From contig OZ242000.1 in NCBI GenBank assembly GCA_965204615.1, forward strand, positions 1,473,803 to 1,537,802: 64,000 nt of DNA, read 5' to 3'. The first letter of the stretch is position 1. Each line of letters starts with the position of its first letter. The stretch is from Acidimicrobiia bacterium. Its GTDB lineage: Bacteria; Actinomycetota; Acidimicrobiia; Spongiisociales; ZC4RG35. Position numbers and translations under genes: made by a program. Shown here piece after piece: positions 1 to 64,000 of this stretch. The notes under the pieces are model-generated. The model searched no databases. It was not told the origin of the DNA and was given only the letters and a program-made list of their open reading frames with translations.

Positions 1-1162
1 GGTCTCGAACAAGTGGCCGATCATTCTCGGGACCGTGTTGGCGGTCGTCCTGGGGGGAGTGGCGTTCTACCGCCGCGGGCAGCCACTCGCCACCAGAAGA
101 CTGCTGGCAACAGTGGCCGCGCTGGGAGTGGGCGCCGGAGCCTTGGCCGGGGTGTCCTACCTGGCAGGCTGGTCGCGTTGGAACTACTCGGGGTATGAGA
201 CCAAGGCTCACTGGGAGGAATATCGCGACATGAACACACTGGTGGCAGGGCTGGAACCGGGACGCGTGCTGTGGGAGAACAACCGCGACCTGGACAGGTA
301 CGGGACTCCCATGGCCCCCATGCTCATTCCCTACTGGTCGGAGTGGAGCCATCCCTCCATGGAGGGGCTGTTCTTCGAGTCCTCCCTCAGCATGCCGTTT
401 ATCTTCATCACCATCTCCGAAATGAGCAAACAGGGTTCCAATCCGGTGCCCGGGCTGGCCTACCACAATCTGTCAATGCGCCGGGGACTGGAACACCTCC
501 GCATGTTCGGCGTGCGCTACTACATCTCCTTCACCCCGGAGGCGACCGAGGAGGCCCGCAAGGTCCCCCAACTGGAGGAGTTGGGGGTGGCAGGACCCTT
601 CCATGTCTTCAAAGCGCCACCCACCCCGTTGGTGGAGGTGGCCGGTTTCCAACCGTCGAGATTCGAAGAGAGCCCCGACGGCGAGCCCGATTTCTTCAAC
701 TTCTCACTCGCCTGGTTCGAGAGACTCGACCTGGTGGACCTGTGGGTGGTGGCCGAAGGGCCGCCCGACTCGGAGTGGAGAGCCGTCTCCAGCCCTTCCG
801 AGCTCCGTCCCTCGGTCCTTCCCAACCGGGAGGGCGCGGTAAGCGATGTCGTTGTGGAAGACCACCGCATCTCGTTTGCAACCGACGCGGTGGGAGTCCC
901 CCATCTGGTGAAGGTCTCCTACTTTCCCAACTGGAAGGCCACCGGCGCCGACGGCCCCTACCTGGTCGCCCCCTCCCTGATGCTGGTGATACCCACCGAA
1001 TCGCAGGTGGTGATCGAATTCCGGAACACCTGGGCGGAGTGGCTGGGCTGGGCGCTGACGCTGGGAGGACTGGCCGGCCTGGCGGTTCCCGGCTGGAGAA
1101 GTCGGCTGACCGAATGGGGGAAGGTCCGCCCCCGCCGGATCGGGAGAGGAGCTGGGCAGTAG
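1..1162 (+). CDS. Membrane protein of unknown function, 5'-partial: the frame is open to the window start and a C-terminal TM helix is present
   Basis: Frame 2 has no stop from position 2 to the TAG at 1160-1162. The product has protein-like composition (WSEWSHPSMEGLFF..., a hydrophobic C-terminal helix WLGWALTLGGLAGLAV). No family was recognised by eye. Confidence 0.5.
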   Translation, partial: VSNKWPIILGTVLAVVLGGVAFYRRGQPLATRRLLATVAALGVGAGALAGVSYLAGWSRWNYSGYETKAHWEEYRDMNTLVAGLEPGRVLWENNRDLDRYGTPMAPMLIPYWSEWSHPSMEGLFFESSLSMPFIFITISEMSKQGSNPVPGLAYHNLSMRRGLEHLRMFGVRYYISFTPEATEEARKVPQLEELGVAGPFHVFKAPPTPLVEVAGFQPSRFEESPDGEPDFFNFSLAWFERLDLVDLWVVAEGPPDSEWRAVSSPSELRPSVLPNREGAVSDVVVEDHRISFATDAVGVPHLVKVSYFPNWKATGADGPYLVAPSLMLVIPTESQVVIEFRNTWAEWLGWALTLGGLAGLAVPGWRSRLTEWGKVRPRRIGRGAGQ

Positions 1163-2487
1163 AAGACCTGTTCAAGGCCTACGACATCCGGGGCGACACG
1201 GCCACCGGCGCATTCACCCCCGACCATGCCCGTCGGATCGGGGCGGCCTTCGGCAGTTTCGCGGGCGGTGGGACGGTGGCGGTGGGTCGTGATTGTCGAG
1301 AGAGTTCCCCCCTCCTCGCTTCCGCGTTGATAGAGGGCATCGCCTCGGCGGGGGCGGATGTTCTGGACCTGGGTGCGGTGGCCACGGAGGTCGTGTACTA
1401 CGTCTCCGGCGCCGCCAATGTAGCGGGTGCGGTGGTGACGGCCTCCCACAATCCTCCGCAATGGAACGGGATCAAACTGTGCCTGCCGGGCGCCGCCCCG
1501 GTGGGCGCCGGATCGGGATTGGAGGAAGTCCGCCGGTTGGCGACCCGACCACCGCCACCGGCCGCCCGTCGGGGAAGGGTATCGGCGCGGGATGCGACGG
1601 AAGAGTATGTGGACCACATCTTCTCCATCGTGGATCCCGACTCGATAGCCCCCCTGAAGGTGGTGGTGGACGGCGGGAACGGCATGGCGGCCACGGTGGT
1701 GGGACCGGTCTTCTCACGTCTGCCAATCTCTGTCACCGGCCTCTACCTGACGCCGGACGGCCGCTTCCCCAACCATCCCCCCGATCCGATAGATCCGGCC
1801 AACCTGACCGATCTGGTCGGCGAGGTGGTGTCTGTCGGCGCCGACCTGGGAGTTGCCTTCGACGGCGACGCCGACCGGGCGTTCTTCGTGGACAACCGGG
1901 GAGAACCCCTCTCGGGCAGCGCGGTCACCACCCTGATAGCCCGGTGGGCCCTGGCTTCCGCTCCGGGAAGCAAGGTGGTCCACAACCTGATTTGTTCGCG
2001 ATCGGTCCCCGACGCCATCGCCGCCGCAGGCGGCATACCGATCCGCTCACGGGTCGGGCATTCCTTCATGAAGCGGATGATGGCCGAGACCGGGGCGGTC
2101 TTCGGAGGAGAGCACTCCGGCCATTACTACTTCGCAGCCCACTACCGGGCCGACTCCGGCATGCTGGCGACACTGGCCCTCATCCAGATCCTGTCACAAA
2201 GCGCCCGGACGCTGTCCGAACTCCATGCGGAAGTGACGCCATACCATGCCTCCGGCGAGATCAACCTGGCGGTGGGCGATCGGGAACGCTCCCTGCAGAA
2301 GGTGGCCGAGGCATTCTCGTCGGAACGCCAGGACCGCCTGGACGGGTTGACCGTCTCATGGCCCGACCGATGGTTCAATCTGCGCCCCTCCAACACCGAA
2401 CCCTTCCTGCGCCTCAACGTGGAAGGCCCCGACCCCGCATCGGTGAACGCTCTCGCCGCCCGGGTGAAGAGCCTGGTGGGAGCCTGA
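1114..2487 (+). CDS. manB: Phosphomannomutase/phosphoglucomutase (alpha-D-phosphohexomutase family)
   Basis: The N-terminus LFKAYDIRGD, the active-site Ser loop TASHNPPQWNGIK, the metal-binding loop FDGDADR and GEHSGHYY are hallmarks of the PMM/PGM family. ATG at 1114 overlaps the upstream gene end. The longer ORF-track frame starting at 271 is an artefactual extension. Confidence 0.85.
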   Translation: MGEGPPPPDRERSWAVEDLFKAYDIRGDTATGAFTPDHARRIGAAFGSFAGGGTVAVGRDCRESSPLLASALIEGIASAGADVLDLGAVATEVVYYVSGAANVAGAVVTASHNPPQWNGIKLCLPGAAPVGAGSGLEEVRRLATRPPPPAARRGRVSARDATEEYVDHIFSIVDPDSIAPLKVVVDGGNGMAATVVGPVFSRLPISVTGLYLTPDGRFPNHPPDPIDPANLTDLVGEVVSVGADLGVAFDGDADRAFFVDNRGEPLSGSAVTTLIARWALASAPGSKVVHNLICSRSVPDAIAAAGGIPIRSRVGHSFMKRMMAETGAVFGGEHSGHYYFAAHYRADSGMLATLALIQILSQSARTLSELHAEVTPYHASGEINLAVGDRERSLQKVAEAFSSERQDRLDGLTVSWPDRWFNLRPSNTEPFLRLNVEGPDPASVNALAARVKSLVGA

Positions 2488-2488
2488 G

Positions 2489-2653
2489 ATGGCTCTTGTC
2501 GACCCCGAACTTCTCTCCATCCTTGCCTGCCCCCGCTGTCGGGGAGATGTACGCCCGGTCGACACCGAACAGTCCCTTCGGTGTCCCGAGTGCGGGGCGT
2601 CCTACTTGATAAACGAGGCCGGGGTTCCCATAATGACGTCAGAAGATGACTGA
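2489..2653 (+). CDS. Trm112-family small protein (54 aa) that is not in the ORF track
   Basis: Hand translation gives MALVDPELLSILACPRCRGDVRPVDTEQSLRCPECGASYLINEAGVPIMTSEDD*. The LL.IL.CP.C...L ... L.C..C zinc-ribbon pattern is typical of Trm112/YcaR-like proteins. ATG at 2489 lies 2 nt after the manB stop, and the TGA at 2651-2653 overlaps the next gene's ATG at 2646. Confidence 0.6.
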   Translation: MALVDPELLSILACPRCRGDVRPVDTEQSLRCPECGASYLINEAGVPIMTSEDD

Positions 2654-3701
2654 AGACCTTTCCGGGCCCGCCGACATGAGAACCCAGATGGCCGCTCTGG
2701 GCGCCCAGTTGCGTTGGGGAGCGGATCTTCGTCCGCCGCCGGCGGGGCAGAACGAGGGGGAGGTACTGGTGTGTGGGATGGGAGGATCGGGGGTTACCGG
2801 AGACTTCCTGGCCGCGGTGGCGGCCACCGAGGGAAGGCGGACCTCGGTGCACAAGGACTATGGCCTACCCGGCTGGGCGGCCCGGGAGAAGCCCTCCGTG
2901 CTGGTGGTCTCCTACTCGGGAAACACCGCAGAGGCCCTCTCCTCCTGGAAGATGGCCCGGGACCTGGGACTCTCGGTGACAGTTGTCACATCAGGGGGAG
3001 AATTGAGGGAGAAGGCGGTCAAGGCAGGCCACCGGGTGGTGATCGTCCCCGGGGGGTACCAACCGCGGTCGGCCCTGGGATACGGGCTCTCCGCGGTGCT
3101 GAGAGTTGCCGCCGGGGCGGGCGCCATCTCCGATCCCCGCCCTTCCCTGGAAGAGGCGGCCTCGATCGCCGACGTCCTGGCCGGGATGGAGGGAGAGGGG
3201 ATGGCGCTCGCCGCGGATCTGGCTGCTGCGGTGGCCGGAAGGATGGTGGGGATCTATGGCTCGTCTCCCCTCACCAGTGTCGCAGCTCTCCGATGGAAGA
3301 CCCAGGTCAACGAGAATGCCAAGCACACCGCTTTCTGGGCAACGGTGCCCGAGTCCACCCACAACGAGATCACGGGATGGGACTTCCCCGCCGGGCTGGC
3401 CCGCAGTCGGGTGGGACTCCTGGCGCTCCGGGACGCCGAGGAGCATCCCGGTGTCTCCAGTCGCTTCGGACACCTGGAGTCGCTCACCTCTGATCGGGTC
3501 TCCTGGGTGGGAGAGGTTTGGACCCAGGGTTCCTCGCCCCTGGCCCGGCTGATTAGCCTGGTGGCTGTGGGTGATCTGTTCTCCTTGGAGTTGGCCCGTC
3601 TCGCCGGAGCGGACCCGGTGCGAGTGGAGTTGATCGACCGTCTCAAGATGAGAATGACCCCTCCTCCCGACGCGAGAGCCGACAGTCCCCGTGACCTCTG
3701 A
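2646..3701 (+). CDS. Bifunctional phosphoglucose/phosphomannose isomerase (SIS-domain PGI/PMI family)
   Basis: The SIS-domain glycine-rich loop VCGMGGSGVTGDF, the VVSYSGNTAEAL motif, and a second half-domain with conserved T/S and H residues are seen. Its position between manB and ahcY is consistent with mannose metabolism. Confidence 0.75.
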   Translation: MTEDLSGPADMRTQMAALGAQLRWGADLRPPPAGQNEGEVLVCGMGGSGVTGDFLAAVAATEGRRTSVHKDYGLPGWAAREKPSVLVVSYSGNTAEALSSWKMARDLGLSVTVVTSGGELREKAVKAGHRVVIVPGGYQPRSALGYGLSAVLRVAAGAGAISDPRPSLEEAASIADVLAGMEGEGMALAADLAAAVAGRMVGIYGSSPLTSVAALRWKTQVNENAKHTAFWATVPESTHNEITGWDFPAGLARSRVGLLALRDAEEHPGVSSRFGHLESLTSDRVSWVGEVWTQGSSPLARLISLVAVGDLFSLELARLAGADPVRVELIDRLKMRMTPPPDARADSPRDL

Positions 3702-4938
3702 CATAGCCGATCCGCGCCTGGCGTCCCGGGGCCGGATGCGTGTGGAGTGGGCTTCCGGCCGGATGCCGGTTCTCTCATCCATCAGGAGAGAGTTCTCTTC
3801 CGAGCGGCCGTTGGCCGGCCTGCGGGTGGGCGCCAGTCTGCACGTGACGTCGGAGACCGCCAACCTGATGCTCACCCTGGCGGATGCGGGGGCGGAGTTG
3901 TCCCTGTGCGCCTCCAATCCTCTCTCCACGCAGGATGACGTGGCGGCGGCCCTGGTAGCCGAAGGAGTCGAGGTGATGGCCGTCCGCGGGGAGGACTCGG
4001 AGCGTTATCATCGTCACATCCGGGAGGTGCTGGGTCGTCGTCCCGATCTACTGGTGGACGATGGAGGCGACCTCATTACCACCCTGCACCGCTCCCATCC
4101 CGATCTCTCCCCCCTGGGCGCCACCGAGGAGACCACCACCGGCGTGACCCGGCTTCGGTCCATGGCCCGGGAGGGAGCGCTGAGACTGCCCGTAGTGGCG
4201 GTCAACGATTCGGCCACCAAGCATCTCTTCGACAACTACTACGGGACCGGCCAGTCCACCCTGGATGGCATCATTCGCTCCACGAACCTGCTGGTGGCAG
4301 GCACCACGGTGGTGGTGGTGGGCTACGGACACTGCGGGCAGGGCGTCGCGATCCGGGCCGATGGGTTGGGCGCCCGGGTGATCGTGGTGGAAGTGGACCC
4401 GGTGAGGGCTCTCCAAGCGCTCATGGACGGCTTCGGGCTGCTCACCGCCCGGGAAGCGGCGGCCCGGGGCGACATTTTCATCACCGTCACCGGGAATCGC
4501 CACGTCCTCTCCGAAGAACACCTGGCCCTGATGAAGAACGGGGCGATCCTGGCCAACGCCGGCCACTTCGACGTGGAGATCGATGTGGAGGCCCTGGCCG
4601 ACCGGTCGGTGGGGAGACGAACCGTGCGTCCCAATCTGGAGGAATTCGAGATGGGGGACGGTCGCCGTCTGTACCTGGTCTCCGAAGGCCGGTTGGCCAA
4701 CCTGGGGGCGGCCGAGGGGCACCCCGCCGACGTGATGGACCTGTCGTTCTCCAACCAGGCCCTGGCGCTGCGGTGGCTGGTAGAAGAACACGACTCCCTG
4801 GAGCCGAAGGTCTACGTCCTTCCCGCCGAGATCGACCAGGCAGTGGCCCGCATCAAGGTGGGTGCCCTGGGAGGGAGTCTGGAACAACTGACCCCATCCC
4901 AACGGGAGTACATGTCCGGATGGCGGTTCGGCACCTGA
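3691..4938 (+). CDS. ahcY: Adenosylhomocysteinase (short, about 415-aa form)
   Basis: A Rossmann NAD loop VVVVGYGHCGQG is present, with family motifs SETANLM, NDSATKHLFDNYYGTGQS and HFDVEID. The GTG start at 3691 overlaps the PGI/PMI stop at 3699-3701. Confidence 0.9.
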   Translation: MTSDIADPRLASRGRMRVEWASGRMPVLSSIRREFSSERPLAGLRVGASLHVTSETANLMLTLADAGAELSLCASNPLSTQDDVAAALVAEGVEVMAVRGEDSERYHRHIREVLGRRPDLLVDDGGDLITTLHRSHPDLSPLGATEETTTGVTRLRSMAREGALRLPVVAVNDSATKHLFDNYYGTGQSTLDGIIRSTNLLVAGTTVVVVGYGHCGQGVAIRADGLGARVIVVEVDPVRALQALMDGFGLLTAREAAARGDIFITVTGNRHVLSEEHLALMKNGAILANAGHFDVEIDVEALADRSVGRRTVRPNLEEFEMGDGRRLYLVSEGRLANLGAAEGHPADVMDLSFSNQALALRWLVEEHDSLEPKVYVLPAEIDQAVARIKVGALGGSLEQLTPSQREYMSGWRFGT

Positions 4939-4953
4939 CCGAACCCCGGTTGG

Positions 4954-5862
4954 CTACGAGCGCGCCTCGGAGACCTTGCTCTGGACCATGAGCACCCCCG
5001 CCAGCGAGACCGCGATCCCCATGATCTGCAGCGCGGTGAGGGTCTGTCCCAGCAGGAACCAGGCCGACACCGCACCGAACACCGGCTGAGTGAGGATGAT
5101 CATCCCCACCGGCCCCGGACCCGCATAGCGGACCGCCGCCACCTCCAGCAGGGCCGGGAGGGCCGTTCCCAACACCCCAAGGGCCAGCAGCCACCACCAT
5201 TTGGAGGCAGGCAGGTCCATGGGACCCCAGCGAGCCAGCGGCATCAGGAGGAGAGCGGCCATACCCATCGGGTAGGCGGCGATGGTCAGGGGGTGGAGAT
5301 CTCCTCCGAGGTGGTCAATCACAAGAAGGTAAATGGCCAGAAAGAGCGCTGCTCCCACACCCGCGCCGATCCCGATCGGGTCCACCCGTTCCCATATCCA
5401 TGCATCCACGACCAGGGAGATGCCCAGCACCGTAACCAGTCCCGCCAGCCAGGCGACCGCCGGCACCCGCACCCCCTTGACCATCTGCGTCCAGACCATC
5501 ACCGCCAGCACCCCCACGAATTGCAGCGTTATGGCGGGGCCTGCGCCCAGCCTGTCCAAAGCGGTGAAGAACAGGGGAGGCATCACCGACATGCCACAAC
5601 CCAAGCCGGCCAGAATCCAGAACCGGCCGCGAGGATCAAGGACCCTCTTTCGGGCTGCCGCTCCGAACAGGACCAATCCGGCGATGAGCAGATGACGCTG
5701 GGACAACTCGATGGATGTGTGAAAGTCGAGAAGATCGATGACCACCACCGCGAAGAATCCGAACAGCGTCACCACCATCACCGCCAGAAGGGTCCCCCTC
5801 CGGGCCTCCGGTCTCACATAGCTCGCTCCCGGTTCGCTCCGGGCAACTCGGTCTCCGCTCAC
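4954..5862 (-). CDS. DMT-superfamily transporter (EamA-like, 10 TM)
   Basis: The hydrophobic product has two EamA-like halves with Gly/Ala-rich TM helices. It resembles the RhaT/EamA permease pattern. Confidence 0.7.
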   Translation of the reverse strand: MSGDRVARSEPGASYVRPEARRGTLLAVMVVTLFGFFAVVVIDLLDFHTSIELSQRHLLIAGLVLFGAAARKRVLDPRGRFWILAGLGCGMSVMPPLFFTALDRLGAGPAITLQFVGVLAVMVWTQMVKGVRVPAVAWLAGLVTVLGISLVVDAWIWERVDPIGIGAGVGAALFLAIYLLVIDHLGGDLHPLTIAAYPMGMAALLLMPLARWGPMDLPASKWWWLLALGVLGTALPALLEVAAVRYAGPGPVGMIILTQPVFGAVSAWFLLGQTLTALQIMGIAVSLAGVLMVQSKVSEARS

Positions 5863-5998
5863 ATAGAGGAAGTTACCTCGATGATGGGCCGGTTTTCGAA
5901 TAGCACCCTCCCATGTCCAAACTGTTGGTTACCAGGTAACTTATTGCATCTATTATTTATAGACCAATGTTCTCCATAAGTTCAAAAATATTTGCAAA
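5863..5998. promoter_or_regulatory. AT-rich leader/promoter region upstream of fic, containing the perfect inverted repeat GTTACC-A-GGTAAC (5928-5940)
   Basis: There is a sharp GC drop (..ttattgcatctattatttatagaccaatgttctccataagttcaaaaatatttgcaaaatg) in an otherwise GC-rich locus. A 6-bp-arm palindrome sits about 60 nt before the fic start. Confidence 0.45.
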
Positions 5999-7162
5999 AT
6001 GATCTACCAACCACCAAACCTGACCAGAAACGACGAGCAGGTGCTGGAAGCTATCTCCGAGCTTCGCGAGACACTCCGGTTCCGCCTTTACGAACCACGT
6101 CGCTGGTATGGGACGTTGCGCCGCGCAGCCTTTGCCCGGGCGGTCCAGGGATCCAATTCCATCGAGGGTTACCACGCCAGCGACGAGGACGTGGCGGCTG
6201 TGATCGAAGAGGAGGAACCGATGGAGACCCGCGAGGAGACCCGACAGGCCATCGCGGGCTACCGGGATGCGATGACCTATGTGATGCAGTTGGCGAAAGC
6301 CGATCACAGAATCGACCGCTCCACACTTCTGGGACTGCATTTCATGCTCATGAAATACAGACTCCAACAGAATCCCGGGCAATGGCGTCCCGGCCCAGTC
6401 TGGGTAGAGGACAGGGAAGGAAAGGTGGTCTACACCGCTCCGGACCGCGACCAGGTCGAAGAACTGGTGGACAAGACCCTTGAGGACGTCCATCTGAGCA
6501 CCCACCCGGTGATGGTCACCGCCGCAATGGCGCACCTCAATCTCGCAATGATCCACCCGTGGAGCGACGGAAACGGAAGAATGGCCCGCTGCGTGCAAAC
6601 GTTGGTGCTTGCCTCCGAGGGAATCCTGGATCCGGTCTTCTGCAGCATAGAGGAGTACCTGGGTCGCAACACCCCGAACTACTACTCCGCATTGGGCGCG
6701 ATGCACCACGGGGAGTGGGCCCCCGAGCGGGACACCCGCTCCTGGATCGAGTTCTGCCTCACCGCCCATTACCGACAGGGCCGCACTCTGCAACGCCGGA
6801 TCGACCAGTACGAGGCGCTGTGGGGCAGGTGCGAGGATCTGGCCGACCGCCACCGGTTACCGGATCGAGTAGTTGGAGCGCTCTCCGACGCGGCGCGCGG
6901 GCGTACTCTGTGGCGTTCACTGTACGTCAAGATCACCCGTTCCTCCACGGGCGAGGACTTGAGTGACATGACGGGTACCCGCGACCTGCTGGCCATGCAC
7001 CGAGCCGGGCTCCTGGATGCTATCGGAGAAAAACGAGGCCGTCGTTACCGTGGAACCCCTGAGTTGCGGGGCATCTGGAAAGAAATCCGGACCCAACGCC
7101 CATCACTTAGAGTGGAGGATCCCTATGAGTCCTTGACCAGAAGTCGACTGCCAGGGTTTTGA
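5999..7162 (+). CDS. Fic family protein (probable AMPylation/adenylyltransferase-type Fido domain)
   Basis: The canonical Fic motif HPWSDGNGRMAR fits H.F.(D/E)GNGR..R with F replaced by W. It is preceded by an AT-rich leader and has a C-terminal winged-helix-like tail. Confidence 0.8.
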   Translation: MIYQPPNLTRNDEQVLEAISELRETLRFRLYEPRRWYGTLRRAAFARAVQGSNSIEGYHASDEDVAAVIEEEEPMETREETRQAIAGYRDAMTYVMQLAKADHRIDRSTLLGLHFMLMKYRLQQNPGQWRPGPVWVEDREGKVVYTAPDRDQVEELVDKTLEDVHLSTHPVMVTAAMAHLNLAMIHPWSDGNGRMARCVQTLVLASEGILDPVFCSIEEYLGRNTPNYYSALGAMHHGEWAPERDTRSWIEFCLTAHYRQGRTLQRRIDQYEALWGRCEDLADRHRLPDRVVGALSDAARGRTLWRSLYVKITRSSTGEDLSDMTGTRDLLAMHRAGLLDAIGEKRGRRYRGTPELRGIWKEIRTQRPSLRVEDPYESLTRSRLPGF

Positions 7163-7174
7163 CCTCCCTGTCGG

Positions 7175-7909
7175 CTACACCAACTCCGGGTAGAAGAGAA
7201 GCACCACCAGGCTCAGGAGATTGAAGCCGGCATGGGTGAATATGGCCGGGCCCAGGCGTCCCCGGCTGATCCGGAGGTGAGCCAGCACCACCCCGAACAG
7301 AAAGAGTTGAGGAACCAACACCGCCGCCGACTCCCACGGCTGGACAGGTGAGAGCCCCGTCATGTGGAAGGCGGCGAAGGCGGCCGCCGAAAGGGAAATG
7401 ACTCCCCGCTTCTGAAACCTGGCCGCCAGGGCGTCGATCAGAATCCCGCGGAACAGGAGTTCCTCCAGGGTGGGACCGATCAGTCCGATCAGGAGAAAGA
7501 GCGCCATCCGGCTGTAGAGGCCCCCGATGGCGGCCACTTCCTCCGTGAGCGCCTGGGGCTCCGTCTCCAGCCCTACCAGGAGGGCCACCGGCAGGAAGAC
7601 GACGGCCAGGACCACCTGCATTCCCACTCCCAGAGCCAGCATCATCGGATCCCGGCCCTCCACGTCGAACCTGAGCCGCTCGAAGTCCCTCTGGCGAACC
7701 CTTCCCACCAGGGCTATGGCGCCCGCCGTGAACAGGAACTGGCCGGCCAGGGCGACCAGCACATCATTTCCCGGCCCGATCCCCAGCCCCACTATCGAGC
7801 CGACAAACCCGGCGAAGGCGACCAAAACCAGATCGGGGATGGTCCACCGGCCCTGAGCCACTCGGTCCTGCACTGGACCCAAGGCTAGGCACTCGGCGAT
7901 CCCCCGCAA
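7175..7909 (-). CDS. CPBP-family intramembrane metalloprotease (CAAX protease self-immunity, Abi-like)
   Basis: Motif 1 EELLFRG and motif 2 FAAFH lie in a multi-TM protein, and these are diagnostic of the CPBP/Abi family. Confidence 0.7.
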   Translation of the reverse strand: MRGIAECLALGPVQDRVAQGRWTIPDLVLVAFAGFVGSIVGLGIGPGNDVLVALAGQFLFTAGAIALVGRVRQRDFERLRFDVEGRDPMMLALGVGMQVVLAVVFLPVALLVGLETEPQALTEEVAAIGGLYSRMALFLLIGLIGPTLEELLFRGILIDALAARFQKRGVISLSAAAFAAFHMTGLSPVQPWESAAVLVPQLFLFGVVLAHLRISRGRLGPAIFTHAGFNLLSLVVLLFYPELV

Positions 7910-7931
7910 CCACCCTCCGGCGCCGGGTGTG

Positions 7932-8456
7932 TCAGTCGACTCTCAGCGCACGCCGGTTGGTCCAGTCCAACCGTATCAATTCACAGGAGTCGGGGAAGCG
8001 ATCGTCCCCGCACAGGCTGCGCAGCATGCGGATCACCCCGCCGTGGGAGAAGACCAGGTGGGCGCCCTCCCCCAGGCTGTCCAGGAATACCATCACTCTC
8101 TCCCTCATCTGGGAGTGGGACTCTCCCCCGGGAGCGGCAAAGCCGTCGAAGGCGATCAACTGATCGCGAACCTCCTGGGAGATGCCCTCCCAACTCAAGC
8201 CCTGGATCTCCCCGAAGTCGAGTTCCCGGAGCGCTTCGGACTGGATGGGTTCCCCGTAGGCCAGGCGGGCTGTCTCCACTGCCCGGGAAAGGTCGGAACT
8301 CCACACGCCCGTGAAACTCCGCCCCCTCAGACTCCCGGCCAGTTCTCTCGCCTGGCGCTCTCCTCTTTGGTTGAGGGGAGTGTCCACCCAACCCTGCAAC
8401 AGGTGTCTGCGATTCCAGTCGGTCTGCCCGTGACGAACCAACCAGAGCTCGATCAT
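7932..8456 (-). CDS. Histidine phosphatase (phosphoglycerate-mutase-like) family protein; alpha-ribazole phosphatase CobC-like by context
   Basis: The N-terminal catalytic RHG motif (LVRHGQTDWN) and an HGG motif near the C-terminus are present. Its start overlaps the cobO stop (TGATG), inside a B12 uptake/salvage operon. Confidence 0.65.
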   Translation of the reverse strand: MIELWLVRHGQTDWNRRHLLQGWVDTPLNQRGERQARELAGSLRGRSFTGVWSSDLSRAVETARLAYGEPIQSEALRELDFGEIQGLSWEGISQEVRDQLIAFDGFAAPGGESHSQMRERVMVFLDSLGEGAHLVFSHGGVIRMLRSLCGDDRFPDSCELIRLDWTNRRALRVD

Positions 8457-9028
8457 CAGAAATCTATCCCCCGGCGGGCCATGACTCCCTGATCGAAGGC
8501 ATGCTTCACCTTCGCCATCTCAGTGACGGTGTCGGCCTCGGCGATCAGAGCCGAAGGGGCGTCCCTTCCGGTGAGAATCAGGCTGACATGCCGGGGTCGG
8601 GCCCGGATCATCTCCACCACCTCGGCCAGGTCGATCCAACCCCAATTGATGGGATAGGTGATCTCATCCAGCAGCACCATGCGATGTCTTCCCTCCGAGA
8701 CCAGACGACGGGTGAAAACCCAGGCTTCCCTGGCCACCGCCTCGGTCTCGGACATGTTCTCCGAATCCCAGGTGAAGCCGTCCCCCAGCGCCCACCAATC
8801 CACACCCAGCCGACGCCCGATCTTCTCCTCCCCCACCTTCCAGTCACCCGATTTCAGAAACTGCACCACGGCCACCTTCCATCCCCGGGAGATGGCTCGC
8901 AACATGGTCCCGAAGGCCGCGGTGCTCTTGCCCTTGCCGTGGCCGGTGTTGATCAGAACCAGGGATGGAACGCGGTTCGAGCCCCGAGCGGGGCCCTCGG
9001 TGGGCGGTGATTCCTGGGTAACCATCAT
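8456..9028 (-). CDS. cobO: Cob(I)yrinic acid a,c-diamide adenosyltransferase (CobO/BtuR type)
   Basis: VLINTGHGKGKSTAAFGTMLRAISRGWKVAVVQFLK is the P-loop signature of CobO. The start is uncertain; the ORF-track start at 9064 would overlap the upstream ATPase gene. Confidence 0.8.
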   Translation of the reverse strand: MMVTQESPPTEGPARGSNRVPSLVLINTGHGKGKSTAAFGTMLRAISRGWKVAVVQFLKSGDWKVGEEKIGRRLGVDWWALGDGFTWDSENMSETEAVAREAWVFTRRLVSEGRHRMVLLDEITYPINWGWIDLAEVVEMIRARPRHVSLILTGRDAPSALIAEADTVTEMAKVKHAFDQGVMARRGIDF

Positions 9029-9047
9029 GACCTCCTTGTAGCCAATC

Positions 9048-9872
9048 CTAAAGGGTTTCCACATCCAGGGGAACGGGCCGGGACTCTGATCCGTTGTCTG
9101 AGCGGAGCGGTATCACCACCACGCCGAACTCGGGGCCGGTGAGCACCCGGACCGAGGCGCCATAGTGGTCACGCAGGGAGCGTTCGGTGATCACCGCCCG
9201 CGGCGGCCCTTCCAGAATGGCCTTGCCCCCCGCCATCATCACCAGTCGGTCGCAGAACTGAGCGGCCAGAGTCAGGTCGTGCAGGGCGCTGATAACCGTC
9301 AGGCCCTGCTCCCGACGCAGCCGATCAACCATCTCCATCATCTGCTGGCCGTGGCCGACGTCAAGCGAGGACGTGGGCTCGTCCAGGATGAGCAGAGGGG
9401 CTGACTGGGTCAGAGCGCGAGCGAGGACCGCTCGCTGCAGTTCGCCACCCGACAACTCGTCCAGGCGGCGGGTCGAGAGCTTCTCCAGGCCCAGGTCCTT
9501 GACTGCTTCCCGGGCGATCTCGAGGTCATTACCGGTCTCGCGACTCAGCCAGCCCATGTGGGCAGTGCGGCCCAGCAACACGTAGTCGGCCACCGCCATC
9601 CCCCACGGAACCACCGGATGCTGGGGCACCACCGCCATCAACCTGGCCCGCCGGCGGGGGCCCAATGGCGCCAGGTTCCTGGCGCGGTAGACAATCTCGC
9701 CCGCCTCGATGGCGACCGCCCCGGTGATGGCCCGTAACAACGTGGTCTTACCCGCCCCGTTGGGGCCGATCAAACCCAGCCACTCCCCTCCTTCCACTCC
9801 CAGGGTCACCTGATCAACCACCCGTGTTTCTCCCAGAACCACGGAGACACCGGTCACCTGCAGGCCGGTCAC
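9048..9872 (-). CDS. ABC transporter ATP-binding protein (FecE/BtuD type, iron-siderophore/cobalamin family)
   Basis: Walker A GPNGAGKTT, signature LSGGELQR and Walker B LLILDEPTS are present. A probable GTG start at 9872 overlaps the permease stop by 4 nt. The N-terminal extension in the ORF track was rejected. Confidence 0.8.
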   Translation of the reverse strand: MTGLQVTGVSVVLGETRVVDQVTLGVEGGEWLGLIGPNGAGKTTLLRAITGAVAIEAGEIVYRARNLAPLGPRRRARLMAVVPQHPVVPWGMAVADYVLLGRTAHMGWLSRETGNDLEIAREAVKDLGLEKLSTRRLDELSGGELQRAVLARALTQSAPLLILDEPTSSLDVGHGQQMMEMVDRLRREQGLTVISALHDLTLAAQFCDRLVMMAGGKAILEGPPRAVITERSLRDHYGASVRVLTGPEFGVVVIPLRSDNGSESRPVPLDVETL

Positions 9873-10924
9873 TCCAGGTCTCCGGACGTGCGCAGCACCA
9901 TCAGAAAGAAGGGACCACCGAGAAAGGCGGTCACCACCCCGATCGGCAATTCGGCAGGGGACACGATCGTGCGCGCCACCAGGTCGGCTGCGGTGAGAAA
10001 CGCTCCCCCCACCAGTAGCGAAAGCGGAATGATGACCCGGTAGCTCCATCCGGCCAGAAGCCGGACGGTGTGAGGAACGATGATCCCCACAAAGGCGATC
10101 AACCCGCTGGCCGAGACTGCGGCCGCCGCACCCAGCGTGGCCGCGCCGACCACTATCAACCTGACCGTGCGGGGAGACAAGCCCAATGTGGCCGCCTCAT
10201 CGTCTCCCACGGCCATGACATCGAGCGCTCGCCGAAACGCCAGCATGACCACCCAACTGACCACCATGTAGGGCAGCACGGCGTACAGGTCACCCCATCC
10301 CACCGTGACGAGACGGCCGAGTATCCAGCTGTAAACCTCCCGGAGGGTGGTCACGTTGGTCAGCTGAAGGAAGGTCTGAACCGCGGTCAGGAAGGAGGCC
10401 ACCGCCACTCCGGCCAGCACCAGGGTCGTGGCGCTCCTCTGGTGCCTTCCGCGGGTCCGGGACAGCCCGTAGGAGAGGGCCACCCCCACCACTGCACCCA
10501 CGAAAGCCAACGGAGCCAGGGGTATCGAGGGGAATCCCCGGGACCGGAGGAGGATCGCCAGGGTGGCGCCCAACCCGGCGCCCGCCGCCACGCCGAGCAG
10601 ATAGGGATCGGCCAAGGGGTTGCGGAACACTCCCTGATAGGCGGCTCCCGCCGCAGCCAGTGTGGCGCCCACCGCGGCACCCATCATCGTCCGGGGCATC
10701 CGGATCTCCCACAGGATGGTCAACTCCCGGGCCGAGAGGGAAGTCTCCACCTCCAGAAAAGGCAGTCGATCCAGCAAGGCGGTGAACACCCCGCCCGCGT
10801 CCAGCCCGGCAGGGCCCACCAGGAGAGCGACACCCAGAGTCACCATCCCCAGGGCCGCTCCCAACGCCAGCCTCCCCATCCCTACCCGGGAGGGGTGGAC
10901 CGCCGGTGGGGATGGGATCAACAC
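9869..10924 (-). CDS. ABC transporter permease, FecCD/BtuC family
   Basis: A multi-TM product with a FecCD-type conserved region, flanked by its cognate ATPase and SBP. Confidence 0.85.
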   Translation of the reverse strand: MLIPSPPAVHPSRVGMGRLALGAALGMVTLGVALLVGPAGLDAGGVFTALLDRLPFLEVETSLSARELTILWEIRMPRTMMGAAVGATLAAAGAAYQGVFRNPLADPYLLGVAAGAGLGATLAILLRSRGFPSIPLAPLAFVGAVVGVALSYGLSRTRGRHQRSATTLVLAGVAVASFLTAVQTFLQLTNVTTLREVYSWILGRLVTVGWGDLYAVLPYMVVSWVVMLAFRRALDVMAVGDDEAATLGLSPRTVRLIVVGAATLGAAAAVSASGLIAFVGIIVPHTVRLLAGWSYRVIIPLSLLVGGAFLTAADLVARTIVSPAELPIGVVTAFLGGPFFLMVLRTSGDLE

Positions 10925-10925
10925 G

Positions 10926-11990
10926 TTAGCCCTTGGCGGCCAACCCGGCTACCGCGGCGGCGGCCACATCCAACAACTCCACTATCCGGGGACCCCAGCG
11001 GGAAGCCACGTCGTCATTAAGTTCGATGACCGTCTCGTTCAAGACCGCGCTCAACACCGACCACCCCGGACGCTCAGCCACCGTCTGGGGGTTCTGGCCA
11101 CAGCACAGGGTGTCGGCCAGGAAGATGAGATCGGGATCCACCTCGATGATGTATTCCGAAGACAGCTGCGGATACCCGAAGCCCTGTTCATCGGCAGGGT
11201 CGGCTATGTTCTCCAGACCCAGCAAAGCGAAGAGCTGTCCCACGAAGGTGGAGGAGGTGACCGAGTACAGGTTCTGATCCAGCTCGTAGTAATAGGTGAA
11301 AGAGGTATCCGGGCTGGCGGCGGCTATCTGAGAGATTCGCTGCTGCATCGACGAAATGAGATCTGCCGCCTGCATGGCGTGACCGGTGGCCACACCCAGT
11401 TGCTCGATCTGGTGCCACACGTCGTCCAGGGACCCGGGGGCCCATTGCATCATCGACGGCGTTCCCAGCGCCTCGAGTGACAATGTGAGGTCGCCGGGAT
11501 CGTAGAATGCGATCACCAGATCTGGGTCGAAGGCGGCAATCGCCTCCACATTGGGAGTGAAGGCGGACAGATCCGTGACAGGCGCCCCCGGTGGAAAGTA
11601 GGAGAAACTGTCCACTGCCACCACCTGCGGACCGGCGCCGATGGCGAACAGGATCTCGGTGGTGGTCGCCGACAACGAGACGATCCGTTCCGGACGGGCG
11701 GGGATGGTCACCGTTCCCAGTGAATCCTGCACCTCGACCGGGAAGGCAGGTGGTTCCGTGGTGGTGGTGGGCGCCCGGGTAGTAGTGGTCGGGGCAGCCG
11801 TAGTAGCAGGGGCAACCGTAGTAGCAGGGGCAACCGTAGTAGCAGGGGCAGCCGTAGTGGGGGTGGTAGCAGTGGTCGGGCTGGTATCGGCTGTGGAAGA
11901 GTCCTGTCCTCCGCAGGCCCCCAGGACCAGAGCCGACAGTGCCAGAATGGCCAGCCATTTTCCACCCGTGCGCCGGGTGTTCGCATACAT
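10926..11990 (-). CDS. ABC substrate-binding lipoprotein (BtuF/FecB class) with a Thr/Pro/Ala-rich linker
   Basis: Lipoprotein signal LALSALVLGACGG, a TTATTPTTAAPATTVAPATT linker, then a class III SBP fold. An SD AAGGAGGAUG lies upstream and it sits immediately downstream of the cobalamin riboswitch. Confidence 0.8.
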   Translation of the reverse strand: MYANTRRTGGKWLAILALSALVLGACGGQDSSTADTSPTTATTPTTAAPATTVAPATTVAPATTAAPTTTTRAPTTTTEPPAFPVEVQDSLGTVTIPARPERIVSLSATTTEILFAIGAGPQVVAVDSFSYFPPGAPVTDLSAFTPNVEAIAAFDPDLVIAFYDPGDLTLSLEALGTPSMMQWAPGSLDDVWHQIEQLGVATGHAMQAADLISSMQQRISQIAAASPDTSFTYYYELDQNLYSVTSSTFVGQLFALLGLENIADPADEQGFGYPQLSSEYIIEVDPDLIFLADTLCCGQNPQTVAERPGWSVLSAVLNETVIELNDDVASRWGPRIVELLDVAAAAVAGLAAKG

Positions 11991-12240
11991 AAAACATCCT
12001 CCTTTGCGAGGAGGATGAAGGGGAGAGAGTCAGACGGGGTATCCCGCCGACGAACTACGCCTTCATCCGAGGTTCATCCGTCATCCCGGGACCAGGCGTC
12101 CTGGCTCGTCCCTTCCTCGAAGGGCTTGACAGTTGCGGGACAGCGCCGGGCTTCAACCGGACTTCGCTGCATCCCTGGGAAAGATCGCCTTTGTCGACCG
12201 GCGATCGCTGACAACTATACCACCGCGGCTTTCCCGGATG
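11991..12240 (-). promoter_or_regulatory. Cobalamin (B12) riboswitch with an SD-sequestering expression platform
   Basis: The minus-strand RNA reads ..GAAGUCCGGUUGAAGCCCGGCGCUGUCCCGCAACUGUCAAGCCC..GAGCCAGGACGCCUGGUC... This matches the aptamer core GCUGCCCCCGCAACUGUAAGC and the B12 box rAGYCMGgAgaCCkGCc. Downstream, a perfect hairpin CAUCCUCCU-CGCAA-AGGAGGAUG encloses the SD and start codon, and an upstream GGAUGAAGG can pair alternatively with CCUUCAUCC. Confidence 0.65.
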
Positions 12241-12300
12241 GAACGGTGCGGTCCGTCCGGGAAACCATCCCTTCCCGAATGGCTCCCGGTTTTGCCCTCC

Positions 12301-13953
12301 TCAGGGAGTTTCGTCCTCTCCCTGCTCTTCCTCCGGCGCCGACGGATCCTCATCCTCGAGGTCTCCCATGACCTCGCTTCGGGGCAGAAGGGTGGCGATC
12401 AGCGATATCTCCTCCTCTCCCCGGAGGATGTTCAGGACCAGGCGATCGCCCGGCACGCGATGGCGGATACGCGCCGCCAAGTCGCTGATCCCCGTCACGG
12501 GACGGTCATCCACCGCCACGATCACATCCCCAATCATCACACCTGCCGACTCTGCACCGGAACCGGGAAAGACCTCCATGATCTCCACTCCCGCATCTCC
12601 CAGGGAGTCCCGCCCGCTGACTCCCAGGAAGGTGGTATGGACAGGCTCTCCCGCTATCAGAGCCTTCGCCACCCGGTACGCCACATCCATGGGGACTGCG
12701 AAACCCACTCCCTGGAATTCCACCGTCTCCAACGTGGTGGAGTCGGTGAAGATCGAGACGTTTATCCCGATCAGCCGGCCGTACCGATCCGCCAGTGCGC
12801 CACCCGAGTTGCCCGGATACAGCACTGCGTCACTCTGAACCAGGAGCTTCCCGTCAACAATCCGATCGGTGGCGCTGATCACTCCGGACGTGACCGACGA
12901 TTCCAAACCCCAGGGACTGCCCACCGCCACCACCAGTTGGCCTACCCGGGGCGGCTCGAAAGCGAGCTCCGCGGCAACCAGCCCGGAGCGGTCCACCCTC
13001 ACAACCGCTACATCGCTGTCGGGATCGGCCCCTACCACCTCGCCGGGCAGGCGGTCTCCGTTGGACAGCCGGACAGTCAAATCCGCCTCTCCGGCCACAA
13101 CGGTTTCCACCACATGGGCGGCGGTGAAGATGTATCCCCGGCTGTTGAAGATCACCCCGCTGCCGGCGCCCTGCTCGAAGATGTTTTCGCTGGTGATCTC
13201 CAGGTGGACAACCGACGGCACCAGCCGGTCGGCAACATCCGCCACCGGCTCGTCGGTAATCACCAGATCCGGTGGTGTCACCACCTCCGGGACAGGTTGA
13301 GCTTCCACCGCGGTGGTGGGCGGCGCGGTAGTGGCTGGAGGCGCGGTAGTCGTGGGGACCGCAGTGGTGGTGGGAACCGTCTCGGGGGTGGTTGCCACCG
13401 TTACCTGTTCGGAGACCGGGTCCTCTGCCACCGGAGCGGGAAAGAACAGACCGGCTGCGAACCCCGCCAGCAACAGGGCGGTTCCAGCCGCAGCCATCAT
13501 CTTCCATCCCATGCCCCGGAGGACGCTCCCCCTGGGGGAAGGGATGGACCGCTCGGATGACATGGATTCGACAATGCCGCCTTGACTCTCGACCCCGGAC
13601 GGGTCTGGTGGGAGATCGCGGTCCGCCAGGCCCTCGGTGGACACACCCTCCCGCTCCGGATCCTCCCGCTGTTCTGCCTGCTCAACCTCCTCCGGCCGCT
13701 CCGGCTGCTCAACCCCTTCCGGCTGCTCCGGCTGCTCAACCCCCTCTGGCTGCTCCGGCTGCTCAACCTCCTCCGGCTGCTCCGGCTGCTCAACCTCCTC
13801 CGGCTGCTCGGGCTGTTCTGGCTGCTCGACGTCCTCGTGAGCCAAAGGCACGCCTCCATCCGAGTCGCCATGAGGTGTTGCGGCATGATCTTTCCCCGGT
13901 CCACAGGACGCTTCCTGGGTGGAGGGCTCGGGTGGCAGGTTTTCCGTCATCAC
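12301..13953 (-). CDS. HtrA/DegP-family trypsin-like serine protease with a C-terminal PDZ domain (PepD-like) and an acidic N-terminal repeat region
   Basis: Catalytic triad context: TAAHVV (His), GDSDVAVV (Asp), GNSGGAL (Ser). A C-terminal PDZ domain (GVMIGDVIVAVDDRPV), a single TM, a TTAVPTTTAPPATTAPPTT linker, and N-terminal (EQPEQPEEV)n repeats complete the architecture. Confidence 0.85.
   Translation of the reverse strand: MMTENLPPEPSTQEASCGPGKDHAATPHGDSDGGVPLAHEDVEQPEQPEQPEEVEQPEQPEEVEQPEQPEGVEQPEQPEGVEQPERPEEVEQAEQREDPEREGVSTEGLADRDLPPDPSGVESQGGIVESMSSERSIPSPRGSVLRGMGWKMMAAAGTALLLAGFAAGLFFPAPVAEDPVSEQVTVATTPETVPTTTAVPTTTAPPATTAPPTTAVEAQPVPEVVTPPDLVITDEPVADVADRLVPSVVHLEITSENIFEQGAGSGVIFNSRGYIFTAAHVVETVVAGEADLTVRLSNGDRLPGEVVGADPDSDVAVVRVDRSGLVAAELAFEPPRVGQLVVAVGSPWGLESSVTSGVISATDRIVDGKLLVQSDAVLYPGNSGGALADRYGRLIGINVSIFTDSTTLETVEFQGVGFAVPMDVAYRVAKALIAGEPVHTTFLGVSGRDSLGDAGVEIMEVFPGSGAESAGVMIGDVIVAVDDRPVTGISDLAARIRHRVPGDRLVLNILRGEEEISLIATLLPRSEVMGDLEDEDPSAPEEEQGEDETP
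13676..13842. repeat. About 6 tandem copies of a 27-nt unit (ccggctgctccggctgctcaacctcct) encoding (EEVEQPEQP)n in the HtrA N-terminus
   Basis: Near-identical 27-nt tandem units were read directly in the sequence. Confidence 0.7.
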
Positions 13954-14009
13954 AGGTTTGTTATAACCGATTTTATGGTAAAGCCGTCATAAAGGCGCCC
14001 ACGCCCCAC

Positions 14010-15179
14010 TCAATCGTGGGGATTGACGTCGGGCGGGACAGCACCCGCCACGACCTCGCGGGAAGGAATCCACACCACCATCACCGTCCCCCCTTCCTGC
14101 CTGTCCAGGGAAGCCAGCGAGCCTCCGTGCAACTCCGCCAGGTGCCGGCCAATGGCCAGCCCGAGCCCGCCTCCCGCAGGGGCATCGCCGGACAGCAGCG
14201 CCGGATCAAGACCCGGACCCCGATCCGCCACCGTCATCCACGCCCATCCGTCCCTCTCACCACAGGCGAGCTCGAGAAGGCTGCCCGGAGGGGAGGCCGC
14301 GATGGCGTTGTCGAGAAGGTTCTCCAGGATTCGGACCAGGGCAAGCCCGTCTCCGGACACGGGCGTGGGACGGGTGTCCACCACCACCCGCATGTCCCTC
14401 TCCTCGGCCAGGGGCTCCGTCGCCTGAGCGGTGGAGACCAGAAGATCGGCCAGATCCACCTCTGAGATCTTGGCGAAACCGACTTCCAACCGGGCCGCCT
14501 CGAGCAGGCGGTCAATCATCTCCGACATCCTTCGAGCGGCGCGGGAGACCACTACTCCCGTCTCCCGCCAGTCGTCCACGGTGGAATCAGGGTCGGCCAG
14601 GCTCACCTCCAGATTGGACCGGATCACCGCCAGGGGATTGCGAAGATCATGGGAGGTGGAGGCCAGGAATTGCTGTTGCAGTCGAAACGAACCGCTCAGC
14701 CTGTCAAGCATGGCGTCGAAGGTGCCGGCCAAACGGGTTAGTTCGTCGTCGGGTCCCGAGAGGTTGATCCGCCGGGTCAGATCCTGCGCCTGAATGTTCT
14801 CGGCCACTTCTCTGATCTTGTTGATGGGACGCAGGGTGCGGCCGGCAAGAAACCAACCCATCAGCAGGCTGAGCAGGAACATCCAGAACAACCCCCACAG
14901 AATGGGGCCGGTGATGTCCTCGAGGATCCGCTCCCGGAGTACGGTCTCCACCGTCTGGAACTGCCTCATCTCCAACTGGGGGATTATGAAGCGCACTCCT
15001 CCCCTGATGACCGTCTCCCCCGGTCTCAGCACCAGGCCCATCACTCGCTCGTGTCGGAGGCCATGACGGATGACGAAGAAGATGGTTGTCACCGCGGCTG
15101 CACCCAGCGCGAACACCACCACCGAGGAGAGCACCGAGAGACGGAAACGGATGGAGTGGAGTACCGAAGGGAGCTTCAT
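14010..15179 (-). CDS. Two-component sensor histidine kinase (HAMP-HisKA-HATPase; MprB-like)
   Basis: Two N-terminal TMs, a HisKA H-box STSHDLRNPLA, and N/G1/G2 boxes (DRGPGL, GGLGLAI) are present. The ATG at 15179 overlaps the response-regulator stop (ATGA). Confidence 0.85.
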   Translation of the reverse strand: MKLPSVLHSIRFRLSVLSSVVVFALGAAAVTTIFFVIRHGLRHERVMGLVLRPGETVIRGGVRFIIPQLEMRQFQTVETVLRERILEDITGPILWGLFWMFLLSLLMGWFLAGRTLRPINKIREVAENIQAQDLTRRINLSGPDDELTRLAGTFDAMLDRLSGSFRLQQQFLASTSHDLRNPLAVIRSNLEVSLADPDSTVDDWRETGVVVSRAARRMSEMIDRLLEAARLEVGFAKISEVDLADLLVSTAQATEPLAEERDMRVVVDTRPTPVSGDGLALVRILENLLDNAIAASPPGSLLELACGERDGWAWMTVADRGPGLDPALLSGDAPAGGGLGLAIGRHLAELHGGSLASLDRQEGGTVMVVWIPSREVVAGAVPPDVNPHD

Positions 15180-15874
15180 AGGGTCCTCATGGGGACATCT
15201 TCTTCCAACAGCACGTACCCCCTTCCCGGCACGGTGTTGATTTTTGCCGGCTCCCCCAGCTTCTTGCGCAGGTTGGAGAGGGTCATCCGCACGGTGTTGG
15301 TGAAGGGATCGGCGGCCTCGTCCCACACGTGTTCCAGGAGCGTCTCCTGGGAGAGCACCTGACCTGCCCGGATCATCAGGTATTCCAGCAGCGAGAATTC
15401 CTTGGCCGTCAGCCGGAGGGGCCGGCCGCTGCGGGTAGCCTCGAAGCGGGCGGTGTCCAGTCGCAGATCCCCCACCTCCAGGATGGGACTCGTGTCCTCT
15501 TCTCGACGCAGGACCGCGCGGACCCTGGCTTGGAGTTCCGCGAAAGCGAACGGCTTCACCAGGTAGTCATCCGCCCCCGCGTCAAGACCTTCCACCCGGT
15601 CCTCCACTGCGTCGCGCGCGGTGAGCATCAACACTCGGGGAGCCCGTCTCTCGAAGGTGTCGAGCGACCCGTCCACCAGGCTCCGGCAGAGATCCACCCC
15701 CCTGCCATCCGGCATGTTCCAATCGAGGATCACCAGGTCGTAGCCGGCAGAGACCAGTCGCAGAGATGCCTCTTCCAGGGTGTAAGCCACATCCACCGCG
15801 TAACGGTTGCGCCGCAGCCCCCTGGCGATGGCATTGGCCAGATCGGCTTCGTCCTCCACGACCAGCAGTCTCAT
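15176..15874 (-). CDS. OmpR-family response regulator (MprA-like)
   Basis: Receiver domain MRLLVVEDE...DLVILDWNMPDG...DDYLVKPF plus a winged-helix trans_reg_C (TVPGRGYVL). ATG at 15874. Confidence 0.85.
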   Translation of the reverse strand: MRLLVVEDEADLANAIARGLRRNRYAVDVAYTLEEASLRLVSAGYDLVILDWNMPDGRGVDLCRSLVDGSLDTFERRAPRVLMLTARDAVEDRVEGLDAGADDYLVKPFAFAELQARVRAVLRREEDTSPILEVGDLRLDTARFEATRSGRPLRLTAKEFSLLEYLMIRAGQVLSQETLLEHVWDEAADPFTNTVRMTLSNLRKKLGEPAKINTVPGRGYVLLEEDVPMRTL

Positions 15875-15954
15875 AGTGGTGAAAATTACCCTTGCTGCGG
15901 AGAAATGCGATATGCCCGGGATTCGGCCCCGGCCCGGCGGGTAGCATCCTGGCC

Positions 15955-17121
15955 ATGTCAAGATTCCGAGGCGCCGCCGACCGGTCCCGCATCCGATCCC
16001 TCTTGGAGCAATTCGTCAGCATCCATTCGGTGAACCCCGCCCTGGACGGAGGACCGGGCGAGGCGGAGTTGTCCACTGCCCTCTTTGACTATCTGGAGGC
16101 GGCCGGGATGAATCCTCGTCGTCAGCCGGTCGCTCCCGGCGGGCGGGACAACATACTGGCCGAACTGGAGGGATCCCCCGGAGGGCCTCTGCTGATGTGG
16201 GAAGCCCATCTCGACACAGTGACACCCTCGGGTAAGGCCTGGCCTGAGGCGGTCGTGGAGGGAACGCGGGTGCATGGACGGGGAGCCTGTGACACCAAGG
16301 GTTCGCTGGTGGCGATGGTGGAGGCGTTGCACATGGTGGCAGACCTGGATCCCCGGGAAAGAACACCGATTCTCTTGGTGGGGGCGATAGATGAGGAGGT
16401 CTCCGGCGGCGGGGCGACTGCCCTCTGTGAGGCGAACCTCGGAATCGACATGGCGATCGTGGGGGAACCCACCGGGCTGGAGTTGGCCACCGCCCACAAG
16501 GGTGTCCTCCGTTTCGACATCGAGACGGTGGGATCCCCCTCCCACTCCTCCAAGCCGCATCTCGGTGTGAACGCTATCCATCACATGTCACGGGTGCTGG
16601 ACGCCCTGGAGAACAGGTACATCCCAACCCTCTCCGAGATCACCCATCCCCTGGTCGGCAACCCCACCATCTGCACCTCCCTGATCAGGGGAGGCACCGC
16701 CCTCAACATTGTCCCTGCCCAGTGCGTGATCAGCCTCGACCGCCGGGTTAACCCCGGCGAGAACTCCCAGGAGATACTGGAGGACATCGACGCATTGCTC
16801 GAGAGCCTCGCCGAGAGCGGGATCGAAGCGCGCCGCGGCGATACGCCTCTCGACATGGGGCCCTTGGACACCCCGGTGGATCATCCGCTTGTGAAGGTCC
16901 TCCGGACCGCTCGCAAATCGATCCTCGGCTCGCCGGGGGAACCGATCGGCGTTCCCTACGGAACCGACGCCAGTTGGTACGCGCCGGCCGGGATTCCCTG
17001 TGTCATCTTCGGTCCCGGCTCCATCGATCAGGCCCACTCCGACGAGGAGTGGGTGGAGATCGAGGACACCGCCCTGGCCGCCGAGATCATCGCCGAGACA
17101 GCGGTCTTGATGGCGGGGTAA
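15955..17121 (+). CDS. M20-family metallopeptidase (ArgE/DapE/succinyl-DAP desuccinylase-like)
   Basis: It carries the metal-binding residues (HLDTV, D in GACDTKG, the EE pair in IDEEVSGGG, C-terminal H) and the M20 dimerisation insert. ATG at 15955, divergent from the response regulator. Confidence 0.75.
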   Translation: MSRFRGAADRSRIRSLLEQFVSIHSVNPALDGGPGEAELSTALFDYLEAAGMNPRRQPVAPGGRDNILAELEGSPGGPLLMWEAHLDTVTPSGKAWPEAVVEGTRVHGRGACDTKGSLVAMVEALHMVADLDPRERTPILLVGAIDEEVSGGGATALCEANLGIDMAIVGEPTGLELATAHKGVLRFDIETVGSPSHSSKPHLGVNAIHHMSRVLDALENRYIPTLSEITHPLVGNPTICTSLIRGGTALNIVPAQCVISLDRRVNPGENSQEILEDIDALLESLAESGIEARRGDTPLDMGPLDTPVDHPLVKVLRTARKSILGSPGEPIGVPYGTDASWYAPAGIPCVIFGPGSIDQAHSDEEWVEIEDTALAAEIIAETAVLMAG

Positions 17122-17149
17122 CCTAGCGAACCTGGTCCGGGGTGGGGAA

Positions 17150-17595
17150 AACGCCGCTCACCGGCCCACACTGGTGCTTGTTCTGTGTTTTTTTGGTTGG
17201 TTTGGTGCTCCTATTTTGATGCTTCTATGATTTCCAAATCGAGTTTGGTGGGGTGGTTTGAATCGCCCCGGGTTTTCCGGAGACTTAGGAGTGCCCCACT
17301 TTTGTGGAGTCGAGATATTTGAATTAGTTGAATCGCACCGGGTTTCATAGAGAGTCAGGTGTGCCGGTGGAGGGGTGGAGACTTGTCCTTGCGTGTCGTC
17401 CGTCACCGGCCCGTCATATCCCGGGGGGTAGTGACCGTGTCGGGAGGCAGGGGTACTCCTCGACCGTCCGGTGGTGTGACCGCCGCAGAAATGTGCCGCG
17501 CAGCCCGCGAACCTGATGCCAATCCGGTGGGCCGGGGGCTGTGTGGTACGGTCGGGCGTCGATACCATTGGGCGTAGCATGTTCCCTGGACATTT
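17150..17595. other. AT-richer 446-nt intergenic region with an imperfect ~40-nt direct repeat, giving candidate promoter/leader/sRNA space upstream of the TGA-containing thioredoxin genes
   Basis: The repeats GTTTGAATCGCCCCGGGTTTTCCGGAGACTTAGGAGTGCCCC and GTTGAATCGCACCGGGTTTCATAGAGAGTCAGGTGTGCCGG share about 75% identity. No credible ORF lies here, and no tRNA, tmRNA or RNase P motifs were found. Confidence 0.35.
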
Positions 17596-18297
17596 GTGGT
17601 GATCCGTCCCCTCTACGCATTGACACTTCTCGTCTTACTGTTCGCCTCCTGTGCCGGAGAGGACCTTGATGCCGAGATGGACGCTGTCTCCGCGGTGCCT
17701 TCCACCGCCACCACCGCGACGGCGGGGACCACCTCCCCGGCGGCGGACCCCACAACCGCATCCGCTCAGAGTGCAGAACCGGTTACCACCATCTCCGCAT
17801 CGATCGAAGAGGACCCCGCCCCCACCTCAGTCACCACGACTGCTACCACCTCCGCGGCGAGCGAGAAGACGACCCCCTTCCAGATATCCGACGACGTGCC
17901 CGACCTGGAGATGTTCGACGTAGCCACCGGTGCCAGGGTGAGTCTGCGATCGGTGGTGAAAGGGGAGAAGCCGCTCATGTTCTGGTTCTGGTCCCCGTTC
18001 TGAGAGACGTGCCAGGAGGAAGCTCCGGCCATCGAGCAGTTCGCTCGGGAAAACGCTCACCGCCTCTCCGTGGTCGGGGTCGGCGCCATAGGAACTCTGG
18101 AGGTCGCCCAGGAGTTGGTGGCGTCCAAGGGTGTCACCTTCACCGCGTTGTGGAGTGACTCACGCGATGCCTGGGACCATTATGACATGGACAGCACCTC
18201 CGACTTTATGCTGCTGGACCGCTTCGGCGCCCGGCTCACCGAAGCGGCGCCCTACGAATCGGACCTGGTGGAGGAACTGCTGGACGAGTTGTTCTGA
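17596..18297 (+). CDS. Candidate selenoprotein: TlpA/ResA-like thioredoxin-fold lipoprotein (thiol:disulfide oxidoreductase) with an in-frame TGA (18001-18003) at the first position of the CxxC motif
   Basis: The ORFs 17596..18003 and 18070..18297 share one frame, separated only by TGA. The joined product reads ...LMFWFWSPF-U-ETCQEEAPAIEQFA..., aligning with the TlpA consensus FWASW-C-GPC-RAEAP. Lipobox LLFASC and a Thr-rich linker are present. GTG start. Confidence 0.6.
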
Positions 18298-18361
18298 TGT
18301 TCGGTCATCCGGCCCGAAGCGTAAGGCGTGACCAGGGTGGCATCCTCCTGCAGGTCCACCC

Positions 18362-19465
18362 ATGAAGAAACCTGACCGTATCCAACCCGGCGCCCGGAAA
18401 CGGGGAAGATATTCCCGTAGGTCGGCTGTGCCGCTGCTGCTGGTGGTGGTTTTGCTGGCGGCGGTCGCCACGGCGCCGGTGAGCGCCACCGATGGGTTCT
18501 CCGACGTGGACCCGGGTAACGTGCACGCACCGGCGGTCACGGCCTTGGCCGAGCGGGGAGTGTTGGCGGGCACCGAATGCGGAGACGGCCTGTTCTGCCC
18601 CCACGACCCGATCGAGCGGTCGGTGATGGCGGTGTGGCTGATCAGGGCGCTGGGCGCTAGCCCCGATGCCGACTCATCCCGCTTCGCCGATGTGGACGCC
18701 TCGCAGTGGTGGTCGCCCTTCGCCGAGGAACTGGCCGACCGTGGTATCACCAGGGGGTGTGCCACCGGTCCCCTCCGGTACTGTCCGGACAGTGCGGTCA
18801 CCCGCGCCCAGATGGCCAGCTTTCTGGTGCGGGCCTTCGACCTGGAAAGCGCCGGGACGGCCGGATTCGCAGACACCGGAGGTAGCGGTCACCGACAGGA
18901 CATCGACGCCCTAGCCGCGGCCGGTATCACCAGGGGGTGTGCCACCGGTCCCCTCCGGTACTGTCCGGACAGTGCGGTCACCCGCGCCCAGATGGCCACT
19001 TTCCTGCATCGGGCGCTGCTCCGACAGGAGCAGATGACTCGGATCAGCGACGACGTGCCCGATGTCGACCTAACCGACCTGGCCACCGGGGAGAGCGTCA
19101 ATCTGCGGTCCCTGCTGACTGGTGACAAAGCGGTATTGCTCTGGTTCTGGGCCGAGTGGTGACCGACGTGCCGGCGCCATGCGCCCGAAGTCGAGCAGTT
19201 CGCTCGAGAAAACACCGACCGAGTCACCGTCATCGGCATCAGCCCGGCAACCTGGGGGAGAGCCGACGCAGCCGAGCCCTTCGTGACCCGCTATGGCCTG
19301 ACCTTTGCCAATTTGTGGGATGGAACCAACGCCGCCTACCGACACTACGGCAGCCCGTACACCTCCGAATTCTGGTTGCTGGACCGCAACGGCGACCGGG
19401 TCGGCGACCGCGCGGTTTCTTTTTCAAACTCCAGGGCACAGAGAATGTTGAGCACCCTGGAGTAA
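18362..19465 (+). CDS. Candidate selenoprotein: SLH-domain-anchored TlpA/ResA-like thioredoxin-fold protein with an in-frame TGA (19160-19162) replacing the first Cys of CxxC
   Basis: The ORFs 18362..19162 and 19283..19465 share one frame. The joined product reads ...VLLWFWAEW-U-PTCRRHAPEVEQFA..., which is a paralog of the upstream gene. A signal peptide (..ATAPVSATDG) precedes SLH-like repeats (FADVDASQWWSPFAEELADRGITRGCATGPLRYCPDSAVTRAQMASFLVRAF, seen twice). Confidence 0.6.
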
Positions 19466-19471
19466 TACTCC

Positions 19472-19493
19472 GCTGGTGGGAGGTGAGCCCCAC
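19472..19493 (+). terminator. GC-rich hairpin (GGTGGG-AGGTGAGC-CCCACC) 7 nt after the TAA of the second thioredoxin gene; a candidate intrinsic terminator without a U-tract
   Basis: A perfect 6-bp stem immediately 3' of the stop. The absence of a T-run is common in high-GC actinobacteria. Confidence 0.35.
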
Positions 19494-19839
19494 CGCAGTC
19501 GTTCACCCTCGCGTTCGTCCGGCCAAGCAACATCCCGATCCGGCGCCGCCGCGAGAGCAGTGTCGAACCGACGGCCGCAGGATCGTCATCCACCGCCGAG
19601 CCGCCGCCAAAACGCCGATGCTCCCCTGGCCGGAGAGACAAACCCCCGGCAACAGACGAAAACCGGCCCATTGCCCGGGAGGATGGATCTTTGCGCGTCA
19701 GGTCATGGCCGAACCGGCACAACTGGAACATCAATGTCGCCACGGAGGACAGGTAGCCAGTCGGACGATGGGGTGATTGCAACCACGACCCTGCGGCTGG
19801 GACTCTCGAGCACGTAGCGGTCCCGTCGGACGACTGAAC

Positions 19840-20840
19840 CGCCCCGATGCTCCTATGATGCTCCTATTTTTACAAATCGGCGTTTTTGGGTGGCGGGTGG
19901 GTGGTTAGCCAGTGGTGGTATCGGGTGGCGAGTTCGTGGTTATGGTTTTGGCTTCGTTCGAGTTGTGAGATGTGGGTTGGGTGGCTTTGGAGGGCTGTGG
20001 CGGCTTGGGTAAGGGTGATGCGGTGTTTTTGGCGTAGGCAGCGAAGAGCGGTGCCGTGGGGGGTTGAGCGAGGGTTGGTCAACAGGTAGTAGATCTCTCG
20101 GGCGATGTGGCGTTTCAGACAGCGAGTGATTTCCCGGCGGGTTTTTCCTTCCGCCCGGCGTTCTTCTACGTAGGCGTTGGTGCGTTGGTCGCAGCGGATG
20201 CGGGTGGTGGCGATGCGCCACAGTGTGGTTGGCTTGGCGGTTACCACCGCGGTTGAGGCGATGTCGGACGATACGTCCCGACGACGCCTGGACGGGGCTT
20301 GTGCCGCACAAAGCAGCAAACGACGCTTCCGTTCGCATGCGTTCGGGGTTGTCACCGGCTGTGATCAACAGGGTGGCGGCGGTGTCCGCGCCGACCCCGC
20401 GGGTGGCTAAGAGTGCCGGGTTGGCCCGTGCGCAGAGACCGCGGATCTGGGTGTTTAGTTCTTTGATCTCTGTGGTGAGTGTCTGATGTCGGCGGGCCAG
20501 GAGCCTCAGGGCCGTTTTGGCGTATCTGATGGTGGTGTGGTCTTTGCCTGGACGATAGGCGGCGCAGGCTTTCACCCGGGCTCTGGGGGACAGTCCCGCT
20601 AGTTGGTGTTTGACCTGGTCGGGAGCGGCAACAACCAAAGCGTGCAACTGGTTGATGGCCTGGGTGCGGGCCTTGACCGCCGAACGACGCGCCACCTGGA
20701 GCATACGGATAGCCTCGACTGGTCCGTCGCCGCTCTTGGGCAGCCCGGTGGCCTGCCCGTTGAGAACCGCCCGCGCCGCGGCTGTGGCATCAACCGTGTC
20801 GGTCTTACCCAAGCGGCGGCGGACGCGACCGACATGCGAC
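19840..20840 (-). mobile_element. Degenerate IS110-family insertion sequence remnant
   Basis: It contains the truncated, frameshifted transposase. Its 3' end carries a short tandem repeat gctcctatgat x2.5 (19845-19871), and a low-GC foreign gene lies adjacent. Confidence 0.5.
19870..20812 (-). pseudogene. IS110-family transposase remnant: the 5'-truncated DEDD domain is missing and there is a frameshift near 20355
   Basis: The product contains GKTDTVDATAAARAV, ..LLATRGVGADTAATLLITAGD.., SSGRIVRHRLNRGGNRQAN (Transposase_20 motifs). It continues in another frame (19870..20355: LWRIATTRIRCDQRTNAYVEERRAEGKTRREITRCLKRHIAREIYYLL). No VGIDVGK-type N-terminal domain exists upstream. Confidence 0.6.
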
Positions 20841-20852
20841 TAACACTCGTTA

Positions 20853-21440
20853 CTACAAGACAGGCTGTTCGACTTTTAACCGCGGAAGTTCCGCAATTAT
20901 GCGGGTGACACTGTTGCCGAGGCGTTCAAAACCGGTGAGTGACCCCATGCTCCGCACAGGGTTCAGGCCGATGCTCTTCTGTAGTGGCGGCAGTTCCTGT
21001 TCAGGAATGAGATAGAACTCCCACTGATCGGGGCGGCGGTGATCAGCAAAGTGACGGTCATCAACCGGGTGATAGGCGAAGATGTAAAGGTCAGCCCACC
21101 GCTGTGGCTTGGTTTCCTGCCATGTTGCAGTCTCGTCCCAAAACCCAATGGTGGGCGCTATACGAAAACGTGGAGCAGATCCTGAGCTGTCAGTATCCTG
21201 CGACCAAGTCTGCCGAGCAGCTGACTGCTTCACTTCGATTCGGGCCCTGGAATTCTCATGCTCCAAGTCCCACATCGACCACCCTGGCATACATTTCCAG
21301 GCGGAATCAAGTTTCTGCAGAGCCCACTCGATCATGTATTCCAAATACACGCCACGGTCCACGTTGTCGATGATCGGCCGGTTATAGAGCCGGTCGAAGA
21401 GCCGCTCGACCACACGATCGTGAACCGATAGATCCTCCAT
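20853..21440 (-). CDS. Hypothetical protein in a low-GC islet; a PD-(D/E)xK-like pattern (WDLEHENSRARIEVKQ) suggests a restriction-endonuclease-fold nuclease
   Basis: Its composition is distinct from the rest of the locus (GC roughly 50-55% between 21100 and 21400). The probable start MEDLSVHD lies at 21440, since the ORF-track N-terminal extension overlaps the SDR gene. The function call is weak. Confidence 0.4.
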   Translation of the reverse strand: MEDLSVHDRVVERLFDRLYNRPIIDNVDRGVYLEYMIEWALQKLDSAWKCMPGWSMWDLEHENSRARIEVKQSAARQTWSQDTDSSGSAPRFRIAPTIGFWDETATWQETKPQRWADLYIFAYHPVDDRHFADHRRPDQWEFYLIPEQELPPLQKSIGLNPVRSMGSLTGFERLGNSVTRIIAELPRLKVEQPVL

Positions 21441-21454
21441 TCGGTATAGATCTA

Positions 21455-22306
21455 CTAGCTCTTTGGGAGATCGTAAACCTGGGCGGTGTATGCGCCGTCG
21501 ACCACCAGGTTGATCCCGCTCACGTAGCGGGCATCGTCGGAGGCGAGATACAGGAAGGCTGACGCGATGTCGTCGGTGGCTGCCAGGCGGTTCATGGGCA
21601 CCACCGGGAAGCCCTCTGCCCGCCATTTGTCCATCAACTCCTCGCCGGCGATGTCAACTGACTGCTGGGTGTCCGCCGGGCCGGGGCTGACGCAGTTGGC
21701 CCGGATGTTCCAGGGCGCCAGTTCCACTGCGATGGCCTTGGCCAGCGAGACGATCGCCGCCTTGGCAACGCAGTAGGCGGTGAAGTTTCGCCCGTGTCCG
21801 AGGGCGCTGATGGATGAAGTGAGAAGGATCACCCCTCCGCCGGTCTCCTTCATCGCCTGCGCGGCTCCCTGGGAGAGAGTGAAATAGGCGTCCAGGTTGA
21901 CCGACATCACCCGACGCCAGTCATCGTTGCTCATCTCGATGAAAGGAACCTGCACCCAGGCGGCGGCGTTGGAGATCAGCACGTCAAGCTGCGGATCGAC
22001 AGCCAGCGCCTGTTCGATGGCTGACTCACACGCCTCGGTCTCACCGAGATCCACGCAGATGGGAACCGGGTTGGCCCCCAGTTCCGCGATGGCGGGCACC
22101 ACGGATTCCAGGCGTTCAGGTCGGCGGTCCACCAAATACAGGTTGGCTGCTCCCTCGGCGGCGAAACGCTCGGCCGTCCGTCGTCCGAAACCACTCCCGG
22201 CTCCGGTTATGAAGACATTCTTGCCGGCGAAGCGGGCATTTTCGGAGGACCCTGGTCCTCGGTGTGGAGCGGGTGTGCGGGCCTGGGTTCTGATACTGCG
22301 TGACAT
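21455..22306 (-). CDS. SDR-family (short-chain dehydrogenase/reductase) oxidoreductase
   Basis: Cofactor loop TGAGSGFG, NAA motif, catalytic Y..K (YCVAKAA), PG motif. Confidence 0.8.
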   Translation of the reverse strand: MSRSIRTQARTPAPHRGPGSSENARFAGKNVFITGAGSGFGRRTAERFAAEGAANLYLVDRRPERLESVVPAIAELGANPVPICVDLGETEACESAIEQALAVDPQLDVLISNAAAWVQVPFIEMSNDDWRRVMSVNLDAYFTLSQGAAQAMKETGGGVILLTSSISALGHGRNFTAYCVAKAAIVSLAKAIAVELAPWNIRANCVSPGPADTQQSVDIAGEELMDKWRAEGFPVVPMNRLAATDDIASAFLYLASDDARYVSGINLVVDGAYTAQVYDLPKS

Positions 22307-22307
22307 C

Positions 22308-24089
22308 TTATCCTTCCAGGACGGGGAGGGTGACAAAGGTGGGATGGGACGAGTTGTGAAGCACGGTCTGGGTGGCCGGACGGCCGGCGACCGAAGGCTC
22401 GGTGAACAGCGGGCCGCCGGTGTTCATGTTACGGTCCCACTGGGGAAAGTCGGAGCTTCCCAAAACGAGGCGCAGGCGGTGCCCGGCCGGGACCAGCGCG
22501 CCCACCGGACCCATTTCGATGGTGTATCGGTAGACCCGATCCGCCCGGATGGGTTGGGGATCCGAGAGCGAGTCCCGGTACCGGGCCCGGATGATCCCCT
22601 CCTGAAGATTGGTGGAGACACCGGAAGGATCGACAACGCACAACCGGGCAGTCCAATCGGTGTCGGCGGCGGTGGTGGCCGCCCGCAGAGTGACCCTGAC
22701 GTCACCCATCAGGGTGATCCCCCTGCGCAGCGGTTCCGAGGTGTACACCAGCACCATCCGGGAAGCCTCCGCAACATGCTGGTCGGCCGGGCCCATGGGA
22801 GTGATCGTGTCGAAGCAGCACGAGTGGCCGCCCTGGCTGGGGGTGGCGAGGGCCGGATCGTACACGAACAGGTCGGCAGGCTCCTCGCCGGGACCCCGCC
22901 GGCTCAGCGAACCATCCCCGTACTTGGAATTGGCCCGCCCGCCCGAGTGGATGAACCAGTCCTGGTGCTCGACGCCCGAGGGGGGCCAGTCGTCGTAGTG
23001 CCTCCATCCCCCGTTGTAGAGATGGGCGGTGACCGGACTGTCGAGCACTCCCGTGTCCCTTCCCTTGATTGTCTGGTCGAACCATCGGATGTGCCAGTCG
23101 TCGATCCCGATCGTGTCGGGAGGACGGCTCTCGGAGGATCCCAGGGGGCTCCATGGCATGTGCGTCCAGGGACCGAGCAGCAGTTTCTGCTGCCGCCGGG
23201 CATCGGCCGCGCCCGCCGCGGCACTGAGACCCGAGAAGTTGGCCACCGTGCCGGAGACAAAGACGTCGTACCAACCGCCCACGTGCAGAGCGGGGACAGT
23301 GATCCGGCTGTAGTCCTCATCGATGGACCACCGCTTCCAGTAGTCGTCGTAGGTGCAGTGCTCCAGCCAGTCGTAGAACCACGGTGCATAGCCGTCCGAC
23401 AGGGGCGGGTACTCCTTGAGAGGGGTGAACCAGAACCACCCGGGCGCCTCGGCCAGTGAAGCCCCCAAAGACTCGAATGCCGCCCGGTCGCCCGCCCTCT
23501 GGGCGGTGTCGATGGCCAGCAGGTTCGCCCAGTAGAGAATGAAGGCCACAGAGAGTGCTCCACCGTTGTATGTCCATCCCTCGTAGTACTGGGAAGCCGT
23601 GAAAGCCGGAGCGATCGCCGCCAAACTGGGAGGACGCTCAACCGCGGCCAGCAACTGGGTTGCGCCCACGTAGGAGAAGCCCCACATCCCGACCCGACCG
23701 TCGGAGCCCGCCAGCCGGGCCGCCCACTCCACCGTGTCGTAGCCGTCGGCGCTCTCGTGGAGATAGGGGTAGAACTCCCCTTCCGACGTCGCCCTTCCCC
23801 GAGTGTCCTGAACGACCACCACGTACCCATGGGATGCGTACCAGATGGGGTGGGCATGGCCGAACGGCATGGTGGCGTTCCGCTTGTCGTATGGAGAGCG
23901 CATCAGGAGCACGGGCAAGCGAGCGTCCGTGACCGGACGGTAGACGTCTGCATACAGGATGGTTCCGTCTCTCATCCTGGCGGGCACATCCCGCTCCACG
24001 GTGACATCCGGCACGCCCGGCCACGGGCGGGGACCGGTCACCGGAGAACCTTCCCATTCATCTGATAGCATCCCTTCGGTGGGCAACAT
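22308..24089 (-). CDS. CocE/NonD-family hydrolase (S15 X-Pro dipeptidyl-peptidase-like alpha/beta hydrolase)
   Basis: The N-terminal hydrolase domain has a GWGFSYVG nucleophile elbow. The long C-terminal beta-sandwich is typical of CocE/NonD. The start is uncertain (24089 or 24140). Confidence 0.8.
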   Translation of the reverse strand: MLPTEGMLSDEWEGSPVTGPRPWPGVPDVTVERDVPARMRDGTILYADVYRPVTDARLPVLLMRSPYDKRNATMPFGHAHPIWYASHGYVVVVQDTRGRATSEGEFYPYLHESADGYDTVEWAARLAGSDGRVGMWGFSYVGATQLLAAVERPPSLAAIAPAFTASQYYEGWTYNGGALSVAFILYWANLLAIDTAQRAGDRAAFESLGASLAEAPGWFWFTPLKEYPPLSDGYAPWFYDWLEHCTYDDYWKRWSIDEDYSRITVPALHVGGWYDVFVSGTVANFSGLSAAAGAADARRQQKLLLGPWTHMPWSPLGSSESRPPDTIGIDDWHIRWFDQTIKGRDTGVLDSPVTAHLYNGGWRHYDDWPPSGVEHQDWFIHSGGRANSKYGDGSLSRRGPGEEPADLFVYDPALATPSQGGHSCCFDTITPMGPADQHVAEASRMVLVYTSEPLRRGITLMGDVRVTLRAATTAADTDWTARLCVVDPSGVSTNLQEGIIRARYRDSLSDPQPIRADRVYRYTIEMGPVGALVPAGHRLRLVLGSSDFPQWDRNMNTGGPLFTEPSVAGRPATQTVLHNSSHPTFVTLPVLEG

Positions 24090-24204
24090 CACCGCCGTGG
24101 TACTGGCCGCCGTGGCAGGTGGCGTGGCAACCGCTGCCACTTTGGACCTTGCCCGCGACCTGCGGAGCAGACCGCGACCCCACCTGTCAGCCTACACCGC
24201 CGGA

Positions 24205-24777
24205 ATGGCCATGTTCGCCATCGCGACATGGGCCCTGTTCTCCGGCCTGGGATGGGGTTGGACCGGCCTCAGCTACCGTGTCTTCTTCCTGTTCGGAGGC
24301 GTCCTGAACATACCCTTTCTGGCGCTGGGATCGGTCTTCCTCTCCGTGGGCCGCAGGGTCGGACACCTCATGGTGGTGGGACTGTTCGGATTCTCCGCCA
24401 TGGCGACCACCCTGGTGAGCGTCACTCCCTTCGCTCGTCGGCTGCCCGAAGGCGGTATCCCCGCCGACATCTTTCCCTCCATAGCCGAGGCCGGGTTCGG
24501 TCCCCGCCTGCTGGCTGCCATAGCCGGAGGTACGGGGACCCTGGTGCTGGTCGGCGCAGCCCTGTGGGGCGCCTTCCGCTTCCGCAGGTCCAATCCCCGG
24601 CGGGCGGCGGCGAACCTGGTAATCACCGCCGGGGTGCTGGCAGCCGCAACCGGAGGCACCATCCTCGGCTTTCTCCACGAGTCGTCCGGTTTCTCCGTCT
24701 CCCTCCTCGCCGCGGTGTCGCTCATCTGGTGGGGCTACCGGTTGGCCAGCCACAGACGCCCGATCCCCGAGCCTTAG
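24205..24777 (+). CDS. Small integral membrane protein, function unknown
   Basis: Multiple hydrophobic helices, divergent from the hydrolase gene. The start is set at the first ATG (24205) to avoid overlapping the divergent neighbour, and the ORF-track start at 23959 is rejected. Confidence 0.45.
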   Translation: MAMFAIATWALFSGLGWGWTGLSYRVFFLFGGVLNIPFLALGSVFLSVGRRVGHLMVVGLFGFSAMATTLVSVTPFARRLPEGGIPADIFPSIAEAGFGPRLLAAIAGGTGTLVLVGAALWGAFRFRRSNPRRAAANLVITAGVLAAATGGTILGFLHESSGFSVSLLAAVSLIWWGYRLASHRRPIPEP

Positions 24778-26030
24778 GCGGCAATTGCGGTCCGGAGTCT
24801 CGGGGTCGAGAGCACGAGGAGGAGAATCACCAGCATGGGTGCGGCCGCAACCAGATTGAGCCACCCGTATCCGATCCCGCTCATCAACATTCCCGACCCC
24901 ACGCTTCCCAGCATCACCGTGGACCACGTCGCGGAGTCCGCCACCCCCTCTACCACCGGTCTCACGTCCGCGGGAGCGGAGGCGAACAACATGGAACTGC
25001 CGGCCACGAAACAGAAGCACCATCCCAGTCCCAGCAGGAACAGCCCGGCATTCAGGAGCGTATAGCCCTCATCAGGCGCGGTCCCCGACAGGAGCAGGGA
25101 TCCCCAGGTCACCACCACTCCTGTCGCCAGGGCAGGCAGATACCCCATACGGTCCACAAGCTTGCCCACCAGGGGCGCGAATGCGAACATCCCCACCGCG
25201 TGGGTCGAGATCACCACCCCCACCACTGTCAGCCCGTACCCGGCGTCCTCGATACGAAGGGGGGTGGAAGTCATCACCAGCACCATCGCCGCCTGCGCCG
25301 ACAACATGGCAAGCATGGCCAGTTGCACCCGGGGGAGCCGCAGCGCAGTGCCAACCGACCCACGGACCGGGGGAGCGACCTCGGCCGTCACCGCCACCTT
25401 GGAAGGATCGGGGCGGAGGGCCGCCCAGAAGATCAACCAGGCCAGAAGGAAGCCGGAAATGGCAAGCAGGAAGGCCCCGCCATAAGGCGTGCCAAGCCAC
25501 TCCTCCACCATCCGGCCCACCCTGTCCACCAGGTTGGCCCCCACCACCGAGCCGATGGTGCCCGCCCACACCACCAGACCCAGCGCCCATCCCCGCCGCT
25601 CCTCCTCGGCCAACTCGGCGGCGGTGTATCGCGCCAGATGGACAGCGCCGACGCCTCCCCCTGCAAACAACGCCCCTCCCACCAGCAGCCAGTAGGTCCC
25701 CGTCACCACCCCCACCAGTTCCAGGGTCGCCCCGAATGCTGACAGAGGCGGGCCCTTCAACATGACATAGCGCCTCCCATGACGGGCGCTCAGGCGTCCG
25801 AACAGGTTGGTGCCCATTGCCTGGCCGAAGGCGCCGGCAGCCAGCGGCAAACCCGCCAGCATGGTCGACCCGCTCAAAGCTCTGGCCGCCACCGTCACCA
25901 CGGTGATCGTTGCAACGAAAGCCAACCAGGTCAGGACCGAGCCTGAGAACAGCACGTACACCAGACGGCGCCGGACACCGGCGATCCCCTTATCCGACAA
26001 GTTCGGTCCGAAGGTTGGGAGCCAGAGCAA
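24774..26030 (-). CDS. MFS transporter (paralog A of a tandem pair)
   Basis: A 12-TM MFS-like product with a TTG start. It is highly similar to the next gene along its whole length. Confidence 0.75.
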   Translation of the reverse strand: MLWLPTFGPNLSDKGIAGVRRRLVYVLFSGSVLTWLAFVATITVVTVAARALSGSTMLAGLPLAAGAFGQAMGTNLFGRLSARHGRRYVMLKGPPLSAFGATLELVGVVTGTYWLLVGGALFAGGGVGAVHLARYTAAELAEEERRGWALGLVVWAGTIGSVVGANLVDRVGRMVEEWLGTPYGGAFLLAISGFLLAWLIFWAALRPDPSKVAVTAEVAPPVRGSVGTALRLPRVQLAMLAMLSAQAAMVLVMTSTPLRIEDAGYGLTVVGVVISTHAVGMFAFAPLVGKLVDRMGYLPALATGVVVTWGSLLLSGTAPDEGYTLLNAGLFLLGLGWCFCFVAGSSMLFASAPADVRPVVEGVADSATWSTVMLGSVGSGMLMSGIGYGWLNLVAAAPMLVILLLVLSTPRLRTAIAA

Positions 26031-27231
26031 CCCACAGGAGGATCACCAGCAGGAATCCGGCCGCCACCAGATTCAAGAGTCCGTATCCGATCGCGTTCAT
26101 CAGGACTCCCGCCCCCGCGCTGCCGATCATGACCATGACGTGCCCCACCGAATCCGCCCATCCCTCCACCACTTGACGGACATCCGAGGGCGCCGAGGCA
26201 AACAGCATGGCGCTGCCAGCCAGGAAGGAGAAGCTCCAGCCCAGTCCCAGAAGGAACAATCCGGCGTTCAGCATCCCGTACCCCTCATAGGGAGCTATGC
26301 CCGACAGCAACAGGGAAACCCAGGTGACCGACAATCCGAGTCCCAGCACCGACAGATAACCCATGCGGTCCACCATCTTTCCCACCAGCGGCGCCAGTGC
26401 GAACATCCCCACCGTGTGGGTGGAGATCACCACTCCGACGATGCTCAGGCCGTAACCCGCATCTTCGATACGGAGGGGCGTGGCCGTCATCACCGACACC
26501 ATCACCACCTGGGCGGAGACCATCGCCAGAATCGCTACCTGCACGGACGGCAGTCGCAACGCGGCGCCGACGGTGCCTCCCCCGATCACCCTCTCGGCCG
26601 GTTCGGTGACTGCCACCTCCGAAGGGTCAGGGCGAAGCGCCGCCCAGAAGAGCAGCCAGGTGACAAGGAACGCCGCCGCGGCCAGCAGGAATGCGCCGGC
26701 ATAGGGAGTGCCCAGAGCGCCCTCCACCATCTGTCCTACTCCTTCCACCAGGTTGGCTCCCACCACCGCGCCGATGGTGCCGGCCCACACCAGGATCCCC
26801 ATCGCCATTCCCCGGCTGCGCTCCTCAGCCAATTCGGCGGCGACGTACCTGGCCAGATGCTGAGAGCCCAGGCCCACCCCCACCAGCACCGCCCCTCCCA
26901 CCAACATCCAGTACCAACCCCCGATCACCCCCACCATCTCCAGGATCGCCCCGAGGGCGGAGATGGGCGGTCCGGACAGCATGATGTACCGGCGCCCTCG
27001 ACTGGCGCTCAGCCTTCCGAACAGGTTGGTGCCCGCAGCCTGGCCCAGGGCGCCGGCCGCCAGGGGAATGCCGGCCAGCGTCGTCGACCCGGTCAGGGAG
27101 CGGGCGGCGACCGTCGCCACAGTCAGGGTGGCGATGAAGCCAACCCATCCCAGGGTCGTACCTGTGAAGAGGACATACAACAAACGACGCCGGAGACCGG
27201 TCAGATTCGAACCGGTAACCTGTTGATTCAC
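25990..27231 (-). CDS. MFS transporter (paralog B of a tandem pair)
   Basis: The N-termini VNQQVTGSNLTGLRRRLLYVLF vs LSDKGIAGVRRRLVYVLF and most of the rest align. GTG start at 27231. Confidence 0.75.
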   Translation of the reverse strand: MNQQVTGSNLTGLRRRLLYVLFTGTTLGWVGFIATLTVATVAARSLTGSTTLAGIPLAAGALGQAAGTNLFGRLSASRGRRYIMLSGPPISALGAILEMVGVIGGWYWMLVGGAVLVGVGLGSQHLARYVAAELAEERSRGMAMGILVWAGTIGAVVGANLVEGVGQMVEGALGTPYAGAFLLAAAAFLVTWLLFWAALRPDPSEVAVTEPAERVIGGGTVGAALRLPSVQVAILAMVSAQVVMVSVMTATPLRIEDAGYGLSIVGVVISTHTVGMFALAPLVGKMVDRMGYLSVLGLGLSVTWVSLLLSGIAPYEGYGMLNAGLFLLGLGWSFSFLAGSAMLFASAPSDVRQVVEGWADSVGHVMVMIGSAGAGVLMNAIGYGLLNLVAAGFLLVILLWVALAPNLRTELVG

Positions 27232-27265
27232 TCCCCTGCGATTGTATTAGCGAGCGGTCCCGACC

Positions 27266-27886
27266 TTGAAGCCCCTCCCCCCGGCAACTGAACCCGCGCC
27301 CAACCCCGCCGCCCTGGGTGTGGTCCTGGCAGGCGGTCGCTCCCGGCGGATGGGAACGGACAAGGCGAAAGCCATCCTGGATGGACGCCCCCTGTTGGAC
27401 TGGGTGGCGGCGGCGGTGTCACAGGTGGTCTCCGAAGTGTTGGTGGTGGGCCGCGAGGAGGCGGGAGCGGTCCCGGCCGTCCCCGACGCACTCCCGGGAG
27501 GGCGCGGTCCGAGTGCGGGGATCGTCACCGCTCTGATGACAGCGGAAGGGCGATCCATCGTGGTGGTTGGCGTGGATCAGCCCTGGGTGCGACCCTCCAC
27601 CCTGGCCGCTCTCCTGAGTGTCCGGCCACAACCCGCCGTCCCCCTGGACCACCAATACCAGGTCACCTGCGCCGCCTACCCGGCCTCTTCACTGTCCCGC
27701 CTGGCGGCGACGGCCCGGGAGAAGCGGTCCCTCCAACCTGAGGTCCCCCTTCTGGGAGGAACGGTGATCCCCCCCGAACGCTGGCGATCCTGGGGTGAGG
27801 ACGGCCGTTCATGGTTCTCGGTGGACACCCCGGAGGACCTCCGGGAGGGCCTCGGCCGCTACGGAAGCCCCGACACCTCCTGCTGA
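27266..27886 (+). CDS. MobA-like NTP transferase (molybdenum cofactor guanylyltransferase family)
   Basis: The N-terminal motif GVVLAGGRSRRMGTDKA..LDGRPLL is typical of MobA. Probable TTG start. Confidence 0.65.
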   Translation: MKPLPPATEPAPNPAALGVVLAGGRSRRMGTDKAKAILDGRPLLDWVAAAVSQVVSEVLVVGREEAGAVPAVPDALPGGRGPSAGIVTALMTAEGRSIVVVGVDQPWVRPSTLAALLSVRPQPAVPLDHQYQVTCAAYPASSLSRLAATAREKRSLQPEVPLLGGTVIPPERWRSWGEDGRSWFSVDTPEDLREGLGRYGSPDTSC

Positions 27887-27903
27887 CATCCTGAGGAGGC
27901 AGG

Positions 27904-29133
27904 CTATGACTCCGTGGATCCTCCTCTCAGGCGACCGGGATCAAGCTCGGCGTCCCTCAGGGCAGCCCACAGGTAGGGAGCGATGGCCGCCACCGACAGG
28001 GCCGCGGCAAGGTATGTGTAACCTACCCCCGCCCATGTGGCCACCAATCCTCCCAGGAAGGCGCCGAGCGGAGTCGCTCCGTGGCCGACGAAGAGGAAGC
28101 CCGCCATGACCCGTCCGAGAATCCGGTCCGGCACCCCGGCCTGGCGATAGGAGAACGAGACGACATCCAACTGAGCGGCGAAGGCCCCGACCAGGGCCAG
28201 TCCCAGCCCGCCCGCCAGGGCGATGTTCGATCCCGCCACCAGTAGGAAGCCAAACGCCGCGCCTATCAATGCGGTCACACACATTCTCGCCCGGGGAACT
28301 CTCGTGGCAACGGCGGGGGCGGCGAGGTAACCGAGCATGTACCCGAGGGCCAATGCGCTGATGGTCAGACCGAAGCCGAAGCCGGTGAGTTGGTAGCGGT
28401 CCTGGGCCACCAACACCAGGACCGACAGGCCTGCTCCGGTTGCGAAGTGAAGTACGCCCGATCCGATTACGAAGGCTCGCAGCACAGAGTCCTGCCAGAC
28501 CCACCGGAGGCCCTCGATCGTTTCGGCCAGCAACCCCCTGCCCCGATCCCGGGGGACCTCCCGTGCACTGCCCCTTGGAAGCCACAACACCACGATCGCT
28601 GCCACCAGGAAGCTGACCGCGTCCACTCCCAGGGGCATCCAGGTCGCAAAGGCGAAGAGCCACCCCCCGAGCGGCGGCCCGAGGAAACGTTGGGCCAGGG
28701 TCTGGGTACTGAACAGCCGACCGTTGGCCGTGTCCAACTCCGCGGGCGTCACCAGGGCCGGCACCAGGGCAAGACCCGCGGCGTCGAAGAAGGTCTCGCC
28801 GACTCCCACGACTATCAGCAGCGCATACAAGGCGACGATCGAGTCTCCACCTCCGAACACATAGACGGCCGCCGCCCCCAGGACCACCGCCCGAGCGGCC
28901 TCGGCCAGAAACATCGCCCTCCGCCGGTCCACTCTGTCCACTATGGCGCCGGAGAAGGGGCCGATCAACAGCCAGGGAAGCCCGGCGGCCACCATGAGTC
29001 CGCTTATCGCCAGCGGGTTGCGGGTGCCGGACGCCACCAACAGCGGCAGGGCCGCAATCAAGACCCCGTTGCCCACACTGGAGATTGCGAAGGCGGTGAG
29101 AAGCCGGCGGTAGGAGGGCCCCAACGATCTCAT
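27904..29133 (-). CDS. MFS transporter
   Basis: A 12-TM product. The D-R-x-D-R-R motif between TM2 and TM3 (IVDRVDRRRAM) is characteristic of MFS. Confidence 0.75.
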   Translation of the reverse strand: MRSLGPSYRRLLTAFAISSVGNGVLIAALPLLVASGTRNPLAISGLMVAAGLPWLLIGPFSGAIVDRVDRRRAMFLAEAARAVVLGAAAVYVFGGGDSIVALYALLIVVGVGETFFDAAGLALVPALVTPAELDTANGRLFSTQTLAQRFLGPPLGGWLFAFATWMPLGVDAVSFLVAAIVVLWLPRGSAREVPRDRGRGLLAETIEGLRWVWQDSVLRAFVIGSGVLHFATGAGLSVLVLVAQDRYQLTGFGFGLTISALALGYMLGYLAAPAVATRVPRARMCVTALIGAAFGFLLVAGSNIALAGGLGLALVGAFAAQLDVVSFSYRQAGVPDRILGRVMAGFLFVGHGATPLGAFLGGLVATWAGVGYTYLAAALSVAAIAPYLWAALRDAELDPGRLRGGSTES

Positions 29134-29200
29134 CGGCCAGCCGAGGGCTCAGGGCTCCTGAGGTGACGGAACCCCGGTCCGGCGGTATCCAGCCGACCGG

Positions 29201-30170
<970 letters not shown>

Positions 30171-30178
<8 letters not shown>

Positions 30179-31160
30179 GCCGATCCGCTCCCTGGTTGAG
30201 AGGATGCCAGCAGGCAAATGCCCGTCCCTCCGGGGTTGACGCCAGGCTCGGAGACGTCGTATCACAACGGTCCGTCGAATAGGGACATCGCGGCGTGAAA
30301 CTGCACCCGATGTGCTCAAGGCGAAGGTCGGGAGGTTGACCCTCGATGGCCATGAGACGCTCCGCCTTGACATCCAGACGAGGGGTTGAACCCAAGAGGG
30401 CCGCCGTGTAGGGATGATGGGGCCGGTGAAACAATTGGTCGGCGGTACCCGACTCGACGATCTCCCCCGCGTAGAGGACTTTGAGAAGGTCGCAGGCCCC
30501 GGCCACCACCCCGAGGTCGTGGGTGATGAGCAGGAGCGCCAGACCCAGATCCCGCTGGAGGGAGAAGATCAGTTCGAGGATCTGCGCCTGGGTGGTGACG
30601 TCCAGTGCCGTTGTGGGCTCATCGGCGATCAGCATCATGGGATCACAGGAGAGCGCTATGGCGATAACCACTCTCTGTTGCATTCCTCCGGAGAACTCGA
30701 ACGGGTACTGTCCGAGACGGCGTTTCGGATCGGGGATCCCGACTTTCTCCAGCAGATCGGCGGCTCTCATGCGGGCTTGGGTCCTGGTGAGGCCAAGATG
30801 GCGGGTCATGACCTCGGTCATCTGCGTGCCGACGGTGAGGATCGGGTTCATCGACGCCATGGGGTCCTGGGAGACCAGGCTGATCTCCCGTCCGCGAATC
30901 CGGCGGGCGACCCTCTTGTCCCGGAGCGAGCGGCCCTTCCACAGCACCTCCCCCCCGACTATCCTGCCGGGCAGGTCGATCAGCCCGAGGGCCGCTCGAG
31001 CTATGGTGCTCTTGCCCGAACCCGACTCCCCGACGATCCCCAGCGAGTCGCCCGGATCGACGGTGAAGGAGACACCGCGGACAGCCTGGACCGTGCCCCC
31101 CCGGGCGGGGAAGACCACCTTGAGATCCCGGACCTCAAGGAGATGGTGGTCCTCTCTCAT
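30171..31160 (-). CDS. oppD: Oligopeptide/dipeptide ABC transporter ATP-binding protein (OppD/DppD type)
   Basis: Walker [10 protein letters not shown], signature FSGGMQQR, Walker [12 protein letters not shown]. Confidence 0.85.
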
Positions 31161-32092
31161 CCCGACCAGCCGGCCGGGGCGTCGGCCGCCGCGGCAAACC
31201 GCTTGGCGCTTTCCTCAGGATCGGCTGCCACTCTGAGCCAACTGGCCAGGAGATTGATTCCCAGCACTGCCACCGCGATCGCCAGTCCGGGAAAGATGAT
31301 CAACCACGGAGCGGAGAAGACGTACTGACGACCGATCGCCACATCCAGTCCCCATGACGTCTGCGGTGGCTGGATTCCCAGCCCCAGGAACGAGAGGGCG
31401 GCCTCGGAGAGGATCACATGGGCCGACTCCAGGACCGCCAGGGTCAGCAGCGGCGCGGTGAGGTTGGGAGCGATGTGGCGCATCATGATGCGAACCGGTG
31501 ACGCGCCGATCAGTTCCGCCGCCTCCACGTACTCGGCCTCCCGGGCAGAGAGCACCAAGCCCCGAGTCATCCGCGCGAACACCATCCAAATCCTGAGGGA
31601 CAGCACGATCGCCAGAGTCCAGAAACTCGGCCCGACCACGGCCAGTATCGTCAACGCCAGGAGGAGTCCGGGGAAGGAGAACAACGTGTCGACGATGCGC
31701 ATGATCACCGCGTCGGTCCGACCGCCCCGGTAACCGGCCAGCAAGCCGACCGCTGTGCCGAAAAGACCGGCCATGGTCACCGCCACCAGGGGAATGGTGA
31801 GGGAGATCCTGGCGCCGTGGATGATCCGGGAGAACACGTCCCGCCCCAGTTGGTCCGTGCCCAGGATGTGCTCGAACGAGCCGCCCTCGGCATAGAAGGG
31901 CGGGAGCAGGCGGGCGCCCAGATCCTGCTTATTGGGATCCAGTGGAGCGATCAGGGGAGCGAAGAGGGCGGTCGAGACCAGCAGCACCAGAACGAGGACT
32001 CCGAAGAGAGCGGTGGGATCACGGACGATCCGCCTGAGCCACACCGCCGACCGGCGGCGGTTGCCCTGTGCGCCGGAGGAGACGGAACTCAT
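31157..32092 (-). CDS. oppC: Oligopeptide ABC transporter permease (OppC/DppC type)
   Basis: Binding-protein-dependent transport system inner-membrane EAA-like region and 6 TMs. The ATG at 32092 overlaps the oppB stop (ATGA). The longer ORF-track N-terminus is an antisense shadow. Confidence 0.85.
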   Translation of the reverse strand: MSSVSSGAQGNRRRSAVWLRRIVRDPTALFGVLVLVLLVSTALFAPLIAPLDPNKQDLGARLLPPFYAEGGSFEHILGTDQLGRDVFSRIIHGARISLTIPLVAVTMAGLFGTAVGLLAGYRGGRTDAVIMRIVDTLFSFPGLLLALTILAVVGPSFWTLAIVLSLRIWMVFARMTRGLVLSAREAEYVEAAELIGASPVRIMMRHIAPNLTAPLLTLAVLESAHVILSEAALSFLGLGIQPPQTSWGLDVAIGRQYVFSAPWLIIFPGLAIAVAVLGINLLASWLRVAADPEESAKRFAAAADAPAGWSG

Positions 32093-33018
32093 GACACCCG
32101 ATCGAACTTGACCCGGGGGTCGAGCATCGTATACGTCACATCCACGATGATGTTGATGGTGACCACCATGATCGCCACCACGAACACGACAGCCTGGACG
32201 AGGATGATGTCGTGCCGCTCGATGGCCTGCATGGCGGTGAACCCGATCCCCGGCCACGCGTACACCGTTTCCACCACCACCGCGCCGCCGGCCAGCGCGC
32301 CGATCAACTCCCACCCGGCGATGGTGATGGTGGCGATCCCCGCGCCCTTGAAGGCATGAACGATCACGATGCGAGCCCGCGACACCCCCCGGGCGGTGGC
32401 GTCCTTGACGTGCTGGGCGTTCAATTCGTCGATCATCGAGGACCTGGTGACCAGGGCGATGCGTCCCACGATCGGAAGGGCGAGCACGAATGCCGGAAGC
32501 ACCAGGTACTCGATCCCGCCCGAACCGGATGTGGGAAACCACCCCAGACCCACGCTGAAGAAGACGATGAACACCAACCCGATCCAGAACTGGGGAAGCG
32601 AGACCCCGAGTAGACCGAGAGTCACCGCTCCTCGATCCACCCACCCCCCGGGCCGCATACCGGAGATCACCCCGATGACGACGCCGAGCAGCACTCCCAG
32701 GGCGAAACCGGCCGCCACCAGGATGATCGTGGGGGGCAACCGCTCCATGACGATGTCGATCGCCGGGCGACGTTGCCAGAGGGAGTCGCCCAGGTCGAGT
32801 TGGACCGCATCCGCAATGTAGTCACCCAGTTGGACGAGAATCGGTCTGTCCAGACCGAGTTGCGCTTCCAGGATTGCGCGATTCTCCTCCGTGGCCTCGA
32901 GAGGCAGCATGACCGCCACCGGATCCCCGATCAGGCGGGTCACCACGAACACCACCACCATCACCGATATCACCACAAGCACCGCTTGGGACAGCCTCTT
33001 CAGCAAGTACCGGCCCAC
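32089..33018 (-). CDS. oppB: Oligopeptide ABC transporter permease (OppB/DppB type)
   Basis: MGRYLLKRL... N-terminus and the typical DppB/OppB fold of 6 TMs. Confidence 0.85.
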   Translation of the reverse strand: MGRYLLKRLSQAVLVVISVMVVVFVVTRLIGDPVAVMLPLEATEENRAILEAQLGLDRPILVQLGDYIADAVQLDLGDSLWQRRPAIDIVMERLPPTIILVAAGFALGVLLGVVIGVISGMRPGGWVDRGAVTLGLLGVSLPQFWIGLVFIVFFSVGLGWFPTSGSGGIEYLVLPAFVLALPIVGRIALVTRSSMIDELNAQHVKDATARGVSRARIVIVHAFKGAGIATITIAGWELIGALAGGAVVVETVYAWPGIGFTAMQAIERHDIILVQAVVFVVAIMVVTINIIVDVTYTMLDPRVKFDRVS

Positions 33019-33099
33019 GGCTTCTCCCGTCTGGATTGCTTCAACACCGGGCGCGCCACCCGATCCGATGATACGCCCGGTGTCGAATGCGTCGAGGTC

Positions 33100-34719
33100 C
33101 TACTGGGACACTGTTATATCAGTCAAATCGATCAAGCCGTCGGCGCGGGCGGACCAATCGATCCGGTCTGTCCCGCCGTAGACATTGGGGATGCTGACCA
33201 GCCAGACATACCAGGCGCCGTCGTGACCGGCCTGCCCGACATCCTGGTAGAGCTTCAACCGGGCGTCCTGGTCGATCTCCGTCCTTGCGGCGTCAATCCA
33301 GTCGTCCGCCTCCGACGGATCCATGGATCCGCAGCAACCCTGGGAGTGGTAATAGGCAGAGAGTGTCCGGTCACCGTCGAACAGGATGTTGTCATGCGGC
33401 ACGAAGATGGCGTCGGGACGATTCTCACGATCGATCAGACGGTCTATGTACTCGGAGAACTCGGGTATGAATATCTCGGCGTGCACGCCTACCTCGGCCC
33501 AGTAGGCCGCCACGGCCTCGGTGGTCTCGCGGTCCAGCAACGAGTTGCCCACCAGGGACACCAGCTGGATATCCAGATGGTCGGCGCCGGCTTCCGCCAG
33601 CAGTTCACGGGCGCGATCAGGATCGTACGGGAAGGGGTCGAGATCGGGGTTGAAACCGAACCAGTTGGGGTTCAGCATCTGGCCCTGCAGGATCTCCGCT
33701 ATCCCCGAGAAGAGTCCCTCGGCAATGGCTTCCTTGTCGACCGCGTAGTTGAGGGCCTGCCGGATCCGCACATCCTCGATGGGACTGCCGGCCCGGGCGT
33801 TCAACGAGACGATGAACTGCTTGAGTCCGGTGGGAGTGCTCCACGTCTGATCGACCCGGGCGTTGTCCTCGGGAAGCAGGTCGACCATCAGGTCGATCTC
33901 GGCATTGAGGACTCCCGCCAGGCGGGTTCCGTACTCCTCGATGAAGAGGAAACGAACGTTGGACACCGACGGGTGATCGCCCGGATAGTCGTGGTCGGCT
34001 TCCAGTTCCACGGCGATGCCGCGTTCCCAGGAAACGAACTTGTAGGGACCCGATCCAACCGGATTGTCCCCGAAGTCCTCGCTCTGGGATGCCTCGGGGG
34101 GAACCAGGTAGAGCAGGGTCATCCTGGTCGGAATCAGCGGATCTGGGCCACTGGTGAGAATGTTCACCGTGTGCTCGTCGACCTTCTCGGCCCCCACCAC
34201 CGTTCCCAAGTTGTCCTTGAGCGGCGTGGCGTAGTCAGGATCGATTATGCGGAGGACGCTGTGCACCACCGCATCGGCGTTGAGCGGCTCACCGTTGTGG
34301 AAGGTGACACCCTCGCGCACCGTGTATTGCCAGGTCGTGTCATCTATGGGAGTACCGGTATCGGTCGCCACCCCGGGCACCAGGTCCCCGGCGGCATTGC
34401 GCGTCACCAACTTGTCGAATACGTTGTCGTTGATGGTGAACATGGCGAACTGGTCGACCGCCTGGGGATCGAGCGATCCCGGCTCGGTACCCAAACCGAT
34501 CACGATGCTCGCACCCTCGGGTTCCGGTTCCGGTTCCTCGGCGGGAGGGGGCGCCTCGGTAGTGGCCGGCGCCGCGGTGGTCGCCGGCGCCGCGGTGGTA
34601 GCGGGCGCCTCGGTAGTGGCCGGCGCCGCGGTGGTCGTAGCGGCGTCATCGCCTCCGCAGGCGGCCAGAACCAACGCCACCACCGAAATCAGGCTTAGGA
34701 ATCTTATGCGTCTGTTCAT
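33100..34719 (-). CDS. oppA: ABC transporter substrate-binding lipoprotein, family 5 (OppA/DppA-like)
   Basis: Lipobox LVLAACGG, TTAAPATTEAPATT linker, SBP_bac_5 fold. ATG at 34719. Confidence 0.8.
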   Translation of the reverse strand: MNRRIRFLSLISVVALVLAACGGDDAATTTAAPATTEAPATTAAPATTAAPATTEAPPPAEEPEPEPEGASIVIGLGTEPGSLDPQAVDQFAMFTINDNVFDKLVTRNAAGDLVPGVATDTGTPIDDTTWQYTVREGVTFHNGEPLNADAVVHSVLRIIDPDYATPLKDNLGTVVGAEKVDEHTVNILTSGPDPLIPTRMTLLYLVPPEASQSEDFGDNPVGSGPYKFVSWERGIAVELEADHDYPGDHPSVSNVRFLFIEEYGTRLAGVLNAEIDLMVDLLPEDNARVDQTWSTPTGLKQFIVSLNARAGSPIEDVRIRQALNYAVDKEAIAEGLFSGIAEILQGQMLNPNWFGFNPDLDPFPYDPDRARELLAEAGADHLDIQLVSLVGNSLLDRETTEAVAAYWAEVGVHAEIFIPEFSEYIDRLIDRENRPDAIFVPHDNILFDGDRTLSAYYHSQGCCGSMDPSEADDWIDAARTEIDQDARLKLYQDVGQAGHDGAWYVWLVSIPNVYGGTDRIDWSARADGLIDLTDITVSQ

Positions 34720-34941
34720 TGAGGGTTCTCCTCTCATATGGTCTTTGTCGGTCACAGAATCAAGATTCTTGACATTGAGTGGTCGCCAATCCAACCACCG
34801 TGGTGCCTATCCTAGTTATTGCCACTCTATGCAATAACAAATACAGGCATCTATTTCTCTCTGGGCCGCCTGCGTTCAGATGAGGTGCCCTGCTGAATCG
34901 GAAGGCATTCGGTGAGGCGAATTGAAAGAAGGAGGTAGGAA

Positions 34942-36021
34942 GTGGCGGGCACATACGGCGGGAAGAAGGCAGCTCCGTTGCCCCCGGGCACCGCCGACTT
35001 CTACAGCGACGGCAAGTCGATCCCTCCCCGCGAGATGCGGGAAGCCGTCCTGGACGCGCCCCTCGGCGACGAGCAAAAGGGCGAGGACCCGACAACGGCC
35101 AGTCTCACCGAACGGGTGGCCGAACTGCTCGGCAAGGAAGACGCCCTGTTCCTGCCCGCCGCCACGATGGCCAACGAGATCGCGGTGGCGCTGCACAGCC
35201 GTCCGGGGGATGAGATCATCTGTGAAAGGTCCTCGCACATCGTGAACTTCGAGTCCGGGGGTCCCGGTGTGCTGGCGGGAGTGCAAACACACATGCTGGA
35301 CGGCGAGAAGGGTATGTTCAGCCCCGAGCAGCTTGCCGCCGCCATCCGCCCCAAGGGCAACCTGTACATCCCCGAGACCGCGATGGTGGCCGTGGAGCAG
35401 ACCGCCAACATGGGCGGCGGAGCGGTGTGGCCTCTCGACCAAATGAGGGCTGTGGCGGCGGTGGCCGCCGAGGCCGGAGTCGCCACCCACCTGGATGGAG
35501 CGCGGCTGATGAACGCGGTCGTGAAGGCCGGCATATCGGCCAGTGACTACTCGGAAGGCTATGACTCCGTCACCTTCTGTTTCTCAAAGGGCCTCGGCAG
35601 TCCCTTCGGAGCGGCCCTGGCGGGATCCGGGGAGTTCATCCAACGCGCCTGGCGCCTCAGACAGCTCATCGGAGGAGGACTGAGACAGTCCGGATTCATG
35701 GCGGCCCTCTGCCTCTATGCCCTCGACCACTACGTGGATCGACTGGCGGACGATCATCGACGAGCCAGTGAGATCGCCTCGACGCTGGAAGGCCTGGAGT
35801 TGGTTGAAGACGTGCTGCCGGCAGACACCAACATCGTCATCTTCAACATTTCCCCACGGGGTCCCACTGCGGCCGAAGTGGTCGCCGAGTTGCTCCGGCG
35901 GGGCTTCGCGGTCGGCGCATTCGGCGAGAGGAGGATCCGAATAATCACCCACCTCGGAGTGGACCAGGACGACACCGAACGCCTGTGCGCAGCCCTGGAG
36001 ACCCTCCTCACTCCCCGCTGA
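34942..36021 (+). CDS. Low-specificity L-threonine aldolase family (beta-eliminating lyase, PLP-dependent), copy 1
   Basis: HLDGARLMNAV and the PLP-Lys motif CFSKGLGSPFG are present. GTG start with SD gaaggagg. Confidence 0.75.
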   Translation: MAGTYGGKKAAPLPPGTADFYSDGKSIPPREMREAVLDAPLGDEQKGEDPTTASLTERVAELLGKEDALFLPAATMANEIAVALHSRPGDEIICERSSHIVNFESGGPGVLAGVQTHMLDGEKGMFSPEQLAAAIRPKGNLYIPETAMVAVEQTANMGGGAVWPLDQMRAVAAVAAEAGVATHLDGARLMNAVVKAGISASDYSEGYDSVTFCFSKGLGSPFGAALAGSGEFIQRAWRLRQLIGGGLRQSGFMAALCLYALDHYVDRLADDHRRASEIASTLEGLELVEDVLPADTNIVIFNISPRGPTAAEVVAELLRRGFAVGAFGERRIRIITHLGVDQDDTERLCAALETLLTPR

Positions 36022-36206
36022 CGGGCGGGGATCAGAGCATGCTCTCTGCATCCAGCCACCTACGGTGCGCCACCCGGGCCTGTGTGGTGGGAGCTTCTGC
36101 TGCTATCCACGGCGTGATCATGTCAGGGCCGGGCCGGGAATTCTCGACACGGGTAGGGTGTTTTTGCAAGACTGTGCGGCAAGCCAAGGCGAAGAAGGAG
36201 TAGGAG

Positions 36207-37286
36207 ATGGCGGGTACATACGGAGGAAAGAAAGCGAGTCCGGTGCCGCCGGGGACTGCCGACTTCTTCAGCGACACCAAGTCGCTCCCTTCCCGGCAGA
36301 TGCGTCTGGCCGCCGTCGAGGCGCCACTCGGCGATGAGCAAAAGGGTGAGGACCCGACAACCACCGAACTGCTGACGCGGGTCTCGGAGATGCTCGGCAA
36401 GGAAGACGCCCTGTTCATGCCCTCGGCAACCATGGCCAACGAGATAGCGGTCGCCGTTCATTGCCGTCCCGGCGACGAGATGATAAGCGAGAGGTCCTCG
36501 CACCTGGTCAACTTCGAAGCCGGAGGCCCTGCCTTGCTGGCGGGAGTGCAGACACATATGCTGGACGGCACCAACGGCATATTCGGTCCCGAGCAGGTTG
36601 CCGCCGCTATTCGCCCCAAGGGCAACCTCTATATCCCCGAGACCGCTCTGGTGGCTGTGGAACAAACCGCCAACATGGGAGGCGGCTCGGTTTGGCCGCT
36701 GGAACGACTCAGGGGTGTGGCCGCAGTGGCTGCCGAGGCCGGGGTCGCCACGCACATGGATGGCGCCCGGCTGCTCAACGCGGTGGTCAAGACGGGGATC
36801 TCAGCCAGGGACTACGCGCACGGATACGATTCCGTCACCATCTGCTTCACCAAGGGTCTCGGCTGTCCCTTCGGCGCCCTGCTGGTGGGATCCGAAGAAT
36901 TCATTCAGCGAGCCTGGCGCTTCCGACAACTTCTCGGAGGAGGTTTGCGGCAGTCCGGGTTCATGGCGGCTGCGTGCCTCTATGCCCTCGACCACAACGT
37001 GGAGCGACTGGCGGACGATCATCGACGAGCGGGCCGGATCGCCTCAACGCTCAGGGACCTGGAGTTGGTGGAGAAGGTCCTCCCGGCTGAAACCAACATC
37101 GTGATCTTCGACATAGACCAGGACGGCCCCACCGCAGCCGAACTGGTCAGCCAATTGCTCTCACGGGGCATCCTGGTCGGCGCATTCGGCGAGAGGCGGG
37201 TACGGATCGTGACTCACATCGGGGTGGATCAAAGTGACACCGAACGCCTGTGCGATGAACTGAAGACACTGCTGGGCGCCGGCTGA
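36207..37286 (+). CDS. Low-specificity L-threonine aldolase family, copy 2 (tandem paralog)
   Basis: About 80% identical to copy 1 at the protein level (MAGTYGGKKA.PVPPGTADF...). It has its own SD and leader resembling that of copy 1. Confidence 0.75.
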   Translation: MAGTYGGKKASPVPPGTADFFSDTKSLPSRQMRLAAVEAPLGDEQKGEDPTTTELLTRVSEMLGKEDALFMPSATMANEIAVAVHCRPGDEMISERSSHLVNFEAGGPALLAGVQTHMLDGTNGIFGPEQVAAAIRPKGNLYIPETALVAVEQTANMGGGSVWPLERLRGVAAVAAEAGVATHMDGARLLNAVVKTGISARDYAHGYDSVTICFTKGLGCPFGALLVGSEEFIQRAWRFRQLLGGGLRQSGFMAAACLYALDHNVERLADDHRRAGRIASTLRDLELVEKVLPAETNIVIFDIDQDGPTAAELVSQLLSRGILVGAFGERRVRIVTHIGVDQSDTERLCDELKTLLGAG

Positions 37287-37292
37287 GACAGG

Positions 37293-38465
37293 TCAGGCCC
37301 TTCTTCCCAACCACCCGCCCGCGCCCAGGACCGTGGCCAGGAGCACCAGAGGCAAGCCCACCACGGAAACCTGCAGAGCCAGCAGATATGCAGCGGCCCC
37401 GGTCAGGTATGAACCGGATACTCCCCAGCGCCGGTCGAAGACCCTGCCCACCGCCCGACCGGCCGCCACCGCCACCGGGACATGGGAGACCAGGAGAGCC
37501 AGCAACCACAGTCCGGCCGCCATGATCAGGAGGGGAACGGCCCCGACCAACAGCGGACCCCAGATGGGCAACGGAAGCCAGATGACCGCCAACCCCAAGA
37601 GCGCCAACGCCATCAAGGGCGACAGGAACAGGATCAACCCCTTCCCCAGGCTGCGCAGCGGCAACTTCACGGCCCGGTCGGCGGCTTCCTCCACCCGGGA
37701 GGAGCCCACCCGGATGATGACCAGGCCTCCCGACAACATCAGGAGAGACACGAACAGATAGACCATCAGCCCGAAGGCCCGGATACGGATGTTTGGGGGA
37801 AGCGCCCTGCGGTTGATCACCGAGCCCGACACCCTGTCCTCCAGTGCCTCCCCCCCGAACCGCTCGGCCTGGTATTCCAGATCCCCCAGCACCGACAGAT
37901 CCGTTCCCTCATGGAGGCGCCGCGTCCGTATCTCCGCGTCGCCGGCTATCTCTCCACCCAGGGTCACGGTCCGGAACAATCCCCTCAGGTCCCTGCCGAT
38001 TCTTCCCTCGGTGGTTACCGACCAGGCGGCCGCCAGAATGTCCCTCCGCACCTCACCCGAGGTCCGCAGAATGGCCGTCCCCACCACCACATCCCCTCCC
38101 ACCTCTCCCGAGACCACCACTTCCCCCGCCACTCCTCTCACCGAGCCCTCCACCACCCCCGCTATCACCACCCGGGAGGCGAATGCCGTTACGGAGCCGG
38201 TCACCACCCCTTCCACCAGCAACTCATCGGCAGCCACCACCGCCAGGTCGCCCTCCACCCGACCCGAGATCCTCACATCGTTCCCCACCGCATAGAGGTC
38301 CTCGGGCACCACCTCGTCGACAAGTATCCAGACCAGGTCCGACTCGGCGGTGTCCGCCGCGGCCGACCCGGCGGGAAAAAGAATCCAGCAGACCGCCAGG
38401 ACCGCCGTCCACAGCCACCGGCGCCGCCGCCCACCCCGAGTCAATTGGCTTCTGCGTCCCGGCAT
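37293..38465 (-). CDS. Membrane protein with a bactofilin/CcmA-like (polymer-forming cytoskeletal) beta-helical repeat region and C-terminal TM helices
   Basis: Signal/TM followed by Gly/Val-rich repeats VVEGSVRGVAGEVVVSGEVGGDVVVGTAIL, then 4-5 hydrophobic helices. Start chosen at MPGRRS (38465). Confidence 0.45.
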   Translation of the reverse strand: MPGRRSQLTRGGRRRRWLWTAVLAVCWILFPAGSAAADTAESDLVWILVDEVVPEDLYAVGNDVRISGRVEGDLAVVAADELLVEGVVTGSVTAFASRVVIAGVVEGSVRGVAGEVVVSGEVGGDVVVGTAILRTSGEVRRDILAAAWSVTTEGRIGRDLRGLFRTVTLGGEIAGDAEIRTRRLHEGTDLSVLGDLEYQAERFGGEALEDRVSGSVINRRALPPNIRIRAFGLMVYLFVSLLMLSGGLVIIRVGSSRVEEAADRAVKLPLRSLGKGLILFLSPLMALALLGLAVIWLPLPIWGPLLVGAVPLLIMAAGLWLLALLVSHVPVAVAAGRAVGRVFDRRWGVSGSYLTGAAAYLLALQVSVVGLPLVLLATVLGAGGWLGRRA

Positions 38466-38521
38466 GGCCGCCAATCTACACAAGAGGCCCTCCCAAGGCA
38501 TCCGGAGGTAACCTTGCCGGG

Positions 38522-39472
38522 ATGCCCATTGAGCCGGGGAAGACAACAGGGATCGGGGTGGTCGTGCAGCCGGATGAGACCTCCACCACCCTCGAGATGA
38601 TCGGAATGGCCGAGGAGGCGGGAGTTGACACGGTGTGGCTGACAACCGGCCGGTTCCGCCCGGACGCCCTGACAATCATGGCGGCAGCCTCCCAGATCAC
38701 CTCCCGGATAAGAATGGGGACCGCGGTGATGCCGATCTGGCCCCGCCACCCACTGGCGCTGGCCCTCCAGGTGAGCGCCCTGGAATCCCTGGCCCCGGGA
38801 CGGATCCGACTGGGAGTGGGTCCCAGCACATCGGCGGCCATGTCTTCCTACGGCGCCGATTACCGGCGGCCCATCAGTCACTTGCGGGAGTATCTGACCT
38901 GCCTGCGTACCCTCTTCAGGGAGGGGAGGGTGGACCACCGGGGAGAGTTCGTGAAAGCCAGGGGGAAGCTGGCGGAGCCCCTCCCCACCGAGGTGCTTGC
39001 CTCAGCCCTCGGGGAAGGCGCCTTCCGCCTGTGCGGGGAGGCATCGGACGGGGCGGTGACCTGGGTCTGTCCGCCCCGCTATGTGAAGACAACCGGGTTG
39101 CCGGCCCTGCGGGCCGGAGCAGCCTCGGCGGGCCGTATCCCCCCTCCCGTGGTCCTGTGCGTGCCCACCCTGGTCGCAGAGGACCTCCGAAGCGTGAGGC
39201 GCGCCGCCCAACAACACATCGCCCCGTACCGGGGTTTCCAGCACTACCGGGAGATGTTCGCGAAAGCCGGCTATCCTCCCGGCGACGAGTCGCTTCCCCG
39301 GCGACTGGTGGAAGAGTTGGTGGTGCACGGGTCAGTCGACGAGGTGGCCTCCCGCCTGTCGGAGTTGGCGACCTGGAGCGAGGTCATGGTCTTTCCATTG
39401 ACCGCCGGACTCGCCGACCGCCGGGGTTTCGAGCGTTGCCTGGAGGCGATTGGAAGGGCAGGTCGACAATGA
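38522..39472 (+). CDS. LLM-class (luciferase-like) flavin/F420-dependent oxidoreductase
   Basis: TIM-barrel LLM motifs (VWLTTGRF, IRLGVGPS). ATG at 38522. The Pro-rich N-terminal extension in the ORF track was rejected. Confidence 0.75.
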   Translation: MPIEPGKTTGIGVVVQPDETSTTLEMIGMAEEAGVDTVWLTTGRFRPDALTIMAAASQITSRIRMGTAVMPIWPRHPLALALQVSALESLAPGRIRLGVGPSTSAAMSSYGADYRRPISHLREYLTCLRTLFREGRVDHRGEFVKARGKLAEPLPTEVLASALGEGAFRLCGEASDGAVTWVCPPRYVKTTGLPALRAGAASAGRIPPPVVLCVPTLVAEDLRSVRRAAQQHIAPYRGFQHYREMFAKAGYPPGDESLPRRLVEELVVHGSVDEVASRLSELATWSEVMVFPLTAGLADRRGFERCLEAIGRAGRQ

Positions 39473-40905
39473 GCATTCGGACGGACTACCTCCGCTATGA
39501 CGGGATGGGGCTGGCGGCTCTGGTCGCCGGCGGGGAGATGCATCCCGACGAGCTCCTGGAGGAGGCGCTTCGGCGGTCCGAGGCGGTCGATCCCCACCTG
39601 GGGGCGATGGTGTCGACCATGGAGGAGGCGGCGCGGGGACAGATCGCCCGCGGGGACACGACCGGTCCCTTGGGAGGGATCCCCTTCCTGCTGAAGGACC
39701 TCAGAGCGCAGTACGCCGGAACTCCCACAAGCTCGGGAAGCAGGTTCTTCGCCGGGACCGTGCCTGCCTACGACACCGAGGTGGTCCGGAGGCACCGGAG
39801 AGCCGGACTGGTGACCTTCGGCAAGACCAAGACTCCCGAACTGGGGTGCAACCTCGCCACCGAACCCCGGTGGGGAGGTCCCGCTCGCAATCCCTGGGAC
39901 ACCGCCTTGATCCCCGGCGGTTCCAGCGGGGGGGCGGCCGCCCTGGTGGCCGCAAGAGTGGTACCTCTCGCCCACGCCACCGACGGCGGCGGGTCGATCA
40001 GGATCCCCGCCGCCTGCTGCGGGCTGTTCGGGCTCAAACCCACTCGCGGTCGGACCCCGGCCGGACCCGATCGGGGAGAGGGTTGGGGAGGTCTCAGCAC
40101 CGAGCACGCGGTCTCTCTGACCGTCCGGGACTCGGCCCTGCTCCTGGACGCCACCGCCGGACCCGATCCGGGCGCTCCCTACTACCCCTCGTCCCCCTCG
40201 AACTCGTTTCTCTCCCTGGTGGGCGCCGATCCCGGCAGGCTGCGGATCGGTGTCTCCCTGCACACCCCCAGGGGCCACGACCTGCATCCCGATCACCGGC
40301 GGGTGACGGAGGAGACCGCCCGGCTCTGCGAAGAACTGGGCCACATCGTGGATGAGGCGTCTCCGCACTGGGACCTGAGTCGGGCGGGCGCCGCCTACTC
40401 CACGGTGGTCAACGCCAACGTGGCCCGCACGGTGGCAGATCGCGCCCGGACCCTGGGACGCCTTCCCGGACCCGACGACCTGGAAGCGGGCATTCACCGG
40501 CGGGTGGAGGATGGAAACCGGACCGGGGCCCCGGCCTACCTCGAGGCGCTGGACACCATCCACCGGGTGGGAAGGCAGGTCTCCGGCTTCTTCGAGACCC
40601 GCGACGCCTGGCTCACCCCCACCGTCGCAGCTCCTCCCCCTCCGCTGGGCACTTTCAACACCGACTCGGAAGACACCGATCGGTTCCGGTCCCTGATCGG
40701 CAGGTTCAGCCCCTTTTGTTCGGTGGCGAACATGACCGGGCAACCGGCCATGTCGGTGCCTCTCGGCCAAACCCCCGCAGGACTGCCGGTGGGAGTGCAC
40801 TTCCTGGGACGTTACGGGGACGAAGCCACGCTGTTAATGCTGGCGGCCCAACTCGAGAAGGCCCGCCCCTGGTTCAACCGGCGGCCCGCCCTCTCGGAGA
40901 TGTAA
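39469..40905 (+). CDS. Amidase (amidase-signature family, GatA-like)
   Basis: AS signature GGSSGGAAALVAA...TDGGGSIRIPAACCGLFGLKPTRG with a Ser-cisSer-Lys triad context. ATG at 39469 overlaps the LLM stop (ATGA). Confidence 0.85.
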   Translation: MSIRTDYLRYDGMGLAALVAGGEMHPDELLEEALRRSEAVDPHLGAMVSTMEEAARGQIARGDTTGPLGGIPFLLKDLRAQYAGTPTSSGSRFFAGTVPAYDTEVVRRHRRAGLVTFGKTKTPELGCNLATEPRWGGPARNPWDTALIPGGSSGGAAALVAARVVPLAHATDGGGSIRIPAACCGLFGLKPTRGRTPAGPDRGEGWGGLSTEHAVSLTVRDSALLLDATAGPDPGAPYYPSSPSNSFLSLVGADPGRLRIGVSLHTPRGHDLHPDHRRVTEETARLCEELGHIVDEASPHWDLSRAGAAYSTVVNANVARTVADRARTLGRLPGPDDLEAGIHRRVEDGNRTGAPAYLEALDTIHRVGRQVSGFFETRDAWLTPTVAAPPPPLGTFNTDSEDTDRFRSLIGRFSPFCSVANMTGQPAMSVPLGQTPAGLPVGVHFLGRYGDEATLLMLAAQLEKARPWFNRRPALSEM

Positions 40906-41311
40906 CCGCTGGCATGATGTAACCGCTCGTATGCGGAGGGAGGGGTCTCAGTGCGGCTGGCGCGTTTTGTGGCGCGTTATTCGTGGTGGTGATGGGTTGC
41001 CGGTTTTTTGGCTCTGGTAGGGGGAGTGAGAGGCGGTGTAGGCGACGCCGGTTCGACGACGAGAACTCCGCGTTTACCAGGCCAGCCCCTTCATGTCTTG
41101 GTGGCCCTGCTGATGCGGCCATGCGAGGTCTCAACATCCGACCAACTCCAACCAGAGGATCACCATTGTTCCATCCGGAACAATTCCGGAGAGCGACAGG
41201 CCCCGGGAGAGTCCCGCACATCATCCACCTCGCCGGTCTCCTTCCCAGCATGGAGGCTCTGCCCACGGGGGCGGCTACTGTGTTGCGGCCGTCAAGGGCC
41301 TGTCGCTCTTA

Positions 41312-41354
41312 GTGCGCCCCCCGGAATCGAACCGGGGATAACCCACCAGGGGCG
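41312..41354 (-). other. tRNA-like minihelix: a 7-bp acceptor-type stem enclosing a canonical T-arm (GCGCCCC-UG-GUGGGUUAU-CCCGG-UUCGAUU-CCGGG-GGGCGC-A), lacking D and anticodon arms
   Basis: On the minus strand there is a perfect GGTTCGATTCC T-loop consensus with a closing stem GCGCCCC/GGGGCGC and a discriminator A. No CCA is encoded and no anticodon arm is present. It lies 12 nt downstream of the secreted acidic repeat gene's stop, at the edge of a lower-GC region. Confidence 0.35.
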
Positions 41355-41365
41355 CGATATTAGGT

Positions 41366-42976
41366 TTAGCGGTAGTAGCCGGGGACCCACTCGCGGTCGG
41401 TTCTGTAGTAGCCGGGGATGGTCCGAGTCTTACCCAGCCAATACCCGTGATGCCACTTTCTTACTTCCTCTTGTGGTTCAATCCACACTCGGATGGTCGT
41501 GTAGGAATCTTCGACCCACACGATTTCGTTGTCGTAGTATCCCGGGATGGTCCGAGGTTCGCCGCAGACCTCCCCCATGACCGGCGGAATCCACACCTTG
41601 TAGTCGGGGTACTTCGGATGGGAGTAGTAATAACCGGGCTTGACGACCTCCTGGGCGCACACACCAGGGACCTCACGTGCCTCCACCCATTTCTGGACGG
41701 ACTTGTGGTGGCCAGGCACGAACGACTGCCGCTCCTGCCAGCCTCCCTCAACCGCAGGTGTGATGATTTCCCAATGACCATCAACGAAGTGCTCGTAGTG
41801 CTCGGTCCGGGGTGGCACCCACGTCCGTGTGGTGCGCCAGTAGCCATCTACCCACTCTCGCTCGGGCTCGGAGGACGAGGCAGTGGTCGTGGACGTATCC
41901 TCCGCGGCAGCATCATCGTCTGCCGCGGCTTGCGTCTGGGTTTCGGCAGGTGTGAAACCACCCCCACCTCCGCTGCTACTGGTGGCGACCGCCTGGGAGA
42001 TACGGCGGTCACTGCCGGAGTCGACCGACTTTTGTCGGGTGCCCGCCACGTCCTCTGCCACCTCGGTGGACTTGGACACCCGACGGTCCGCCACCCGCTC
42101 ATTGGTATCAGCGGACTGGCTGGTGCCACGGACATTCGACCTGGAGGGGTTGCCAGACCCGCCACTGGAGTAGCTGACCTGACGACGAGGCGGGTCGAAC
42201 TTGCCGTCCGCGCGGTCCTCTTCATCTATGATGTCGCCGATAGACCTCTCGCCGTCGCCTTCATCACCCTCATCCTCTTCGTCATCGGTGAAAGGCGAGG
42301 TGATCCAGTCGATGATCTTCTCCTTCAGCTCCTCCTCGCCCTGTTCCCGAGCTTCGTCAACCTCCTTACAGAGGTCGCACAAGGAGTTGACAATGGCGGG
42401 AGTTACAGCGTCGGCCGCTCCGTCAAGCGCTCCCCGAGTAGCGGGTCCTCGCCGAGTACCGGGCGGGTTCTCCCCAATAGCCTTCGCGACGTTCTTAGCG
42501 ACACCAGCGATGGTTTTACCAGCCGTCTGTATCCAGTTGTCACCATCGTCGTCACCCTCATCATCGTCGGGAGGCGTGTAACCGCCCTTCTCCTCCGTGT
42601 CCTTGTCCTGCGCCTCACGATCTGCGTGAGTGGACCGCCACTGACGATCCGCCGGGTTCATGTCCTCCGCATCGTCCCGGGTGCGCTGGTTCTGAGGATG
42701 GTCCGGCTTGTCGTTGCCGTTCTTGTCGGTGCGGCTGTCCGGATGATTTGCCGGGTGCCCAGGGCTGTTGTCCTGGCTCACCTCCTCATCGTCTTCATCG
42801 CTCGAACTGCTGCTGGACGAGTCGCCGGAGTCCTGGTTGGAACTCTGGCTGGAGCTGCTGCCGCTGTTGCCCTGCTCACCGGGATGACCCGGCGGTCGGG
42901 CCAGCACGGGGACAGCAGTAGTCAGTGCCAGGATGACCGCAATCGCCATCACCAGCAGTCGTCTAAAAGGCGACAT
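41366..42976 (-). CDS. Secreted, highly acidic Ser/Asp/Glu-rich protein with a C-terminal Trp/Tyr-rich repeat region; function unknown
   Basis: Signal peptide MSPFRRLLVMAIAVILALTTAVPVLA, SD GGAG upstream, long disordered acidic stretches, and C-terminal repeats of the type (W/Y)xxGYW / PGYY (..WHHGYWLGKTRTIPGYYRTDREWVPGYYR). Confidence 0.6.
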   Translation of the reverse strand: MSPFRRLLVMAIAVILALTTAVPVLARPPGHPGEQGNSGSSSSQSSNQDSGDSSSSSSSDEDDEEVSQDNSPGHPANHPDSRTDKNGNDKPDHPQNQRTRDDAEDMNPADRQWRSTHADREAQDKDTEEKGGYTPPDDDEGDDDGDNWIQTAGKTIAGVAKNVAKAIGENPPGTRRGPATRGALDGAADAVTPAIVNSLCDLCKEVDEAREQGEEELKEKIIDWITSPFTDDEEDEGDEGDGERSIGDIIDEEDRADGKFDPPRRQVSYSSGGSGNPSRSNVRGTSQSADTNERVADRRVSKSTEVAEDVAGTRQKSVDSGSDRRISQAVATSSSGGGGGFTPAETQTQAAADDDAAAEDTSTTTASSSEPEREWVDGYWRTTRTWVPPRTEHYEHFVDGHWEIITPAVEGGWQERQSFVPGHHKSVQKWVEAREVPGVCAQEVVKPGYYYSHPKYPDYKVWIPPVMGEVCGEPRTIPGYYDNEIVWVEDSYTTIRVWIEPQEEVRKWHHGYWLGKTRTIPGYYRTDREWVPGYYR

Positions 42977-43056
42977 ATTTGGCTCCTTTCAATACTCGAA
43001 GTCGGCGCAGCTTCACTGCCTGGTCATCGTGATCGTCCACAGCGGCTCTCCCTTCC

Positions 43057-43902
43057 TCACTCCGACCCTTTCGTTGGGTCAGGGAAATCTGATAGGTGGT
43101 TATGGCGTCCGTGTTCGTTGAGGAGACGGTTCATGCTGTCCTGCAACTGATCGATCTGTTCCGGCGTATCCGGGATGAGGGTGGCGTTGTCTGCCGTGGC
43201 CATCCGGGCAGGGTTCGGGTACTGGTCCGCCGTTTCGACTGGATCGGGAGCTTTCCCTAGGTCAGCTTTTTGGGGATATTTGATGTTGTTGCTGTTGGGA
43301 TTCCGGGCTGTCACGGTGATTGCAGCTGTTTCTTCGGGGATCCCGGTGACCGTCAGGGTGGAACTGTTGTGATTGGCCATGTGGTCTGGAGCTGTCATGT
43401 CACGGGTGACCAGTTCTCCGCATGGGCTGCTTCGCCGCTGTCTCCCGGTCGCTGGCCGTGGGGGTCGCTGCGCATACGGCTTTGGGACAGGTCTTTTGTC
43501 CTGTTCTCGTGGGTGAGCGGAGGCCATGTCGGGATTCTCTATGGTGTGGGCGATGTTGACCTTGGCGGAGGTAACACCGGTAGCGGTGACGGTTTGCGCG
43601 GTGTTAGTGCCCGAGGCGGGAAAGTTCAGGGGGTCCTGGCTCCCGGTGGCTTTATCGGGGTCCGGGGCGAGGGGGATGGCCCGGGTCATGCCGGGTCTCC
43701 CGAGGGGGTTCAGACTACGAGAATTAGGGGGCGGAGCGGGTAGGGCTGCCCTTTTGCAGGAGCGAAGGGCGGTGGTCAGGGCCGAAATCTCATTGGACAG
43801 ATTCAAGTGGCGTTTCCTGCCGTCCTTCTGTGGAGGAGCCTCTGGGGCATCACGGCTTCTCGACTGCAGGGAGTCGGCCTCCGGCAGCTTTATTCGCGCC
43901 AT
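43057..43902 (-). CDS. Hypothetical low-complexity (Pro/Asn/Thr/Ala-rich) protein downstream of an AT-rich segment
   Basis: Its composition is not typical of high-GC antisense shadow ORFs (N, K, I present). It is preceded on the minus strand by the AT-rich block at about 44100-44200. No motif was recognised. Confidence 0.35.
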   Translation of the reverse strand: MARIKLPEADSLQSRSRDAPEAPPQKDGRKRHLNLSNEISALTTALRSCKRAALPAPPPNSRSLNPLGRPGMTRAIPLAPDPDKATGSQDPLNFPASGTNTAQTVTATGVTSAKVNIAHTIENPDMASAHPREQDKRPVPKPYAQRPPRPATGRQRRSSPCGELVTRDMTAPDHMANHNSSTLTVTGIPEETAAITVTARNPNSNNIKYPQKADLGKAPDPVETADQYPNPARMATADNATLIPDTPEQIDQLQDSMNRLLNEHGRHNHLSDFPDPTKGSE

Positions 43903-44767
43903 TGTCTGTTTCCCTATTGCTCCGCTTTGTTCTCGGCCGGACGCTCACCGCCCCAGGTCGCCTTGGTCTCCAGGGTCTTTTGAAGGCAAGACCCCGTCCA
44001 CCGGGGGACTTCTCATCTGCTTGGGTCGTCGATGTCACACCGAGCCTTGCGCGGTGTTGGCGAGCATTCCGGGAGAATCGGCGGGGCTGCGTTCCCTTCC
44101 TGTTTCCTACCATTTGTTACACTACTGTATGGAGAACGTATTAATAGTGAAATCTAGTATATGATTAACGTATGTTCATGGTTGGGCATGCAACATGTTC
44201 TTCTCACAGCGGAAGTCCAGTCTCTCAGTTCCGCCGACTCAGCCGGGTATCTGCGGGCTTGTCAAGCCGACGGGACACCGGCGGAAAACAGTCCAGTCCC
44301 CGGGTCAGTGCATCGCCACCACAGAGATTCGGACGATTTGAACCGCTCGTGGAAGGGGTCTGTTACCCGCTACACGGCTCCAAGATGTCGTAGGCCCGAG
44401 CCAGTGCCAGTGGTATGTCTGTCAAACAATCGAGTGGGTGGCGCCCTGCGGATTACTCCTTTTTGAACCGGCCGCCGGTTGTTCTCGAACACCCCTCCCA
44501 TTTAGCCGACAGCACCCTATGGTGCCATCAATCCAAGTAGCGGGCGTGGAATTCATAACAGCAGGGACCATGCAGACCGAAAGATGTGCCCCGCCTATTC
44601 AGCGGCAGTCCGCCTCTTGCTTGACTCCGACCTGCCCCACCGCAGACACAGGACGGCCAAAGCTCGCCACCCAAAACAGCTCGCACGGGTTTCTCACCCC
44701 TTACCCTGCCTGTCTGTGATGCTCGGGGCTCACCGCCCGCCACGGCGGGTAGGGCTATAGCCCTCTG

Positions 44768-45833
44768 TCACCCAGATGACCTGGGGGTGTTGCCACTCGC
44801 CGCGTCAGGGCTCTGTTGCAGCCAGAGGAGGGCGTGCTCCGCATTCCAATGGAACTGTGGCGAGGCGAACCACGACAAAGCGTTTCCTCGGGAGGTCTTA
44901 GCGATCAGCCACACCTGGTCAATGCTGGAGAATCGAACAGAGGAAAGGTCAGGGTGGGGGAGTCGCGCGGTTGGCCCGAAGGCTTCCTCGAGTTGCCCCG
45001 CCGCGTCGAGTCCGTCCAGTGGTACAGCAAGCCACTTTTCGCCGGAGATATTCGCCATCTGACCACGACGTTCCTTCTTGTCGATAGCCCGTTGCCCCGC
45101 TGAAACAAGATCCTCCACCTCGCCTTCAATGAAGGCCTTCCGAGCCGCCCCCACACCAACATGAATGCCTCCGTACCTGTCCCCGGTTGGCACAAGAGGT
45201 CCTATCACGCCGACCCGGCGGGGCAACAGATCATCGATCCACAAATCCACAATGTCCGGTGGGACCGGGGTCCAGAGCGGCTTGTGCCCGTTCCGTTATC
45301 GCTTGGGGAGATCCGCCCACAGCCTCGGCCTGCGCGAAAACGGGCACCATTGCCGACACTATTTCTTTGAGCGTGCGGGATGAACTTCGCTTCTCGATGC
45401 AGAGGTCTGAGACGATCACCCTCCACTCGTAAGACAACGCAGGGAACCGTTTAGGCCACATCTTTCACGCCGCCGCATGTAGACGGTTGGCGGCATCGAG
45501 AGTAGCCATGACAATCTCCACGGTGACCCGCACCCCATCGCCCAGCGTTAGTCTCAGATCGGGCGTTCGGACATTAGCAACCTGACTCTCCCGCAGCCAC
45601 TCATAGTCGTTCACATCTTCCACCGCACAGATCGCTTCAAACGCCGCCTGCTCATCAGCCCATCGCCTATGTTCCCCCACGACCCTGTGCTCAATCCACT
45701 TCGAGTCGCAAATGTTGCCAACCCGGCTGCCCTTTGAACAACCGGATTTCAAATTACCGGAGTGGCGCCGATCACGAGAGCCGGTTTCTGCAAGTTGTCT
45801 CGGTAGTCCAAGGGATAACAAACCACCAAGCAT
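44768..45833 (-). pseudogene. Frameshifted gene remnant split across three minus-strand frames (45833..45465, 45461..45231, 45250..44768), family unrecognised
   Basis: Three consecutive protein-like ORF pieces on the same strand are each interrupted by a frame change. They lie in a lower-GC region flanked by palindromes (AGGGCTATAGCCCT at 44751-44764). Confidence 0.3.
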
Positions 45834-46076
45834 TTCTCAGAGGTTCAGTCGACCTCGGAAATGGGCCAACCAGGAACTTGAAAGCCTGCCAAGACCAGCC
45901 AATCCCCCTTTTGGCGCAAACCTCGGACCCGTCGCGGAAACCGCATCACCCAGCAGAACCCCATCCCAACCTCCCACAGTCAGAATTCCCTGCCGAAACC
46001 ACGGATAATTCCTGCCAACACCAGTGTCAGGCGGGGCTTCTGACCTGCGAAAGCATCACTTCGCGCCAGCCCCGTC

Positions 46077-46685
46077 TCAGTCGCCCCAGTAGCGCTCCTC
46101 CGCCCAGGGGTCCCCCCGCATGTGGTACCCGTTCCTCTCCCAGAAACCCGGCTGATCGCCGTCCATGAAGCGCAGCCCCCGCACCCACTTCACCGACTTC
46201 CAGAAGTAGAGGTGGGGCACCACCAGCCTCATCGGCCACCCGTGATCGGGGGTGAGATCCGCACCGTCATACCGCAGGGCGAACAGGTTCTCCGGCCGAT
46301 CGAAGTCCGCGAGAGGGAGGTTGGATGTGAATCCGTGCTCTGCTATCACCATCACGTGGGTGGCCTGAGGCAGAACCTCGACCCGGGACAACACCTCGGC
46401 GACCGCGATCCCCTCCCAGAGGGTGTCGAACTTCGACCACTTCGTCACGCAATGGATGTCGCACAGACGCTCGATCCGGGGCAGAGAGGCCATCTCCTCG
46501 AACGACCACGACACCGGCGCCTCCACCAGGCCGTCAACCTGGAAGTCCCAGCGGTCCAGCTTGACCTTGGGGGTTGTCCCGACATGCAGCACCGGGAACC
46601 GCCTGGTGTTGTACTGGCCGGGAGGAAGCCTGGAGGGGTCGACACCTTCCGGCAGGCTCTTTCGCAGTCGGGACATGATGCTCAT
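46077..46685 (-). CDS. Sulfite-oxidase-like molybdopterin-dependent oxidoreductase (small, about 200-aa actinobacterial type)
   Basis: Oxidored_molyb-type motifs: ..HCVTKWSKFDTLWEGIAV.., HGWPMRLVVPHLYFWKSVKWV. Confidence 0.7.
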   Translation of the reverse strand: MSIMSRLRKSLPEGVDPSRLPPGQYNTRRFPVLHVGTTPKVKLDRWDFQVDGLVEAPVSWSFEEMASLPRIERLCDIHCVTKWSKFDTLWEGIAVAEVLSRVEVLPQATHVMVIAEHGFTSNLPLADFDRPENLFALRYDGADLTPDHGWPMRLVVPHLYFWKSVKWVRGLRFMDGDQPGFWERNGYHMRGDPWAEERYWGD

Positions 46686-46773
46686 GTCGAGGATTTTACC
46701 CCCCGGTGGGCAACGCTGGAGTGCGATTCCCCATTTGGCGACAACCCCCTAACGCTGTCAACGCCAACTCGCC

Positions 46774-47748
46774 CTACCGGGCGGGACCTTCATACCGGTC
46801 CAGGACCGCAGAGGCGAGCTCTCCCAATGCCTGCTTGGCCCGGTCACCCTCGACGATGGACAGGTCAGGGCCGAGCCGGAGTGCGAGCCGGGCGGCGATC
46901 CGCGGGTCCCGGGTGTAGAACTCGGCGAGCACCGGACCCTCCCCGTCCTCGGAGAGAACCCGCATCGGATATTGCTCGGTGATCCAGCGCCCCGCCGGAC
47001 GGATAGCAAACACCACCCGGTGGTCATCGGGCCCGGGCCGATAGTCGGTGGGTGGCGGAGGGATCCGTCGGGGCAGATTGAAACCCTCCCCGGTGGAGGC
47101 GGCGCGTCGGACCCCGTCCACCCGGTAGCGGCGCCGCTGCTTCTTGGTACGGCAGTATCCCCACAGGTACCACACACCCCTCCACTGATACACCTGCCAG
47201 GGTTCCACCACCCGATCGGAGAGCTCTCCCTTGTCGGTCGAGCGATATCGCAGCCGGACCACCTCCCGGGCGATGGTCCACTCCCGGAGTCTCCTCACCA
47301 TGGCAGGGCCGGTGACCGCCGGGATCCGGAGAGCCCCGGCGTCCTCGGGCATCAGGGCCTTCTCCAGTTTCTCGGCCGCCGACCTCAGGTCGGGAACGTC
47401 GGCGGTGATCCCCAGCACGGTCTTGGCGGAGATCAGACAGGCCATGGCCTCGAAGGGATGGAACCCGGGCGTGGCCGGGAAATTGGGCGCCTCGAGCACC
47501 CTGACGTATTCCTCGGTGATCTCCACCGAGAAGCGCTGCTCGGGGCTTACGAACAGATCCACCTCATTGAGGGCTTCCATGTCATCCACCAACTGGTCGA
47601 GCCTGACCGCGAAACGGTGCTCCATCTCCCTGATACGCACTTCCCCCTCCCTTATCAGCCAGGGGACAACCATCAACAGGCGGGCCAGGTTGCCCAGGGG
47701 CTGTCCGTAACTCACCGGCACCGGCCTTCCAGAGACGCCGTCACCCAC
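46774..47748 (-). CDS. pafC: WYL-domain transcriptional regulator, PafC-like
   Basis: An N-terminal HTH and a WYL region (WQVYQWRGVWYLWGYC) lie downstream of pafA-pafB. The order pafA-pafB-pafC matches the actinobacterial Pup-proteasome accessory locus. Confidence 0.7.
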   Translation of the reverse strand: MGDGVSGRPVPVSYGQPLGNLARLLMVVPWLIREGEVRIREMEHRFAVRLDQLVDDMEALNEVDLFVSPEQRFSVEITEEYVRVLEAPNFPATPGFHPFEAMACLISAKTVLGITADVPDLRSAAEKLEKALMPEDAGALRIPAVTGPAMVRRLREWTIAREVVRLRYRSTDKGELSDRVVEPWQVYQWRGVWYLWGYCRTKKQRRRYRVDGVRRAASTGEGFNLPRRIPPPPTDYRPGPDDHRVVFAIRPAGRWITEQYPMRVLSEDGEGPVLAEFYTRDPRIAARLALRLGPDLSIVEGDRAKQALGELASAVLDRYEGPAR

Positions 47749-48644
47749 TCCACCATCCCGGTCCGCATGGAGGGGGGAGCGATGATCTCACCGTCCGGAG
47801 CGAAGTTCAGCAGCCAACCCAGGAAGGACGGCCGGTTGGTCACCCACATGACCACGGTCAGAGAACCGTCGGCCTCTTCGTCGATCCGAGCGGTGGCGGG
47901 GAGAAGCGGACGAACATACCAGGCTGACCCGGCATCGAAACGGACGGTCGTCTCGACGGGGACATCCTCCCCGATCTCCCACATTTCGGAGGTCAGGATG
48001 CTGGGCTCCTCCGACAACGGCAAGACGTCGTACATGTCCTCCCTGGGGGAAACGAACAGGCCGCCAAGGCGATCGATCCTGAAGGTCTTGGTGGCCCCCT
48101 CATCCCTCGCCTGCAAATACCAGCGCCCCCGGTGGTTGACTACCCGAAGCGGCTCCACCCTCTCGCGCCTCCGTCCCTTGTAGTCGAAGAAAACCTGTGA
48201 CCGGGACTGGACCGCCCTCAACAGTTCATTGACCTTTTCCAACTCCAATACGCCCACGTTTACCTTCACCGTCGCCATTGCCTGCGGCGAGGCGCCCAGT
48301 TTCACCAGCGTGCGGTCGACAGAGTGCGTATCGCCAAGGTTCACCATGGCCACCGCCACCGCCAACGCCACCCGTTCGGAGTCGGAGAGATCCATCTCTC
48401 CCAAGGCGTCCTGGGGCTGTGCGAGGGTGTAGGTGGCCGGTCCCTCGTCGGGCTGCTCCGTCCTGATGTCGAAGCCCACCTTCCGCAGGGAGGCCTTGTC
48501 CCTCTCGAAGGTGCGGCGAGCCGTCTCGGAATTCTCATAGCTCCGGTAGGGCGCCATCCGCCGGAAGATCTCATCCCGGGTGAATCTTCGCTTGCTCGAC
48601 CACAGGAGACACAGCAGGTTCAGAAGTCGCTCCCTCTTTCTCAC
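47712..48644 (-). CDS. pafB: WYL-domain transcriptional regulator, PafB-like
   Basis: The N-terminus MRKRERLLNLLCLLWSSKRRFTRDEI... resembles the PafB HTH, followed by a WYL/WCX region. It sits immediately downstream of pafA. Confidence 0.7.
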   Translation of the reverse strand: MRKRERLLNLLCLLWSSKRRFTRDEIFRRMAPYRSYENSETARRTFERDKASLRKVGFDIRTEQPDEGPATYTLAQPQDALGEMDLSDSERVALAVAVAMVNLGDTHSVDRTLVKLGASPQAMATVKVNVGVLELEKVNELLRAVQSRSQVFFDYKGRRRERVEPLRVVNHRGRWYLQARDEGATKTFRIDRLGGLFVSPREDMYDVLPLSEEPSILTSEMWEIGEDVPVETTVRFDAGSAWYVRPLLPATARIDEEADGSLTVVMWVTNRPSFLGWLLNFAPDGEIIAPPSMRTGMVEWVTASLEGRCR

Positions 48645-48658
48645 CCCACAACTCCCTC

Positions 48659-50017
48659 CTACAGAGATTCGATGAATCGCTCGATCCGCTCGTCATGTGA
48701 GCGGAACGGGTCCTTGCACAACATGGTCTGTTGGGTCTGGTCGTTCAACTTCAGGTGCATCCAGTCCACCGCGAAGTCCCGTCGACGGGCTTTGGCCGCC
48801 TTGATGAAAGCGCCCCGGAGGCGGGCCCGGGTGGTTTGGGGAGGCCTGGTCTGAGCTCGTGAGACCTGCTCGTCGGTGACGATCTTGTCCACCAGGTCGT
48901 GCCTCTCCAACATGTAATAGAGACCTCTACTCGTATCCACATCGTGATAGGAGAGATCCACCATTGCCAGTCGGGCGTCCTTTTCGGAGATCCCTCTCCG
49001 TTCCCGATACTCCTCCAGCAACCGGTATTTGACCACCCAATCCACCTCCCGGTCGAGGCTGAGGGGGTCTTTCTCCAGGCCGGTCAGCAGGTGCTCCCAG
49101 CGATCCACTGCTCGCTGCACCTCCGGAGGGAATCCGGGTCCCTGCGCATACCGGGTGACCCGGTCGAAGTATTCCCACTGGATGTCCAGGGCCGACATCA
49201 GCCTTCCGTTCTTGAGCCGGACGTTGGTGGAACAGGTCAGATCGTGGGAGATCTGGCGGATGGCCTTGATGGGGTTTTCAAGGGTGAGGTCGCGGAAGGT
49301 GGCATCGCCCTCGATCATCTGCAAGAGCGCCAGCATCGTCCCGATCTTGACGAAGGTGGCGTATTGGCTCATATTCGAGTCGCCGGCGATGAGATGCAGT
49401 CGCCGGTACATCTCTGCATCGGCGTGGGGTTCATCCCGGGTGTTGATGATGGGACGGCTCCGGGTGGTTGCCGAGGAGATCCCCTCCCAGATGTGATCGG
49501 CTCGCTGTGCTATCGAATAGGTTGCCTGCCGAGAGGTCTGATGAAGCTTGCCCGCCCCCAGAAAGATCTGTCTCGTCACCAGGAAAGGCAGGAGGATGTT
49601 CACCGTCCGGTCGAAATCCTTGGCCCGGCTGATCAGATAATTCTCATGGCATCCGTAGCTGTTTCCGGCCGAGTCGGTGTTGTTCTTGAACAAGAAGACC
49701 TGCCCCTTGACGCCTTCGGCCGAGAGACGATCCTCCGCAGAGTTGATGAGACTCTCCAGGAAGCGCTCGCCCGCCCGGTCATAGACGATCACATCCTCTA
49801 TCGTGTCGCACTCAGGGGTGGCATACTCGGGATGGGACCCCACGTCCAGGTAGAGCCGGGCGCCGTTCTCCAGGAACACGTTGGACGAACGCCCCCAACT
49901 CACCACCCTCCTGAACAGATAGCGGGCAACCTCATCGGGACTGAGCCGCCGCTGCCCCCGCAGGGTGAATGTGACGCCGTATTCGCTCTCCAGCCCGAAG
50001 ATGCGCCGTTCCATCAC
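48659..50017 (-). CDS. pafA: Pup--protein ligase PafA
   Basis: The N-terminus [14 protein letters not shown]...[49 protein letters not shown] is near-identical to the conserved PafA/Dop carboxylate-amine ligase core. It lacks the Dop-specific insertion and is followed by pafBC, so it is called PafA. Confidence 0.85.
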
Positions 50018-50081
50018 CGGAGATGGTACCCCGGACCCGGCGGTTAGGCGGCCATAGGTTTCGGGCCCTCGGCCGAGAGGG

Positions 50082-51455
50082 CTACTCGGCGGCGTCGGTG
50101 ATGCTCTCGGACAGCGAGGGGTGCACCATGAGGGTCTCCACCAAATTGTCGATGGTGACGTCCGCCTGTACGGCCAGGGCGACGATTCCGATCAGATCGG
50201 AGGCGCGATGTCCCACGATGGTGCCTCCGAGCACCACCCGGGTGGCCGGGTCGGAGATCACCTTCACGAATCCCTCTTCCCTTCCCTGGAGGACACTCCG
50301 CGGATTGGCGGCGAACGGGACCTTGGTTGTGCGCACCTTGCGACCCTCGGCGGCGGCCGTCACATCCTCCAGCCCCACCGATGCGATCTCCGGCGAAGTG
50401 AACACCGCCGCCGCCACGTTGGAGTAGTCCAGTGGCGACACCGGATACCCGAGGGCGTGACGGGCGATCTTCCGCCCCTGCTGGGCCGCCACCGAGGAGA
50501 GCGGCATCTTGCCGCAGCAGTCCCCGGCCGCATAGATGTGACGCACGGAAGTGCGCTGGAAGGCATCCACCTGCACGAAACCCGCCCGGCTGAGGCGCAC
50601 CCCCGCTTCGTCGAGGCCCATGTTCCTGGTGAGCGGGACCGACCCGACAGCCAGCAACATGTGGCTGCCTTCCACCCGACGCCCGTCATCACACTCCACC
50701 AACACACCGTTGTCCGTGAGATGAGTGGCGTTGGCATACGCGCCGATCACCAGTCTCACCCCCTTTTCCAGGAAGTCGTTCTGCAACACCGCCGCCACCT
50801 CCGGGTCTCTGTGGGGGAGGATCTGCTGGCGGCTCACCACCAGGGTCACCTCGCTCCCCAGGGACTTGAAAATGTGGGTGAACTCTACCCCGGTCACCCC
50901 CGAGCCCACTATCACCAAATGGGTCGGAACCACATCCAGGTCATAGGCATGACGAGTCGTGAGCACCCGTTCCCCATCCACCGGCGCCCAGTCCGGAACC
51001 CGTGGCGCCGACCCCGTGGAGACGATACCGAAGTCGAAGTCGAATTCCCGGATCCCCTCCTGGGTCTCCACCGCCGCCCGGTTCGGGCCGATGAAACGAC
51101 CCCGACCCCTGATTAGCTGCACGTCCTGGGAGAGCAGCAACTCCATGAAACCGATGTTGATGTCACTCCAGATGGTCCTGATCCTCTCCGCCAACTGGTT
51201 CTGGTCGACTCGCGCCGTTCCTGCCACCACTCCCATCCGGGCGGCTTTGTCGATCAGGTCCTTGGTGACCGCGGTGGCAGCCATGGTCTTGGAGGGGATG
51301 CAGTCCCAAAGATGGGCGCCTCCTCCCACCACCGAGTCCTCAACCAGGACCACCCGGGCCCCCAGGGATGCGGCGGTGGTGGCGGCGCTCACGCCCGCCG
51401 GGCCCCCTCCAATGATCACAAAGGTCGGGCCCTCGCCGGAATACATGAAGCTCAT
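50082..51455 (-). CDS. Pyridine nucleotide-disulfide oxidoreductase family flavoprotein lacking the redox-active CxxxxC (LpdA-like NAD(P)H dehydrogenase)
   Basis: FAD motif [11 protein letters not shown] motif [12 protein letters not shown], and a C-terminal dimerisation domain with HP...E. The dihydrolipoamide-dehydrogenase disulfide site reads [12 protein letters not shown], with one Cys only. Confidence 0.75.
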
Positions 51456-53011
51456 GTTCCGGGCCTATGCACGCCGAAAGCGTCCCGCAGGACACCGGAG
51501 ACCTCCCCCAGTGTGGCGCCCACCCCCAGCGCCTCCCTCATCGGATACATCAGGTTCTCCTCTCCCCGGGCTGTTGTTCCCAGAGTCTGCAGCGATCCTT
51601 CCACCGCTCTCTGATCGCGATTCGCCCGGTGGAGGGCCAGCCTCTCCCGCTGGGACCTCTCCAGGGCCGGGTCGGTGCGACTGATCGTGGGGTCGGGTGA
51701 ATCGTCGTCTCGGTACCGGTTCACCCCCACTACGGTAATAGATCCGTCCTCTATTCCACGGGCCGTCCGGTATGCCGATTCCTCGATGCGGGCCTGCATC
51801 CACCCGGTGGCCTGCACCGCTCCCCCCCTGGCATCAATCTCCTCCAGCAAGCTGTTGGCCTCCTCCTCCAGAGCGTCGGTCAGCGCTTCCACATAGTAGG
51901 CGCCGGCCAGAGGGTCGACCGTGTCGGTTGTTCCCGACTCGTGGGCGAGGATCTGCTGGGTGCGCAGGGCAAGAGTGGCGGAATGCTCGGTGGGAAGTCC
52001 CAACGCCTCATCGAAGCCATTGGTGTGCAGGGACTGGGTGCCTCCCAACACGGCCGCCAGGGCCTGGACCGTGGTACGAACTATGTTGTTTTCCGGCTGA
52101 TGGGCAGTGAGGCTGCTCCCGGCAGTCTGGGCGTGGAAGCGCATCCTGAGGGAGGCGGGAGTTCCCGCGCCGAAGACCTCCTTCATCATCCGCGCCCAGA
52201 CCCTCCTGGCAGCCCGGAACTTCGCCGCCTCTTCGAACAGGTGACTGTGGCTGTTCCAGAAGAACGAGATACGAGGAGCAAAGTCATCCACCGCCAACCC
52301 CGCGCCGATCGCCGCCCGGACATAGGCGGCGCCGTTGGCGATGGTGAAGGCCAGTTCCTCAGGAGCTGTGGCGCCCGCTTCCCGTATGTGATATCCCGAT
52401 ACCGAGATGGGATTCCAAAGGGGAAGATGCCGGGAGGCATAGGAGATCAGGTCGGTCACCAGCCTCATGGAGGGACCGGGAGGATAGATGTAAGTGCCCC
52501 GGGCAAGGTACTCCTTGAGGATGTCGTTTTGCACCGTACCTCGCAACCGGTGAGGCGCCACACCCTGGGACTCGGCCACCAGTTCATAGAGCAGCAGCAG
52601 AATCGGCGCGGTGGCGTTGATGGTCATGGAGGTGGAGACCTCCCCGAGGGGTAGACCTCCGAGGAGCCGGCGCATGTCCTCCAGCGTGTCGATGGCCACT
52701 CCCACCCGCCCCACCTCTCCCCTGGCCAGGGGGTGGTCCGAATCGAGGCCCATCTGGGTGGGAAGGTCGAAGGCAACCGACAGCCCGGTCTGCCCAGCCG
52801 CCAACAGGGCGTGAAAACGCTGGTTGGAGGTCTCGGCCGTCCCGAATCCGGCATACTGGCGCATGGTCCAGCGGCGCCGCCGGTACATGGAGGGATAGGG
52901 GCCCCGGGTGAAGGGATACTCTCCGGGCATCCCCAGTCCGGAGTCGTCCACCGGGCCCGTGTAGACCTCCTCGGTGGCTATTCCTCCCGGAGTGGTAACG
53001 GTTTCTTCCAT
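51452..53011 (-). CDS. Methylmalonyl-CoA mutase family protein, substrate-binding TIM-barrel subunit without a B12-binding domain (IcmA/MCM-N-terminal-like)
   Basis: MCM-family motifs (YAGFGTAE..SNQRF, TGLSVAFD, QNDILKEY..RGTYIYPP, FFWNSHS) are present. At about 519 aa it ends before any C-terminal cobalamin domain. Confidence 0.75.
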   Translation of the reverse strand: MEETVTTPGGIATEEVYTGPVDDSGLGMPGEYPFTRGPYPSMYRRRRWTMRQYAGFGTAETSNQRFHALLAAGQTGLSVAFDLPTQMGLDSDHPLARGEVGRVGVAIDTLEDMRRLLGGLPLGEVSTSMTINATAPILLLLYELVAESQGVAPHRLRGTVQNDILKEYLARGTYIYPPGPSMRLVTDLISYASRHLPLWNPISVSGYHIREAGATAPEELAFTIANGAAYVRAAIGAGLAVDDFAPRISFFWNSHSHLFEEAAKFRAARRVWARMMKEVFGAGTPASLRMRFHAQTAGSSLTAHQPENNIVRTTVQALAAVLGGTQSLHTNGFDEALGLPTEHSATLALRTQQILAHESGTTDTVDPLAGAYYVEALTDALEEEANSLLEEIDARGGAVQATGWMQARIEESAYRTARGIEDGSITVVGVNRYRDDDSPDPTISRTDPALERSQRERLALHRANRDQRAVEGSLQTLGTTARGEENLMYPMREALGVGATLGEVSGVLRDAFGVHRPGT

Positions 53012-53131
53012 AACCCCTATATCCTCGCGGTTGTCATAGGAATCGTACCTTCCCCGCCATCCTGCATTTTGTAAGTGTTGCGCCCATCACCCTTTCACCG
53101 CGCTGAAGCCCAGGACCGCAGGGACCGGTGG

Positions 53132-56098
53132 ATGCCGTCCCTGGCAGGTCTGCTGGCGATTGTCGTAATCACGGCCGGCTGGGGGGTGCTGTTGGCCTTT
53201 CTGGGAGTCACGGCCGTATACGGAGTCTTCGATGAGGTCACCGGAAGGCTGAATCCCGACGTGTCGACCATTGACCTCACCCTCCCCGACCTGTCCCGGG
53301 TCTCCAGGGTGTATGCCTCCGACGGAGAACTCCTGGCCGAGTTGCACGACGGGCGGGTCTCCGAACCTCTGCCCATAGCACAGATCCCCGAGGTGGTGAT
53401 ATACGCGGTGCTGGCCGCCGAGGACGACGACTTCTACGAGCATGAGGGAGTCGACTTCACCGCCATCGCCCGGACCGCGGTGTACAACTTTCTCTATCAG
53501 ACCAACCTGGGCGGGTCCACCATCACCCAGCAGGTGGCGAAAAACCACTTCGTGGGAGCCGACGTCACCATAGAGCGCAAGATTCGGGAAGCGTTCGTCT
53601 CCACGGACCTGGAGCGGACATATGAAAAGGACCAGATCCTGGAGTTCTATCTCAACTCGGTCTACTTCGGATCGGGCGCCTATGGAGTGAGCACCGCCTC
53701 CCGGGAGTTCTTTGCCAAGCCGTTGGAGAAGATCATGCTGGAGGAGGCGGCCACTTTGGCGGTGTTGATCCGCAACCCTGGCTTCTACAACCCCCGGGTG
53801 CGCCCCGAGCGGACCAGGGATCGCCGCAATCTGATAATCGATCAGATGGTCGAGAACGGTTGGGCCGAAGCCGAGGAAGCCGAGGAAGCCAAGAACGCTC
53901 CGCTCGAGGTCGCCGAACACGTCCCATTCCGGGGAGAGGCCGATCATGTGGTGGCGGAGGTCAACCGCCAACTCCTCTATGATTCCCGGTTCGCCTTCCT
54001 GGGAGACACTCCCGAGCAGCGCAAGAAGGCGATCTTCGGGTGCGCCGCGGACAATCCGGAGTGTCAGGGCGGCGGGGGACTCCGTATCGAGACCACCGTG
54101 GACCTCGCTCTCCAGCGGGATGCCTATCGGGTCCTGGAGAGATGGTTGCCCCTCCCCGACTACCAACAGAATGTGATCATGTGCCAGGAACTGTTCCCCT
54201 CGGATCCCCTGTCATATCTGGAGAGCTACGCCACCGAGCATTCCTGCGCCCCCACCGGTTCCATCGTCACCGTGGACAACCTCACCGGCGCGGTGAAGGT
54301 GATGGCCTCCGGCCTGCCGTTTGACTTCATCCAGTTCGATCTGGCGATCCAGGGCCGGCGAAACCCCGGCTCCAGCATGAAACCCTTCGCCCTCCTGGGG
54401 GCGCTGGAACGCGACATTTCTCTGGGAACCGCATTCCCGGCCCCGCCCAACATCGAGATCCAGTGTCCGACAGTGTGTGTCGAGGACTCCGACATCTGGT
54501 CGGTGCGCAACGTCGGAACCCGGGACTACGGAGTGTTGACACTGGCCGACGCCACCAGTTCGTCCATAAACACCGTGTACGCCCAGATCTCGGAGATGAT
54601 CGGACCATCCAAGGTGGCCGAGGTCGCCCACCGGCTGGGTATCGAGTCCGATTTACCGGAGGTGCTCTCCATCGTGCTGGGCACCGGAGCGGTGAGCCCC
54701 CTGGAAATGGCGTCGGCATACTCCAACTTCGCCACCAACGGACAATGGGCTTCCCCCTACATCATCTCGCGGATTGTCTCGGCCGACTCCAGGATTCTCT
54801 ACGAGCACGAGGTGGAGCACCAGAGCAATGGAGATCCGGCCGCCTTCGCCGCGGCCCGCATACCCCTGGAAAAGGTCCCGACGCCGCAGGGAACCGGGTC
54901 GCGAGCTTCCATAGGACGCCCGCAGGGTGGAAAGACAGGCACCCACCAGGGATTCCGCGATGCGTGGTACGTGGGCTTTGTTCCCACCGCCACCACCGCG
55001 GTCTGGGTGGGTTATGAGCACAACCAGATCCCCCTGGAGAACGTGGTCATCGGCGGAGAACATTACCGCCGGGTCTACGGAGGATCGGTGCCCGCTCCCA
55101 TTTGGGCGGAGTTCATGGAGGTCATGCTCGAGGACGTGGAGGTGACCGGGTTCCCGCCCGATCCCCCCGGACTGAGCCGTTACCGGCTGCGCCCCGGCGC
55201 CTCGGTGCCGCAGGTGATCGGACTGGACCTCGAGACCGCGCAGACAACCTTGGTCGGCTCCCGTCTCAACTGGGAGATCGTGGACCTGGACTCGACAGCC
55301 CCGGCCGGAGAGGTTCTCTCCCAGGACCCTCCTCCCCGCTCGGACGTCCTCCAAGCCGACCGGATCACCCTGGAAGTCTCCACCGGATCCCCTCCCAGCG
55401 CCTCCCTCCCCGACTGGACCGGTCTCTCCATCACCGAGGTCCTCGACGACGCCGGCTCGTTGGAGCAGGAGACCGGTCTCCTGGTCATCCTGCAGGTGGT
55501 CTACACCCCCCACCTCCTATTGGAGACCGACCGCGTCATCACCACCGACCCACCCCCCGGAACACCGATCACCACCGGCGACCAGATAACCATCACCCTC
55601 TCCGACGGACAGGCGCCCCAAAACACCCCGCTCCCCGACTGGACCGGCCTCACCCTGGAAGAAACACTCGAGGCAATCCGCCAACTCGAAATCCGCACCG
55701 GACTCGTCGTGGTCCCCGACCAGGTATACGCACCACACGCCCAACTGGAAACCGACCGCGTCATCACCACCGACCCACCCCCCGGAACACCGATCACCAC
55801 CGGCGACCAGATAACCATCACCCTCTCCGACGGACAGGCGCCCCAAAACACCCCGCTCCCCGACTGGACCGGCCTCACCCTGGAAGAAACACTCGAGGCA
55901 ATCCGCCAACTCGAAATCCGCACCGGACTCGTCGTGGTCCCCGACCTGGTATACGCACCACACGCCCAACTGGAAACCGACCGCGTCATCACCACCGACC
56001 CACCCGCCGGAACACCGATCACCACCGGTGACCAGATAACCATCACCCTCTCGGAAGGACAGGTCCCGACTCAGGAGACGCCGGACTCCGACCCCTAG
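53132..56098 (+). CDS. Class A penicillin-binding protein (glycosyltransferase GT51 + transpeptidase) with three C-terminal PASTA domains
   Basis: GT51 motifs (EDDDFYEHEGVD, GGSTITQQ, RKIREA), transpeptidase SxxK (SSMKPF), SxN, and a KTG motif (GGKTGT). The C-terminus has three about 75-aa PASTA repeats. An alternative GTG start at 53075 was noted. Confidence 0.85.
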   Translation: MPSLAGLLAIVVITAGWGVLLAFLGVTAVYGVFDEVTGRLNPDVSTIDLTLPDLSRVSRVYASDGELLAELHDGRVSEPLPIAQIPEVVIYAVLAAEDDDFYEHEGVDFTAIARTAVYNFLYQTNLGGSTITQQVAKNHFVGADVTIERKIREAFVSTDLERTYEKDQILEFYLNSVYFGSGAYGVSTASREFFAKPLEKIMLEEAATLAVLIRNPGFYNPRVRPERTRDRRNLIIDQMVENGWAEAEEAEEAKNAPLEVAEHVPFRGEADHVVAEVNRQLLYDSRFAFLGDTPEQRKKAIFGCAADNPECQGGGGLRIETTVDLALQRDAYRVLERWLPLPDYQQNVIMCQELFPSDPLSYLESYATEHSCAPTGSIVTVDNLTGAVKVMASGLPFDFIQFDLAIQGRRNPGSSMKPFALLGALERDISLGTAFPAPPNIEIQCPTVCVEDSDIWSVRNVGTRDYGVLTLADATSSSINTVYAQISEMIGPSKVAEVAHRLGIESDLPEVLSIVLGTGAVSPLEMASAYSNFATNGQWASPYIISRIVSADSRILYEHEVEHQSNGDPAAFAAARIPLEKVPTPQGTGSRASIGRPQGGKTGTHQGFRDAWYVGFVPTATTAVWVGYEHNQIPLENVVIGGEHYRRVYGGSVPAPIWAEFMEVMLEDVEVTGFPPDPPGLSRYRLRPGASVPQVIGLDLETAQTTLVGSRLNWEIVDLDSTAPAGEVLSQDPPPRSDVLQADRITLEVSTGSPPSASLPDWTGLSITEVLDDAGSLEQETGLLVILQVVYTPHLLLETDRVITTDPPPGTPITTGDQITITLSDGQAPQNTPLPDWTGLTLEETLEAIRQLEIRTGLVVVPDQVYAPHAQLETDRVITTDPPPGTPITTGDQITITLSDGQAPQNTPLPDWTGLTLEETLEAIRQLEIRTGLVVVPDLVYAPHAQLETDRVITTDPPAGTPITTGDQITITLSEGQVPTQETPDSDP
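55405..56080. repeat. Tandem triplication of a about 225-nt PASTA-domain unit; copies 2 and 3 are near-identical at the nucleotide level
   Basis: The protein repeat PDWTGLTLEETLEAIRQLEIRTGLVVVPDQVYAPHAQLETDRVITTDPPPGTPITTGDQITITLSDGQAPQNTPL is repeated with only 2-3 substitutions. The DNA is almost identical from 55630 to 56080. Confidence 0.8.
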
Positions 56099-56274
56099 GT
56101 GCGGGTATGGCAGCCCGAGAACCACTACGCCGACATGGAGCCCCCGCGGCACTGTCGGCAACCGCAGGCCGGCCTGCCGATTCGGATGAGTATGCGCTGG
56201 GTGGAGTTGGCGGCGCCGGAGGGGCGGTCAGGCCGTCTGCCGGCAGGCCGGGACGGCTAAAGGCTCCAACCGGT

Positions 56275-59200
56275 TTATCGGGTTGCGATGGCTCGGGTCA
56301 GGAGGCTGGCCATCTGGGCTCTGGTAGTGGCTTCCTGGGGGCAGAATCGGGGCGGGTCGGTGGCGCATCCCAGGGTGATTCGGGCGGCTGCCAGGGCGTC
56401 GATGTCGGCGGCGTGGTAGTTGTGGGAGGTGTCTTCGAAACCGGCGGCCTCGGCTGTGGCTAACTCGAACGCTCTTACCAGGAAGCTGGCCATCTGGGCG
56501 CGGGTGACAGGCCTGTCGGGGCAGTACTCCAAGGGCTCGGTTGAGCATCCCAGGGTGATTCCGAGTTGGGCGAGGCGTTCGACGTGACCGACCCACCAGC
56601 GGTCAGCACCCACATCCGCGAATCGAGGCTCGGTTGGTTGGGCGGGGTCCTGTCCGTCGATTACCCGCACTAGCCATACCGCCATTTCCCAGCGTCTGAT
56701 CGGTTCTTGGGGGCATAGCTGTCCGGTGCGGCAGCCGGTGCGGTTCAGGATTCCTCTTGATGCAAGGTCTGTTACCGCAACGATGTGGTGTGTTCCTGCT
56801 TGGTCGAGATCGGAGAATCCGCCGGCCGGTTCGTCGCCCGTAGGCTCTCCGCCTCCGCCGCCTCCTCCGCCGCCGCTTCCGCCTCCTCCGCCGCCGCCTC
56901 CTCCGCCGCCGCCTCCGGTGGTGGGGGTGCTGGTTGGGGTGGTGACGGTGATGGCGGTGGTGGCGGTGCGGTTGTTGTAGTTGGCGTCGCTTGAGGTTGC
57001 GGTGGCGGTGATGGTGGCGGCGCCGACCGTCAGAGTGCGGACGCGGACGGTCTTGGGGGAGCGCCAGTCGGTGGTGGTAAAGGCGAGCGTCGCAGGCGCG
57101 ACGGTGGCATGCTCGGCGGGCTCGACGGCGAGGGCGACGGTGACTGCGGCTGCGGGCTGGGTGTTGAGGCGCACGGTGTAGGTGTCGGATTGGCCTCGGC
57201 CGATCGACAGAGCGGTTTTGCTGAGGGTCAGGCCGGGGCTGTCGATGTCGCGGATGGCGATGTCGAGGCACGGCGCGACTTCATACACCCACTGCAGCGT
57301 GAGCGAGGGCGTGGCGGTGGCGGACAGCCGCAGGGTGCGGTCGCCGTCCACGGCGTCGTCGCGTGGCAAAATCACCACCCCCGACGCGCTGGTCTGTCCG
57401 GCGGGAATGGTGAACGCTGCAGGCAAGGTGTAGTCGGCTGCGGTGGCGGCGTTGCTACCCGCCCCGCCGGGACACGCCGTGGTGGTCGCCAAGGCGATCG
57501 TGACGCCGCCGCTGTCCGCCGGCTTGTCCAAGGTGGCGGTGATTCGGAGCTGTGAGCCTTCCTGGCCCTGCCCGCCCGAGACCACCCCCGATCCAGCGAC
57601 GGCGATGCTGAAGCTGGTCGGGACGTCCTCGCTGTCGATTGTTACCACCGCCTGCAAGCTGCCGCCGGGTCTGCGGGAGTACAGGTCGCCGGTGGTGCGC
57701 GCCGGGCTTCGGGCCGGCGCGAAGCCCAAGCGGATGGTCTTGTCGGGCTCGACAGCGTCGTCGTCGAGAATGGTGATGGTCAGGTTCTTGGTGGTGGCGG
57801 TGTCTGTCGCGGTGGCGGCGAAGGTGACCGTCTTGGTCGCGATGGTGAAGTCCTGCCCCTCGGTCGCGGTGCTGTCGCCCAGCACTCTGGCAGTGAATGT
57901 GACCGGCTCGGCGGGCAGCGCGCTGATAGTGACCGGCACGCTCAGGGTGCCGCCGCTCACGTCCTCGTCGACGTCGGCGGTGTAGGCGTTGGTGGGCGCG
58001 GTGGTGGTGCCCGACGCGGCGAACGCGACCCACGCCTCGCCGCCGTCGTCGTCGGCAAACGACACGGTCACCTTGTCCGCCCCTGTCTTCTTCGGCGTCC
58101 ACCCCGACGCGGAGACGGTGACGGTGTGGGTGACGATGGCGGCGGACGGGGTGCTGTCATCCGCGATCGCCACCGACAGCGTGGCGCGCCGCTCCCCGAC
58201 GGGCACGGTGAGGGTCGACGGCGTGGTGGAGCCGATCATGTGGGTGACCGTCATCGACAACCCACCTGTGGGGGCGAGCGCGTCCAGGGTCACCTCCAGT
58301 TCCACGGCGGTACCCTCTTCGCCGGTGGCGGTCGACAGGCCGGTGTCTTTGGCAACCAGGGTGAACGTCATGGCGGGCTCAAGCACCTTCGCGGTCACGT
58401 TCGGGACCGACAGGCCTTCGTAGGTGGTGTCGCTGCTGGTGACGGTGTGGCTGATGGTGGCGGTGCCGTCGGCGACGCCGGTCACGGTCACATCCTGGGG
58501 CTGCGACCAGTTCGTCGAGGTGAACGTCAAAGCCCCCGACACGGTCGCCGTCGCCGAGCTGCTGGTCGCCGGAGTGACGGTCACGTCCGCTGTCGGCGCG
58601 GCGTTGAGCTGGATCATGTAGGAGACCTCCTCGTCCTCGACCATCTCCACCCGGGTCCTCGACAGCGTCGTGCCGGCGCCGGAATCGAGGATCTGCGCAT
58701 ACAGCCCGCCGAGCTGCGTCAGCCCCGACAACGCGGCGGTCAAAGACCGCGACTTGCGCTGGGCCCTGGCCTGGATCAGCAGCACCTCCTGGGGCTCGGT
58801 GAGCGTGTCGGAGACGAAACTGACCGTGCCCGTCGCCGTGGTCTGCCCCTCGGGGATCGTGAACGGCGCGAACCGCACGTCGGCCGCCCCGGCGCGGCCC
58901 GACCCACCGACGCCGAAGGTCCGACGCGCCGGGGTGACCCGCCACCCCCCGGGCCCCGCGGGGATGTCGGACACCGCGGTCAACGTGGCCTGCGTGCCCT
59001 CGTACACCCGGTAATAGCGGCCCGCGAACTCAGACGCCGAGATCGACAACGTCACCTTCGACACCGCGTCCTCGCTTTTCACCGTCACCCGCGACCTCGC
59101 CCCCGAAGCGTGCCGGTCGTAGTGATCGCCCAGATCGTCCACCGTGGTGTCAGCGGCGACGATGCGCAGCTCGATAGTCTCGTCGTCCTCCTCGACGATG

Positions 59201-62200
59201 TCGTTGTCGATCGCGATCGTCAGATCCATCGACTTGTCGGTGGCCGGGCCGAACATCACCGACTTCGTCGCGATCGAGAAGTCACGCGGATTGCCGGTCG
59301 TATTGTTCGAGTCAGCGGTCTCCCGTGCAGTGCTCGCCGACAGCACCTCCACCGCGAACGTCGTATTGGACTCGGGCAGATGATTGATGATGATCGGCAC
59401 CTTGAGGGTGCCCACCACCTCCTCGCCCGTCGCCGTGTGACGGCTGGTGGACGCCGCGTTCGTACCGAACGCGATCTTCGCGGCCCGCTGCTCGTCGTCC
59501 TCGATCGTGATCGTCCCCCGCGCGCCGTCGGCGTGGCGGTCGTAGTAATCGCCCAGATCGTCCACCGGGTTGTCCTTGGCGGCGATCCTCACCAGGATCG
59601 TCTGGTCGTCCTCCACCCACGAGTCGTTGAGGATCGAGAACCGGAACGTGCCGGACGTGTTGCCCGCGGCGAGGGTGGTCGTGGTGTTCACCGCGGTGAA
59701 ATCGGCGCCCGCCGTCGCCGTGCCCGTACCCAGAACATTCAAGGTGAACACCGTGGCCTCAGACGGGGCGCGGCTCACCCTGAACGGCAGGTCGTAGTTG
59801 AACGAGGCGCCCCCGCCGGTCCCCTCGCGGCGGTCCACTGTGAACACCATCTCCGACTGGGCGTTCGTCCCCAACGCAATCTTCGCCGCGGCGGCGTCGT
59901 CGTCCGCGACCGTCAACGTCGCCAGGCGGCTCATCGCGTTGCGCCCGTAGTGGTCGCCCAAGTCGAAGTCCATGTGCGTGCTCCCGCGCGCCGCGACGAT
60001 GCGCAACTGCACCGTCTCGGGATGCTCCACCAGAGCGTTGTTGTTCAGGCGCACCTGCACGTTGCGCGACTTCTGGCCGGTCGGCCCGAACGTCACCTGC
60101 TTGTTGCCCAGCACCCGGTAGTCGCCCGGATTGGACGAACTGGTGTACTCCGTCGCCGGACGCGTGGCGGTCTCCAACACCTCCACCGTGAACGTCGTGC
60201 TGGTCTCCGGCAAGTGATTGATAGTCACCGGCACGTTCACGGTGCCGTCGTCCTCATCCACGTCCGCCGTGTACGCCGCGGTCGATGCCGCGTTGCTCGC
60301 GTGGAACGCGATCTTCGCATTCGGCCGCTCGTCGTCGGTGATCGTCAACGTCGCCAGCCGGCTCATCGCGTTGCGGGCGTAGAACCGGCCCAAACCGCTG
60401 GCGCTGTCCGCGAGGCGCAGCTTGACTGTCTGGTCCTCCTCCACCAGCATGTCGTTGGTGAGCGAGATCAACATGGCCTGTTCAACGGTGTTGTCGCCGG
60501 GCCGGAAAGTCACCGACTGAGTAGCGATCGTGTAGTCGGCGGACGTCGCCGTGGTGCCCTGGGACACCACCTCGATGTTCACCGTCACATCGGACTCCGG
60601 CAGGGCACTGACATAGACCGGCGCTGAGACCATCCCGCCTCCCTTGTTCTCGGGTGCCAGGATGATGGGGAAGGTGAACTGGATCGTGGCCTCGTCGGCC
60701 TCGTCGTCTTCGATGGTGACGACCGCTCGGGCGCCGTTGCTGTGGCGCGTGTAGTGGCGTCCCAGGCTGTTCGATGCGCTGTTGTCGATGCCCAGGGTGA
60801 TCCGCTGGTCCTCCTCCACCAGCGAGTCGTTGGTGATGGTGACCGCCAGGTTCTTGGTGACCGTGCCGCCGGTGAGGGTGTCGGTCGGCCCGAACGTCAC
60901 CGACTTGGTCACGATCCGGAAGTCGCCGGGGTCCGACGAACTCTGCCACTCCGCAGCCGGTCTGGTCGTCGTCGTCAGCACCGACACAGCGAACGTGACC
61001 GACGCCTCGGGGATGCGGTTGATCGTGACGGGGACGTTCAACGTCCCGCCCGTCACGTCCTCGTCCTCGCTGTCCGTGTAGTTCGACGTGGACGCCGGGT
61101 TCGTCCCGAACGCGATCCTGGCGCCCGTGCGCTCGTCGTCCGTGATCGTCACCTTCGCCAGCCGCCCCATGGCGTGACGCGTGTAGTGCTGCCCCAGGCC
61201 GGTGTTCCCGCTGTCGGAGATCTTCAGCTCGATGGTCTGGTTCTCCTCCAGCAGCGTGTCGTTGGTGATGGCGATCGTGAGATGCTGGATCCTGGAGCGG
61301 GTGGGCCCGAACGTGACCGACTTGGTCGCGATGCGGAAGTCGCCGGGGTTCTGCGCGTTGGCGTACTCCGTGGCCGTGCCGCCCGTCTCCACCGTGACGT
61401 TGAACGTGGTGTCAGCCTGCGGGTTGTCAGTGATGACGATGGGCACGCGGAGGGTCCCGCCCGACACGCTCTCCGACACGGTGAAGGTTTGCTTCGTCGT
61501 GGCCCTGATGCTCCTGAATCCGACCGTCGCGTTGTCGTCGTCGTCGTCGGTGATAGTGATCGTGGCCTCGTCCTCGCCGCTGACTTTCTGCCAGCCCGAC
61601 ACCGCAGTGGAGATCGTCGCGGTGAACGTCTCATCCCCCTCCACCAGGGCGTCCTGGGCGATGGGTATGGTCAGCGTCCCCGTGGTCTGACCCACGCTGA
61701 TCGTCAGCGTCGCGGGCGTGGTGCCGGTGTCGTCCGCGGTGGCGGTGCTGCCGGAGTAGTCGTAGGTCACGGCGAGGGCCAGCCCCCCGGTCGGCGCGGC
61801 CTCCCCCAGCGTCACCGTGAGCTGCGCGTTCGCGCCCTCCGCGGCGGTCTTGGTCGACTCGATCCGGAACGTCTTCCCGGCGCGCGTCACCGTGATCACA
61901 TACGTCTTCGTCGTCGTGCCGTCCTGGGCGGTGACCTTCACGTTCACCGTGTTCGACCCCACCGACAGCGAAATCGCCGCACTCGCCGACCCGCTCGTCA
62001 CCGCCGCCAACGACGACCCCAAACCCGCCTCCACCGTCGCGTTCGACTCGGTCACCGTCGGCGTCACCTTCAAATGCGTCACACCATTCGCCACCGACGC
62101 CGTATAGGTGGTCGTGTCCGAATCGAACGCCGGACTCAGCGTCAACGACCCCGTAAACGACGACCCGTCAGTGCTCGTGGCACCGGTCAAAGAGCTTAAC

Positions 62201-62469
62201 GTCGCGACACTCGACTGAGCCTGGGCTTCAGCTTTTTGGGCCAGGACCAAGGACGCCACCAGCGCCACCAGCCCCACCACGGCCGCGAGGCCGCCGAGGG
62301 CGCCCGCGCTCAGCCACCGCCCCCCCCCCCCGGGCGGGACAGACCCGGCTAAATCAGAGAGAGAGACGGGCCCGGCGGCTGCCATGGCGGCTCCTTGTCG
62401 ACGGGACATCGGGACACCCAGAAATAGTGTGAACACGCCCTGGCTGGCGCGCCAGCGAACCAGACTCAT
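56275..62469 (-). CDS. Giant (about 2064-aa) cell-surface protein with multiple Calx-beta-like repeats, a poly-Gly linker, and three C-terminal SLH (S-layer homology) domains
   Basis: A signal-peptide-like N-terminus, then about 8-9 repeats ending in ..(V/I)TI(T/E)DDE.. (Calx-beta pattern), a G23 linker, and three C-terminal SLH motifs (FADVGADRWWVGHVERLAQLGITLGCSTEPLEYCPDRPVTRAQMASFLVRAF and others). The alternative ATG at 62409 is also possible. Confidence 0.8.
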   Translation of the reverse strand: MSLVRWRASQGVFTLFLGVPMSRRQGAAMAAAGPVSLSDLAGSVPPGGGGRWLSAGALGGLAAVVGLVALVASLVLAQKAEAQAQSSVATLSSLTGATSTDGSSFTGSLTLSPAFDSDTTTYTASVANGVTHLKVTPTVTESNATVEAGLGSSLAAVTSGSASAAISLSVGSNTVNVKVTAQDGTTTKTYVITVTRAGKTFRIESTKTAAEGANAQLTVTLGEAAPTGGLALAVTYDYSGSTATADDTGTTPATLTISVGQTTGTLTIPIAQDALVEGDETFTATISTAVSGWQKVSGEDEATITITDDDDDNATVGFRSIRATTKQTFTVSESVSGGTLRVPIVITDNPQADTTFNVTVETGGTATEYANAQNPGDFRIATKSVTFGPTRSRIQHLTIAITNDTLLEENQTIELKISDSGNTGLGQHYTRHAMGRLAKVTITDDERTGARIAFGTNPASTSNYTDSEDEDVTGGTLNVPVTINRIPEASVTFAVSVLTTTTRPAAEWQSSSDPGDFRIVTKSVTFGPTDTLTGGTVTKNLAVTITNDSLVEEDQRITLGIDNSASNSLGRHYTRHSNGARAVVTIEDDEADEATIQFTFPIILAPENKGGGMVSAPVYVSALPESDVTVNIEVVSQGTTATSADYTIATQSVTFRPGDNTVEQAMLISLTNDMLVEEDQTVKLRLADSASGLGRFYARNAMSRLATLTITDDERPNAKIAFHASNAASTAAYTADVDEDDGTVNVPVTINHLPETSTTFTVEVLETATRPATEYTSSSNPGDYRVLGNKQVTFGPTGQKSRNVQVRLNNNALVEHPETVQLRIVAARGSTHMDFDLGDHYGRNAMSRLATLTVADDDAAAAKIALGTNAQSEMVFTVDRREGTGGGASFNYDLPFRVSRAPSEATVFTLNVLGTGTATAGADFTAVNTTTTLAAGNTSGTFRFSILNDSWVEDDQTILVRIAAKDNPVDDLGDYYDRHADGARGTITIEDDEQRAAKIAFGTNAASTSRHTATGEEVVGTLKVPIIINHLPESNTTFAVEVLSASTARETADSNNTTGNPRDFSIATKSVMFGPATDKSMDLTIAIDNDIVEEDDETIELRIVAADTTVDDLGDHYDRHASGARSRVTVKSEDAVSKVTLSISASEFAGRYYRVYEGTQATLTAVSDIPAGPGGWRVTPARRTFGVGGSGRAGAADVRFAPFTIPEGQTTATGTVSFVSDTLTEPQEVLLIQARAQRKSRSLTAALSGLTQLGGLYAQILDSGAGTTLSRTRVEMVEDEEVSYMIQLNAAPTADVTVTPATSSSATATVSGALTFTSTNWSQPQDVTVTGVADGTATISHTVTSSDTTYEGLSVPNVTAKVLEPAMTFTLVAKDTGLSTATGEEGTAVELEVTLDALAPTGGLSMTVTHMIGSTTPSTLTVPVGERRATLSVAIADDSTPSAAIVTHTVTVSASGWTPKKTGADKVTVSFADDDGGEAWVAFAASGTTTAPTNAYTADVDEDVSGGTLSVPVTISALPAEPVTFTARVLGDSTATEGQDFTIATKTVTFAATATDTATTKNLTITILDDDAVEPDKTIRLGFAPARSPARTTGDLYSRRPGGSLQAVVTIDSEDVPTSFSIAVAGSGVVSGGQGQEGSQLRITATLDKPADSGGVTIALATTTACPGGAGSNAATAADYTLPAAFTIPAGQTSASGVVILPRDDAVDGDRTLRLSATATPSLTLQWVYEVAPCLDIAIRDIDSPGLTLSKTALSIGRGQSDTYTVRLNTQPAAAVTVALAVEPAEHATVAPATLAFTTTDWRSPKTVRVRTLTVGAATITATATSSDANYNNRTATTAITVTTPTSTPTTGGGGGGGGGGGGGSGGGGGGGGGEPTGDEPAGGFSDLDQAGTHHIVAVTDLASRGILNRTGCRTGQLCPQEPIRRWEMAVWLVRVIDGQDPAQPTEPRFADVGADRWWVGHVERLAQLGITLGCSTEPLEYCPDRPVTRAQMASFLVRAFELATAEAAGFEDTSHNYHAADIDALAAARITLGCATDPPRFCPQEATTRAQMASLLTRAIATR
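56845..56920. repeat. Trinucleotide (GCC/TCC)n simple-sequence repeat encoding the poly-Gly linker of the giant SLH protein
   Basis: The run ctccgcctccgccgcctcctccgccgccgcttccgcctcctccgccgccgcctcctccgccgccgcctcc was read directly. Confidence 0.7.
62320..62331. repeat. C12/G12 homopolymeric tract inside the 5' coding region (signal-peptide n-region, PPGGGGRW) of the giant SLH protein gene
   Basis: Twelve consecutive C on the + strand, i.e. G12 on the coding strand. Confidence 0.8.
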
Positions 62470-62798
62470 ATCCGTTCATACAACATGGCTCGGTCATTGA
62501 CACGCAGACTATACATTTCACCCCAGAAAAACATGAAATCCATATGGTTAGCCTGGATTCACCGTTCTGACTGCCGGGGGTGACCCTGGCGTGGGACCTG
62601 GTACGCGAGATCCGAAGCATCGACACCCGCCACAACCCACCCCCCAACACCAGCATTCAACCCCCACCCACCCGAATAAATCAGCAGCCTCCTAGAGCGC
62701 CGGATTCCGAACAGTCCGCGATTCTTTCATCTGGCACGCGAAAGTTCTCCGCTCCGCAGTAGCCAGCTTATATAACGTAAACCATTATCTTTATACGC

Positions 62799-63215
62799 AT
62801 GACGATACAAACTGTTTCCCGTGGCGCGGCAGTGGCGAACCGGAGCGTCCGGCGGGTCCCCCGCACCCGTTCATTCTCCGTAGAACTCATCCCTCCGGCG
62901 CAGGACGGGTACTCTCCCGGGCACGAATACGTCCGGCGTTTCTGGGCGGCCGCAATCGGAAAGGGGGCGACCCGAGACCTCCTGGAGTTGTTCCTGGCCG
63001 GCCTGCGACGCCGACGGGTCCGTGAACCGTTCTATCTGGAAGTGCTGGCTTCGGCCGGGCTGGTGCAGGTGGTTGAAGGCCGAATCCGCATGCCCTCCCG
63101 GGTGCCGCCCCTGCCATCCTGCATGGTCAGCCGCCTGGCGCCGCATCTGAGATTCGACCATCGCCGCTGGACGCCGGCCCCCGGTCCGTCAGGTACCTGC
63201 GGGACATGGCCATAG
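62799..63215 (+). CDS. Hypothetical protein, weak call
   Basis: The ORF follows an AT-richer divergent intergenic region (62470-62798). Its 3' end overlaps the convergent minus-strand gene by about 89 nt, and the tail composition looks noisy. Confidence 0.3.
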   Translation: MTIQTVSRGAAVANRSVRRVPRTRSFSVELIPPAQDGYSPGHEYVRRFWAAAIGKGATRDLLELFLAGLRRRRVREPFYLEVLASAGLVQVVEGRIRMPSRVPPLPSCMVSRLAPHLRFDHRRWTPAPGPSGTCGTWP

Positions 63216-64000
63216 ACCCGACCAGGGCCAGGGCGATGACCTCTCCCACCCAGAACCCGATAGCCACGGCCAGGACCGGTCCGTGGGGGCTCAGCCACAC
63301 CACCAGCGCCGCGGCTGCCAGACCCAGCACCCAAGCCGTCGCCAGACGGCCCGTCCGGGACCTCGCCACGAGGATCTGACCCATCAACTGCACGCCGGCC
63401 GCCATCATCGTTCCCGACAACACCAGCGCGGCCACCTGAGCGGATGGGACGAAGACCGAGCTCATCAGCAACCTCACCGCCGGGGGCCCCAGGAGAAACC
63501 CGAACACGCCCCCCAGAACACCCAGCACCGCCGACAGAGCCCACAGCTTGCTCCCAAGCTTGCGCAAGGGCTCTTCCTCGCCCCGGGTGAACATCCGGAC
63601 CAGGGGAGGGAGAATCCGGCCCTGGAGGCTGTACATCAACGTCACCGGGGCGCGGAAGAGAACGAACACGATGAAGGTGACGCTCACCTGGGCGGGAGTG
63701 GCGTCAAGGTAGGTCACGATCAGGGGGGCGCCGGCCACCAGAATGTGGGCTGCCAGGGACCCCACCACATACTGCTGGACGAAGACCGCCCCCGCCACCG
63801 AGGGTGTATCCGACCTGTTCCCCCGCCAGAAGGCGAACAGGAAGGCCACCCAGGGAGCGGCCGCCATAGCCCATCCCAGGCCGACCGCTCCTCCTCCCGT
63901 GGTCAGCACCACTCCCGCCGCCGACAGACGAAGACCCCCTTCGGCACACAGCATCCAACCCACCCGTCCAAACCGTCCCCTACCCTCCAGCATCCCCATC
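63127..64000 (-). CDS. Polysaccharide biosynthesis/export protein of the MOP flippase superfamily (Wzx/MurJ-like), C-terminal part; the gene start lies beyond the window end
   Basis: About 8 hydrophobic helices with an organisation typical of the C-terminal half of Wzx-type oligosaccharide flippases. The frame is open to position 64000. Confidence 0.5.
   Translation of the reverse strand, partial: MGMLEGRGRFGRVGWMLCAEGGLRLSAAGVVLTTGGGAVGLGWAMAAAPWVAFLFAFWRGNRSDTPSVAGAVFVQQYVVGSLAAHILVAGAPLIVTYLDATPAQVSVTFIVFVLFRAPVTLMYSLQGRILPPLVRMFTRGEEEPLRKLGSKLWALSAVLGVLGGVFGFLLGPPAVRLLMSSVFVPSAQVAALVLSGTMMAAGVQLMGQILVARSRTGRLATAWVLGLAAAALVVWLSPHGPVLAVAIGFWVGEVIALALVGSMAMSRRYLTDRGPASSGDGRISDAAPGG

Follow-up and report, generated by a model that had tools for sequence, protein, structure and literature searches.

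The closest solved structures to the proteins described here are those of DsbE (Mpt53, Rv2878c; PDB 1LU4) and DsbF (Rv1677; PDB 3IOS) of Mycobacterium tuberculosis (E=5e-14 and 5.6e-12, respectively), both of which are extracytoplasmic and the second of which is a lipoprotein. They share with the present clade the actinobacterial active-site context LWFWxPW-C-Px-C. In contrast to it, however, they use Cys rather than Sec, retain the cis-proline (in Q-P-A) that is replaced by Ser in 80 of the 90 homologues considered below, and possess neither an SLH anchor nor a long low-complexity tether. Another precedent is provided by Etrx1 and Etrx2 of Streptococcus pneumoniae (4HQZ), Gram-positive, surface-tethered thioredoxin-fold lipoproteins that repair oxidised proteins at the cell surface and that match the predicted model of P0009, a Cys-containing paralogue of the clade; these proteins are Cys-based and distant in sequence, and their neighbours MsrAB2 and CcdA are both absent here. 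Bacillus subtilis ResA, Escherichia coli CcmG and Bradyrhizobium TlpA adopt the same fold as well (TM ~0.8 to the P0009 model) but, unlike this clade, use Cys and keep the cis-proline.

Selenoproteins of TlpA-like or Prx-like thioredoxin fold with a UxxC motif have been predicted since 2004-2005 (PMC13188914, PMC1088965), and such families appear both in the table of a 2026 review (PMC13188914) and in PMC1088965. Set beside this clade by their published descriptions rather than by their sequences, they belong to the same fold class, carry Sec in the first position of U-x-x-C and contain a bacterial SECIS within the open reading frame, whereas the published lists contain no reference to Acidimicrobiia or symbionts of sponges, to anchoring by SLH modules or as lipoproteins, or to paralogues in tandem. 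The clade is therefore new within a kind that has already been catalogued, and it leaves known selenoprotein biology unchanged; its notable features are the surface anchoring, the expansion in sponge Acidimicrobiia and the Ser found in place of the cis-proline. The NCBIfam family NF041054 (ResA-like WAxxUGC) is likewise a thioredoxin-fold selenoprotein family with Sec in its active-site motif. Membership in this family was rejected, as gene 2 scores only 26.4 bits against WAxxUGC_long (cutoff 300) and the motif here reads W-[AS]-x-x-U-x-x-C.

The locus lies in a 64-kb window (the whole stretch of Acidimicrobiia DNA analysed, 64,000 nucleotides) and comprises two tandem DsbE/ResA-like genes that, judging from their sequences and those of their relatives, are very probably genuine selenoprotein genes with Sec at the first catalytic Cys. 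Gene 1, the lipoprotein-type paralogue (17596-18297, + strand; 233 codons including Sec136), is interrupted by a TGA at 18001-18003, in the first position of a U-E-T-C motif, and reads through as ...PLMFWFWSPF-U-ETCQEEAPAIEQFAREN..., continuing for 97 more codons to its real stop, a TGA at 18295-18297. Its signal peptide (17596-17652), read by eye from the translation, ends in a lipobox-like LLFAS-C (Cys19 codon at 17650-17652) and is followed by a linker rich in Thr, Ala, Pro and Ser that extends to ~17877 and by a thioredoxin-fold domain that spans the UGA (17878-18294; residues 97-209 match Pfam AhpC-TSA at 1.5e-9 and Redoxin at 1.6e-8). This layout recurs in the homologues at loci L001 and L002, the former with a canonical VAAC lipobox. 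Gene 2 (18362-19465, + strand; 367 codons including Sec267, real stop TAA) is anchored by SLH modules and carries its TGA at 19160-19162, as the first position of U-P-T-C; it reads through as ...AVLLWFWAEW-U-PTCRRHAPEVEQFAREN..., with 100 more codons after the TGA. A signal peptide (18362-18487, ending AAVATAPVSA/TDG, again a by-eye reading) precedes three SLH modules that would anchor the protein to the cell wall (18491-19006; Pfam SLH 1.1e-12) and a thioredoxin-fold domain across the UGA (19034-19462; Pfam AhpC-TSA 2.2e-14, and the E values given above for 1LU4 and 3IOS). The SLH region also contains a 111-nt direct repeat (18724-18834 and 18904-19014), and the remnant of an IS110 transposase sits just downstream of the gene pair. 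An initial annotation of this DNA had placed in-frame TGA codons at these coordinates, equated them with the nucleophilic Cys of CxxC and assigned one product to the lipoproteins and the other to the SLH-anchored proteins. The coordinates and the + strand of both codons were confirmed, the Cys equivalence is seen in alignments with solved and Cys-form homologues, and the two architectures proved correct.

With Cys put in for the TGA, each of the two proteins gives matches to Pfam AhpC-TSA, Redoxin and Thioredoxin, with an additional SLH match in gene 2. In the alignments to solved structures, the TGA coincides with the first Cys of LWFWTPWCPFC in Mpt53 and of LWFWAPWCPTC in DsbF. Homologues with Cys at the UGA position (P0009, P0015, P0016 and P0019) place the residue equivalently. 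P0009 shares 50% identity with the part of gene 2 that precedes the TGA, and its AF2 model matches the SLH domain of Bacillus anthracis Sap (TM 0.82-0.85), the M. tuberculosis DsbE and DsbF structures (TM 0.75-0.81) and, in Foldseek, DsbE, ResA, DsbF and CcmG. In this model a strand (249-254) leads to C259 and C262 at the start of a helix (260-275), so that Pfam, the PDB alignments and the model all locate the C/UxxC motif at the N-terminus of helix α1, after strand β1, as in the TlpA/ResA/DsbE-like thioredoxin-fold oxidoreductases (cd02966). The cis-proline column (Q-P-A of Mpt53 and DsbF) holds Ser in 80/90 and Pro in 10/90 sequences, and S327 of the P0009 model directly precedes strand 328-332; from alignment and model, most members thus appear to lack the conserved cis-proline and to carry Ser in its place. 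The class of cytochrome-maturation reductases (ResA, CcmG, TlpA) does not accommodate the pair, which scores far below the NCBIfam cutoffs (ResA 29-40 bits against 170; TlpA 18-22 against 230; DsbE 21-26 against 123) and has no cytochrome c maturation genes (resBC, ccm, ccdA) in the window.

The TGA is conserved to a striking degree. All 90 distinct homologues, drawn from 79 genome loci of Acidimicrobiia (mostly MAGs of sponge symbionts), have it at the Cys1 codon, although these sequences are related and the counts are consequently not independent events. The position is shared by homologues that have diverged to ~40% protein identity, the frame stays open for 94-113 codons after it in every sequence, and 100% of them have Cys at +3 and Pro at +8. 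No TGC or TGT was found at this codon among the best 80 matching stretches of a genome scan (one of its two search patterns included the EQFA motif, which is itself encoded by the second hairpin described below). These observations bear directly on the possibility that the genes are pseudogenes, or products of sequencing or assembly errors, in which the TGA is a functionless premature stop. Such a reading could draw on the nearby IS110 remnant and on the fact that, among the database matches listed, nearly every protein of the family is a fragment ending at the active site, including six homologues of gene 2 that end at the very codon of its TGA. It is nevertheless vanishingly improbable, given the same TGA in 90 diverged sequences and the downstream frame preserved in all of them together with its conserved residues and coding composition (in both genes GC3 is 0.76-0.88 on either side of the TGA, in a genome of 64.7% GC). 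The frames past the TGA are not evolving neutrally. The same split frame is moreover found on 15 independent contigs of 95-99.96% identity, from long-read and short-read assemblies alike, which excludes the sequencing error that the initial annotation had already thought unlikely. Genome-wide reassignment of UGA to sense was also ruled out, because TGA is the commonest true stop in the window (18/36 confident genes) and terminates 62/90 members of the family, gene 1 included. A window-wide scan for other TGA-split frames was noisy in this high-GC sequence, and no further selenoprotein candidates could be discerned in it.

Each locus might alternatively yield two separate polypeptides, a truncated surface protein and a C-terminal fragment started from an internal GTG or ATG, and gene callers do predict downstream ORFs of 75 aa and 60-78 aa. 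This arrangement would, however, leave untranslated the stretch of 20-40 codons that separates the TGA from the earliest possible internal start, and nowhere is the family better conserved than in this stretch (100% Cys at +3, 100% Pro at +8, and EQFAR). Neither half would be a full thioredoxin fold, since β1 lies before the UGA and α1 after it, and the C-terminal fragment would have no export signal; we consider the split products very improbable, and continuous translation through the UGA the better reading.

Downstream of the UGA, where the initial annotation had advised looking for a SECIS, we found a stem-loop with covariation and frozen synonymous sites. This element, hairpin 2, spans nt 32-48 counted from the U of the UGA (UCGAGC-AGUUC-GCUCGG at 18032-18048 in gene 1 and UCGAGC-AGUUC-GCUCGA at 19191-19207 in gene 2, both + strand), is almost invariant across homologues, with a loop of (A/G)GUU(C/U), and constitutes the RNAalifold consensus structure. 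Its pair 33:47 is CG in 78 sequences, UA in 11 and UG in 1, and broken in none; the switch from C-G to U-A is tracked by R-to-Q and V/I-to-L changes in the protein. Synonymous sites within it are frozen (GAG 88/88, CAG 79/79, GCT 89/89), whereas GCT makes up only ~15% of the Ala codons elsewhere in these genes. The motif was located at 119 sites in 1.7 Mb of related loci, each of them exactly 32 nt downstream of an in-frame TGA; one extra, degenerate match in the same 1.7 Mb looks like chance. Closer to the UGA, hairpin 1 (nt 11-29; 18011-18029 in gene 1, 19173-19185 in gene 2, both + strand) varies in sequence but keeps its pairing: pair 16:24, for instance, is GC in 27 sequences, AU in 24 and GU in 12, and GGCGC-CAU-GCGCC of gene 2 corresponds to GGGGC-CAU-GCCCC in its L001 orthologue, a compensatory change. 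A model that fixes the register fits this pairing imperfectly, with 72.6% of positions paired in one of the two registers and 60.4% in the second, and RNAalifold drops the hairpin, which is backed instead by per-sequence folding against a synonymous-codon null (z = -2.56 for gene 1). Both hairpins are more stable than codon resamplings that preserve the amino acids (mean z -1.8 and -2.55), and structure counts exceed those of shuffled and slid controls.

The bSECISearch program expects a stem-loop whose small apical loop contains a G, at a spacing of 16-37 nt, and a G-U in the apical loop is a feature recognised by SelB. By these criteria hairpin 2, with 34 nt from UGA to loop, lies at the long end of the known range for bacterial SECIS elements, while hairpin 1 occupies the E. 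coli-type SECIS position but does not possess a conserved GU loop. No SECIS family match was possible, because Rfam does not contain a bacterial SECIS model. The 90-sequence alignment nonetheless provides a clean, covariation-supported bacterial SECIS, of a sort not described for this lineage in the literature searched, and could be the starting point for a covariance model with which to look for further selenoproteins in these genomes.

The machinery for Sec insertion was not found near the genes. In agreement with the initial annotation, which had reported no sel genes in the window, an Rfam gathering scan and ARAGORN detected neither tRNA-Sec nor any RNA family across the 64 kb, and the 79 related loci contained ordinary tRNAs only (ARAGORN). 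A tblastn search of the window and all loci with E. coli SelA, SelB and SelD sequences serving only as probes returned no sel genes, its only matches being two TypA/BipA-type GTPases that are not SelB. Among 40 ORFs of the window annotated with Pfam there was likewise no sel gene, nor was there a CcdA, DsbD, VKOR or cytochrome-maturation partner; selA, selB, selD and tRNA-Sec were thus found neither in the 64-kb window nor in the 1.7 Mb of related loci. The Sec trait does occur in the clade: SelA and SelB are annotated in the Acidimicrobiia-like sponge bin76 (Slaby 2017, Table S4), and Actinomarina, also of the Acidimicrobiia, carries selABCD. The other Acidimicrobiia-like sponge bin of that study, bin134, has no SelA or SelB annotation, and its bin18 and bin98 are not the same as the APA_bin_18 and APA_bin_98 MAGs of our related loci.

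These results frame the remaining alternative, namely that the UGA is read through without Sec, by structure-stimulated near-cognate insertion of Cys, Trp or Arg or by an unknown recoding route. It would fit the lack of Sec machinery in the window and the 1.7 Mb of related loci, the absence of SelA and SelB annotations from bin134, and the atypical spacing and two-hairpin layout. Recoding affects, however, the catalytic nucleophile, a position at which no residue other than Cys or Sec is functional, and were Cys the product, 90/90 TGA over TGC would make no sense, as Cys forms evolve freely and are then devoid of the hairpins. The invariant G-U in the loop of hairpin 2 is the feature to which SelB responds, and the sel genes found in bin76 and in other members of the class point in the same direction. 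We consider read-through without Sec improbable, and the selenoprotein interpretation of the initial annotation is upheld by the uniform TGA, the Cys-form homologues and the SECIS-like stem-loop.

Under Sec decoding, a ribosome reaching the UGA (codon 136 in gene 1, 267 in gene 2) would be directed by the element within the coding sequence to insert Sec and would then translate a further ~100 codons. SelB loaded with Sec-tRNA(Sec) would presumably bind at hairpin 2 (+32 to +48), and hairpin 1 (+11 to +29) may serve as a structural spacer. Both products are predicted to be exported, gene 1 as a lipoprotein whose long tether is rich in Thr, Ala and Pro, and gene 2 as a protein held on the cell wall by its three SLH modules. 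By homology, the DsbE/DsbF/ResA-like domains would engage exported proteins in thiol-disulfide (selenenylsulfide) exchange through U-x-x-C, and Sec in place of the nucleophilic Cys should lower the pKa and speed the exchange. As to the direction of the reaction, analogy with M. tuberculosis DsbE and DsbF tips the balance slightly towards an oxidase or isomerase; a surface reductase resembling ResA or pneumococcal Etrx is a possible but less probable assignment, and a role in defence against peroxide or other oxidants seems unlikely.

More tentatively, and with considerable doubt on our part, the clade could represent a distinct, almost obligately Sec-dependent surface redox system that has multiplied in Acidimicrobiia symbiotic with sponges. 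This idea is suggested by the tandem or multiple copies in many genomes, the lipid or SLH tethers, the Ser that replaces the near-universal cis-Pro and a two-part SECIS whose protein-recognised hairpin would lie unusually far from the UGA. Such a system would, if real, handle its substrates differently, for instance in protecting the symbiont surface from oxidants of the host, and its SelB-mRNA geometry might depart from that of the E. coli model.

The family is at present mis-annotated in the databases searched (a library of 1.84 billion proteins was queried with the 100-aa part that follows the UGA), so that a surface redox enzyme present in multiple copies, along with the dependence on selenium that it implies, escapes surveys of sponge-symbiont Actinobacteria. 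Selenium goes unmentioned in the main text of a comparative study covering 350 genomes of sponge Actinobacteriota, and our search of the literature on Spongiisocius and Aldehydirespirator returned nothing on the subject. An aerobic, host-associated actinobacterium with selenoenzymes anchored on its surface would offer a tractable case for comparing Sec and Cys in extracytoplasmic disulfide chemistry. One such comparison exists in nature as a tandem pair on contig L087, where a Sec form (TGA, MFE -29.2) adjoins a Cys paralogue that has TGC at the same codon and has lost hairpin 1 (MFE -14.2).

Two neighbouring thioredoxin-fold genes on the forward strand are each interrupted by a single in-frame TGA, gene 1 (17596–18297, lipoprotein-type) at 18001–18003 and gene 2 (18362–19465, SLH-anchored and DsbE/ResA-like) at 19160–19162, as the initial annotation had described. 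With the stop read as selenocysteine (U), gene 1 encodes ...FWFWSPF-U-ETCQEEAPAIEQFAREN... and gene 2 ...LWFWAEW-U-PTCRRHAPEVEQFAREN..., with 97 and 100 codons, respectively, after the TGA. The proposed protein-like continuation beyond both stops was borne out: GC3 is 0.76–0.88 on either side of each TGA (the sequence is 64.7% GC), and both products, with Cys substituted for the stop, match the Pfam families AhpC-TSA, Redoxin and Thioredoxin, gene 2 alone of the two additionally matching SLH. The solved structures closest in sequence are those of M. tuberculosis Mpt53/DsbE (1LU4, E=5e-14) and DsbF (3IOS, E=5.6e-12), whose motifs LWFWTPW-C-PFC and LWFWAPW-C-PTC align residue for residue with the window genes, so that the TGA falls on the first, nucleophilic Cys of CxxC, the position originally claimed for it. 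The initial observation is thereby confirmed and its interpretation as a pair of selenoproteins supported; we consider it very probable that both genes encode Sec.

Queried with the gene 2 domain, a database of 5.8 billion proteins gave six homologues (73–100% identity), and each of these sequences terminates in ...WFWA[ED]W, immediately ahead of the TGA. For two of them (loci L001, on a 3.14-Mb contig of an Acidimicrobiia MAG, and L002), the underlying DNA carries the same tandem gene pair, with both TGA codons present and the frames beyond them intact. Scanning one genome per species yielded 79 loci, nearly all from Acidimicrobiia MAGs and many of them named sponge symbionts (Ca. Spongiisociaceae, Ca. 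Spongiisocius, Aldehydirespirator and sponge-bin names); in these, all 90 distinct motif sequences have TGA at the Cys position, followed by 94–113 in-frame codons up to the next stop. The C-terminal ORF of gene 1 is present on 15 independently assembled contigs, and the five that were compared are 95–99.96% identical to the window and split identically. Since the same split recurs on independent contigs and both the TGA and the frames are conserved, recent pseudogenisation is excluded, as is sequencing error, which had been judged unlikely to strike two paralogues independently.

The TGA-containing family is expanded in Acidimicrobiia rather than single-copy. Two copies occur in 21 of the 79 loci, and many genomes hold at least three, often in tandem (e.g., L025, L055, L030/L031/L039/L058, OZ219922.1 with L012, L057 and L059, and OZ253564.1 with L018 and L022). 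Codon usage next to the UGA is also uneven among the 90 homologues: 26 of the 27 His codons at −1 are CAT, whereas CAC dominates elsewhere (31/33 at codon +19); U precedes the UGA in 45/90, and the base that follows is C (57), G (30) or A (3), with no case of U. In the window, codon −1 is TTC in gene 1 (17998–18000) and TGG in gene 2 (19157–19159). This bias may mean that sequence context influences recoding or termination.

When the 100 residues following the gene 2 TGA were used in an exhaustive HMMER search, 54 relatives were recovered, and roughly two thirds of them, judged by length and match position, look like C-terminal fragments of 59–131 aa, the signature of split Sec forms. Full-length relatives with Cys include the SLH-thioredoxin protein P0009 (...WFWAPW-C-PDC...) and the lipoprotein-like P0015, P0016 and P0019 (...WFWAPH-C-xxC...). 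Among the SLH-type relatives listed, only two clusters are full length; at least 15 aligned matches of 240–290 aa break off at the active site, and a further 20 or so are equal to them in length and query coverage. In the genome scan, one of two patterns included the EQFA motif, which is encoded by the RNA element itself, so more distant Cys forms are under-sampled there. On locus L087 (95–2531), a Sec form of the SLH-thioredoxin gene has the Cys paralogue P0009 immediately after it, and this pair is a natural Sec/Cys control within one genome: the Sec form has the TGA, both downstream hairpins and a 60-nt minimum free energy of −29.2 kcal/mol, versus TGC, loss of hairpin 1, AKFAE in place of EQFAR and −14.2 kcal/mol for P0009. 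General reassignment of TGA as a sense codon was rejected, as it ends 18 of the 36 confident window genes and 62 of the 90 family members, gene 1 among them.

The check for a SECIS in the DNA after the TGA pointed to a stem-loop. The window paralogues are only ~55–60% identical in DNA over most of the domain, yet share 22 of 23 bases in TCGAGCAGTTCGCTCG-GAAAAC. Counting from the U of UGA, RNAalifold on the 90 sequences gave one consensus hairpin, pairing columns 32–37 with 43–48 (hairpin 2, nt +32 to +48). Pairs G34–C46 and C37–G43 are invariant, A35–U45 and G36–C44 are kept in 89–90 of 90, and pair 33:47 covaries without ever breaking (CG 78, UA 11, UG 1). The C–G to U–A switch is made through amino-acid changes (V/I to L, R to Q), so that RNA pairing overrides protein sequence here. 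The loop is (A/G)GUU(C/U), with G39, U40 and U41 invariant. Synonymous sites are likewise frozen, at Glu +11 (GAG, 88/88), Gln +12 (CAG, 79/79) and Ala +14 (GCT, 89/89, a codon used for only ~15% of Ala elsewhere in the same genes), third-position entropy being ~0 at these codons versus 1.2–1.7 bits at typical ones. Neither the sequence nor the register of hairpin 1 (nt +11 to +29) is fixed, but compensation is seen (GGCGC/GCGCC in the window versus GGGGC/GCCCC in L001; pair 16:24 is GC in 27, AU in 24 and GU in 12).

Against 100 codon resamplings per sequence that preserved the amino acids, both hairpins were more stable than the null (mean z −1.8 and −2.55 for hairpins 1 and 2, respectively); in 79% of sequences, hairpin 2 outdid at least 95% of the nulls drawn for that sequence. 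The 1.7 Mb of window and loci contain the hairpin 2 motif 119 times, each lying exactly 32 nt downstream of an in-frame TGA; one additional match is degenerate and looks like chance. Simple shuffling of just the two window sequences gave no significant result (z about −0.8 to −2); the evidence for this predicted RNA element is comparative.

Given a conserved UGA at the catalytic position and a structured element directly downstream, SelB with Sec-tRNA(Sec) would bind hairpin 2 through its G-U-containing loop and deliver Sec at the UGA, with hairpin 1 perhaps serving as a spacer or as the base of the element. The distance from UGA to the hairpin 2 loop is 34 nt, at the long end for bacterial SECIS elements, and the position of the E. 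coli-type SECIS is occupied here by hairpin 1, so SelB binding by hairpin 2 stays putative. With Cys homologues, a thioredoxin fold and anchoring domains all present, the U-x-x-C site would, after export, perform thiol-disulfide exchange on the cell surface. The homologues DsbE and DsbF suggest an oxidase or isomerase, the role we favour over the other two as somewhat probable; a ResA/Etrx-like reductase is a tentative second, and a function in oxidant defence seems improbable.

As the initial annotation had reported, the window lacks sel genes: none is among the 40 ORFs annotated, and it contains no tRNA gene or Rfam family. The related loci yielded no tRNA-Sec, and E. coli SelA, SelB and SelD probes hit only TypA-like GTPases in the window and these loci. 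Indirect support for Sec machinery in the lineage comes from the literature. All 84 complete genomes of Actinomarina (class Acidimicrobiia) carry selA, selC, selD and a divergent selB (bioRxiv 10.64898/2026.04.03.716425), and symbiont bins from Aplysina aerophoba show enrichment of SelA and SelB, the Acidimicrobium-like bin76 having both and a second such bin, bin134, having neither annotated (PMC5649159 Table S4).

An AlphaFold2 model was built for P0009 (mean pLDDT 77.9), whose identity to gene 2 is 50% upstream of the UGA and 42% downstream. Its three-module SLH domain resembles that of B. anthracis Sap (TM 0.82–0.85), which binds pyruvylated cell-wall polymer, and its C-terminal domain matches DsbE, ResA, DsbF, CcmG and pneumococcal Etrx2 (TM 0.7–0.8), with the CxxC at the N-terminus of helix 260–275, after strand 249–254. 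The anchoring originally assigned to the paralogues also stands: beside the Pfam SLH match of gene 2, gene 1 begins, as read by eye, with a hydrophobic signal ending LLFAS-C19, and its L001 orthologue with a canonical VAAC lipobox and a Thr/Ala/Pro/Ser-rich tether of ~75 residues. The cis-Pro is near-universal in thioredoxin-fold oxidoreductases and is kept by Mpt53 and DsbF (Q-P-A); in contrast, the alignment of 90 places Ser in this column in 80 members, as in the nearest Cys forms, and Pro in 10, an apparent departure from the fold family. Ser-bearing members read [TN]-S-x-F-W-L-L-D (...STSDF... at 18190–18215 in gene 1, ...YTSEF... at 19355–19380 in gene 2), and the P0009 model puts the Ser directly before the central β-strand. 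A 111-nt direct repeat also lies within gene 2 (18724–18834 and 18904–19014); its copies are 86% identical over their length, share a nearly exact core of ~75 nt and are set 180 nt apart, the size of one SLH module. Protein P0001 on the short-read contig L085 lacks exactly 60 aa, through either a repeat-mediated deletion polymorphism or assembly collapse.

UxxC selenoproteins of the thioredoxin fold class are already catalogued (PMC13188914, PMC1088965), making the TGA family a new clade of a known kind; the window proteins score 26 bits against the cutoff of 300 for the NCBIfam ResA-like WAxxUGC selenoprotein model. The distribution in sponge-symbiont Acidimicrobiia with tandem or multiple copies, the lipoprotein and SLH anchoring, and the near-exclusive use of Sec all appear to be undescribed in the searchable literature, and selenium is absent from the main text of a 350-genome sponge Actinobacteriota study.

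Upstream of the pair, a minus-strand block (12301–16033) comprises an HtrA-like protease with Trypsin_2 and PDZ domains (12301–13953), a HAMP/HisKA histidine kinase (14010–15326) and an OmpR-type response regulator (15176–15961); an M20 peptidase gene lies at 15892–17121 (+). A two-component system adjoins the pair in L001 too, and the neighbourhood, which resembles an envelope-stress module, is compatible with envelope protein-quality-control, although this is only a suggestion. No CcdA, DsbD, VKOR or cytochrome-maturation genes lie within the window. Pup ligase and PafC-type genes confirm its actinobacterial origin. Directly downstream of gene 2 is an IS110/IS116-family transposase remnant (19870–20812, −) that matches only part of the DEDD domain in Pfam, with overlapping ORFs suggesting a frameshift; on the related contig L083, an intact copy of 302 aa occupies this position. 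Farther along, two tandem paralogous beta-eliminating lyase genes (34942–37286, 359 aa each) sit beside an oligopeptide ABC transporter cluster. A minus-strand ORF of 2064 aa (56275–62469), with a very high GC3 of 0.89, bears Calx-beta and cadherin-like domains and probably encodes a giant adhesin-like surface protein; it adjoins a class A PBP with PASTA domains (53075–56098). Between 42000 and 46000, GC falls to 0.585–0.614 versus ~0.65 elsewhere and confident ORFs are few; this stretch may be foreign or non-coding DNA.
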